From positions 1 through 42,486 of the IMG/VR virus record IMGVR_UViG_3300043443_000233: a stretch of DNA of 42,486 bases; one strand, given 5' to 3'. This document shows positions 1-42,486 of this stretch, in pieces. The DNA comes from a virus. Lineage: Duplodnaviria; Caudoviricetes. Each line of letters starts with the position of its first letter. Positions within the stretch are counted from its first letter, which is position 1. The translations under genes were made by a program, and so were the position numbers. The notes beneath the pieces are model-generated. The model ran no database searches and was not told where the DNA came from. It was given only the letters and a program-made list of their open reading frames with translations.

Positions 1-127
1 TGGCTGCAATCCCTGCCACGGTCGTCACGTTCGAGGCGATGTTCTCAACGGCAGCCACGTCGCCGGCGATACCGGCCACGGTGTCCACATCGGACGCGAT
101 GCCGGCCACGGTGTTGATGTTGGTGGC
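1..127. repeat. Terminal 127-bp direct repeat, identical to 42360-42486 (circular assembly overlap)
   Basis: TGGCTGCAATCCCTGCC...GATGTTGGTGGC at both ends. 127 is a common assembler k-mer size and the repeat lies inside an ORF. Confidence 0.95.
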
Positions 128-883
128 GTTGCCGCTGACCGCGTTGATGTTGGTCGCGTTGCTGTTGACCGCCGACACGGCCGAGCTGATCGCCGCCACA
201 CCAGAGACCGCAGAGCTGATGCCGGCGACCGTGGTCACGTTGGCCGCGACACCAGCCACAGTGGTCACATTCGAGCTCACGCCCGCCACGGTGTTCACGT
301 TGGTGATGTTGTTGCCCACCGTGTTCACGTTGGTAATTGAACCGGCCACCACTTCAATCTCAGAGGTCGCCTCGTTCAGATCGTCGGCCACGGTCTGGAT
401 GTCGGAGATCGCATCGGCAATCGTGTTCAGATCCGAGAGGTTGTCGGCCAGCAAGACGATGTCGGCGACCAGTGCATCGGCGTCGGCGGTGTTGGTCACC
501 GGCAACTTGGCCGCACGGTCGAGCTGCTCTTGGAGCTGCTGGTTGATCATCGACATGCGGTCGAAGACATCCTCGTGCGTCTCGGCAAAGAACTGGCCCT
601 GGTTGCGCAGGTCAGTCTCTTGCGTGAGCGGCAGCACCCGCTGGATCGTCAGGCTGTAGTCGCTCGAGAGCGCCGGCGAGATGGTGACCGTCCCGCCGCT
701 GTACGAACCCACACCCGTCACGGTGTAGTCGGTGTTGAGCGTTAAGACAGTCTCCACGCCATCCGCATCTGCCTTGGTAACCACCAGATCGGAGGCCGCA
801 AAGATGCGAAACGTGAAGGAAAAAACGGTCGTCGAGCCGTTTCCGGTGTAATCGACGCGGTTCGTGCTGGATGCGACAGTCAT
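1..883 (-). CDS. Tail fibre protein, N-terminal part (T7 gp17-like attachment domain), continuing across the join to 40882; about 786 aa in total
   Basis: ATG at 883 gives MTVASSTNRVDYTGNGSTTVFSFTFRIF. Position 109 equals 42468 and 883-109=774, so it is in frame with ORF 40882..42468. Missing from the ORF track. Confidence 0.88.
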   Translation of the reverse strand, partial: MTVASSTNRVDYTGNGSTTVFSFTFRIFAASDLVVTKADADGVETVLTLNTDYTVTGVGSYSGGTVTISPALSSDYSLTIQRVLPLTQETDLRNQGQFFAETHEDVFDRMSMINQQLQEQLDRAAKLPVTNTADADALVADIVLLADNLSDLNTIADAISDIQTVADDLNEATSEIEVVAGSITNVNTVGNNITNVNTVAGVSSNVTTVAGVAANVTTVAGISSAVSGVAAISSAVSAVNSNATNINAVSGNATNINTVAGIASDVDTVAGIAGDVAAVENIASNVTTVAGIAA

Positions 884-886
884 TTA

Positions 887-3800
887 TCAGTCCTCTTTAC
901 GCTTGCCGAGCAGTGCATAGGCAAGCAGCTCTGCGATATTGTCGGGGTTTTCTTCACCCTCACTTACACGCCACAGGTATTTTCCAGTGGCAGCCATTTG
1001 GGCCGTGCCGGCCACGCCGAACACATAGCCCATCGTCTCGCCGACCTTCACGGAGTATTCGCCCCACTCCATGTCGCCCTCGATCGCCTTGCCCGTCGCC
1101 GTGGCCGCCTTGCCGACCTTGTCGAACACGTTGGCCAGTGGCGAGAAACGATAGTCATAACCGCTGTCTATTGAGGAAACCACATCACGCAAGACAGGGA
1201 TGGCCATCATCGGGTAGAGCAACACCTTGCGGATCGTCCAGGCCGCCGGATCTTCGTCATCATCCGGGCCGCGTCCGAGGATCAATTCACCCAAGACAGC
1301 CGGCACCATGACCGTGAAGAACACCCGAGACAGGAATCGCGGCATATCGCGGATCTCCTGCACGTCGCGGCCCATGTCACGCATCCGATTGTAGAGAACC
1401 GAGAAATACGAATAGAACATGGTCACCGACTTGGCCAGCTCGTTGTTGCGCTGGATCGCCGCCAGGTCCTTGGCCCCGCCTGCGCCTTGGGTCATGCGCA
1501 CCGCGGCGTCGGCTTCCAAGAGTGCAGTTTCCTCACTGGCCCCCTCGTCGAGCGCCTGGCGGTATGCACCCATCCAGGTCGGCACCGTGACCATGGTGTC
1601 CATGATGGCGATGCCGTGGAAGGCAAAGCGCTGCACCTGCGCGTAGCCGCTGGTCTGGCCAGTGAGGTTGCGCAGTTGGTCGCGGATGTCGCGGTCCAGC
1701 GTGTTGGAGCGGTTGCGCATCTCGCCCGAGAGCTCGCGCACCTGGTTTGTGAGCGCGATCGGGTGGCGCAGGTACTCAAGCACGGCCTGGCTGAGATACC
1801 GGCCCTTGACCTTGTCCAGCGACTGCGAGATGCCGGTGATCTGCGCGATCATGGTGGTGGCCTTGAAGCCCATGGTGGCCGCCACGACGTTGGCGCGTGC
1901 GGTCATCATCCAGCGCGAGAAGTCCGACAGACCCTGCGCAGAGCCGCCGTTGCGGTCGTTCACCACCGAGCGCAGCCACGGCAGCATCTGCTTCTCGTAG
2001 GCCGGGCCCATGGTTTCCTGGAGCACGTTGCGGATCTCGCGGTTGGTCAGGATCTTGTTGGCTTGCACCACGGCCTCGCGGTGCGTCAGATCCTTGACCA
2101 CCTTGGCCATGTGCTGGGAGATGACCTGCTCGAAGTCCAGCAGCATCGGGGCGGCAAAGCCCTCGGTACGCGCCTGGGTGTGACCCTTGGGCGTGGTGGC
2201 CCGGACATAGCCCTCCTCGAACAGTTGGCCCAGGTTGCCGGCCTCCTGCTTGGCGCCCTGCTCGGACAGGCGTGGATCGTAGACCAGCGGGTAGTAGCCA
2301 CCGGCCAGCGTGCGGGTGACGTTGCCCTGCTCGTCGCGCACCTGGTAGGGCTGGGCCTCCACCTTGGGTGGCTCGAGGCCCGTCATGCGCTTTTCGAGCT
2401 CGGCGATCTCTGGCCAGACCGAGTTGATCGTGTCCCAGGTTTCCTGCACGAATGACCAGTCGGCGTCGTCCAGCTTGGCCAGGCCGCGCTCGATGGTCGC
2501 GATGTCCCAACCCATGCCGCGCATCATCTTGTCGATGTTGCCCTGGTTGCCCATGTTGAGCGCGATCGAGATCAGGTACTTGCGGGTGACCTTGCCCATG
2601 CCGGGGATCTCGAAGGTGTCCAGCATGGACAGCCGGCGCTCCTTGGGCATGTCCTCGAGCGACTTGGCCAAGCGCTCGGTGAGCTTGCGGGTCAGGTCGT
2701 ACTCGCGGGTCTGGGCCTCGGCGATCGGGTTCCAGATGTAGGTGTGCCACGGGCCATTGACGTTGCCGCCGTCGAGCCACTCGACCACCTGCTCCATTTT
2801 CAGCAGCATGGCGTCCAGGCGCGAGACGGTGTCGCCGGCGCGCTCGCGCATCGTCATGGCCGACATGTCCAGCGGCAGCGGGGTGCGCGTGCCAGCCACC
2901 TCGGCAGAGGCCACCAGCTCGCCGATCGCGTCGTTGAACTCGATCTCGGCCTGCTTGGTCTTGAGCTTGTTCTTCAGGCGGGCCAGGTGCTCGATGTTGC
3001 GCACCGCGTCGTAGATGGCGCGCAGCTCGTCGAGCGGCACCTGGCGGTAGTTGACCAGGCGCGACTCGTTGAGCAGCACTGCGCTGATCGAGGGCTCCAA
3101 GCCCTGCGCTTCTTGCTCGGCGATCCAGTCGGCCAGGCTTGCGCGGCGGTCGATCTTGGACAGCGCCACCCGGCGGAACTCGTAGCGGTCCAGGATGGCG
3201 TCGATCTGCTCGAGGTAGTTGGCCCCGGCCTTGCCCATTTGCTCGCGGGTCGAGCCCTTCTCGAATTTCTGGGCGTACTTGAGGATCTTGTCCGCTTCCT
3301 CTTTGGCCTTGCGCGACTCAAGGTAGAGGTGGTGATTGAGCAGCTCTTTTTGCTTGGCGTCAGCGGCCAGCATGTAGTCGCCCTTGCTCATGGCCTCGAA
3401 GGCCTGGCGCGCTGCCTTGCGTGAGGCCAGCAGGTACTTGTTGGCGTCCAGGTCGCGCACGGCGGTCTGGCCAACGATGCCGCGAGCGGCACGGCGGAAC
3501 GATTCAGCAGGCGGCACCTCGGTGGCTGCGCGGGCGTTGCGGCGGTCCTGGCGTGCCTTGTCGCGCTCGGCCTGCACGAACGGGGCGACCTCGCGCTGCT
3601 TGCGACGCAGGGCCCGCAGCTCGGCCATGAGCACGTTCTCGCGCTGGCCATTGTGCAGGGCGATCTTGGCCTCGTCGGCGATCGTGCCGTCGGTCATGAG
3701 GTCGCCGTAGGTGTCGCGCATGCGTTGGTCGGTTTCGGCCTCGATCAGCTCCTTGCGATCGCGCATGCCCACCAGCGCCTCGATCAGGGCGTCGCCGCTG

Positions 3801-6800
3801 TTGTAGCCCAGGAACTCGGCAGCGGTGTCGGCATCCATGCCGCCGGTGGCCGAGTAGATCCGGGCAAAGCCACGCGGCAGGCGCTTGACGTAGTCGGCGC
3901 CGTACTTGTCGACCAGGCTTTGCTTGTTGAGCTTGATCTCGGTGTCGTCGTCCATCTTGCCGGCGACCAGCGCCTTGAAGGCCTGGTACACGGGTTGGCC
4001 GTCGACCTCGAGGGTGACCTCCTCGCGCATCTTGTCGCGGGATTCTTTCCACCACTCCTTGCGCTCGCGCATGAGCTGGCGCATGAGCTTGGCGGTCAGC
4101 GCTTCCTTGCCCGACTCGGTGGCCTGCGCCACGCTGGCGCGGTAGAGCTCGAACTCCTGGGCCGACATGCCAGCGGCCGCGGCGTCCAGGAACAGCGCCT
4201 CGACGTTGACCTGGTCCTTGGCGGCCTGGATCTCGACCTCGGTTGCATAGATGCGATCGAACACCTCGCGCACCTCGTTGTTCAACTTCACGTTGAGCGA
4301 GGTGATCTGCTTGTAGAGCAGGGTCATCCAGGACTTGAAGCGCTGGAAGATGTCCTGGAGCTCAGGCGTTGGGGCGTTGCCCTCCATGAGGTAGGTCTCA
4401 TTGGCACGGGCAAATTTCTCGTGGGCCTCGACTGCGCGGTTGTATTCCGCGCTGCCTTTTGTCTTGCCGTCGAGCGTGAGCTGGTCGCGGGACTCTAGGC
4501 CCAGGAAGGCCAGCACCTTGGCGTAGTCGTTCTTGATCTGCTCGGGCGCGCCCTCTGCGGTGGCCAGGTCGCCCAGCACCTCGAGGTAGAAGTGGCCAGC
4601 CTCGTGCAGGAAGGTCGACAGGTTGGCCTTCTCCAGCAGCACGATGTTGAACTTGCGGTTCTGGCCAAACTGGATGAGGCCGCGTTTGTCGTCGAGCTCG
4701 TTGCCTTGGTTGAGCTGCTGCGGGTATTCGCCAACTTGCACATCCATCGAGCCGCCTGGGCGGCCAATGCTCATGCGATAGTCGACGCGTCCATTAGGAA
4801 ACTCGTCGTCGATTTGCAGCAGCGCAGGATCAACACGGATGGCCACGGCGGTGTCGCCATAGCCGGTGTCGGTTTCGCGTCGCGTTGTGACATACACATC
4901 AGGCTCGCCAGCAGATTTGAGCTGGCCGGTGGCTGCGATCTGCTCCGCTTTCTCGGCGCTGGTGTGGTGGTACACGGTGACAGTGCCGTCGGGGTTCAGT
5001 GGCAGGCCGGTGGCCTCGTCGATCTGCTCGCCCTGGAACAGCGTCTGCATCTGGCCGCCATCGTCCAGCGCGGATGCCATCGGCGCACGGATGTCCAGGC
5101 CGCCAAACATCACCACGGTGCGCTCGGCTGGAACGTCTGCCGTCTGCGACGGTGGCGTGGCTTGGCGTTCGGCGTCCGTCATTTGCTGGCGCGCCTGGGT
5201 GTTGCGGGCCTCGATCTCGCCGGCGAGCGCCTCGTAGATTTGGAACGGGGTCGAGTAGCGGTGAGCCTTGCGAACATCGGCCGCACGTCGCACCGTACCT
5301 TCCAGGTCGCGCATCGGGGCCAATTCCTTGCGCTTCTTGTCCGACTCTCGGCGCAGGGCATTGATCATGCCCTTCATCGTGCGCGGGTCGTTTTTGAACT
5401 GGTCGCGCAGATCGGCCGGGATCTTTTCGAGCAGCACTTGCGCTGCACGGAAGGACATGTCGCCGATGTACTGGTTGCGCTTGTTGCCCGAGCGCGGGAT
5501 GCCGTAGAAATCGCGTTGCAGCTCGCGTGCCTCGTCGTTCTCGCGGAAGTCCTCGGCGTAGATCCATTGCATCTCGTTGCGGATCAGGCGGAACACGCCC
5601 GATGGCTTGTCGCGGTTGGCATAGTCGATCAGGCGCTGGGCCGACTCGTACATCAAGCCAAAGCGCGCAACCTCGGACGCCTTCTCGGCATCGTCGAGCT
5701 TTTCTTTGTTAAGGCCTTTCCAGTAGTCCAGGGCCTGGCGCGCCTCGGACTCCATTCTGTCGAGCGCGTTGCGCACCCGGCCAGTGAACTCCGAGTCGGT
5801 GTTGCCACCCTTGGCAAAGCCCTCGCGCTCTTGGATGGCGTGCTGGATCTCGTGCAGCAGGGTCGACAGCATCTGCTCGCTGTTGCCCGTCATCGCCATG
5901 CTGATGCGGTCACCTCTTGGTGAGTACATGCCGCGATACTGCGTGGTGTCCGCCGTGAACGTCACCAGCAGGTCTGCCAGGTCGGGATAGGCGGCGTACA
6001 GTTTTGGATGGTCGAGCACATCGGACAGGAAATGCTCCTCGCCATCCTTGACCTTGGTGATGTCAAACGCGCCGGTGCTGCGTCGCTTGGCCAGGTGCAC
6101 CGCAAGGTTCTTGAGCGCGTCCTCGTCAGTGTGGCCAAAGGCTTTCAGTTGCTCGCTGGTACCCTCTTTGTAGGTGGCGGTGCGGAGCTGGCGGTAGTCT
6201 GATCGCTTCTTGATGGAATCAGGAACAGCCGAATCATCATCCATGCCAAGCGTGGCGTTCTCTCGGACGTCGTCGGCAATGTCTTCTGGTTTGACCACGC
6301 CGCTGACGAACTTCGCCTCGTCGTCGGCGATCTCAAAGCGCCACATGCCATCGACGCCCAGGAACCAGCCGGTGCGGCGACGCACGGCCTCGGGGCTGCG
6401 GCCTTGCTTGATCTGGTCCTGCGCCTCGACCAGCGAGTACATATCGGCGGTCTTGGCGCGCTGGCCAGCAAACTGGAACAGGATGTTGCCGGTGTCGGCG
6501 CTGAAATCGCCGCTGTTACCGGTGGCGGATTTGATCTGGTTGGGATCAAAGGCGACGATCTCGTAGCCCCCGTCGTAGATCACGCCGTCGTAGCCGGCGG
6601 CCTTTATGTTCTCGGTGAACTTGCGAGCCACCTCGGGGTTAGCCTCGACCGCGAGCGAAAACGCGGACTGGAAGGCGTAGGCCGATGTGCTGCGGTCGAA
6701 AGCGTCGAGGCCGGCTTCTGCCGGCATGGCCGCGTTGATGGCAGCGATAACCGATGCTGGCAACGAATCGTTTTCGTACGTCTCGCCGGTAATGTTCAGC

Positions 6801-9454
6801 GGGTTTTGCAGCGACAGGTAGACCGGCATGACATTGCTGCCCTCGCCGATTCGACTGCGCCCCCCAGAATACCCGGAGGCCATGAAGTCGTTGCTGGTGA
6901 AGTAGAAACCGGCGCCCAGGAAGCCAGTGTTGCCCATGCCACTACCGATGCGGGAGATGTCGAACGTGTCGAAATCGCCCTTCGTTCCGTGGTACACGAC
7001 CAGCGGACGGCCCTGATCATCGACGACCTTGCTGTCGCCAAACCAGCGCCAGAAATTAACCACGCCCTCTTGGGTCGGGTGAATCTGTCTGCCTTCGCTG
7101 TTGGTCGTCGGGCGCATCACGCCGTCGACCTCGATCTGTTCTGGCAGCGTGCGGATCTCGCCAGCCAGTGCGCGCTGCACGAGCTGGTCGAACTGCCCGA
7201 TCACGCCCTGGAGCTCGGGTGTATTGCGCGCCTGCTCAATCAGAGCTCGCACCTGGCGGTTGTCCAGTGCGGCCAAGTCGATGTTCAGGCTGTCTAAGTA
7301 TTCCGACAGGCTGTTCATGGCCTCGCGCATGGCCAGCGCGTTGTTGTCGGTCACGTTGATCGAGAACACGCCAGAGCCGCGCAGGTCATCGTCCAAGGCG
7401 TTCAGGAAGTCGGCCTCGGTCAGCTCGCCGGCGGTCATGCCAGGGAAGTAGCCCGCCTGCACCGCTGCCTCGAGCGCCTTGTCCAGCGACATGCCGTCCT
7501 TTTGCGTGAGCTTCTTCTGGAACGGCCGGCGCTCCATGTTCTCGTCCGCGGTCAGGATCTCGCCCGATGGCACCAAGCCACCGGAGTCGCGCACGAACTC
7601 GGCCAGCGAGCGGCCAAAGATCTGCTGGTCTGTTGGGAAAGACCCAGCGCGTAGCGCATCCAGCAACGGGTCGATCGTGATGTCGGACGTCGGGCTGGTG
7701 GTCAGCACCCCCGGCATGGGGCGGCTGACGGTCAGGCCGTAGTTGGACCAGAGCTTGCGCGCTGCGTCCACGATCTCGGCGTCGGTCACCTCGCGGCCCT
7801 CGGCCGCTGCACGGCCACGCAGATCGCGCTCGGCCAAGATGGCCATGCCACGCATGACCGTGGCCGAGGATTGAGCGGTCTGGGCGTCATAGCCTGCACC
7901 GCGCAGTTGGCCCTCGATGTCGGTGACGATCTCCTGGATCGCCTGGTTGATGCCGCCCTGGCGGGTCTGCTCGTCCACCAGCGCCTGCATGCTGGCCTCG
8001 AGCTCGGACTCGCGGGCATCCATCTCGGCCATCCATGCCTGGCGCTCGCGAGGTGTCTGGGCACCCTGGTCGAATTTCAGGTCGGGGATCAGGCCTTGCA
8101 GGTAGTCGGTCGGCGCCACGTTGGCCGCGAACTTGTCGATCGGGATCACCACATCGGAGCCCACGGCCAGCGCTTCGCGGTAGTTGGTCGCGCCGATCTC
8201 GTCGGCGATCTGCTCGGGGTCGATGCCCTGCGACTGGAAGAATGTCTGGAACTGCTCGATCGGGATGTAGGCGTTTTGCACCGGGCCGTTCTCGGTCACC
8301 GATGCGACAAACTCCTGGTATTTCTCGGGCAGTCGCTCGCGCAGCTTGCTGTCACCTGACAGCGCCACGATGACTTCCTCTTGCTGCTTGGCCTGGCGGT
8401 AGCCGCGCACGCCCAGCGCTGCACGCACGATGGCCGCAGACAGAGCGGCAGCGGTGCCCTCCTTGAGCGCGCCCTCGAGGATCGGGGCGTTCTCGTCGGT
8501 CAGCACCTTGCGGGTCAGATCGTGCAGCAAGCCCTCGGCGATCTCTTGGCCAGCCTCGATGCCACCGGCCGCCACCTTGTCGGCAATGAATCGCAGTGCG
8601 CGGTTCTTGATCTCGGGCGGCACGCGGTTGAGGATTTTGTCCAGGCCGTACTTTTCGGTGATGGCCGTGATGGCGCCGCCGGCCACGATCGCGGTGTCGC
8701 GCATGGCTGGGTCGGCTTCGTCCTTGGCCGTCTTGGTGGCCATGACGTCGGCACCCTGCGAGTACATCGACGCAGCGCTCAGTGTGCCTCCGGTGGTCAG
8801 GTAGCTGGCGATCTGGAAGCCGATCTGGCCGATGCCGCTGGCCACATCGGTGTCCAGGCCTTGGCGCTCTTTGGGTGGCGCGACGTATTCGCCGGCTTGC
8901 TTGAGGGTTTGGCCTGGGCGCTTGAGCACCTGCTCGGGGTCCAGGAACCACGGCACAGGCGTGCGCAGTGTGCTCATAACCGAGTTGGGCAGGACCTTGT
9001 CCAGCAGTGCCTCCAGCGAGCGGCTGGCCACGCCGTAGAGCTCACCAGCACCAGACAGGGTCGAACCCGCGCCCTTGCCCACCACGCCCTCGAGCGCGGA
9101 TCGGGTGTAGTCGACGGGCTTAAGCAGGATCTGCTCGAGGGTGGACAGGCTTTGCACGTCGTCCTGGGCCACCGCGGCGTTGTCCGGGTTGGCCAAGAAC
9201 TTGGCCGTCTTGGGGTTGCTGCGCACCAGGTCATCGACCGACAGCGCCTCGAGCTTCTGGCGCTTTTCCAGCTCGGGCCGGAAGTCCTTGGCCAGATCGG
9301 GCGCAATGCCGGTCTTGGCCGAGAGCTTGAGCAGCTTCGCGTATTCGTCCGGGTTCTTGTCCAGGCCAACAGTCAGCGACTGGTTGACGGCCTGGCTTTG
9401 GCCAGCCAGCTCGGATTCTTGTTGCGCGAATAGCTCGAGGTCTTTGAGTCCCAT
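887..9454 (-). CDS. Giant internal virion/DNA-ejection polyvalent protein (2855 aa): LPD22-like N-terminus, ART-PolyVal-like domain, LPD23-like zincin, second ART-like domain, HExxH metallopeptidase-like domain, helical C-terminus
   Basis: Occupies the T7 gp16-like slot before the tail fibre. Motifs VYHGT..GFYFT..GYDGVI..EIVAF, WFLGVDGMWRFEI, LLHEIQHAIQ..LAGEIEAR, VYHHT..VYVTT and FLHEAGHFYL. Confidence 0.85.
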   Translation of the reverse strand: MGLKDLELFAQQESELAGQSQAVNQSLTVGLDKNPDEYAKLLKLSAKTGIAPDLAKDFRPELEKRQKLEALSVDDLVRSNPKTAKFLANPDNAAVAQDDVQSLSTLEQILLKPVDYTRSALEGVVGKGAGSTLSGAGELYGVASRSLEALLDKVLPNSVMSTLRTPVPWFLDPEQVLKRPGQTLKQAGEYVAPPKERQGLDTDVASGIGQIGFQIASYLTTGGTLSAASMYSQGADVMATKTAKDEADPAMRDTAIVAGGAITAITEKYGLDKILNRVPPEIKNRALRFIADKVAAGGIEAGQEIAEGLLHDLTRKVLTDENAPILEGALKEGTAAALSAAIVRAALGVRGYRQAKQQEEVIVALSGDSKLRERLPEKYQEFVASVTENGPVQNAYIPIEQFQTFFQSQGIDPEQIADEIGATNYREALAVGSDVVIPIDKFAANVAPTDYLQGLIPDLKFDQGAQTPRERQAWMAEMDARESELEASMQALVDEQTRQGGINQAIQEIVTDIEGQLRGAGYDAQTAQSSATVMRGMAILAERDLRGRAAAEGREVTDAEIVDAARKLWSNYGLTVSRPMPGVLTTSPTSDITIDPLLDALRAGSFPTDQQIFGRSLAEFVRDSGGLVPSGEILTADENMERRPFQKKLTQKDGMSLDKALEAAVQAGYFPGMTAGELTEADFLNALDDDLRGSGVFSINVTDNNALAMREAMNSLSEYLDSLNIDLAALDNRQVRALIEQARNTPELQGVIGQFDQLVQRALAGEIRTLPEQIEVDGVMRPTTNSEGRQIHPTQEGVVNFWRWFGDSKVVDDQGRPLVVYHGTKGDFDTFDISRIGSGMGNTGFLGAGFYFTSNDFMASGYSGGRSRIGEGSNVMPVYLSLQNPLNITGETYENDSLPASVIAAINAAMPAEAGLDAFDRSTSAYAFQSAFSLAVEANPEVARKFTENIKAAGYDGVIYDGGYEIVAFDPNQIKSATGNSGDFSADTGNILFQFAGQRAKTADMYSLVEAQDQIKQGRSPEAVRRRTGWFLGVDGMWRFEIADDEAKFVSGVVKPEDIADDVRENATLGMDDDSAVPDSIKKRSDYRQLRTATYKEGTSEQLKAFGHTDEDALKNLAVHLAKRRSTGAFDITKVKDGEEHFLSDVLDHPKLYAAYPDLADLLVTFTADTTQYRGMYSPRGDRISMAMTGNSEQMLSTLLHEIQHAIQEREGFAKGGNTDSEFTGRVRNALDRMESEARQALDYWKGLNKEKLDDAEKASEVARFGLMYESAQRLIDYANRDKPSGVFRLIRNEMQWIYAEDFRENDEARELQRDFYGIPRSGNKRNQYIGDMSFRAAQVLLEKIPADLRDQFKNDPRTMKGMINALRRESDKKRKELAPMRDLEGTVRRAADVRKAHRYSTPFQIYEALAGEIEARNTQARQQMTDAERQATPPSQTADVPAERTVVMFGGLDIRAPMASALDDGGQMQTLFQGEQIDEATGLPLNPDGTVTVYHHTSAEKAEQIAATGQLKSAGEPDVYVTTRRETDTGYGDTAVAIRVDPALLQIDDEFPNGRVDYRMSIGRPGGSMDVQVGEYPQQLNQGNELDDKRGLIQFGQNRKFNIVLLEKANLSTFLHEAGHFYLEVLGDLATAEGAPEQIKNDYAKVLAFLGLESRDQLTLDGKTKGSAEYNRAVEAHEKFARANETYLMEGNAPTPELQDIFQRFKSWMTLLYKQITSLNVKLNNEVREVFDRIYATEVEIQAAKDQVNVEALFLDAAAAGMSAQEFELYRASVAQATESGKEALTAKLMRQLMRERKEWWKESRDKMREEVTLEVDGQPVYQAFKALVAGKMDDDTEIKLNKQSLVDKYGADYVKRLPRGFARIYSATGGMDADTAAEFLGYNSGDALIEALVGMRDRKELIEAETDQRMRDTYGDLMTDGTIADEAKIALHNGQRENVLMAELRALRRKQREVAPFVQAERDKARQDRRNARAATEVPPAESFRRAARGIVGQTAVRDLDANKYLLASRKAARQAFEAMSKGDYMLAADAKQKELLNHHLYLESRKAKEEADKILKYAQKFEKGSTREQMGKAGANYLEQIDAILDRYEFRRVALSKIDRRASLADWIAEQEAQGLEPSISAVLLNESRLVNYRQVPLDELRAIYDAVRNIEHLARLKNKLKTKQAEIEFNDAIGELVASAEVAGTRTPLPLDMSAMTMRERAGDTVSRLDAMLLKMEQVVEWLDGGNVNGPWHTYIWNPIAEAQTREYDLTRKLTERLAKSLEDMPKERRLSMLDTFEIPGMGKVTRKYLISIALNMGNQGNIDKMMRGMGWDIATIERGLAKLDDADWSFVQETWDTINSVWPEIAELEKRMTGLEPPKVEAQPYQVRDEQGNVTRTLAGGYYPLVYDPRLSEQGAKQEAGNLGQLFEEGYVRATTPKGHTQARTEGFAAPMLLDFEQVISQHMAKVVKDLTHREAVVQANKILTNREIRNVLQETMGPAYEKQMLPWLRSVVNDRNGGSAQGLSDFSRWMMTARANVVAATMGFKATTMIAQITGISQSLDKVKGRYLSQAVLEYLRHPIALTNQVRELSGEMRNRSNTLDRDIRDQLRNLTGQTSGYAQVQRFAFHGIAIMDTMVTVPTWMGAYRQALDEGASEETALLEADAAVRMTQGAGGAKDLAAIQRNNELAKSVTMFYSYFSVLYNRMRDMGRDVQEIRDMPRFLSRVFFTVMVPAVLGELILGRGPDDDEDPAAWTIRKVLLYPMMAIPVLRDVVSSIDSGYDYRFSPLANVFDKVGKAATATGKAIEGDMEWGEYSVKVGETMGYVFGVAGTAQMAATGKYLWRVSEGEENPDNIAELLAYALLGKRKED

Positions 9455-9455
9455 G

Positions 9456-11204
9456 TCACTTAGCTTTCAGACGCACATACCCTTCACGGATCTGCGCTTC
9501 GGTTGGGTTCTTGATGCCGACACTTTGCAGCGCCTTGACGACCGCTTCGCGGTCTGCGCCCCGTATTGTGATGGCTTCTGGATTCTGCACCTCAAACAAT
9601 CGCTTGTTCTCCACGCCCGATCGCGTCACGCCGAAAACCGACTGCTTGTAAGCCACCGGCACCTCGACCACCAGGCGCTTCATGATTTCGTCTTTTTCCT
9701 TGCGGGTCAGATCTCGACCCAGCGCACGCTGCTGGTCGTCGATCAGCGTCTCGACGCGGTACTTGAGCTCGCCGAGCCTTTTTTCGCCATCGCTGTCTTT
9801 CTTGGGACTGACATCGAGCCCGCCCTCGCTTGCCCAGAACTTGAACTGGTCATTGTCGATGGTGGCCGAGCGGACCTTGTCGTCGCCCTTGATGAGCTGC
9901 TGCTTGTTCGACAGCAGTTGCTTGACCAGCGACGCGCCGACCTTGGGCGCCATGGCAAAGATCTCGGCGTCCGACATGCTGGCGAGCTTTTGCGGGTTGC
10001 TGGCCACGGCCCAATAGGATGCGAACTTGTCGAGCTGGGCGCCCTCCCCGTCCTGGCCGCGCTTTTGGTAGGCCTCGATCTTCTCGATCATCTGGATCTG
10101 CTTCACGCCGTCGAGCTGCTTGAACTCGGGGGACTTGCGAATGGTCGACAGAGGTTCGCCCGCGATCACGCGCTGGAAGATGCCGCCGGTGATCTGCGAC
10201 TCGCGCTGGCGCACCGAGTAGTCGTGCGTGCTGGCGCGCTCTTTCAGATCGGCCATGGCCACCTTAAGCCCGTCGGGGTCGTTCTTGAACTCGCTGCGCA
10301 GCTCGGCCGCCATCGCGTCCAGGTTCACCGCCTCGGTGTCATCACCTGGGCCAAAGCCCTTCCAGACCGCATCGACCGCAGTGGCCGCACGCATCTGGCG
10401 CTCGTCGGCCTGGATCTTGTCGCGCATGGCCTTGGCCCCCTTGGAGCTCTCCACGATGGTGCCGGCCTTGACCTGGTCCTCGTAATACTTCTTGGCCGCA
10501 GCCGGGTCGGCTGAAACGCCCTTGGTCGGGTCGCCGTCGAGCTTGCGCTGGATCACCAGCATGTGCATGTTGCTGACTGCGTCCTTGACGGCCATGTCCT
10601 GCTGGTCGGCGGCCATGCCCTGGCGCATTGCGTAGCCGCGGGTGTTGGCCTTCACGCGCTCGATCGACTGCGCGACCGAGTCAGGGTCCATGAAATTCTT
10701 GGCAACGTGCTCTGTCTCGGCCTCGACCACGCCCTTGTAGACGCTCTCGCGGTAGACGTTGCCCTCTTGCGCTTCGTGGCGGGCGAGCTGGCCACCAAAC
10801 TCGAGCTTGGCCCGGCCGGCGGCGCGCTGGAACATGCGCTTTTGGTTGTCGTTGGCCAAGCCGCCCTCAATCTCCTGGGTGGCCTTGTCGAACCGGGTCA
10901 TGTACTCCTGACCAAAGGGCTTCTCGCGGTTGAAGACGTTGCCAGCCTTGACGTTGGTCGCGCCGGTTTCATACTGGCCGTCGCCGTAGGTCAGGATGTT
11001 TTGCGCCTCGCGCAGCTTGTTGAAGGCTTCCTCGGCGCGGATCTGGTCGGCTTCCTCGCGGGCTTTGCCCATGGCGTCGGCCATGTCGCCCAGGCCTTTG
11101 GCCAAGACCTGCATGCCTTGACCCACCGGCCCGATGTTGCGTGTGACGTTGGGCAAGCCCTGGAGCTGCACCTGGGGCGTGTCATAGATTGGGATGCGTG
11201 GCAT
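9456..11204 (-). CDS. Internal virion/ejection protein (582 aa, T7 gp15-like position)
   Basis: MPRIPIYD N-terminus, helical composition, second of three core genes. Confidence 0.7.
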   Translation of the reverse strand: MPRIPIYDTPQVQLQGLPNVTRNIGPVGQGMQVLAKGLGDMADAMGKAREEADQIRAEEAFNKLREAQNILTYGDGQYETGATNVKAGNVFNREKPFGQEYMTRFDKATQEIEGGLANDNQKRMFQRAAGRAKLEFGGQLARHEAQEGNVYRESVYKGVVEAETEHVAKNFMDPDSVAQSIERVKANTRGYAMRQGMAADQQDMAVKDAVSNMHMLVIQRKLDGDPTKGVSADPAAAKKYYEDQVKAGTIVESSKGAKAMRDKIQADERQMRAATAVDAVWKGFGPGDDTEAVNLDAMAAELRSEFKNDPDGLKVAMADLKERASTHDYSVRQRESQITGGIFQRVIAGEPLSTIRKSPEFKQLDGVKQIQMIEKIEAYQKRGQDGEGAQLDKFASYWAVASNPQKLASMSDAEIFAMAPKVGASLVKQLLSNKQQLIKGDDKVRSATIDNDQFKFWASEGGLDVSPKKDSDGEKRLGELKYRVETLIDDQQRALGRDLTRKEKDEIMKRLVVEVPVAYKQSVFGVTRSGVENKRLFEVQNPEAITIRGADREAVVKALQSVGIKNPTEAQIREGYVRLKAK

Positions 11205-11212
11205 GGTTTATC

Positions 11213-11689
11213 TCAAGGTTTTGCTGCGGGCTTATCGAACCAACCCATTTTCGAGCCGACCTTGCTGGTGCCAGTGAGCAAACTGCCCATGACCGCATAC
11301 TGGCCTTCGGTGGCTGCCGTCTCGCCCTGGAGCTTGAAGCTCTCGGCCTGATTCTCGTAGCCCCAAGACTCGCGCAGCGCGTTGGTGCGAATGGTCTGCG
11401 CGTCCTTCTCGCTGGTCGTGGCCGTGTCGAGCAGGATGTCGCCAAACGATCCACTGCCCACCACGGCGCCGCTGGCACCCATGGCCGCACGTTGTGCGCC
11501 GGCGACCTTGTCGCCCTTGGTGCGCGCCGCCTCGGCCTCGATGTTGCCGCGGTTGATCGCGTCGCGAGCTTTCATCTCGGACACTTGGCGGTTGTAGTCG
11601 GCCTCGCGCTGCTTGGCGGCCGCTGCCTCCATCGCGCCCACGGCCTGAACGGCTGAACTGGCCACGGCCAGTGCGATCTCAATTCCCAT
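11213..11689 (-). CDS. Small internal virion protein (T7 gp14-like position)
   Basis: Hydrophobic Ala/Gly N-terminus, QRAAMGASG..GS motif, synteny. Confidence 0.75.
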   Translation of the reverse strand: MGIEIALAVASSAVQAVGAMEAAAAKQREADYNRQVSEMKARDAINRGNIEAEAARTKGDKVAGAQRAAMGASGAVVGSGSFGDILLDTATTSEKDAQTIRTNALRESWGYENQAESFKLQGETAATEGQYAVMGSLLTGTSKVGSKMGWFDKPAAKP

Positions 11690-12134
11690 GACTTAACCCC
11701 TTACTAAAGAGCACCCCGGCATCATCGAAGCCGAGCGCTTTGAACAGGCGCGTCGTGCCCTGGACGTTGACCGCGGTGGTGATACCCATGCGAATCTGAA
11801 CAGCTCCCTGGCTTTTGGCCCACGTCTCGAAGGCGCAGATCAGGCGCACGGCGGTCACGCCATGCCGGTGCTGGGGATGCACAAAGAACGAATAGTCGAA
11901 CGCGACTTTCTCGCCAGAGAACCAGTGCTCTGTCACCCCGCCACCGATAAACCCCACCACCTCGTCCTCGAGCTGCGACACAAACACCGCACCCGCGCCA
12001 TCTATCAGCAGCTTGCACTGCCGACTTACCTTTTCATCATCGTATCCAAGACCCGCATAGCTCGAGGTGTCGTGCAACAGGCGGCCAAGGCTCACCAGGG
12101 TCGGGACATCGTCATGCGTGGCAGGTCGGATCAT
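11679..12134 (-). CDS. GNAT-family acetyltransferase (T7 gp13-like position)
   Basis: MIRPATHDD start, FFVHPQHRHG acetyl-CoA motif, LFKALGF. Confidence 0.8.
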   Translation of the reverse strand: MIRPATHDDVPTLVSLGRLLHDTSSYAGLGYDDEKVSRQCKLLIDGAGAVFVSQLEDEVVGFIGGGVTEHWFSGEKVAFDYSFFVHPQHRHGVTAVRLICAFETWAKSQGAVQIRMGITTAVNVQGTTRLFKALGFDDAGVLFSKGLSHGN

Positions 12135-12143
12135 TGACCGATT

Positions 12144-14666
12144 TTATGCGCCACCAGCGGCCACCTCGGGAATGGCTGCCAGGATCGACAGCGGCAAGGG
12201 GTCGGACTGACGCACGAACACCCGGCCGTTCTTGTTCCAGTTGGACGGGATGCGGATCTCGGCAATGCCAGTCAGCGTGTTCACCGGGTCGTCGTAATTC
12301 TCATTGGCGCGCTGCTTGTACTCGACCAGGTTGTCCGAGTCCTTGCCGGCGAAGATGCCGCGGGACTTGCGCACGATCAGGCTCACCGCCGGGATGTTCT
12401 TTTGCTTGTCGCGCACCGTCTCGGCCGTGTTGAGGTTCAGGTCCAGCGTCTCGAAGTCCGACTCGTAGGGCAGGCCAGCGTGCACCACGGCCGCCGCCAC
12501 GCCAAGGGTGATGTCGCCACTGCTGACCGCCTGCTGGGGTGCAACGTGGCCATCGGCCAGGATCGACACGGTCTTGCCCTCGAGGTGATCCAGACCCGAG
12601 AAGGTCTTGCGGGCATGCGCCCAGGATGTCGTGGCGCTGTTGCGCAGGCCGCTGTGCACGTCGCGGTTGATCGTCACCGTCACCGATGTGCCGCTGGCGC
12701 GGGCGGTGATGGCCAGGCGCAGGATCAAGCCGTCCTCGTCGGTGATGTGGATCTCGCTGCCGATGTCGCCGGTCACGAAGTAGCTGGCGCTGGCCGTCAG
12801 GGTGAAGGTGGCCGAGCTGCCGTAGGTCCATGCGCCGCTCGAGGTCAGCGTCATGGTGGTGGCGCCGGTGTTGCGGCCGTCGTAACTCAGGCCGCAGTCC
12901 ACGAAGTAGGCGTCCTTGATGTCGGTGAAGAATCGCGTGCTCATGCGCTCGACGTAGCGCTTGGTCGACCCGTCGATGGTGCGCTTGATGGCCAGATAGA
13001 CCGCGTCCTCGTTGCCCTCAGAGATGCAACACACGCTCTCGACTTCGCCATCAGTGTCGTGACGGTGCCAGCCGATCACCTGCTGCTCGCGCATGTAGGT
13101 CATGCCGAGCAAAACCCCGTCATCGCGCACCGCCCACACCACGCTGTTGGGCGTTTGCTGGTAGGTCCAGTCGGTGAGCTGGTGGCCCTCGACCAGGTGC
13201 GCAGACAGCACCGTCAGATCGTTGCCGGTGTAGCTGTCGGACGAGAACTCATAGCCCAGGTCGCGCACTGTGGAGCCCTTGTCCTGAAGGTAGAGCGCGG
13301 TGTTGCCGATGGCAATCGGTGGCCGCTTGGAGCTGCCCCGGTAGCCTTGGATCTTGGCCGCGATCGCGCTGGGACTGACCACGTCATTGTCGCCACCGCC
13401 GATCACCCACTCCGAGCCCGAGGTGAGCAGCACCAGCTTGTCCAGCGCCAGCATGTGGCGCACGGCGTTGACCTGGCGCGAGGCGATCGTGAAGGTGATC
13501 GCGTCATCGTCCACCGTCGGGTTCGATGTGCCAAAGTCTGGGAAGGCGCCGGTCCTGGACATCCAGACCGTTTGCGGCTGCGCAGGGGTGTTGGCGAACA
13601 CGATGCGCTGCTGGTAGTAGGTCACCGCCGACGGGTAGCCCTGGGTGTTGCCCCATGCCTCGAAGGCCCATTTGAAGGTGGCATTGCCAGAGCCGACCGC
13701 CTCGGCCGGCAGTCGCTGGAGCACCGTGGCCGTGGCACTGCGCGCACCGCTCACGGCGGTGATCTCGACGATGCCGAAGCCTGAGTGCTGGTATTCCCAT
13801 TCGACGCCCACGCGGGCATCGCTGTTGGAGCTCGAGCCCGGTGCACGATATACCGCACCCTCGTCGTTGTTGGTGCCGTCCCATGCCCGGCCCTCGGTGT
13901 GCGAAGGGCGCAGCGTGCCGGTGATGCGCGTGGATACCGAGCCGCTGACGTTGGGTGAGACAGCCTTGTAGACCCGGCCGTTGGCCTTGATCAGGTCGTT
14001 CTGGCTGATCGCCTTGCTGGTTTCCCAGGCCTCGACCGAGATGTTGGGCGAGGTTTCGATGTAGAGGTAGCTGTTGACGTAGCTGCTGTCGAACACATCG
14101 AAGTTGGTGGTGATCGTCACCGTGCCCGTCGCCGCGTTGGCGTAGAGGGTTTTGGCCTCGTCGGTGTTGACCTCCTGAAACGGGCCGTTCAGGTTGGCAA
14201 AGTAGTTCAGCGTCCAGGCATCGTGCGCAGTGCGCGAGATCTCCCGTGGTGGATGGCTGGGGTGGCACACGGTCAGCACGTCGGCCGACTGCGTGTAGTT
14301 CAGGTCGTCCAGCTCGGCCGTGGTCCACGGCGTGGCGATCTCGACCGGCTGGCCAGCGCTGCCGCCAGAGGAATAGACCACCTGGCCGCCGTCCTTGTAG
14401 ACGCGCATGTAGAGGTTGCCAAACTCGAGCACATAGGTCTGGGTGGTGGAAAAGGCAAAGGGGATCAGGCGCACGCGAGCGCTGTGCGTCTTCACGCCGG
14501 CGACGTACTTGGTGCCTGGCCGGTTGTCGGCGCCGCCGTAGATCTGGGAGATCATGTTGCGGCAGGTGCGCAGGCTGTTGGCGTAGCGCGCCAGGTCGAC
14601 GCGGCCATACAGGGAGGGCGAGAGCTCGCCGCCGGTGAACGATGGCTGGATCGCGCTGTTGGTCAT
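12144..14666 (-). CDS. Tail nozzle / tail tubular protein B
   Basis: QPSFTGGELSPSLYGRVD, YTQSADVL, GYPSAVTYYQQR, GWHRHDTDG and PLPLSILA motifs; 840 aa. Confidence 0.9.
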   Translation of the reverse strand: MTNSAIQPSFTGGELSPSLYGRVDLARYANSLRTCRNMISQIYGGADNRPGTKYVAGVKTHSARVRLIPFAFSTTQTYVLEFGNLYMRVYKDGGQVVYSSGGSAGQPVEIATPWTTAELDDLNYTQSADVLTVCHPSHPPREISRTAHDAWTLNYFANLNGPFQEVNTDEAKTLYANAATGTVTITTNFDVFDSSYVNSYLYIETSPNISVEAWETSKAISQNDLIKANGRVYKAVSPNVSGSVSTRITGTLRPSHTEGRAWDGTNNDEGAVYRAPGSSSNSDARVGVEWEYQHSGFGIVEITAVSGARSATATVLQRLPAEAVGSGNATFKWAFEAWGNTQGYPSAVTYYQQRIVFANTPAQPQTVWMSRTGAFPDFGTSNPTVDDDAITFTIASRQVNAVRHMLALDKLVLLTSGSEWVIGGGDNDVVSPSAIAAKIQGYRGSSKRPPIAIGNTALYLQDKGSTVRDLGYEFSSDSYTGNDLTVLSAHLVEGHQLTDWTYQQTPNSVVWAVRDDGVLLGMTYMREQQVIGWHRHDTDGEVESVCCISEGNEDAVYLAIKRTIDGSTKRYVERMSTRFFTDIKDAYFVDCGLSYDGRNTGATTMTLTSSGAWTYGSSATFTLTASASYFVTGDIGSEIHITDEDGLILRLAITARASGTSVTVTINRDVHSGLRNSATTSWAHARKTFSGLDHLEGKTVSILADGHVAPQQAVSSGDITLGVAAAVVHAGLPYESDFETLDLNLNTAETVRDKQKNIPAVSLIVRKSRGIFAGKDSDNLVEYKQRANENYDDPVNTLTGIAEIRIPSNWNKNGRVFVRQSDPLPLSILAAIPEVAAGGA

Positions 14667-14668
14667 GC

Positions 14669-15304
14669 TTAGTTGTCCTGCGTGAATACGGTGACCTGGC
14701 CAGAGTAGCCATCGCGCACGGTGACAAACTCCGATTCTGGTGCCGGGCCTTCTTGCTGCTCGTCCATGCTGTGGCCAGACGCGATCTCGATCTCGGCCCG
14801 GTATGCGTCACGCGCTGCCTTGGCCAGATCCGCCTTGACCGACAGCGGCATGGCCACCTCGCTGGCCACACGGTAGGCCAGCACGCTTGAGAACATGGGG
14901 TCGAACAGCGTGGGATCGGTCACGCGGTAGGTGTAGACCAGCTCGGCCGCATCCTGGTTGGTGTAGATCACCCGCTGGCCGTTCTCGTTGGCCACCTCGA
15001 ATTGCACGCGCTGGTCGTTGCGCGGGTTGCGCAGGCCAGCAGGCACGATGTAGCGGGTCTTGAGGCAGTCGCTGGGGTAGGTGTACTTGAAGCCCCACTC
15101 GGCAGGGGGCGCACCGGCATCGGCCAGCACCACGCGCTTCTTGGCAAAGTTCCAGGGGCGATCGCGCAGCACAAAGTCGCGGGCCTCCTCGTAGAACAGC
15201 GAGCACACGCGTGCCTCGTTGCTGGCCTCGGTCATGCTCGAGATGAATGTCGAGATGCCGATGCGGGCCAGGGCCATGTTGCAGATGCTGACGACGGTTG
15301 CCAT
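14669..15304 (-). CDS. Tail adaptor / tail tubular protein A
   Basis: ICNMALARIG and PWNFAKKR..YPSDCL motifs; synteny. Confidence 0.88.
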   Translation of the reverse strand: MATVVSICNMALARIGISTFISSMTEASNEARVCSLFYEEARDFVLRDRPWNFAKKRVVLADAGAPPAEWGFKYTYPSDCLKTRYIVPAGLRNPRNDQRVQFEVANENGQRVIYTNQDAAELVYTYRVTDPTLFDPMFSSVLAYRVASEVAMPLSVKADLAKAARDAYRAEIEIASGHSMDEQQEGPAPESEFVTVRDGYSGQVTVFTQDN

Positions 15305-15305
15305 G

Positions 15306-15620
15306 TCAAGTTCCTGGGTACATCACAGAGGCCGGGTCTTTTTTCTCACCGGGCATGAGCTCCATGTCGGTGATCTGGAGCTCGGCGCTCATGCTCTTGC
15401 CATCGTTCTGGGTGTCGTAGGCGCTGGTCGATTTGACGAAGGCCTTGGCGCTGATCATCACGGGCGTGCCGACATCGGGCAGCTCGGTGACGCCCAGCTT
15501 CTCGAGCTCGTCCTTGCCCAGGTGCAGGCAAAGACCGTAGGGGTATTCGGGGCGATCGTATTCCGCAGCCTCCATGGGCTCGGACTTCTCGCGTGCTTGC
15601 TTCATGTTGGCCATGGCCAT
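15306..15620 (-). CDS. Capsid decoration/staple-like protein
   Basis: YPYGLCLHL..ELEKLG..ELQITDM. Start moved to ATG 15620 because GGAG lies just upstream. Confidence 0.6.
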   Translation of the reverse strand: MAMANMKQAREKSEPMEAAEYDRPEYPYGLCLHLGKDELEKLGVTELPDVGTPVMISAKAFVKSTSAYDTQNDGKSMSAELQITDMELMPGEKKDPASVMYPGT

Positions 15621-15638
15621 GGTGCGCTCCAATGTGAG

Positions 15639-15665
15639 GCAGGGGCCGAAGCCCCTGCTGTTTTT
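15639..15665. terminator. Stem-loop GCAGGGGC-CGAA-GCCCCTGC downstream of the capsid genes
   Basis: Perfect 8-bp stem with a UUCG loop on the minus strand. The T-tract is on the plus-strand side. Confidence 0.55.
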
Positions 15666-15903
15666 AGATGACCTCGCGGTCCTGGACGGGCTGGTCTTTT
15701 TGCAGCTCGGACAGGGCGACGGGTTCTTCTTGCTTTGCCTTGGACTTTGCAGCCTTGGCCGGTGCTGCCTTGGCAGGCTCGGATTCTTTGACTTGCACGG
15801 GCGTGAACCACTTGGATGTCACGCCGTCCTTTGCATCGAACACCTCGCCTGCGCGACGGCGAACACCACCATAAAAGCCATCAGTGATTGCTTGTACTTT
15901 CAT
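15664..15903 (-). CDS. Small head-associated hypothetical protein
   Basis: MKVQAITDGFYGGVRRRAGEVF; typical ORF after the cement gene. Confidence 0.7.
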   Translation of the reverse strand: MKVQAITDGFYGGVRRRAGEVFDAKDGVTSKWFTPVQVKESEPAKAAPAKAAKSKAKQEEPVALSELQKDQPVQDREVI

Positions 15904-15917
15904 GTGGTGCTCCGGGC

Positions 15918-16364
15918 TTAGATGCCGTCAGGTGTGGCCACCCACTTGGCCACGTCAGTGGTCAAGAAGGCGTTGACCTTGCCGGCGGTCAGCGCAGCAG
16001 TGCCGACGTTTTGCAAGATGCCCAGGTAGCGCTCGTAAGTGCCGATGGGCAAAGCCACGGCAGCAGCGACGTAGCCAGCCACCAAGGAAGCCTTGGGGAT
16101 TGCAGCAGTCACAGCGTGCACGGTGGCGCTGCCGTCCGTGGCGATCGAGGCAGAGGCATCGGATGCCAGCTCGAAAGACACGGTGGCCGAGCCACCAGAG
16201 GTCACGGCGGTGTCGACCTGGATGACCAGGTACATCTGCTCACCGTTGCCGATGTCGCTGGACGTAGCGCCCAAGTCGATGACATCACCCACCAATGCAC
16301 GGCCAGTGGCCGATGTGCTCAGAGCCGTTGCGTCGGCAAACTCATTGCGTTCGTCGAGAATCAT
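15918..16364 (-). CDS. Capsid cement protein (Bbp16-like)
   Basis: MILDERNEF..VIDLG..ERYLG..TAGKVNAFL; follows the major capsid gene. Confidence 0.85.
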   Translation of the reverse strand: MILDERNEFADATALSTSATGRALVGDVIDLGATSSDIGNGEQMYLVIQVDTAVTSGGSATVSFELASDASASIATDGSATVHAVTAAIPKASLVAGYVAAAVALPIGTYERYLGILQNVGTAALTAGKVNAFLTTDVAKWVATPDGI

Positions 16365-16396
16365 GATGATTTCCTTTCTGTTCAGTTCAAGCCGGA

Positions 16397-17395
16397 TTAG
16401 ATGCCGGACTCGGTGTTGGTGATGGCGTCGCAGCGACGGAAGGGGATGCCGTCGAACATGGTGACGTGCTTGCCGCCAACTTGTTCCATGGTCAAAGTGG
16501 AGGCTGCAACCTTGTTGGCGATCTGGCGACGCAGGAACGAGCGCACAGTACGGTTCGCGTAGAAGGCTGGGCGACCCATCGACAAGGAAGGGATCAGCTC
16601 GGTGGCTTGCGTCAACAGGTCGACCAGGTCAGGACCCGATGCGGCGTTCTTGACCAGGTCTTCCTGGTCGATGTTGATGCGCACCACATAGCGCCAGTCG
16701 CGCACGGACAAGCCGCAGTCCCAGCGATAGTGAGTGCGGTAGGCTTCCATGCGGCCGCCGTTGCCATCGACGTTCTCGATGGTGACTTGGCCCTTGTCTT
16801 CCATGTTCAAGCCGGCCTTGCTGCCCTTGGGGTAGATGCCGTGAACAGTGTTGGGACCCCACACCACCAAGTAGATCGAGGTGTTGTCGGTGCTGTCAGG
16901 ATCGGAAGCGCTGGTCAAGATGTTGCTGCCGTTCTCAGCAGCTTGGTCGTTGAAGCGAGCGCCGAAACCGGTGAAGGCTTCTGGCTCGGTCGACTCGTTG
17001 CCGTAGAACAAAGTGGAGGCAAACTCTTGGTTCATGCCTTCGATGTGGGCGCGGTCTTCGGACAAGCGGAAAGCACCGCTGTTGCCGTTCAGATCGGCCA
17101 AAGCCTTGTCGACTTCGGCGTAGGCTTCCAACATACCGCAGGCGTCAGTCACTTGGACGGTGCGCGACTTGGTAGGTTGAACGCCGCCGTACAGCTTGCG
17201 CCATGTCGGGGTGGGCAGACCGCTGCGAACAGTGGTGCGGTGGCCGGTAGGCAGGTTGCCTTCCAGCCAGACCATGTCCTCGAGGACTTCGTTGGTTTGA
17301 GAGAGGATCTCGGCGATCGTGTCGATCTTGCCGTTGGGGTCCAAACGCTTGGTGATGTCCAAGAGTGTGGGGTGGGTTGCTGCCAAAGTAGCCAT
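16397..17395 (-). CDS. Major capsid protein (BPP-1 Bbp17 / epsilon15 gp7 family)
   Basis: EILSQTNEVLEDM.WLEGNLPTGH, GLSVRDWRYVVRI and GIPFRRCDAI motifs. Confidence 0.95.
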   Translation of the reverse strand: MATLAATHPTLLDITKRLDPNGKIDTIAEILSQTNEVLEDMVWLEGNLPTGHRTTVRSGLPTPTWRKLYGGVQPTKSRTVQVTDACGMLEAYAEVDKALADLNGNSGAFRLSEDRAHIEGMNQEFASTLFYGNESTEPEAFTGFGARFNDQAAENGSNILTSASDPDSTDNTSIYLVVWGPNTVHGIYPKGSKAGLNMEDKGQVTIENVDGNGGRMEAYRTHYRWDCGLSVRDWRYVVRINIDQEDLVKNAASGPDLVDLLTQATELIPSLSMGRPAFYANRTVRSFLRRQIANKVAASTLTMEQVGGKHVTMFDGIPFRRCDAITNTESGI

Positions 17396-17405
17396 GATTT
17401 TCCTT

Positions 17406-18086
17406 TCAGTTCATGCTGGGGAACATTTTTTTAGCCGGGTCGCCTTGCACCCCGTCGCGAGACGATTGTACGAAGGTGTCCTCGGCCATCGCTTTACCAA
17501 TGCGTGCAAACACGCGTACCAGCTCGGGGTGGTTGCCCATCCCGGTGGCGTCCATTTGGGCCTTGAGCTCGGGCGTGCCAAACTTGGCGAGAGCAGCCTG
17601 GGCATGTCGCACGGACGTGTCCATGTTGTGCCCGCCAATCTCTTTGTCAGCCTTCACATCGTCGACCCACTTCGCAGTCGTCTCCCGCCAACTCTCTTGC
17701 TGCTTTTGTGCGAGCTCGGTCATGCGCTTGGAATAGATGTCGGCGAGCTTCTGGGCCTGCTCGTTCGACAGGTTGAGCTCTCGCGCAACCGGGTCGAACT
17801 CTGCAAGTGCAGCCTCGTCGAGGGTCATTCCATCGGGGACCTTGAGGTCGTACTTTTCCGGGGCTCCGGGTGCCTTGCCATCCTTGTTATCGGTCTGGCT
17901 CTGGTCACCGTTCGCGCCGGCATCGCCATTGGAGTTGTTGGGATCTGCTGCGTTGGCCGGTGCCCCGCCGTTGGCTGCGTCACCCGTGGGTGCCGCGGTC
18001 ATCAGCGAAGTGCCAGCCGCTGCCTGATCGCCACTCGGAGCTGCGTCGGTGTTCTGTGCAGCGCTTGAGTTGTTCGCATCAGCCAT
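17406..18086 (-). CDS. Capsid scaffolding protein
   Basis: Low-complexity N-terminus, APEKYDL, GNHPELVRVFARIGKAMAED; directly upstream of the capsid gene. Confidence 0.8.
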   Translation of the reverse strand: MADANNSSAAQNTDAAPSGDQAAAGTSLMTAAPTGDAANGGAPANAADPNNSNGDAGANGDQSQTDNKDGKAPGAPEKYDLKVPDGMTLDEAALAEFDPVARELNLSNEQAQKLADIYSKRMTELAQKQQESWRETTAKWVDDVKADKEIGGHNMDTSVRHAQAALAKFGTPELKAQMDATGMGNHPELVRVFARIGKAMAEDTFVQSSRDGVQGDPAKKMFPSMN

Positions 18087-18405
18087 TGGATTCTGTGTCC
18101 TTCTTTGCTTCTGTCATCATTTGGATGTACTGCTCGGCGCAAGCCTCGTGCACATCCGCCAAAACAATGAGGCCCATGTTTCGCTGGCCCTCATTGAAAA
18201 AAGTGGTGCTGTTTCCCGTAAATGATGTGCGAAACACACCAGCCCGGTCGAGCAAGCGCCAGATAAATCGGCGGCCCTCGATGCTCTGCATCAAGGTTCG
18301 CAGGTCGTGCAGCTCGCGATCGCGCACCGACTCGTCTTTGCGCTTGCGGGACTTCACGCCCTCCTCGTCCGCCGCATTGTAGGACTTGACCTTGGGATCG
18401 CTCAT
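18079..18405 (-). CDS. Bbp19-like head protein
   Basis: GRRFIWRLL..FNEGQRNMGL motif between portal and scaffold. Confidence 0.8.
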   Translation of the reverse strand: MSDPKVKSYNAADEEGVKSRKRKDESVRDRELHDLRTLMQSIEGRRFIWRLLDRAGVFRTSFTGNSTTFFNEGQRNMGLIVLADVHEACAEQYIQMMTEAKKDTESNG

Positions 18406-20072
18406 GCTGGTACACCGCGCAGTTGGTTAATCATCGCGCCCACCGCGTTCTCGTCGGTGACCTGCGTCTCGGACAATGCCTTGGCGGTCTGCGCACCCTG
18501 CTGGGCGATCGCTGCCTGCTGCATGGCCTGCTCTTGGTCTGCGCGCTGCTTGCGCATCGCGGCCACCGCCTCGTCGTCGCGCACCATGGAGGGCGGCGTG
18601 CCCACCATCGCGGCGTACTCGTCCAGGGTCTGGTCGAAGTCGATCTTGTCCAGCACCTCGGGCTTGGCCTGCGCGACCTGGCCAGCGAAGGCCACGAAGC
18701 GCTCAATGCCGGTGATGCCGGTGAGCTTCATTGCCTGGGCCATGACCGAGGTGTACTCGACCGACAGGTCCATGCCTTGCAGCTCCTTGGGCGCGGGCGG
18801 CAGCAGGTTCATGCGCATCATGATGTTGAACGTGCGGTCGATCAGCGGGTCGAGCAGCTCGTCGTTCAGGCGCTCGAGCACCGGTCCGAGCATGAGCAGC
18901 TTTTCCTCGTGGCGCTCTTGGATCTCACGCGCCGTGATGTTGGAGCGCTGGTCGTTGGCGATCATGAGGAACAGGTCCTCGAAGAAAGCCCGGCGGATGC
19001 GGCCCTGGTTGTCCTGGATGTCGAGCATGAGCTCGTTGATCCGGGGATTGATCTCGTAGGCTGGCGAGAAGCCGGCCTGGCCAGACTGCACGTCGACATA
19101 GGTCACATCGCCGGGCAGCAGGCTGGCGCGCTGGTTGCGCAGCGAGCTCGGCGCCACCATGGGCGGGTTGACCATCTTGTCGATCGCCTGGGCCTTGCGC
19201 TTTTGCTCGAGCTGCAATGCCTTGATGTCGCCCAGCGCGTCCATGCCGGGGCTGTGGCCATAGACGTCCTCGCCGGTCAGCGACCAGCGGGAGGCCATGA
19301 CAGGGAAGTCATCGAAGCCAGCCTCGCGCAGCAGGTTCTCGCCCTCGGCCCCGCGCTCGTAGTAAATCGAGCGGAAACGCTTGTATCGAGATTCGGCTTT
19401 ACGCTCGTTGTAGTCCGGGTTGGGTTCGACCGCATGCACCACGTCGATCCATGTCTCGCCGTTGCCGCGCTCCCAGGCATTGCGCACCGCCAGCGAGCAG
19501 TTGGCCAGACCAAACTGGCCGACCAGTTGGCGCACGGTCATCTGGTATTCGCGATAGATGCTGTCGGTGTTGCCGCGGTAGGACGTGCCCAGGGCGTAGC
19601 TGCCGATCGGGAACGGGTAGCAGCGGATCACGTCCTCGTCGTCCTCGAGGACAGCGAAGGCGTTGGTGCCGAACACGCCCAGGTCACCGTAGGTGATGGG
19701 CAGCGTGGTGTAGAGGTTCGAGCGCAGGAAGACCTCCTGCATGCGCGACTTCACCAGGTCGAGCCACATCTTGACTGGCGTGTACTCGTTGAGCGCCGGG
19801 TCGCCGGTGCGCAGTGAGAACCATGGCCGGGCCGGCGAGGTGATGCCAGACATCATGCCGCTCGAGAGCGTGCGCACGGCCAAGGTGGCCGTGTTGTCGA
19901 TGATCTTGGTGTTCTTGCGATCGCCGCGGTTGCGGTCAGTGACCGTGAACCGAGCCTGGCGCGGCAAGATGTAGTCGGACAGATCCTGCCAGTGGCGGAT
20001 GAACGACGACCGCTCAGTAGTGAGCTCGCCGAGTCGTCGGTCGAGGCTCTTGCGTTTGGACTCGGTTTGCAT
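18402..20072 (-). CDS. Portal (head-to-tail connecting) protein
   Basis: MSGITSPARPWF, YGHSPGMDALGD and EEKLLMLGPVLERL motifs; 556 aa. Confidence 0.95.
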   Translation of the reverse strand: MQTESKRKSLDRRLGELTTERSSFIRHWQDLSDYILPRQARFTVTDRNRGDRKNTKIIDNTATLAVRTLSSGMMSGITSPARPWFSLRTGDPALNEYTPVKMWLDLVKSRMQEVFLRSNLYTTLPITYGDLGVFGTNAFAVLEDDEDVIRCYPFPIGSYALGTSYRGNTDSIYREYQMTVRQLVGQFGLANCSLAVRNAWERGNGETWIDVVHAVEPNPDYNERKAESRYKRFRSIYYERGAEGENLLREAGFDDFPVMASRWSLTGEDVYGHSPGMDALGDIKALQLEQKRKAQAIDKMVNPPMVAPSSLRNQRASLLPGDVTYVDVQSGQAGFSPAYEINPRINELMLDIQDNQGRIRRAFFEDLFLMIANDQRSNITAREIQERHEEKLLMLGPVLERLNDELLDPLIDRTFNIMMRMNLLPPAPKELQGMDLSVEYTSVMAQAMKLTGITGIERFVAFAGQVAQAKPEVLDKIDFDQTLDEYAAMVGTPPSMVRDDEAVAAMRKQRADQEQAMQQAAIAQQGAQTAKALSETQVTDENAVGAMINQLRGVPA

Positions 20073-20075
20073 GTC

Positions 20076-20375
20076 TTACTGGCCCAGCAAGCTCTTGGTG
20101 GCGGTGGTCGCGGCAGTGGTCACGCCCTGGCCACCGGTGAGCATGGTCGAGTCGCGGCCCATGGCCATGGCTTGACGGCGGCGCTCGCGATCTCGCGTGG
20201 CGTTGACAGCGGTCTGCTCCTCGGCCGACTCGGGCTTGGGTGCTGGGGCTGGAGGTGGGGCGCTGCTGCCCTTGCCACCACCGCCGCCGTAGACGCGGCC
20301 GCCGGGCTTGTGCTCTGTTGCGCTGTCGCCAAAGGGCTCAAGCAGTGAGTAGAGTTTTTGTCGGGAGATGTTCAT
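20076..20375 (-). CDS. Small Gly/Pro-rich virion-associated protein
   Basis: YGGGGGKGSSAPPPAP..STMLTG..KSLLGQ, typical of the pre-portal gene. Start uncertain (20375 or 20384). Confidence 0.7.
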   Translation of the reverse strand: MNISRQKLYSLLEPFGDSATEHKPGGRVYGGGGGKGSSAPPPAPAPKPESAEEQTAVNATRDRERRRQAMAMGRDSTMLTGGQGVTTAATTATKSLLGQ

Positions 20376-20817
20376 TGTGGTCACCTTTCGTGATGCTCAA
20401 GACGTGGAGGTCCAGCAGTTCGCCGTTGTGCAAATGGTATCGCGGGATGACGGCGTCCTCGCTGAAACCGATGTTGGTCATGGCAGCAGCCAATGCCTTG
20501 TACTGCGTCCACACCACGATTCTCTCGTATCCCAGCGCCCACGCTACAGGAATTGCACCCTTGGTCACGCTGCGCACCCGCAGCCCGTTGCCCATGATGT
20601 GGGGCTCGATGACCTTGGGGTTGTGCTCCACGCAACGGAACACGACGCGGGACTCCTTGCAGCCGATGAACACCATCTCGCCAGCTCGTGCTCGGGTGCG
20701 GATGTGCGCCATGGCGTCGAGCTTGGTGTAGTCGTGGCGGATGTCGCTGGGCACCAGGTACTGCCAGAGGAATTCCTGGAGCCACAGGTCGTCGATGTCG
20801 AATTCTTCGATCTTCAT
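20338..20817 (-). CDS. Putative GNAT-fold (RimJ/RimL-like) protein
   Basis: ATG 20817 overlaps the upstream stop. C-terminal IGFSEDAVIPRYHLHNGELLDLHVLSI resembles RimJ/L-type GNATs. Confidence 0.55.
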   Translation of the reverse strand: MKIEEFDIDDLWLQEFLWQYLVPSDIRHDYTKLDAMAHIRTRARAGEMVFIGCKESRVVFRCVEHNPKVIEPHIMGNGLRVRSVTKGAIPVAWALGYERIVVWTQYKALAAAMTNIGFSEDAVIPRYHLHNGELLDLHVLSITKGDHNEHLPTKTLLTA

Positions 20818-21068
20818 GCGTCGTCCTTTGGCATGTGCGCGCCGCACGTCCAGCGATAGCCGGCCTTGGTTGGCGTGCCGCATCCGGCCTGCTTGCTGCA
20901 TCCATCGACATCGCACGCCGCCACAAGCACACCGATCTCTCGGCACTTCGGGCAGGCGCTGATCGTGTCGCCCTCGTTGAACGGGTCAGGCGCTGTCAAG
21001 ATCTGGTCAGTGGTCCCGACCCATGCGCATCGCCACTCAGAGCAAACCCACTTGTTGTGTTCCATCAT
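20814..21068 (-). CDS. Cys-rich putative zinc-binding protein (84 aa)
   Basis: ATGA coupling to the terL stop; CxxxxC, CPKC, CDVDGC, C..CGAH. Confidence 0.65.
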   Translation of the reverse strand: MMEHNKWVCSEWRCAWVGTTDQILTAPDPFNEGDTISACPKCREIGVLVAACDVDGCSKQAGCGTPTKAGYRWTCGAHMPKDDA

Positions 21069-22540
21069 GCGCGCTCCAGCGGGTCGTACTCGGTGGCCAC
21101 CCCGCGCTGCTCGAAGGATGGGTGGATGTGCTTCATGCTGGGCGCCACCGGGAAGGCGAAGGTCAGCGCCAGCGCGTCGGCCTTGTCGGGTGAGCGGCCG
21201 ATCACGTCCTTGATGTCGTCCTTGTCGCACAGGCGAAACTTGTCACCCTGGAAGGTGTAGGTGGCTGCGGCCAGCTCCTCGGCCAGCTCTGAATCGTTGG
21301 GCAGCGCGCCGCCGTCCTTGATCCACTTGGCCATCTCGAACCACATCTCGCTGCGCTTGTTGAAGTAGCGCGGGTCGGTGGCCTTGCCCGAGAAGTACAC
21401 CTCGATCGGGTTGTGGTTGGTCTGGCGCAGGGCGTCGATCACGCCCACGCCGTAGCCACCAGTGGCATCCACAAAGGTGGCATCCGGCTTGAATTTGGCC
21501 ATGGCCTGGCCCACGGCGTTGGCCACCAGCATGGTGTCGGGTATGCGCAGTTGCCTGGGCTTGAAGGCCACCTTGCCCTGGCGCGGGAAGATCATCGAGC
21601 TGTCGTCACCCTGGCGGGCCACGTCCACGCCCAGGATGCGGGCTGCGAAGTTGTACTGGTGCTCGTTGTAGTGGCGAGCCTGCGCGGCCTCGATGTCCTC
21701 GGGCCCGATCAGGGCGTTGCTCGAGCTCGAGGGGAACACGCCGCGCACGCGAACGCGCACGAAGTCGGAGTCCTCGCCGTAGTCGTCGACCCACTTCTGG
21801 AGCTGGACCTTGTTGGTCATGGCCACGGTGCGGCTGTCGATCTGCCGGGTGATCCAGCGGTGCTTGAACTTTCCAAAGCACTCGCGGAAGCGCCCGATGT
21901 TTTGCGTCGGGTTACCAAAGCAGCACCAGATGATCTCGGTGTCGCTGTCGGTGAGCGCGCCCTCGGACACCTCCCAGATCAGGTCGTGGATGGCTGAGGC
22001 CTCGTCGAACACCAGCAGGATGCGCTTGCCCTTGTTGTGCAGGCCGGCGAAGGCCTCGGTGTTGCGCTCTGACCAGGGCACCATGTCGATGCGCCAGGTC
22101 TTTTCGTGGTCGGCGTCCTTGCTGAACAGCGCGGTGGCCGTGAGCTCGAACCAGGACCGGGTGATGCACAGGCGGAACCACTTGGCCACCTCGGCCCAGG
22201 TCTTGGTCTTGAGCTGGTTCTCGGTGTTGGCGGTCACCACGCCCTTGGTGTCCTCGTGGGTGCTGATGGCCCAGATGATGATCCAGGACACCAGCGCCGA
22301 CTTGCCGATACCGTGGCCAGATGCCACGGCCACCTGGATGGCCTCTTGCACGGACAGCTCACCGGCGCGCAGGCGCTCGCCGATCTCGGCCAGGATCTCG
22401 CGCTGCCACTGGTCGGGGCCCTGGAATTCCGAGAGCTCGCCCTTGCCCCACTCAAAGGCTGCCAGGACAAATCCCAGCGGGTCGTGGGTAAACCCCGCGA
22501 TGAACTCGACGAGCTCGTCCTGGACCTTATTTCGCGCCAC
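21065..22540 (-). CDS. terL: Terminase large subunit
   Basis: Walker A SGHGIGKS, Walker B LVFDEAS, GNPT, nuclease GVDVARQGDD and SPDKADAL. Confidence 0.96.
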   Translation of the reverse strand: MARNKVQDELVEFIAGFTHDPLGFVLAAFEWGKGELSEFQGPDQWQREILAEIGERLRAGELSVQEAIQVAVASGHGIGKSALVSWIIIWAISTHEDTKGVVTANTENQLKTKTWAEVAKWFRLCITRSWFELTATALFSKDADHEKTWRIDMVPWSERNTEAFAGLHNKGKRILLVFDEASAIHDLIWEVSEGALTDSDTEIIWCCFGNPTQNIGRFRECFGKFKHRWITRQIDSRTVAMTNKVQLQKWVDDYGEDSDFVRVRVRGVFPSSSSNALIGPEDIEAAQARHYNEHQYNFAARILGVDVARQGDDSSMIFPRQGKVAFKPRQLRIPDTMLVANAVGQAMAKFKPDATFVDATGGYGVGVIDALRQTNHNPIEVYFSGKATDPRYFNKRSEMWFEMAKWIKDGGALPNDSELAEELAAATYTFQGDKFRLCDKDDIKDVIGRSPDKADALALTFAFPVAPSMKHIHPSFEQRGVATEYDPLERA

Positions 22541-23048
22541 GCTCGCGGGCCTCCTTGATGCGGGTGGCCAGCTCGCTGCTGTCGCTCACCTCGATGCGCT
22601 CGGTGAACAGCTTGAGGTGGCGACCCAGGCGCTCGAGGTTCTGGCCCTTGTCGGCCAGCTTGATCTTCATCACATCGGCATAGCCCAGGTCGTCGTTGCC
22701 CTTGGTGACGATGTCGATGCCAGCCACGGCCGCAGCCGTCTCGTCGTCGAGCTCGTGGATGGCCTTGGGCGTGCCGTCGCCGTTGAGCAGCTTGCGCGGA
22801 TCAAAGAAGGCCAGCTTGGCGATCTCCTTGAGCACCCGCTCCGCGGTGATGCCGGTGACCTCGGCCCTTGCTTTCTTGAGCTCGTCGATCTTGGACGCAA
22901 CACTAACATTCGCTAACAGCCGAGCGCCCTGCTCGTTGGCCGTCTTTGCGCTGTACCCTGCCCTGAAGGCCGCCTGGGTGGCGTTGAGGTCGATGAGGTA
23001 TTCCTCGCAGAAGCGCTCCTGTTTTGGGGTGAGTTGGTCTTTGCTCAT
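22527..23048 (-). CDS. terS: Terminase small subunit
   Basis: LTPKQERFCEEYLIDLNATQAAFRAGYS signature. Confidence 0.95.
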   Translation of the reverse strand: MSKDQLTPKQERFCEEYLIDLNATQAAFRAGYSAKTANEQGARLLANVSVASKIDELKKARAEVTGITAERVLKEIAKLAFFDPRKLLNGDGTPKAIHELDDETAAAVAGIDIVTKGNDDLGYADVMKIKLADKGQNLERLGRHLKLFTERIEVSDSSELATRIKEARERGAK

Positions 23049-23056
23049 GGTGTTGC

Positions 23057-23413
23057 CTATTCTGCACCAGCCGGTGCGATGCGAAGCGCGATGGCGCCGT
23101 CTTTGATGGATGGCATGCGCTGGAGGACCAGGCGGTCGATCTGGCTGTCATCTTGCCAGAGCCCGGCCTTGGTGCAGGCATCCTCGACGACCTTGATGAC
23201 GTTGGACAGATCGCGCTTGCGCTTGTCGGGTGGGTAGATGTCGACCTCGAGCTCGATGCGGCACTCCAGCCCCATGGCCAGGCCTGACGATCGGATGACC
23301 CAGGCCACCTGTTCGTAGTACCGCCTGGCCGCATCGGTGAGGTAGTGCTTGCCCTTGGCGTGCTTCCACATGTGGTTGCCCGATGGCGGGTATGGGATGG
23401 ACAGCATAATCAT
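23057..23413 (-). CDS. rusA: RusA-family Holliday junction resolvase
   Basis: PYPPSGNH, PPDKRKRDLSN..K..D and DDSQI motifs. Start likely 23413 or 23407. Confidence 0.9.
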   Translation of the reverse strand: MIMLSIPYPPSGNHMWKHAKGKHYLTDAARRYYEQVAWVIRSSGLAMGLECRIELEVDIYPPDKRKRDLSNVIKVVEDACTKAGLWQDDSQIDRLVLQRMPSIKDGAIALRIAPAGAE

Positions 23414-23435
23414 CAGGTGTTGCTTTCGATAAAAG

Positions 23436-23669
23436 TTATCCACAATTCACAGCTCAAATTCCCCGGCTATCACCATCCATATCACCCCTTAAAGGGGGTG
23501 ATATGGTGATATGGGTCCCGTATCAGGTCGTATCAGGGGGGTGATATGAAAAAAGTGAGTATTCACGCGGGTTTGCGGGGTGTCGTATCAGGCATATCAC
23601 CTGACCTGATACGTGAGGAAAACGCACCATATCAGGGGGGGTGATACGCCATTTGCTTAAAAAATAGGC
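23436..23669. other. Putative replication origin (DnaA box, TATCA-core repeats, Fis-like site)
   Basis: Non-coding. TTATCCACA at 23436, a 12-bp perfect inverted repeat at 23477-23506, many TATCA/TGATA cores, GCTTAAAAAATAGGC at 23655. Confidence 0.55.
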
Positions 23670-23671
23670 AG

Positions 23672-23899
23672 TCATTTTGTTGCCTCAATGACGACATGCG
23701 GCTCATACCAGCCCTCGTCGTCGATGAATAAAACGCGGGCGCGGTGGTCATCCTTGTCCATGCGCAGCACGGCGATCGCCATGGCTGTCTTGGCGTCAAG
23801 CAGGTCCTTGGTAACGGTGCGCCAACGCTTGGCCCACAGGCGCTTGACCTGGCCGATGTAGTGGCCCTTGGGTGCGTGGATGTGGACGACGTTGCTCAT
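23672..23899 (-). CDS. Hypothetical protein (75 aa)
   Basis: ATG 23899 coupled (ATGA) to the upstream stop; MSNVVHIHAPKG. Confidence 0.65.
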   Translation of the reverse strand: MSNVVHIHAPKGHYIGQVKRLWAKRWRTVTKDLLDAKTAMAIAVLRMDKDDHRARVLFIDDEGWYEPHVVIEATK

Positions 23900-24099
23900 G
23901 CCTGGCCCTTCTTGTTTTCTGGCTGCTGCCAGTACCACTCGCGGAACTTTGCGAAATTGCGCCACCCGCCGTAACAGTCCAGCACCTTGTGCCCCGTCCA
24001 GTTGCTCATGCGTACCAAGCCAAGAATGGCAAGCAGCAATAGCATCCACCCCGCGCAGATGGCTGTAAGCCAGCCCATGACCAAAAACATATCGTTCAT
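23896..24099 (-). CDS. Small membrane protein (67 aa)
   Basis: ATGA coupling; hydrophobic N-terminal segment. Confidence 0.6.
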   Translation of the reverse strand: MNDMFLVMGWLTAICAGWMLLLLAILGLVRMSNWTGHKVLDCYGGWRNFAKFREWYWQQPENKKGQA

Positions 24100-24290
24100 G
24101 CCTTCCACCTTTCTCTGATCTTGTCGGCTGCCTGGTAGGGCTCGGCCTTGTCTGCCACCTTGGCGCAGTCCTCGGCGACCAGGGCGGCGAAGTGCTCCAG
24201 CTTGTCGATGTATGTGATCTCGCCAGTGCGCCAGTAGTAAGGCATCAGGGACTCTTTGGCCATGCGGATCACGTCGTCTCGGTCAATCAT
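24096..24290 (-). CDS. Hypothetical protein (64 aa)
   Basis: MIDRDDVIRMAKE..LEHFAALVA, a common small phage ORF; overlaps the primase stop. Confidence 0.7.
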   Translation of the reverse strand: MIDRDDVIRMAKESLMPYYWRTGEITYIDKLEHFAALVAEDCAKVADKAEPYQAADKIRERWKA

Positions 24291-26169
24291 CGTTGCCTCG
24301 CTTCCATATCGGTGTTGCTTTTTCCTTGCGCACCAAGTTGCGCCCGGTCAGGGACAGCGCCTGGCTTGCCTTCTCGCTCAGTTTGTAGCCCTGGCCATCC
24401 TTGACCAGCAGGCCCTTCTCGGCGCAGCGCTTGACCGCCCGCTGGGCTGATGCCTGGGTGCAGCCGAGCACATCCTTGAGCTCGCTGAACGGCAGCCACC
24501 CGCGGTCGACGGCCTCGATCACCTGCTTGGCGGTGATGTCCTGGCCCTCGGAATCGGTGCCCACCTTGTAGGCGAACGCATCGTCGTGCGGCTCGAGCAC
24601 CACGCTGTCGACCTCAACGCCGCCGACCTCGCCCAGCTCGACCACCTTGAACTTGAATGTCATGTCCGGTGGCATCTCGGCGTCTTTCATCTTGGTGGCC
24701 GTGAGCGCCACGACGCCAGCCTCGTTGGCCACCTGATACTCGGCATCGAGCGCGGCCTTGAGCGCCGAGCTGCCGCGAGCGCGGTCCATGTTGTGGCCAG
24801 AGTGGTGCACCAGGTTGACGTTGCAGCCGAACGGGTGACGCACCCAGGTGTCCAGGTGCTCGACGAACTTGCCCATGTCCGAGGTGCTGTTCTCGTCGCC
24901 GTCGCCAAAGTTACGGGCCACGGTGTCAACGACCACCAGCGACGGGGTGACGCCGGTCTGCTCGATCATCACGATGATTTCATCGTGGAGCTCTTTTGCT
25001 GATGCCTCATTGAAGATGGACACCGCCCGGCGAGACTTGAACAGCGGCGCACCTTTGAGGCTGACGCCTGCGTGCTTGGACCAGGCAGCAAAGCGCCGGG
25101 CCAGACCGTTGTGGCCCTCGCCCGCGATGTAGAACACGGCGCCCTGCTTGACCGAGTGGCCATGCCAAGGCGTGCCGGTCGCGATGCAGCAGGCCATGCC
25201 CACGGTCACAAACGACTTGCCGCCGCCCGGTGCGCCGTAGATCAGGGACAGCGAATCCGTTTCGATGTAGTCCTCGATCAGCCACTGGATCGGCTGGAGG
25301 TTGTCGACCAGATCGCCGACCGACACGAACAAGCCCTCTTTCGGTGGTGGCACCTCGACCTCGATCGCGTCGACGATCGCGCCCTCGATGTCCGAAACTG
25401 TCGCGCCTGAACCAATCCAGTCAGAAAGGTCTTTGCCGTGTCTCACATTGAGCAGGCCCACGTTGCGCGCTTTGCCTGTTAGGGTTTGCACTACCCACGC
25501 CGCGTGCCGCTGGCCGGGTTCGTCTTGATCGGGCACCACAACCACGTCCGCATTGACTAGGACATCGGCAAACTCGGGCAGCCACTTGTTGCCGCTGCCG
25601 TTGTCCGCTCCCATGGCATTGCAGGTGGCCACCAGTCCCATGGTCCTGGCCGTCTCGACATCCTTCTCGCCCTCGCAAACGTAGATGGTTTGCCCCGCGG
25701 CCACGGCCTGGATGATCTCGGGCAGGCGGTAGAGCACCCGGCGCACGCCCTTGATCGACCAATTCCAGCCGCTGCCCTCGGGTCGTCTTTGACGAAAATC
25801 TTTTGGGTCATAGCGCACGGCCTGGTAGAGCAGCTCGCCGTCCTCGTTGACGTAGTCGTAAGTGGCCACGATCTGGCCGCGGCCTTGGCCAAAGCTCACC
25901 TTGACCGGTGGTGGTGCGAGCTTCGGTGGTGCACTTTTTGCAGAGCTTGGCCACAAGTCCAACACCTTGAGGTGCGCGATCACGGTGTCCTGATCGCAGC
26001 CAGCGTGACAATGCACGACCAGCTTTCCATCTCTGCCGTGGCCAACCGAGAGGCTGGCCTTTTTGTCGTCATGCGCCGGGCATCGGCATGACCAATCGTT
26101 GCCTGATTTTCTGCCGCCACCCAATGTGCGGGCAATGTGTTCTGCATCCAAAACGGTCCCCTGAAACAC
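24283..26169 (-). CDS. Primase-helicase (Zn-binding domain, TOPRIM, RepA-like SF4/AAA_25 helicase)
   Basis: CPAHDD..HCHAGC, VCEGEKDV..PDQDEPG, Walker A GAPGGGKS, VVVDTVAR, VHHSG..RGSSAL. Confidence 0.92.
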   Translation of the reverse strand: MFQGTVLDAEHIARTLGGGRKSGNDWSCRCPAHDDKKASLSVGHGRDGKLVVHCHAGCDQDTVIAHLKVLDLWPSSAKSAPPKLAPPPVKVSFGQGRGQIVATYDYVNEDGELLYQAVRYDPKDFRQRRPEGSGWNWSIKGVRRVLYRLPEIIQAVAAGQTIYVCEGEKDVETARTMGLVATCNAMGADNGSGNKWLPEFADVLVNADVVVVPDQDEPGQRHAAWVVQTLTGKARNVGLLNVRHGKDLSDWIGSGATVSDIEGAIVDAIEVEVPPPKEGLFVSVGDLVDNLQPIQWLIEDYIETDSLSLIYGAPGGGKSFVTVGMACCIATGTPWHGHSVKQGAVFYIAGEGHNGLARRFAAWSKHAGVSLKGAPLFKSRRAVSIFNEASAKELHDEIIVMIEQTGVTPSLVVVDTVARNFGDGDENSTSDMGKFVEHLDTWVRHPFGCNVNLVHHSGHNMDRARGSSALKAALDAEYQVANEAGVVALTATKMKDAEMPPDMTFKFKVVELGEVGGVEVDSVVLEPHDDAFAYKVGTDSEGQDITAKQVIEAVDRGWLPFSELKDVLGCTQASAQRAVKRCAEKGLLVKDGQGYKLSEKASQALSLTGRNLVRKEKATPIWKRGNDD

Positions 26170-26247
26170 TGTCCAAAATTAAAGGTGACACCAGGCGGGG
26201 CGTGGACAGGGATTCGCCTTTTCGTTCCGTCGAACTAGCCCGGTGTC
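26169..26247 (-). ncRNA. Candidate cis-regulatory 5'-UTR RNA of the primase-helicase (three-way junction plus pseudoknot)
   Basis: P1 GACACCGGGC/GCCUGGUGUC, P2 GUUC/GAAC, P3 GGCG/CGCC. P3 loop CUGUCCA is complementary to UGGACAG at the start codon. Confidence 0.6.
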
Positions 26248-26253
26248 TTGACA

Positions 26254-26283
26254 ATTCTATATCATGTTGCGGGATTCGCAACG
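26254..26283 (-). promoter_or_regulatory. Sigma70-like promoter for primase (TTGCGA-16-TAGAAT) overlapped by operator O1 (26265-26283)
   Basis: Minus strand ttgcga atcccgcaacatgata tagaat; operator TGTTGCGGGATTCGCAACG. Confidence 0.65.
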
Positions 26284-26525
26284 GCCATTCCACTAAGTTG
26301 CTCAAGCGTGAGCTCGTGGCCAAGCCTTTTGGCCATGGCCATTAACCCCGCCCAATGCGCCTGCGGGATGCGGCCGCCCAGGCTTTGCCGGGACTTCGGC
26401 ATCATCCACCTGGTCACCGTGGAGGGCGAGATGCCCAGCTCACGCGCCACTGCGCGACAGCCGCCGAGCGAGTCGACCACCGACCGGGCCGGTTGCATGG
26501 AGTGTTTGATACGGGTTGTTGCCAT
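26262..26525 (-). CDS. Cro-like HTH regulator
   Basis: LGGCRAVARELGISPSTVTRW..GRIP; divergent from the repressor. Confidence 0.8.
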   Translation of the reverse strand: MATTRIKHSMQPARSVVDSLGGCRAVARELGISPSTVTRWMMPKSRQSLGGRIPQAHWAGLMAMAKRLGHELTLEQLSGMAVANPAT

Positions 26526-26575
26526 GGGTGCACCAGATAAAAACGATGCGCCAAGTCTATCCGCGGTTGACTCCA

Positions 26576-26594
26576 TGTTGACGGTAGCGCAACA
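26576..26594. promoter_or_regulatory. Operator O2 between cro and cI
   Basis: TGTTGACGGTAGCGCAACA, one of four related 19-bp palindromes. Confidence 0.7.
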
Positions 26595-26619
26595 TGATGC
26601 CTTTTGCGGCTACCCGACC

Positions 26620-27210
26620 GTGACAGAAATTAACCAATCCTGGTTTCAGGAGCGCCTGGCCGCGCTCAAGATCTCGCAGCGCCAGCTCGCCAAGCGCATC
26701 GGCCTGGACCCCGCGGCCGTGTCCTACATGTTTGCCGGCAAGCGCCGCATGACCATGGACGAGGCCCGCTCGATCGCCGAGCACATGCTGGTGCCGGTGA
26801 CCGAGGTGATGCGCCAGGCCGGCATCGAGGTGCTCGACGACGTGCGCAAGGTTCCGGTGGCCGGTTACATCGGGCCCGGCGCCACGGTGTCGCTGTTGCC
26901 TGTTGGCACCCACGACGAGGTGATCGCCCCGGCCGACGTGCCGGCTGGATCGTTCGCCGTGCAGGCGCGCATCGTCAACAACCCCAAGGATGGCTGGCTC
27001 TGGTTTGTCTCAGGCACGCAGCAGCCACCCGACGAGCTGCTCGATCGCTTGTGCATCGTGGCCCTGTCCGATGGCCGGCTGCTGTGCGCCATGCTGCGCC
27101 GCGGGTACAAGCAGCGCCTCTACAACCTGGTGCTGATGACCGACGCCGGCGTGCTCGAGAACAAGGAAGTGGCCTGGGCGGCCAAGGTGATGTGGATTCA
27201 ACCGACTTAG
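26620..27210 (+). CDS. CI-like repressor (XRE HTH plus degenerate S24-like C-terminal domain)
   Basis: ISQRQLAKRIGLDPAAVSYMFAGKRRM HTH and VPVAGYIG linker. Start uncertain (GTG 26620 or ATG 26575). Confidence 0.85.
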   Translation: MTEINQSWFQERLAALKISQRQLAKRIGLDPAAVSYMFAGKRRMTMDEARSIAEHMLVPVTEVMRQAGIEVLDDVRKVPVAGYIGPGATVSLLPVGTHDEVIAPADVPAGSFAVQARIVNNPKDGWLWFVSGTQQPPDELLDRLCIVALSDGRLLCAMLRRGYKQRLYNLVLMTDAGVLENKEVAWAAKVMWIQPT

Positions 27211-27274
27211 GGAAACCACCTAGATATTTATTTGTTTTGCGTGTTGCGATTACCTCAATGTGTTGTGCTAAGAT
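27208..27274 (+). promoter_or_regulatory. Early-operon promoter region: TAGG-N7-CCTA box, operator O3 (27242-27260), extended -10 TGcTAAGAT
   Basis: AT-rich intergenic stretch containing TGTTGCGATTACCTCAATG. Confidence 0.6.
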
Positions 27275-27314
27275 CGAGCCATCGACCAACCCACCTACCT
27301 ACCAGGAGCACACC

Positions 27315-27536
27315 ATGATGATCAACCGAGCAGTTTACGAGTCACTGATGCAGGTCTACGAAGGCTGCCAGACAACCCACCAAGATGGATCTGTCTGGGC
27401 CATGGTCTACATCCCAAACATCAGCGTCAAAGGCGCAAGCAAACACCAGATCGCCGGCGCTCTTTCCGTGTTGGAAAAGCAAGGCCACTACATGTCGACG
27501 GACGACAAGTATTTTGGCCAAGTCCGCATCAAGTAA
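27315..27536 (+). CDS. Hypothetical protein, possibly winged-helix (73 aa)
   Basis: AGGAG RBS; KHQIAGALSVLEKQGHY. Confidence 0.7.
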   Translation: MMINRAVYESLMQVYEGCQTTHQDGSVWAMVYIPNISVKGASKHQIAGALSVLEKQGHYMSTDDKYFGQVRIK

Positions 27537-27567
27537 TCAACCAACCTACCTACCAAAGGAACCAACC

Positions 27568-27813
27568 ATGACCAGCATCCAAACCACCATCGGCAACGGC
27601 AAGGCCGTCGTCACCGTCAACTACGGCACCGAGGAGGGCGTGGCCGGCGTCCTCGAGGTTTTGCTCGGCACCACCAACATCTTCGACGCACTGAGCGAAG
27701 ACCAAATCTTGGACCTGGAAATGGAGTGCCAGGCCGACTACGACGAACAGCTCGAGCGCCGCCGCGAAGACTTCGCCATCGACCGCTACGAATTGAGCTG
27801 CGCATACGATTGA
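27568..27813 (+). CDS. Hypothetical acidic protein (81 aa)
   Basis: AAGGA RBS before ATG 27568. Confidence 0.7.
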   Translation: MTSIQTTIGNGKAVVTVNYGTEEGVAGVLEVLLGTTNIFDALSEDQILDLEMECQADYDEQLERRREDFAIDRYELSCAYD

Positions 27814-27838
27814 TCAACCAACCCAAGGAGAAACCACC

Positions 27839-28234
27839 ATGACAACCGCAACCGCACAACTGACCATCGAGGAGCTGGTCACCAAACTCGCCGCCGCCAA
27901 GGCTGCCGAGGCCATCGCCAACAAGGACCGCGTCAAGCTCGAGGAGCAGATCGTCAAGCTCTTGGGCGCCAAGCCCGAGGGTGCCACCACCCACGAGCTG
28001 ACCAACGGCTTCAAGGTCACCATCACCGGCAAGATGTCCTACAAGGCCGACATGGAAATGCTCATGCAACTGGCCAGTGCACTGCCACCCAACATGCGCC
28101 CCATCAAGGTCGAGCCCAAGCTCGACGAGACTGGCGCCAAGTACCTGCGCAACAACGAGCCCGAGGTCTGGGCCATGCTCGCGCCGGCCATCACGATCAA
28201 GCCCGTCAAGACGTCCGTCGAGATCAAGGTCTGA
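27839..28234 (+). CDS. Conserved hypothetical phage protein of the recombination module
   Basis: AAGGAG RBS; 131 aa; sits ahead of the Sak4/SSB genes. Confidence 0.75.
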   Translation: MTTATAQLTIEELVTKLAAAKAAEAIANKDRVKLEEQIVKLLGAKPEGATTHELTNGFKVTITGKMSYKADMEMLMQLASALPPNMRPIKVEPKLDETGAKYLRNNEPEVWAMLAPAITIKPVKTSVEIKV

Positions 28235-28236
28235 TC

Positions 28237-28476
28237 ATGAGCACGCAACACACACCGGGGCCGTGGAAGGCTGTTTATGTTGGCTGCGGGGATTGGGACT
28301 TGACTGGCCCCGTCACGCAAGAAGACTGGACACTTGCCGCCGCAGCTCCTGATCTGCTTGAGGCACTCTGCATGGCCCATGACTACTTGGCAGGCAATGG
28401 ATGGGACAACGACGACCGCATGAATCCAATTCGCGCCGCCATCACCAAAGCTACCAATCAACCCACCGCCAACTGA
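28237..28476 (+). CDS. Hypothetical protein (HTPGPW..AAAPDLLEAL family)
   Basis: Widespread small phage ORF motif. Confidence 0.75.
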   Translation: MSTQHTPGPWKAVYVGCGDWDLTGPVTQEDWTLAAAAPDLLEALCMAHDYLAGNGWDNDDRMNPIRAAITKATNQPTAN

Positions 28477-28490
28477 AAGGACTACCTACC

Positions 28491-29222
28491 ATGGCATTTA
28501 ACCTCGACTCCATTAAACGCAGCACCGGCATCAAAGCCCCACGCGTCATGATCTACGGCCCGCACGGCCTGGGCAAAACCACCTTCGGTGCCGGTGCACC
28601 GTCGCCAATTTTCATCCTGACCGAGGACGGCCTTGGCCGCCTCGAGGTCGACCACTTCCCCGTGGCCACGTCTTTCAACGACGTCATTGATGCGATCGGC
28701 ACACTGTATAACGAGGATCACAACTTCGGCACCGTGGTGATCGACTCGCTCGACTGGCTGGACAACCTGATCTGGGCCGACATCCACACCAAGCACGACG
28801 ACAAAGCGCTGGCCTACGGCAAGGGCGCAGTGATCGCGGCCGACTACTGGCGCAGCATCCTCGAGGGCCTGGCCGCCCTGCGCGACGACAAGGGCATGGC
28901 CGTGGTGCTGATCGCGCACACCGAGATCAAGCGCTTTGATTCTCCGGAAACCGAGCCGTATGACCGCTACCGCCCCAAGCTCCAGGACCGCAGCTCTGCG
29001 CTGATCCAGGAGTGGTGCGACGCCGTGTTCTTTTGCAACTACCGCGTGCTCACCAAAGAGACAGAGGTCGGGTTCAACAAAGAGGTGCGCCGCGGTATCA
29101 CCACCGGCGAGCGCCTGATGTATACGACCGAGAAACCAGCCTACCTGGCCAAGAACCGTTACGGCCTACCCGACAGCATGCCGCTGTCGTGGGACGCCTT
29201 CGCCACTGCCATCGCGCAGTAA
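28491..29222 (+). CDS. Sak4-like AAA_24 ATPase / single-strand annealing protein
   Basis: YGPHGLGKTT, TVVIDSLDWL, LIAH and AKNRYGLP motifs; RBS AAAGGA. Confidence 0.88.
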   Translation: MAFNLDSIKRSTGIKAPRVMIYGPHGLGKTTFGAGAPSPIFILTEDGLGRLEVDHFPVATSFNDVIDAIGTLYNEDHNFGTVVIDSLDWLDNLIWADIHTKHDDKALAYGKGAVIAADYWRSILEGLAALRDDKGMAVVLIAHTEIKRFDSPETEPYDRYRPKLQDRSSALIQEWCDAVFFCNYRVLTKETEVGFNKEVRRGITTGERLMYTTEKPAYLAKNRYGLPDSMPLSWDAFATAIAQ

Positions 29223-29257
29223 TCACCAACCGAGCCACCAACCTAAAGGAAACCATC

Positions 29258-29752
29258 ATGGCCCGCATTAACTTCAACGCATCCACTGTCGAACCCTCCA
29301 CCCCCATGGACGTGCTGCCCAAGGGCAAGTACCTGTGCATGGCGATCGCATCCGAGCTCAAGGCCACCAAGACCGGCAACGGTGAATACCTCCAGATCAC
29401 CTTCGAGGTGCTCGATGGCCAGTTCAAGAGCCGCAAGATCTTCGAGCGCCTGAACATCCGCAATAGCAACAAGACCGCCGAGGACATCGCCCAGCGCGCC
29501 CTGTCGGCTTTGTGCCACGCGGTCGGGGTGATTGAGCTCGAGGACAGCGACCAGCTCCACAACATCCCGGTGACGATCGACCTGGACATCGACCCAGCCA
29601 AGGGTGAGTACAGCGCGCAGAACCGCGTCAAGGGTTACAGCGCTGCCGGTGGCCAGACTTCTGCGCCAGCACCGACCCAGCGAGCAGCAGCCCCCGCTGC
29701 CGCAGCTCCAGCCGCCGGCGGCACACCGGTCTGGAAAAAGAAAGCAGCCTGA
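29258..29752 (+). CDS. DUF669-type single-stranded DNA-binding protein
   Basis: LPKGKY..GEYLQITFEVLDG..RKIFERLN, flexible tail ending PVWKKK; follows Sak4. Confidence 0.85.
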   Translation: MARINFNASTVEPSTPMDVLPKGKYLCMAIASELKATKTGNGEYLQITFEVLDGQFKSRKIFERLNIRNSNKTAEDIAQRALSALCHAVGVIELEDSDQLHNIPVTIDLDIDPAKGEYSAQNRVKGYSAAGGQTSAPAPTQRAAAPAAAAPAAGGTPVWKKKAA

Positions 29753-29778
29753 CCTCATTTGCACACGAAAGGAAAACC

Positions 29779-30174
29779 ATGACAGACCAATCCATCGAGC
29801 AGGAAATCCAAGACAAAGGATTGACCGCGCCACGCATCACGCCTGCGGACATCGAGGCCAACATCGCCAGCGAGCACTACTTCACGGCCCGCGACGGCCG
29901 CCGAGGTGCGCTGCACGAGGAAACCTATGTGGGCCGCGAGCAGCCCGCGCAGGACAACTCGGACCTGCTGCCGCTGAACCTGCTGACCTTCTGCGTTCTG
30001 GTGCTGCGCAACGGCTTCACCGTCACCGGCGAGTCGGCCTGCGCCAGCCCTGAGAACTTCGACGCCGAGGTCGGTCGCAAGATCGCCAAGGCCAACGCCG
30101 TGCAAAAGATCTGGCCGCTCATGGGCTACGAGCTGCGCAGCAAGCTCGCAGTCATTGAGAGCCTGAAAGCCTGA
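29779..30174 (+). CDS. N4 Gp49/Sf6 Gp66 family protein
   Basis: LVLRNGFTVTGESACASPENFDAEVGRKIA..IWPLMGY signature. Confidence 0.9.
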   Translation: MTDQSIEQEIQDKGLTAPRITPADIEANIASEHYFTARDGRRGALHEETYVGREQPAQDNSDLLPLNLLTFCVLVLRNGFTVTGESACASPENFDAEVGRKIAKANAVQKIWPLMGYELRSKLAVIESLKA

Positions 30175-30231
30175 CGACCTTGCCTGATGCCACTGCCCAC
30201 GCGGTGGCATTGGGAAAGGAGTCGAAAGACC

Positions 30232-30492
30232 ATGACACAAGCAACTAACCACAACACGGGCGGGGCAGCGTTTCCAATGAGCTGGGTGAAGCAGGAAGCG
30301 CCCAACCTCAATGTCATCCTCGAGCAAAGGGGCATGACCCTGCGCGATTACTTCGCGGCCAAGGCCATGCCCGTAGTCATCACGGACTGGCTGAACACTG
30401 GCGACATCTTCCAAGACCCAGAGATTGCGGAAGTGATCGCCCGAGACTGCTACATCGTGGCCGACGCCATGCTGAAAGCGAGGGCCGCGTGA
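30232..30492 (+). CDS. Hypothetical protein (GMTLRDYFAAKAM family)
   Basis: GGAAFP..GMTLRDYFAAKAM..YIVADAMLKAR; AAGGAG RBS. Confidence 0.8.
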   Translation: MTQATNHNTGGAAFPMSWVKQEAPNLNVILEQRGMTLRDYFAAKAMPVVITDWLNTGDIFQDPEIAEVIARDCYIVADAMLKARAA

Positions 30493-31607
30493 TGGCCAAA
30501 CTACCCGAACCCGTCCACGAGCACACCACCTCGACCGCGATCGTCCGCTGGTACGAAAAGAACCAGGACACCGACGGCCGCCCGCACCTGGGCGCATCGC
30601 TGATCGGTCGACCCTGCGAGCGCGAGCTCTGGTATTCGTTCCGCTGGGCAACGTCCAAGAAATTCCCCGGCCGCATCCTGCGCCTGTTCAACCGCGGCCA
30701 ACGCGAGGAGCCTGCATTTATTGAGGAGCTGCGCGGCATCGGCGTCGAGATCCTGGACCGCGATCCCGAAACCGGTGGCCAGTTCAACTTCCGCGCCGTG
30801 CGTGACCACTTCGGCGGATCATGCGACGGCATCGGCCGCGGCTTTCCCGAGGCGCCCAAGAGCTGGGCCATCGTGGAGTTCAAGACCCACAACGCCGACA
30901 GCTTCAAGGACCTGGCCAAGCTCGGCGTGGCCAACGCCAAGCCCGAGCACTTCTCGCAGATGCAGATCTACATGGGCCTGGCCGAGCTCGAGCGCGCCCT
31001 GTACCTGGCGGTGAACAAGAACACCGACGAGCTGCACAGCGAATGGGTGCACTTCGAGCGCGACCACTTCGAGCTCATGATCAAGAAGGCCGAGCGCATC
31101 ATCGACGCCGAGGTGCCACCCCTGCGCGTGCACAACGACCCGGCCTGGTGGGCCTGCAAGCCGTGCGACCAGCACGCTGTCTGCCACGGCGACAAGGTGC
31201 CCCAGAAAAACTGCCGCACCTGCGTGCACGCCACCCCGGTGGACGATGGCCAATGGGGTTGCCAGCACCACGAGCGCCTGATCACCATCGACGAGCAGCG
31301 CGTGGGGTGCCGCCAGCATTTGTATATACCGCCGCTGATCAACTACGCCGAGGTGCAAGACGCCGGCAATGGCTGGATCAAGTACAAGCACCGCGACGGC
31401 CTGGTGTTCGCCAACGTCACCGAGGACTGCGACCGGTCCGAGGAGAACATGACCAACGACATCGAGGCCTGCTACACCAGCGCCGAGCTGGCGGTGACCG
31501 TGCCAATGATCGTGGGTGACAAGCTCACGGCCGACATCAAAAAAGAGTTTCCAGGCAGCCGCGTGTTGAGCAGCGAGCTGACCGATGACAAAGACCCCCC
31601 ATTCTGA
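30492..31607 (+). CDS. Cas4/RecB-like PD-(D/E)xK exonuclease with Cys clusters
   Basis: HLGASLIGRPC, GSCDG..VEFKT, QMQIYM, CKPC..C, then NCRTC..C..C..H. Confidence 0.85.
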   Translation: MAKLPEPVHEHTTSTAIVRWYEKNQDTDGRPHLGASLIGRPCERELWYSFRWATSKKFPGRILRLFNRGQREEPAFIEELRGIGVEILDRDPETGGQFNFRAVRDHFGGSCDGIGRGFPEAPKSWAIVEFKTHNADSFKDLAKLGVANAKPEHFSQMQIYMGLAELERALYLAVNKNTDELHSEWVHFERDHFELMIKKAERIIDAEVPPLRVHNDPAWWACKPCDQHAVCHGDKVPQKNCRTCVHATPVDDGQWGCQHHERLITIDEQRVGCRQHLYIPPLINYAEVQDAGNGWIKYKHRDGLVFANVTEDCDRSEENMTNDIEACYTSAELAVTVPMIVGDKLTADIKKEFPGSRVLSSELTDDKDPPF

Positions 31608-31615
31608 GGTGACCT

Positions 31616-31930
31616 ATGAAACGACAAGAAATCCTAAAGCAGCTCGAGCACACCATCTGCCGCGACCGCGTCGACACCCACGGCAAACCCGAGAACACCT
31701 TTGCGCTGATCGCCGACTACTGGTCCACCTACCTCAGTCAAGAGGCCGGCGTGGACGTGCTGATCGACGCGTCCGATGTGGCCGTGATGATGTCGCTGTT
31801 CAAGATCGCCCGCTTCCAGGTGCAGCCCATGCACATGGACAACGCGATCGACGGCGCGGGTTACTTCGTGATCGCCGGCGAGCTGGTGTCCGAGCTCAGT
31901 GGCAGCGACGAGCTGCTCAATGAACGATGA
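31616..31930 (+). CDS. DUF6378-like protein
   Basis: R..HGKPENTFALIA.YWS..DVAVMM.LFKIAR..DNAIDGAGY. Confidence 0.8.
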   Translation: MKRQEILKQLEHTICRDRVDTHGKPENTFALIADYWSTYLSQEAGVDVLIDASDVAVMMSLFKIARFQVQPMHMDNAIDGAGYFVIAGELVSELSGSDELLNER

Positions 31931-32184
31931 AGCCACTCAACATCATCAGCGTGCCGCCGGGCTTCTGGGTCCTGCGTGACGAGCGCGGCCTGTTCTACGC
32001 GTACAGCTCCCCCGAGTCCGGCGTGCGCTGCACCGACGAGATGCGCCTGGCCCGCAAGTACGGCACCGAGCGCGGTGCCTGGTCTGCGCACCACAAGATC
32101 CGCCTGGCCTACGGCAAGCAGACCCAACCTATCTACTTCACCACACGATTGACCTACCATGAAACTCAGGCAGTACCAGGCTGA
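31927..32184 (+). CDS. Hypothetical protein (85 aa)
   Basis: ATGA coupling; fills the gap before the helicase. Confidence 0.55.
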   Translation: MKPLNIISVPPGFWVLRDERGLFYAYSSPESGVRCTDEMRLARKYGTERGAWSAHHKIRLAYGKQTQPIYFTTRLTYHETQAVPG

Positions 32185-33775
32185 CGCCATTCAATCCATT
32201 TACGACTGGTTCGCAGCCGGCAAGGACGCACCCCTGGTGGTGACGCCCACGGGCTCGGGCAAGTCGGTCATCCTGGCCGACTTCATTCGCCGCGCCTGCA
32301 CCGAGTTTCCCGACACCCACATCCTGGTCGTGACCCACGTCAAGGAGCTGGTCGACCAGGACGCCAAGGCCATCAAGCGCATGTGGCCACACGCCCCCGT
32401 GGGCATCTACTCCGCAGGCCTGGCCAAGCGCCAGCTCAAGCCGGTGACCGTGGCCAGCATCCAGTCGGTCTACAACAAGCCCGCCTTCCACGGCCGCTTC
32501 GATCTGATCATCGTCGACGAGGCGCACCTGATCCCGCACAAGAGCAGCGGCATGTACCGCAAACTGCTCGAGGCCTGCATCGCCACCAACCCCGACACCA
32601 AACTGATCGGCCTCACCGCCACGCCGTATCGCCTGGACAGCGGCATGCTCCACGAGGGCGAGGGCGCGCTGTTCGACGGCATCAGCTACGAGGCCAACGT
32701 GGCCGACCTGATCCAAGCCGGGTATCTGTGCCCGCTCACCGCCCGCCACGGCGACGACGTGGACATGACCGGCATCAAGGTGACCGGCGGTGAATTCAAC
32801 GCGGGCCAGCTCGGCGAGCGCATGTCGGCCATCGAGCTGGTCGAGCACCACGCCGACCTGATCGTGCAGCGCTGCTTGGACCGCAATGCCTGGCTGATCT
32901 TTTGCGTGACCGTCGAGCACGCCGCCCAGATCACCGCCGCGCTGGGCCGCCGTGGCGTGAGCTCCGAGTACGTCAGCGGTGACATGCCGGGCGCCGAGCG
33001 CGACGCCAAGATCCAGGCGTTCAAGGACGGCAAGATCCGGGCGCTGGTCAACTGCTCGATCCTGACCACCGGCTTCGATCACCCGGCCACCGACGCGGTG
33101 GTGATGCTGCGCCCCACCCTGTCGCCCGGCCTGTACGTCCAGATGGTCGGCCGCGGCCTGCGCCTGCACGAGAGCAAGAGCAACTGCCTGGTGCTCGACT
33201 TCGGTGGCAACGTGCGCCGCCACGGATTCATCGACAAGGTCGAGCCACCGCGCAAGGGCAAGAAGGGCGCGAGCAAAGAGGCGCCGGTCAAGGCCTGCCC
33301 GCAGTGCAATCTGCTGGTGTCGATCATGACCAAGACCTGCGAGTGCGGCCACGTCTTCGAGATCGCCGAGCGCGAGAGCGAGACGCTGCACCACACCGGC
33401 GCGATTCTCTCGACCGAGGTTCCACCGGTGGAGCTCAAGATCCAGCGCGTGGCCTACGCCAAGCACGTCGGCAAGAGCGGCATGCCCACCATGCGCGTCG
33501 ACTACTACTGCGGCCTCAAGCGCGTGAGCGAGTACGTCTGCCTCGAGCACCAAGGCTTTGCCCGCACCAAGGCCGTGGCCTGGTGGAGCTCGCGCCTGCT
33601 GGCGCAGCACTGCGCCGAGGTGACACCGGCCACCGTCGACCAGGCGCTGAACGAGGCGCACAAGCTCGACGTGCCGCGCTCGATCGTCGTGTCGTTCGCG
33701 ACCAAGTACCCCGAAATCAAGAGCCACAAATTTCTAGGGGTAAGTCCTAGTGTTGAGGATGTCGCAACACTGTGA
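32159..33775 (+). CDS. SF2 DEAH helicase (RadD/YejH-like) with Zn ribbon
   Basis: LRQYQ, PTGSGKS, DEAH, GLTATP, LTTGFD, QMVGRGLR, CPQC..CECG. Confidence 0.93.
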   Translation: MKLRQYQADAIQSIYDWFAAGKDAPLVVTPTGSGKSVILADFIRRACTEFPDTHILVVTHVKELVDQDAKAIKRMWPHAPVGIYSAGLAKRQLKPVTVASIQSVYNKPAFHGRFDLIIVDEAHLIPHKSSGMYRKLLEACIATNPDTKLIGLTATPYRLDSGMLHEGEGALFDGISYEANVADLIQAGYLCPLTARHGDDVDMTGIKVTGGEFNAGQLGERMSAIELVEHHADLIVQRCLDRNAWLIFCVTVEHAAQITAALGRRGVSSEYVSGDMPGAERDAKIQAFKDGKIRALVNCSILTTGFDHPATDAVVMLRPTLSPGLYVQMVGRGLRLHESKSNCLVLDFGGNVRRHGFIDKVEPPRKGKKGASKEAPVKACPQCNLLVSIMTKTCECGHVFEIAERESETLHHTGAILSTEVPPVELKIQRVAYAKHVGKSGMPTMRVDYYCGLKRVSEYVCLEHQGFARTKAVAWWSSRLLAQHCAEVTPATVDQALNEAHKLDVPRSIVVSFATKYPEIKSHKFLGVSPSVEDVATL

Positions 33776-33781
33776 CATAAT
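33735..33781 (+). promoter_or_regulatory. Internal promoter TTGAGG-17-CATAAT with operator O4 (33751-33769) and TAGG-N7-CCTA box
   Basis: TGTTGAGGATGTCGCAACA overlaps the -35, inside the last codons of the helicase. Confidence 0.7.
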
Positions 33782-33822
33782 CCTCATGCCACTGGCATTT
33801 ATCAACCAACCGAAAGACCAAC

Positions 33823-33987
33823 ATGAAGCACCACAACCACCATCAACATCCATACAGCAGCGAGTTCAAGCGCCGCATTTTCACGCGCCGCATTGAGCGC
33901 CGCATCGAGGCCGGCGCAAGTTTCCTGCTGGCGTTCGTCATCGGCCTCGGCCTGGCTGTGTTGCTGGTTGCGTGGTGGAGCTCGTAA
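33823..33987 (+). CDS. Small His-rich/basic protein with C-terminal TM helix (54 aa)
   Basis: MKHHNHHQHPY..FLLAFVIGLGLAVLLVAWWSS; TAATG coupling to the next gene. Below the ORF-track size cutoff. Confidence 0.7.
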   Translation: MKHHNHHQHPYSSEFKRRIFTRRIERRIEAGASFLLAFVIGLGLAVLLVAWWSS

Positions 33988-34208
33988 TGCCATACATCCA
34001 CGTCGACATTGATCCAGAAGAATTTGAAGACGACGAGCTGATCGAGGAGCTCGAGAGTCGCGGTTACGTCGTCATTCGAAAAGACGGCACCAGCGAATCA
34101 CTTGGCAACCTCGACCACATCGAGCACCTGGTTGTCTGCGGCCAGATCGAGCATGCACGCGCCGAGGCTCTGCTGCTTGTCGGTCGATCCATTGGGAGGC
34201 CGCTATGA
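33987..34208 (+). CDS. Hypothetical acidic protein (73 aa)
   Basis: MPYIHVDIDPEEFEDDELIEELESRG. Confidence 0.7.
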   Translation: MPYIHVDIDPEEFEDDELIEELESRGYVVIRKDGTSESLGNLDHIEHLVVCGQIEHARAEALLLVGRSIGRPL

Positions 34209-34312
34209 GCTGGCCCTTCCCACCACCCGGCGGCCCCGTGCCCTGGACGCCAGCGCAAGAGCGCGCCTACCAACAACAGCAACGCAACCAACTACCCGAC
34301 GCACCTTTTTGA
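34205..34312 (+). CDS. 35-aa Pro/Trp-rich microprotein
   Basis: MSWPFPPPGGPVPWTPAQERAYQQQQRNQLPDAPF; ATGA coupling. Confidence 0.65.
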   Translation: MSWPFPPPGGPVPWTPAQERAYQQQQRNQLPDAPF

Positions 34313-34322
34313 AAGCAGCACC

Positions 34323-34544
34323 ATGAAAGTCCACACCATCGAGGCCAAGGCCAAAGAACATCTAGCGATTGAGATCGAGCCGACGACCGCCGGCAAGCGC
34401 GAGCACACCAGCCTGTCGCAGCGCGAGATCTACACACCAGGGTGGACGACCGTTCGCGCTGGGTCAGACAAAGCCCTTGAGATCCCCAGCCGCGTGGGCA
34501 ACCGCAAGCACTACCGCGACGGCCGCGTGGAGCTGGTGGCGTGA
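34323..34544 (+). CDS. Hypothetical protein (73 aa)
   Basis: RAGSDKALEIPSRVG..YRDGRV; tight operon packing. Confidence 0.7.
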   Translation: MKVHTIEAKAKEHLAIEIEPTTAGKREHTSLSQREIYTPGWTTVRAGSDKALEIPSRVGNRKHYRDGRVELVA

Positions 34545-34735
34545 GAAACGTCAGCGGCTACCTGACAGACGACGGCACGTTCTTCCAGGACAAGAAGGAA
34601 GCCGAGGCCCACGAGCGACTGCTTGGCGTGAACAAACTGATCGAAGAATTCGTGGCAAGGAAATGGACCAAGGGCGACGGCATCGAGCAGTCGCTCCAGG
34701 CATGGGAAAGATACAAAGCGGAGATGGCCAAATGA
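34541..34735 (+). CDS. Hypothetical protein (64 aa)
   Basis: YLTDDGTFF..EAEAHE; GTGA coupling. Confidence 0.7.
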   Translation: MRNVSGYLTDDGTFFQDKKEAEAHERLLGVNKLIEEFVARKWTKGDGIEQSLQAWERYKAEMAK

Positions 34736-34839
34736 GCAACCTACCCCACTGGATGCAGGCGTGCATCGTTTTCTGCGCAATCACGGGCGCATGGTTCTGG
34801 ATAATTTATATCGACGAGTGGCTGAAAGTTTACGCATGA
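34732..34839 (+). CDS. 35-aa single-TM microprotein
   Basis: MSNLPHWMQACIVFCAITGAWFWIIYIDEWLKVYA; ATGA coupling at both ends. Confidence 0.6.
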   Translation: MSNLPHWMQACIVFCAITGAWFWIIYIDEWLKVYA

Positions 34840-35018
34840 CCTACACCTGGCCAGACGGCACACCCAAGAGCCAAGGCAACGCCTTCAACTGGCGCGGCAA
34901 CGAGAGCCACATCACCAACAGCCGGGACTGGAAACAGTCCGAGGCAGCCAAGCGCCAGATGTCCGGCAAGCCCGGCGCGGCCTTCACCATCTACTCGAGG
35001 GCGAAGGCAACCAAATGA
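34836..35018 (+). CDS. Hypothetical protein (60 aa)
   Basis: MTYTWPDGTPKSQGNAFNWR; ATGA coupling. Confidence 0.65.
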   Translation: MTYTWPDGTPKSQGNAFNWRGNESHITNSRDWKQSEAAKRQMSGKPGAAFTIYSRAKATK

Positions 35019-35470
35019 GAAAGCGCTCCAAGTACCGGCCACGCCCAACCCTGCAAGACCCGGTGGCCTGGGTGGTCAACGGGTTCAAGCCCATGGCCAC
35101 CCACCCCGAGGCAATCACCCTGCGCATCAGGAACCACAACGCCATGCACGAGCTGGTCCACGGCGAGGGCACCACAGTCGACGTGGACACGGTCATCTCG
35201 GCGGTCAACATCGCAGAGGCTCTGGCCATGGACGGCCTGGGCAATGACTGGATTCCCGAGATCCGGGCCGCCCAGGACGCGGTGCTCACCATGGCCAGGC
35301 GCGGTGTCGAGCGCGGCAGGTTCCTGTTCAACGGCCCCGAGCTCACCGCGGTCAACCAGTGCATCGAGATCCACGACGCGCAGCTCGACAAGTGCACCTA
35401 CGCCCAGCTCGAGAAGGCCACGCGGTTCGTGGTCGAAACCATCAAGCACAAACGAGCGAGGGCGATCTAA
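35015..35470 (+). CDS. Conserved hypothetical phage protein (151 aa)
   Basis: MRKRSKYRPR..IHDAQL; coupled at both ends. Confidence 0.75.
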   Translation: MRKRSKYRPRPTLQDPVAWVVNGFKPMATHPEAITLRIRNHNAMHELVHGEGTTVDVDTVISAVNIAEALAMDGLGNDWIPEIRAAQDAVLTMARRGVERGRFLFNGPELTAVNQCIEIHDAQLDKCTYAQLEKATRFVVETIKHKRARAI

Positions 35471-35808
35471 TGGCCATCATCAAAGTCAACGCCATGAGCT
35501 ACGCCAAACTGCTGCGCGAGCTGCACGACGGGCCGTTCTCGTTTCAGGAGCTGGCCGACAACACCGGCCTGCACTATCACACGGTGCGCGAGTATGTGAA
35601 CGCCCTGCACCGCGAGCACCTGGTGCACATCGCGCTGTGGGAAAAGGACCGGCTGGGCCGGGACTGCAAACCCCTGTGGGCCTACGGCCAGGGCCGGGAC
35701 AAGAAGCGCGAGCGCATGACCCAGGCCGAGCGCCAGGAACGTCACCGCGCCAAGAAGCGCGGCATGGCCAGCCCGCTGCACAAACTTGGATTGACCGACA
35801 CCCAATGA
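35470..35808 (+). CDS. Winged-helix DNA-binding protein (112 aa)
   Basis: FQELADNTGLHYHTVREYVNALH; basic tail TQAERQERHRAKK; TAATG coupling. Confidence 0.75.
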   Translation: MAIIKVNAMSYAKLLRELHDGPFSFQELADNTGLHYHTVREYVNALHREHLVHIALWEKDRLGRDCKPLWAYGQGRDKKRERMTQAERQERHRAKKRGMASPLHKLGLTDTQ

Positions 35809-36029
35809 GCCTACTGACCCAGGCATACCTGCTTGAGAAGTTTGGCCCCCGGCTGACCATCGAGCAACTCTCCCAGGTGCTCGGCCTAGCCAAGGGCAGC
35901 ATCTACAATCAGATCAGCGCCCAGACGTTTCCGATCCCGACCTACGTCGACGCGAGTAAGCGCTGGGCGGATTACCGGGATGTGGCTTTTTACTTGGATG
36001 CGTGCCGAGCGAAATCATCTCAGGCTTGA
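35805..36029 (+). CDS. xis: Excisionase / AlpA-like HTH recombination directionality factor (74 aa)
   Basis: RLTIEQLSQVLGLAKGSIYNQISAQTFPIPT; converges on the integrase. Confidence 0.75.
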   Translation: MSLLTQAYLLEKFGPRLTIEQLSQVLGLAKGSIYNQISAQTFPIPTYVDASKRWADYRDVAFYLDACRAKSSQA

Positions 36030-36996
36030 GGTTGGTGTAGCGCTTGAGGTTCTTCCAGTCCTTGTGCCCGGTGACCAGCGCCACCTGCTCGATCGTGTAG
36101 CCCTCCTCGAATAGGCGCGAGGTGCCGTCGTGGCGCAGATCATGAAAGTGCAGGTCCGGGATGCCGAGCTCGTCGCAGGCCCACTTGAAATACTTGGACA
36201 GGGTCTGCTCGTGAATGGGAAAGATCCGATCGTCCTCGCGTGGCTGGCGTTGCACGATCTCCCAGGCTTTGCCCAGCAGCGGCACCCACTCCCACACCTT
36301 GCCCTTCTTGGGGTGCTTGCGCCAGCAGCCGACCAAGCGCTTGGCCTCGTCAATGTCCTTCCACAAGATCGAGGTCACCTCGCCGCGGCGCATGGCATTG
36401 ATCGCGGCAAAGGCCACCGCCTCCGCGTACTTCTTGCCCTTGTGCGTGTCCAGGTGCTGGATCACCCGCAGCAGCTCGTCGTCGTTGGGCCGGCGCTCGC
36501 GCTTGCCACCGCCACCGATCAGGCCCATGTGGGTGAGCAGCGGCCTGGCCTGGCCGATCACATCCGGCGGCGTCAGGCGCTTGGCCGCGCAGGCGTGGCG
36601 ATAAACCGTGCCCAGCTTGCCCAGCTCCATGTTGATCGTGTACGGGCCGGCGCCCTCGTCGGCGCGCATCTGGGCCCAGCCGAGCAGGTTGTCGATCGCG
36701 AGCTTGAGCGCGCCGATCTCGCCCAGGTCCTTGGCCAGCCGGCGCAGCATGTAGTGCTCGTTGCTGGTGTCCAGGATCGGCCTGGACGCATCGCGCATCG
36801 AACGGTAGATCTCGACCAGCTTGCCGATGGTGATGTCGTCCTGCTCGATCGGCTTGCCCTGGTCGAGCTGGCCCTCGATCTTGCGGGCCCAGATCTCGGC
36901 CGCGGCTTTTGTGGGGAAAGTTTTGCAGATAGACTTGTGCCCCTTGCGGCGCACCAGGGCGCGCCACTTGGCACCGAGCGGGAGGATTGAGGCCAT
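35914..36996 (-). CDS. int: Tyrosine integrase
   Basis: Catalytic AMRRGE, HDLRH, TGHKD and LKRY; N-terminal WRALVRRKG arm-binding domain. Confidence 0.95.
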   Translation of the reverse strand: MASILPLGAKWRALVRRKGHKSICKTFPTKAAAEIWARKIEGQLDQGKPIEQDDITIGKLVEIYRSMRDASRPILDTSNEHYMLRRLAKDLGEIGALKLAIDNLLGWAQMRADEGAGPYTINMELGKLGTVYRHACAAKRLTPPDVIGQARPLLTHMGLIGGGGKRERRPNDDELLRVIQHLDTHKGKKYAEAVAFAAINAMRRGEVTSILWKDIDEAKRLVGCWRKHPKKGKVWEWVPLLGKAWEIVQRQPREDDRIFPIHEQTLSKYFKWACDELGIPDLHFHDLRHDGTSRLFEEGYTIEQVALVTGHKDWKNLKRYTNLKPEMISLGTHPSKKPHPGNPPSAYSRRRRSGSETSGR

Positions 36997-37168
36997 TGAT
37001 ACCGTATCACTGGTGTATCACCACGGCGGTGAAACAGCATGATCTCAAGTGATACATAGTGAATCAAGCACAGTGAAATCCACCCATTAAAAAGTTCACC
37101 CTCCTCGTAGTTCAATGGGTGCACTTCATAGGGGCGCACGGCCCCTCGTATCACTGGCGTATCACTGG
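36997..37168. other. attP: arm-type repeats CGTATCACTGG flanking a core centred near 37109
   Basis: CGTATCACTGG at 37003, 37147 and 37158, variant at 37014. Inverted repeat AAGTTCACCC/GGGTGCACTT at 37092-37126. Non-coding and adjacent to int. Confidence 0.75.
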
Positions 37169-37170
37169 CC

Positions 37171-37197
37171 AAAAAAACCCCGGCGCTAGGCCGGGGT
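37171..37197 (-). terminator. Rho-independent terminator of the late/lysis operon
   Basis: ACCCCGGC/GCCGGGGT stem followed by a U-run on the minus strand. Confidence 0.85.
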
Positions 37198-37253
37198 AAA
37201 ACCTGGGGCGGGGTTACCGGGGAGACATCCGGGCCGCAACTGGTCCAGGCCGC
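37171..37253 (-). ncRNA. Candidate double-hairpin sRNA with UGUCUCC loop (Betaproteobacteria toxic-sRNA-like)
   Basis: Nested stems CCUGG/CCAGG, GCGG/CCGC and CCGG/CCGG present AUGUCUCC, followed by the terminator. Confidence 0.45.
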
Positions 37254-37712
37254 TTATTGAAGGCCGTTCAAATAGACGGTTTTGCCGTCCTGCTTGATCG
37301 CGGTCAAGCACTGGTTTTTCAGGTTGGCAGGGTTGTAGCTGCAATGAATCCAGCCATCGTTGGGGTTCTGACCTGGAAACTCGAGAATGAGCTGGGTGAA
37401 CTTGAGGTTCGTTTTGATCCACTCGGCCAGCACTCTGTTCTCAACACCCATGACTTCAAAGTCAGCGGCGTGGCCGGTCATGTGATCGCTGGCCTTTGCG
37501 CCGCCGATCTTTTCGTTGAGCGCCTTGCAGCGAAACCCGGACGAGACGGTGACCATGCCAAAGTGGTCGCGCACCGGTTGCAAGATATGGTCGGCCAAGC
37601 CCTGGAGGTTCTTCACCACCTCGGCGGTTGGCGTGTTGTCGATGCCGTGTCGTGCGGCGTCGTTGCTTTTTGTCAGCTCAGAGAGGCTAAAGTTTTTGGT
37701 GAGTTGAGTCAT
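37254..37712 (-). CDS. Endolysin, peptidase M15 family
   Basis: NFSLSELTKS, SSGFRC..LN..IGG..SDHMTGHAADF, QLILEF..WIHCSY Zn-peptidase motifs. Confidence 0.92.
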   Translation of the reverse strand: MTQLTKNFSLSELTKSNDAARHGIDNTPTAEVVKNLQGLADHILQPVRDHFGMVTVSSGFRCKALNEKIGGAKASDHMTGHAADFEVMGVENRVLAEWIKTNLKFTQLILEFPGQNPNDGWIHCSYNPANLKNQCLTAIKQDGKTVYLNGLQ

Positions 37713-38164
37713 TTGCTGCTTTCAGTGGTTGGCCAAGATTGAATCAGTGTCCTTGCGTCAAGGGCGTGCCCATCAGCTTTTCGCGCCAGGTCTTCAAGCG
37801 CTGCGCCACACTCTCCGAGTACGGCTGTTGCGGTTGCGCCGTAGTCTCGGGCGGCGGCGCAGGTAGCACCGGGCAGGTTGCTGGCGGCGGTGTCGAGCTG
37901 GTCGCGCAGCCCGTCACGTTCAGCGCGAGCAGCATCAGCACTGCGAGCATTGGCCAGTGCGGCTTGCTGGGCTTGTTTGAGTGCATCGTCTTTTTTCCTT
38001 TGCATGCGGGTGGATTCGTCCATCGCCTTGGCGGTTGCCTCGGCCACGGCCTTGGAGTTGGCCGCCTCGATCTCGGAGATCTGGGCGTTCAAGCGCCAGC
38101 CGTTGACCATGAAGCCCGCGCTAAACGCGGCCACGGCCACACCGCCAATGACGTATGGATTCAT
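37709..38164 (-). CDS. Rz-like inner-membrane spanin (151 aa)
   Basis: ATG 38164; N-terminal TM ending NGWRL, coiled coil, two Cys, ends near SWP. Confidence 0.8.
   Translation of the reverse strand: MNPYVIGGVAVAAFSAGFMVNGWRLNAQISEIEAANSKAVAEATAKAMDESTRMQRKKDDALKQAQQAALANARSADAARAERDGLRDQLDTAASNLPGATCAAARDYGATATAVLGECGAALEDLARKADGHALDARTLIQSWPTTESSK
37744..37986 (-). CDS. Rz1-like outer-membrane lipoprotein spanin embedded in Rz
   Basis: Alternative frame: MLAVLMLLALNVTG-C lipobox then a Pro-rich mature part. Start 37986 or 37950. Confidence 0.75.
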   Translation of the reverse strand: MHSNKPSKPHWPMLAVLMLLALNVTGCATSSTPPPATCPVLPAPPPETTAQPQQPYSESVAQRLKTWREKLMGTPLTQGH

Positions 38165-38487
38165 TCGGCGATCTTCCCGCGGATGTAGGCGGTCGCCGCC
38201 ATGAAGGCCACGACGATCGTGCCCATGGCCGCGCAGAAGGTGGTGGCCAGGCCCATCAGTGCGCTGACCTTGTCGAGATCGACGAACGGCGCGCACATGA
38301 AGATGATGATGGCAAAGGGCATGAACATCGCGACCCAGGCCATGACGCGCTGCTGGTCGGCGAGCTTGTCCATGTTCTCGATCTGCATCATTCGCTCCGA
38401 TCGGTTGAGCTCCTCGTCGGTGACGATGCCATCGCCATCGACGTCGAACTCGTTGTACTTGGAATTTTTCTCAAGGGACTTAGCCAT
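38161..38487 (-). CDS. Holin-like two-TM protein with N-terminal EF-hand-like loop
   Basis: GGAGG RBS; DVDGDGIVTDEE; two hydrophobic segments; directly upstream of the spanins and endolysin. Confidence 0.65.
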   Translation of the reverse strand: MAKSLEKNSKYNEFDVDGDGIVTDEELNRSERMMQIENMDKLADQQRVMAWVAMFMPFAIIIFMCAPFVDLDKVSALMGLATTFCAAMGTIVVAFMAATAYIRGKIAE

Positions 38488-38674
38488 CACCACCTCCAAA
38501 TGGTATGTTTGATTTTAAAAACTCAATGACCGACTTGGAGTCGTCCACCGGCAAAACGTAGAGCATGTCGAGCACCCAGTTGGCCATGATGGCCATGCAA
38601 CAGAACTTGAGAAACCGGTCGAAGCCGAGCTTCCAGTCTGTGCCAACATCGAACCACTTGAGCAGCTCCCACAC
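38480..38674 (-). CDS. Small putative membrane protein (64 aa)
   Basis: Fills the gap in the lysis region; hydrophobic core. Confidence 0.55.
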   Translation of the reverse strand: MWELLKWFDVGTDWKLGFDRFLKFCCMAIMANWVLDMLYVLPVDDSKSVIEFLKSNIPFGGGDG

Positions 38675-38678
38675 ATCG

Positions 38679-39182
38679 TCAGCACCCGTACTTGCGGCAG
38701 AAGGAAAACAACTCCCACCCGCCCCACATCAGGATGACGAAGATCACAACGGACAAGATGACGGCGATCGCCGTCTCGAGCTCCTCCTGCTCTTTTTGCT
38801 TCTTGCGCCGTGCATCTTCCTTGGCCTTGCCCGCAGCCTTGGCGGCCTCGGCCTCCATGACCGTGGCACGCGCCTTGATCTTTTGCCACACGTCCATCTT
38901 GTTGGCGTTCCAGAACAGACGTTTCAGGTCTTCCTCGAACTCCTTTTGAGAGTCGATGGCCAGCTCGATCTCGAGCGCCTTGCCCATGGACGAGCCGCCG
39001 AACGTGCCGGCCTTGGCAGCCTCGGCCGATGCAATGGCGTTTGCCTTGGCGTCGAAGTATTTGCCCAGCATGGGGGCCAGGGACTCCACGCTCTGCGCCG
39101 TAGCGCTGGCCTTCTTGACCAGTGAGACGGCCTTGTTGACCGCGTCGAGCGCGGCTTCTGGATCAAGCAACAGGCCGATCAT
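38679..39182 (-). CDS. Coiled-coil protein with C-terminal TM anchor (167 aa)
   Basis: Helical body followed by AIAVILSVVIFVILMWGGW. Confidence 0.75.
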   Translation of the reverse strand: MIGLLLDPEAALDAVNKAVSLVKKASATAQSVESLAPMLGKYFDAKANAIASAEAAKAGTFGGSSMGKALEIELAIDSQKEFEEDLKRLFWNANKMDVWQKIKARATVMEAEAAKAAGKAKEDARRKKQKEQEELETAIAVILSVVIFVILMWGGWELFSFCRKYGC

Positions 39183-39184
39183 GT

Positions 39185-39394
39185 TCAGCCCTTCCAGTGA
39201 CCGGCGAGCCAGGACACGGCAGCGCCGACGCCAGAGGCGATCGTCATACCGACCCAGAACCCACCCTTGGATTTATTGGCCAGCTCGAGCAGCTCGCTGA
39301 TCTGGCCCTCCATCTTGTCGATCTTCTTGTCCATGTTTTGCACGCGCTCCCAGAGGACGCCGTACTTCACTGGATCAATTTCACCTGGTTCCAT
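39185..39394 (-). CDS. Small coiled-coil plus TM protein (holin/antiholin or XhlA-like)
   Basis: IDPVKYGVLWERV..LLELANKSKGGFWVGM; first gene of the lysis region. Confidence 0.7.
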   Translation of the reverse strand: MEPGEIDPVKYGVLWERVQNMDKKIDKMEGQISELLELANKSKGGFWVGMTIASGVGAAVSWLAGHWKG

Positions 39395-39425
39395 GCTGCT
39401 CTTTCATCGTGTTGCTTGTATCTCA

Positions 39426-39794
39426 TCACTGCGCCGATGGCTTGGGGTACTTGGCCTTTACAGCCAAGCAGTCCGCAATGTACTTGTCGATCTGCGCTTG
39501 GTCGCCCTTGACCACGCCATCGAGGTAGTCGGCGATTGGCGGGTATTCGCTGGCGCGAAGCTCTGCGTATGTCGGCGCATAGTCAGGCTGCGCAGGCCCT
39601 GGCTCGGGCTGCGGAATATCGCGATACTCCCAGCCGCCCGAGATGAAATGACGGGTCGATCCTTCTATGTGATCAGGCGGCGCTACGTCGGTGGCGTTGG
39701 CAGGGATCAGCCAGCGGCCCGACTCCAAGGGGTCAGCATCGGCCACGCTTTCAGCGATAAATTTTCCGTCTTCGTCGTAGTGGTAAATTTTCAT
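39426..39794 (-). CDS. Tail fibre assembly chaperone-like protein
   Basis: ADADPLESGRWLIPANATDVAPP; YAELRASEYP..VKAKYPKP. Confidence 0.75.
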   Translation of the reverse strand: MKIYHYDEDGKFIAESVADADPLESGRWLIPANATDVAPPDHIEGSTRHFISGGWEYRDIPQPEPGPAQPDYAPTYAELRASEYPPIADYLDGVVKGDQAQIDKYIADCLAVKAKYPKPSAQ

Positions 39795-39803
39795 GGCGTC
39801 ACC

Positions 39804-40343
39804 TTAGAACTTAATACAGGCCAGCAATGCCACGTTACGGGGTCGGTTCTCGCTGGAGTTGGTTGTCCCGCCTTGGCTGCTGAAAAGGCTTGATAACTGT
39901 CCCTGATAGCTATCTGAGGGCGAGCGCTCAACCAATGCGCCTGCGCCGTAACCATATCCGTTTCTTCGCTCTCTATCAGTTGTCAAATGGTTATGGCTTT
40001 GCATCTGGTGGCTTTGAGTCGTACCAATTCCGCGCCCGGAATCAACGCCGCGCCCATCATCAAAGCCGCGCAGGAATTCGCCGCGCAAGTCAGGCACGTT
40101 GAACGTGGTCGAGCCATCGCCTGTGCCATAGGTGGTGCCAATCGCCGAGAACAAAGACGCGTAGGTCGTGCGCGAGACAGCAGCGCCGTTGGCTTTAAGC
40201 CAGCCAGTTGGTGCGCTGCTCATGCCAAGGTATGCAATCGTGCCGGCAACAATCGGATTTGGTGCGTTGGTCAGATTCTCGCTGCCAATGGTGCCGCCAC
40301 CGTCAACGACAAGTCGCGCCAGGTTTCGTGCTTTTCCCATCAT
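39804..40343 (-). CDS. Tail collar domain protein (short secondary fibre)
   Basis: PTGWLKANGAAVSRTTYASLFSAIGTTYG.GDGSTTFNVPDLRGEFLRG..ENRPRNVALLACIK. Confidence 0.88.
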   Translation of the reverse strand: MMGKARNLARLVVDGGGTIGSENLTNAPNPIVAGTIAYLGMSSAPTGWLKANGAAVSRTTYASLFSAIGTTYGTGDGSTTFNVPDLRGEFLRGFDDGRGVDSGRGIGTTQSHQMQSHNHLTTDRERRNGYGYGAGALVERSPSDSYQGQLSSLFSSQGGTTNSSENRPRNVALLACIKF

Positions 40344-40570
40344 TCGCTCCAAACTGCTTCAGGCCGCTCTGGCCATACGGGCTCGGCGACGGGGTTGAGA
40401 TAGATCTCGCGCACTGCTGCGCGGTAGGTGTCGAAGGCTGACTTGTTCGTCAGCGCGGCAGCAACGTCGGCCACCTGGGACCAGTCTGTCTGCTCGAGCA
40501 AAACTTTGGCCTCGGCCTTGCAGGCTTCCTGCTTGACCGCCGCGGTCTTGGTTGGGTTGATCGTGATCAT
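40340..40570 (-). CDS. Tail fibre chaperone-like protein (76 aa)
   Basis: LLEQTDWSQVAD..YRAAVREI..WPERP. Confidence 0.75.
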   Translation of the reverse strand: MITINPTKTAAVKQEACKAEAKVLLEQTDWSQVADVAAALTNKSAFDTYRAAVREIYLNPVAEPVWPERPEAVWSE

Positions 40571-40866
40571 GCTTGTGCCTCCACGACGGGCGTGCCGTCT
40601 TCATTCCAGCCCACCACGGCGTTGGTCGAGCCGACACCGTAGTCGGCGCCGACGCCATCGGTGAGCTCGGCCTCGTCGACCTCCCACGCTGCACGCTCGC
40701 TGCGATCGCTTGGGATGTCAGCGACATCGACGATCTTGTAGGGCTTGCCAGTGGGCACATCCTTGAGCGCGATGGCCTCGATCCCCAGCATTGCGACAGC
40801 GTCTGGTGTTGGGACGATGACAGCCACGCCGCCTTCGTCAGTAGGGTAAATGATTCGTTGAGTCAT
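40567..40866 (-). CDS. Tail-fibre-associated protein (99 aa)
   Basis: RIIYPTDEGGVAVIVP..KDVPTGKPYKIV..PSDRSERAAW; follows the fibre gene. Confidence 0.75.
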   Translation of the reverse strand: MTQRIIYPTDEGGVAVIVPTPDAVAMLGIEAIALKDVPTGKPYKIVDVADIPSDRSERAAWEVDEAELTDGVGADYGVGSTNAVVGWNEDGTPVVEAQA

Positions 40867-40881
40867 TCTGGTTCCTTTGGG

Positions 40882-42486
40882 TTAGCGGAAGATGGCGACA
40901 AAGACATATTCTTCATCTTCCGCAGATCGCGTTCCTGTGGACACCCATGTACCAACGCGAACAGCGGAGTTTGTTGGCGCCACTTGAGTTGCCAAAACGT
41001 TTGCGCCACGCACTCCTGAGTTAGCAGTGTTATCGTTGCCCTGCACAACAAGCGGGGAGTAGTTAGCATCAGGCATTGCCGTGGTGAAGTTCACCGCGTA
41101 ATTACCAGTGCCGTTGTCCGTAATTGAACTCACGTTGCCGCTGCCACGAATCGCCACAGTCCCAGTGCCGTTGAAGTTCACCCATGCTCGGCAGTCGAAG
41201 GCTGGGTACATCGTCGAGCCACTTGGGATGACGCTGTGGCGTTGGAAGTTGGTGTCGATCTTTGCTTTGGCATTTCCGTCGATCACGAGCTCAAGGTCAT
41301 ACACGCCTGAGTTAGTGCCGACCTGTACCTTGTTCGTACCTGTGCGAGCGATAAATCCGCGATCACTGTCGCTGGTGTTGATAACAGCCAGCGTGCGACC
41401 AGAGCCTGCTTGCGACAGCGTCAAGTTGCCGGTCATCGTGTCGCCAGCCGTGTTCACGAACCGGCTGTCGGCATCGGTCTTGTTGTAGTGGTCGGCCAGC
41501 TCAAAAGAACCATACGCAACAATGTTGAGCTCGTCATTCAACGCGGCTGCTGACCCAAGCACGACGCTAGTGCCGCTAGTCGCTGTGTAGTCGCTTTGAT
41601 CCAATCGCACACCGTTCAGGTATACGTCGATGAACCCAACGTCGTAGCCAAGGGTGTTGCTGTTAGAGTCGCTTCCGCTAAAAGTTGTTTGCGCGGCTGT
41701 AGCAATGTAGCGATAGCGCGCCGCAGTACCATTGACGGTTGATCCAACGGACTGCCAGAGCGCGCCCGTGTAGACCTTCATCTGGTCGTCTACGGTGTTG
41801 AAGTACAAGTCACCTTCTTGAAGCGCGCTACTGTCGTTGCGCAGTGTTGGCGCGCTAGTCTTTGGCCCTTGATACACATCGGCGAAGTTGGTGATGTCGG
41901 CCACGTTGTCCGCAGCGATCGACACATCAGCGGCAATCGCGGCCACCGCGCTCACATCGGCGATCGCGTCACCCACCGTATTCACGTCGGCGATGTTGTT
42001 GGCCACCACCTCGATCTCGGACACCGCCTCGTTCAGGTCGTTGGCCGCGGTAATGATCGCGGCGATGTCGCCGGCCACAGTGTTCACCGATGCGATGTTC
42101 GTGGCCACGGTGGACACGTTGGCGTTGTTGGTCGCCACGGTCGATACCGCAGAGCTGATGCCAGCCACGGTGGTGACGTTGGCCGCGATGTTTTCCACAG
42201 CCGCCACATCGGACGCAATGCCCGCCACGGTGGTCACATCGGCTGCCACGCCAGCCACGGTGGTGACGTTCGACGAGATGCCTGCCACAGTGGACACGTT
42301 GGTGCTGTTGCTGGCGACCGTGCTGACTGCCGAGCTGACGCCGGCCACAGTCGTCACGTTGGCTGCAATCCCTGCCACGGTCGTCACGTTCGAGGCGATG
42401 TTCTCAACGGCAGCCACGTCGCCGGCGATACCGGCCACGGTGTCCACATCGGACGCGATGCCGGCCACGGTGTTGATGTTGGTGGC
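40882..42486 (-). CDS. Tail fibre protein, C-terminal part (starts at 883 across the join)
   Basis: 10-aa NVTTVAGIAA repeats, GDLYFNT, DVYLNGVRL, C-terminal CRAWVNFNGTG..SSITDNGTGNY domain. Confidence 0.88.
   Translation of the reverse strand, partial: ATNINTVAGIASDVDTVAGIAGDVAAVENIASNVTTVAGIAANVTTVAGVSSAVSTVASNSTNVSTVAGISSNVTTVAGVAADVTTVAGIASDVAAVENIAANVTTVAGISSAVSTVATNNANVSTVATNIASVNTVAGDIAAIITAANDLNEAVSEIEVVANNIADVNTVGDAIADVSAVAAIAADVSIAADNVADITNFADVYQGPKTSAPTLRNDSSALQEGDLYFNTVDDQMKVYTGALWQSVGSTVNGTAARYRYIATAAQTTFSGSDSNSNTLGYDVGFIDVYLNGVRLDQSDYTATSGTSVVLGSAAALNDELNIVAYGSFELADHYNKTDADSRFVNTAGDTMTGNLTLSQAGSGRTLAVINTSDSDRGFIARTGTNKVQVGTNSGVYDLELVIDGNAKAKIDTNFQRHSVIPSGSTMYPAFDCRAWVNFNGTGTVAIRGSGNVSSITDNGTGNYAVNFTTAMPDANYSPLVVQGNDNTANSGVRGANVLATQVAPTNSAVRVGTWVSTGTRSAEDEEYVFVAIFR
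42360..42486. repeat. Terminal 127-bp direct repeat, identical to 1-127
   Basis: Exact match to the window start. Confidence 0.95.

Follow-up and report, generated by a model that had tools for sequence, protein, structure and literature searches.

What is the structured RNA at the head of a phage primase-helicase message, and what does it respond to? The locus lies in a window of 42,486 nt (the whole stretch of DNA that was analyzed), the complete genome of a temperate phage, bounded by direct terminal repeats. It has head and tail genes of podophage type, an integrase gene, and cI and cro as a divergent pair. The leader element sits between two minus-strand genes. The first, at 26262..26498 (presumed start), encodes a Cro-like HTH protein, with a P22_Cro match at E 4e-6 that is under the curated cut-off. 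The second, at 24283..26151, encodes the primase-helicase, with a zinc finger, a TOPRIM-like region, and an AAA_25 helicase domain, and likely starts with the UUG at 26151-26149. The CI-like repressor gene (26620..27210, plus strand, presumed start) is divergent from cro and has an HTH_3 match. The original prediction for this locus was a riboswitch-like or protein-sensing translational switch, for example one serving primase autoregulation, with a pseudoknot over the start codon.

Re-reading the letters showed that the sequence and coordinates given earlier for the leader are correct, and both the minimum free energy (MFE) fold and the centroid fold return the three-way junction with a 10-bp P1 exactly as it had been drawn. 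On the minus strand, the 5' strand of P1 (26238..26247) precedes the P2 hairpin GUUC-GACG-GAAC (26224..26235), whose loop GACG (26231-26228) is a predicted homodimer kissing loop. Then come the joiner J2/3 GAAAA (26219..26223), a conserved junction in the Rfam consensus, the P3 hairpin (26199..26218) with the loop L3 that we call the reader (26214-26203, AAUCCCUGUCCA), and the 3' strand of P1 (26187..26196), as placed by the fold. The leader folds at -31.1 kcal/mol with a z of -1.96, and 11 of 200 shuffled sequences were equally stable. Such stability is unremarkable, and the support for the fold comes instead from its conservation.

Positions 26173..26245 of the minus strand match positions 1-71 of the Rfam model RF02996 (int-alpA) with 45.3 bits against a gathering score of 35.8 (E 2.5e-6). 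This is the sole Rfam match across the whole window, and the element occurs in a single copy in the phage genome. Earlier, the RNA could not be assigned to a named family, and an Rfam search had been named as the check whose success would remove the novelty. The strong match settles both points: a score above the cut-off means that the leader fold is already catalogued, and the leader is a new member of a known family. The int-alpA joiners UA, GAAAA, and a third of 2 nt are present in the three-way junction of the window. The latter (J3/1) is CC, as in 7/125 of the family clusters described below, CU being found in 94/125 (among the matches listed). Comparison across the family shows strong conservation at the junction (CUAG, CGAAAAG, and CUG) and many pair types in P1, P2, and P3 among the matches listed, with the limit that the parse itself demanded pairing; in locus L002, a U-A pair of the P2 stem has become A-U. 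In the RF02996 consensus, the loop CCuUua complements the 3' tail uaAgGG of the model, such that the pseudoknot with the proximal site (t1) is latent in it.

The int-alpA RNA is a catalogued orphan found in phages and across many bacterial phyla. It was presumably first described in the 2017 survey of Weinberg et al., the supplement of which may already draw the pseudoknot or remark on palindromes. Term searches of the main text of PMC5737381 showed that int-alpA is not named there, and the relevant terms are absent from a paper on anti-CRISPR-associated RNA motifs (PMC13551039). We found no functional study of int-alpA, the term being used just for an entry in a list and for a gene order. Its name implies a neighborhood of integrase and alpA, and the present element lies between cro and the primase. 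A link with alpA of E. coli phage islands was rejected, as a blastn search of a family copy (L075) against E. coli genomes returned nothing and no AlpA domain was found in the downstream proteins scanned. We also rejected the guanidine-II riboswitch, which needs two hairpins each with an ACGR loop (according to excerpts of PMC7357161): the leader has one, its ACGG is flanked by a non-pairing G and A, and Rfam gave no match.

The family was sampled with a core-pattern scan, which returned at least 120 viral and at least 120 prokaryotic-genome loci; the family sets used here are samples. A paired P2, which the pattern did not demand, was found in 118/120 viral loci among the matches listed. Together with four earlier loci, the matches listed amount to 244, of which 208 were parsed as junctions (187 distinct) and 36 were not, some of these looking real with a bulged P1. 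Four of the 187 distinct junctions had no downstream DNA and were dropped, and the remaining 183 were grouped into 125 clusters at 72% identity, which reduces the relatedness among family members but leaves some. In a loop-swap test, we scored the P3 loop of each cluster against its own downstream DNA and against that of all the others.

Among the matches listed (125 clusters), the reader pairs with its own t1 at -7.2 kcal/mol, compared with -2.8 when swapped (z -23), and with a second, more distal site (t2) at -5.8 kcal/mol, compared with -3.4 (z -12.6). Pairing of at least 6 bp with t1 is found in 92/125 clusters versus 17% for swapped loops, and pairing of at least 5 bp with t2 in 96/125 versus 47%. 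The own loop is among the best tenth for t2 in just 46/125 clusters among the matches listed. The t2 signal persists in every quartile of anti-SD-likeness (z -4.4 to -8.0), and is thus not merely a matter of resembling the anti-SD. An independent set of 45 longer-armed clusters among the matches listed gave z values of -14.2 for t1 and -9.6 for t2. Hence, the loop swaps bear out the proposal that the leader is structured and conserved and that its P3 loop covaries with the translation-start region, and comparison adds that the reader covaries with two sites in overlapping register. Again among the matches listed, t1 and t2 use at least 3 common loop bases in 89/94 cases, so that a single loop cannot hold both. 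The distance from t2 to the start is that of a ribosome-binding site: among the matches listed, t2 begins 10-16 nt after t1 in 77/119 cases, and the first in-frame ATG comes 5-11 nt past t2 in 57/102 and 17-25 nt past t1 in 63/102. In 77/108 of the matches listed, a small hairpin directly after t1 holds t2 in its loop (arm-swap z -12.5); its stability exceeds that of dinucleotide shuffles by just a modest margin (mean z -1.15). By analogy, display in a hairpin loop is the usual way in which a target is presented to a kissing partner.

In the window, the P3 loop segment CUGUCCA (26209-26203) complements UGGACAG (26175-26169) at every base, as originally noticed. This is site t1 (26169..26175, minus strand), a probable decoy that would form the proximal pseudoknot with 7 bp at -9.6 kcal/mol; any 7-nt complement of the reader loop is rare, occurring in just 20 of 4245 40-nt windows of the minus strand of the genome. 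UGGACAG had been taken for the only purine patch near the start, but there is a second one, CAGGGG (26163-26158), that is also complementary to the loop. This site t2 (26158..26163, minus strand) is likely the Shine-Dalgarno sequence, 6 nt before the UUG, and would form 6 bp with the UCCCUG of L3 at -7.7 kcal/mol. The loop bases that pair with t1 and t2 overlap by 3 nt, the two sites are 12 nt apart, and t1, counted from the first G in the 3' strand of P1, begins at 21 nt, a distance that is 14-19 in 98/125 clusters among the matches listed. No t2-displaying hairpin is predicted in the window leader (0.0 kcal/mol); in its place, the MFE fold adds a marginal G-U-rich helix between t1 and t2.

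These sites bear on the start of the primase-helicase, which the original prediction had placed at the GUG at 26169. The in-frame UUG has the geometry of the family, following t2 by 6 nt and t1 by 17 nt, and the arrangement of t2, 6 nt, and UUG also occurs in loci L376 and L377. The GUG would overlap t1, something seen in 3/102 family loci among the matches listed. We compared the starts of 120 primase homologues, 100 of which showed the zinc-finger motif near the N-terminus. The starts given by the gene caller are 18-23 residues before the zinc-finger Trp in 96/100 of them and 24-29 residues before it in none; in the window primase, this distance is 19 residues from the UUG and 25 from the GUG. 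Homologue starts and family geometry thus favor the UUG at 26151, which is very likely the start, the GUG at 26169 being most likely wrong. We do not put it higher because the homologue starts are predictions and the GUG is conserved in all three GACG-type leaders. If the UUG is the true start, the UGGACAG pseudoknot does not cover the start codon, as had been thought, but would be a decoy located 17 nt upstream of it, ahead of the ribosome site CAGGGG, and the leader analysis has corrected the start codon of the primase.

The predicted promoter TTGCGA-16-TAGAAT (26254..26281, minus strand; TTGCGA at 26281-26276, 16 nt, and TAGAAT at 26259-26254) is present as described and is the sole sigma-70-like site in 22000-30000, but by itself it is at chance level (one found, 2.1 expected in shuffles). 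A crude scan of the plus strand found no such site in this interval. The stop codon of the Cro-like gene falls within the promoter spacer. A -10-like hexamer is found 6-7 nt ahead of P1 in 22/23 distinct leaders of primase orthologues. In the int-alpA family, -10 matches are concentrated 10-17 nt upstream of the C in CUAG, with 41 matches in 8 positions over a background of about 1 match per position at 18-55 (among the matches listed). We infer that transcription starts at or just before P1, at about 26248-26247. A 17-bp inverted repeat, GTTGCG-N5-CGCAAC (26266..26282), covers the -35 box and is likely a CI/Cro operator; its arms are kept in loci L001 and L002 with a variable spacer. Copies with 2 mismatches occur at 26577-26593 and 27243-27259, the matches overall being 8 where 4.9 are expected.

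The close relatives of the primase provide a second comparison. From 32 loci at 62% identity or more and the window, we obtained 23 distinct primase leaders, having left out orthologue loci that lacked upstream DNA or duplicated another contig. P1, the P2 hairpin, the reader, and two matching sites are found in 23/23. Reader and sites change together (CCUGUCC/GGACAG, UUUCCGCC/GGCGG, CUCCGUCC/GGACGGAG). A cro homologue lies at most 1.2 kb upstream in 22/23, and homologues of the CI-like repressor are also present in these loci. The int-alpA core is found in just three leaders. The other 20/23 have a different core, with a longer P1 and a P2 loop that contains the palindrome AGCU (11) or GAUC (9), for which Rfam gave no match in the six tested. 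The leaders with GACG group together (96/86), a GAUC leader being their sister (99/98), and their branch is nested among second-core leaders. The two cores being interchangeable before the same primase gene, the comparison suggests that they are equal in function. No leader was seen by eye in homologues of the primase at about 50% identity or below, and Rfam matched just 2 of 20 loci, which indicates that the leader is confined to the close primase clade.

The P2 loop bears on the trigger. Among the matches listed, the loop is C-GACG-G in 28/33 junctions of the same arm length in which it was left free, and CGACGG in 96/96 distinct parsed viral matches with the fourth loop base free; two of the family copies listed have the non-palindromic loop GAUA. 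A scan for longer arms returned at least 245 matches (220 distinct), of which 159/220 failed the junction filter and 61 passed, giving 45 clusters. These are true family members, as judged from RF02996 scores: 8 of the 11 copies tested pass the cut-off and the other three have 33-35 bits. Among the matches listed, a 4-nt palindrome occurs in the P2 loop of 34/45 longer-armed clusters, compared with 10.5 expected (reached in 0 of 100000 simulations), and in the reader loop of 2/45. The palindromes listed are of 11 different sequences. With a fixed definition of a 3-bp stem, the P2 palindrome is found in 38/42 of the clusters listed versus 14.3 expected, a strict one being absent in 4/42. It lies to the 3' side of the stem axis in 36/38, and is centered on it in 0/9 loops of even length, those of odd length being unable to be centered (all among the matches listed). 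A second copy of the palindrome in cis is no more frequent than expected (5/38 versus 4.6, among the matches listed), and there is no repetition. Comparison thus shows that the P2 loop is self-complementary across many sequences, from which it follows that selection maintains the ability of the loop to pair with its own copy. This points to an RNA-RNA trigger rather than to a metabolite or a protein. Of the riboswitch-like or protein-sensing switch that had been proposed, the structured leader and the covariation of its loop with the start region remain, and the nature of the signal probably has to be revised.

The genes behind the leaders bear on the signal as well. We scanned with Pfam 119 downstream proteins, many of them partial, after leaving out 6/125 representatives (five short ORFs and one mis-called start). 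Among the matches listed, 31/119 had a Pfam match: 13 of nuclease type, 4 antirepressors, 4 DUF1376, 4 of primase type, and 6 others. One integrase was listed among these 119 proteins, and an AlpA domain in none, 88 of them having no Pfam match at all. The downstream genes are thus not in a common pathway, as those of a metabolite riboswitch would be. Since the motif heads unrelated genes (nucleases, antirepressors, and replication genes alike), a common ligand is unlikely, and primase autoregulation through the leader can hardly be the case.

We propose that the leader is a translational brake by which the message counts itself, repression being exerted by a predicted homodimer, and we give this full model a probability of roughly 0.45. 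One of its parts, translational control by the reader, t1, and t2, is highly probable; that dimerization is the trigger is somewhat favored by the P2 loops, the dimer being a prediction. The primase-helicase message would begin with the int-alpA leader, with its transcription start at P1. On a lone message, the reader would be parked on its own t1 decoy, leaving t2 free for weak translation from the UUG. At higher concentration, two leaders would kiss via their GACG P2 loops, and this tether would let the reader of each shift to the t2 of its partner in trans, blocking initiation. The outcome would be less primase per message as the number of transcripts or templates rises. If this is true, the leader caps primase synthesis as phage genomes multiply or co-infect, and self-counting by mRNA homodimerization is a mode of gene control in phages. 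It would also link the control of phage replication to a retroviral kissing motif and provide a small, portable negative-feedback part. We found no description of such a mode for bacteria or phages, and none of a fitting self-dimerizing leader, in the openly accessible literature searched. More tentatively, int-alpA and the second core could be widespread dosage sensors free of proteins and antisense RNAs, in which a leader homodimerizes through a kissing loop, either the minimal retroviral GACG or one of many palindromes, and its address loop, specific to the gene, shuts the ribosome site of the partner.

The two sites could instead work within one molecule, if a ligand or a protein of host or phage, acting at the conserved junction, moved the reader between t1 and t2. 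Two sites of overlapping register are the classic anatomy of a switch, the CUAG, CGAAAAG, and CUG of the junction are highly conserved, and t2 can be reached in cis. We nevertheless regard this foremost alternative as unlikely, because it leaves unexplained a P2 loop that is self-complementary through 11 sequences, because the downstream genes have no pathway or product in common, and because primase orthologues swap the whole junction while retaining the reader, its targets, and the palindromic loop. Dimerization could also act with the opposite sign, the lone message being off (with the reader on its own t2) until a partner copy or a short leader, terminated or processed, frees the ribosome site. 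The self-complementarity of P2 fits this equally well. The pairing with t2 is stronger than that with t1 in 16/23 leaders of primase orthologues, so that pairing of the reader to t2 in cis is possible, and with it an off state in cis or a control of opposite sign. IsrK is a published example of an RNA that targets its own mRNA in trans (excerpts of PMC4825925), and two longer-armed copies (L579 and L637) have, by eye, a terminator-like hairpin right after t1, as a short form would. However, t1 is the stronger site in 58/94 int-alpA clusters among the matches listed and is transcribed first, and a cargo of nucleases, antirepressors, and replication genes would make a ceiling on expression plausible; control of opposite sign, next in plausibility, is also rather unlikely.

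That t1 is made first and at a narrowly fixed distance, together with the frequent strength of t2 in primase orthologues, would suit a co-transcriptional timer or damper as well. The reader would be on t1 first, allow a short window for initiation, and then pair with t2 in cis; the P2 kiss would serve stability, processing, or nothing regulatory. Such a device requires no trigger, but we consider it improbable since it does not explain why a self-complementary P2 loop is so strongly selected. More remote still is an element unrelated to the next gene, be it a trans-acting sRNA, a DNA-level element, or a degenerate hammerhead ribozyme. Rfam does type RF02996 as "Gene; sRNA", and a few family copies have no matching t2 or stop at a terminator; yet the reader covaries with the start region of the adjacent gene itself, and a DNA operator would not account for a P2 palindrome that is off the stem axis and comes in 11 different sequences. 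The order stem-GAAA-stem-CU/CC-stem, to which that of the leader is similar, recalls the hammerhead, whose catalytic strand is CUGANGA. We rejected this candidate, as that core is absent from the leader, where the joiner is UA only, and no ribozyme family of Rfam was matched. Dimer-triggered repression remains our preferred reading, and it can be set beside several known systems.

Like other int-alpA RNAs, the leader matches the model over its full length, above the gathering score, and with an identical junction. Its cargo is a primase-helicase, encoded in the cI/cro cassette of a temperate phage whose genome is complete. The RF02996 model stops at t1, and is thus without t2, the hairpin that often displays it, and the self-pairing role proposed here for the P2 loop. 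The P2 loop of the leader is closed by a C-G pair, whereas the retroviral GACG hairpin is closed by A-U, and we found in the literature no demonstration of a GACG kiss with a C-G closing pair. A GACG kiss of two pairs is weak, which counts against the full model, as do the unusual t1 distance and the lack of a predicted t2 hairpin in the window, the modest rank of own loops at t2 and the modest stability of the t2 hairpin in the family, the family members whose P2 loop is not a strict palindrome, the relatedness left among clusters, and the orthologue leaders that favor t2 over t1. The GACG tetraloop is otherwise identical to those of SL-C and SL-D of Moloney murine leukemia/sarcoma virus (PDB 1F5U, 2L1F), which homodimerize by two C-G pairs with stacked adenines (excerpts of PMC7357161, PMC5874298, and PMC516450). 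There, it serves the packaging of the retroviral genome; it has no homology with the phage leader, in which the dimer is predicted.

Among phage RNAs, the short form of IsrK of the Salmonella prophage Gifsy-1 activates its own long transcript in trans, and the P4 CI RNA pairs with two complementary sites (both according to excerpts of PMC4825925). IsrK and P4 CI / P1 C4 are leader-region RNAs of phages that act in trans on their own transcript in the control of antirepressors or replication, as is predicted for the leader; none of these families had an Rfam match in the window. IsrK differs in that it activates, by long pairing and a leader ORF, and P4 CI in that it is processed and acts on termination through sites on both its sides. 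In the phage leader, both sites, which are 6-12 nt long, are downstream and the predicted self-kissing loop is separate. Finally, in repZ of ColIb-P9, for which the PK-repZ family had no Rfam match in the window, a pseudoknot between a loop and a site upstream of the SD allows translation from the weak non-AUG start of a replication gene, and it competes with the kissing Inc antisense RNA, which sets the plasmid copy number (excerpts of PMC4705826). The phage leader is predicted to share with it the pseudoknot upstream of the SD, the non-AUG start of a replication gene, and a competing kiss that reports dosage. The counter of repZ is another molecule, an antisense RNA made from the opposite strand, with coupling to a leader peptide, whereas the phage message is predicted to count itself.

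An operator-like inverted repeat overlies the predicted promoter of the primase-helicase gene (window positions 26266-26282), and degenerate copies of it occur in the gap between cI and cro (26577-26593) and after cI (27243-27259). This arrangement of sites suggests that the primase promoter is under CI/Cro control, with the caveat that inverted-repeat matches overall (8 versus 4.9 expected) are not significantly enriched. An open frame of 84 codons (26069-26323, minus strand) starts upstream of the same predicted promoter, crosses it and the leader, and enters the primase gene in a different frame. The minus strand also encodes a polyvalent virion-type protein of 2855 aa with ART-PolyVal, LPD22 and LPD23 domains (887-9454).

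An int-alpA copy has the same cI/cro position in an unrelated phage (locus L007:865-932), where it is followed by a gene encoding 172 aa and by a prim-pol-like helicase. Locus L581 carries two family copies (301-340 and 642-681) spaced by 341 nt, both with UGCA within the P2 loop and with reader (P3) loops that differ from each other, a naturally occurring pair on which leader-to-leader cross-talk could be tested.

The family copies L579 and L637 have a terminator-like hairpin and U-run 3' of the proximal target t1, just past the family match, and no adjacent ribosome site; they are possibly free-standing small-RNA forms. In L070, L075, L181, L226 and related Acinetobacter-type loci, the AUG itself lies inside the second target, before genes of Rha type (L070) and related ones. 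L109, L118 and L246 have the same reader as these loci but lack a matching site downstream.

Within 150 nt upstream of the start of primase orthologues, L378-L400, L438 and L297-L306 contain a second, uncatalogued leader core (0/6 leaders matched Rfam). Its P1 is long, its P2 loop carries UAGCUA or UGAUC, and its P3 is weak or absent. The second target, t2, frequently adjoins the AUG, with complementarity of 9-12 bp, and the reader and two targets are common to this core and the int-alpA leader.
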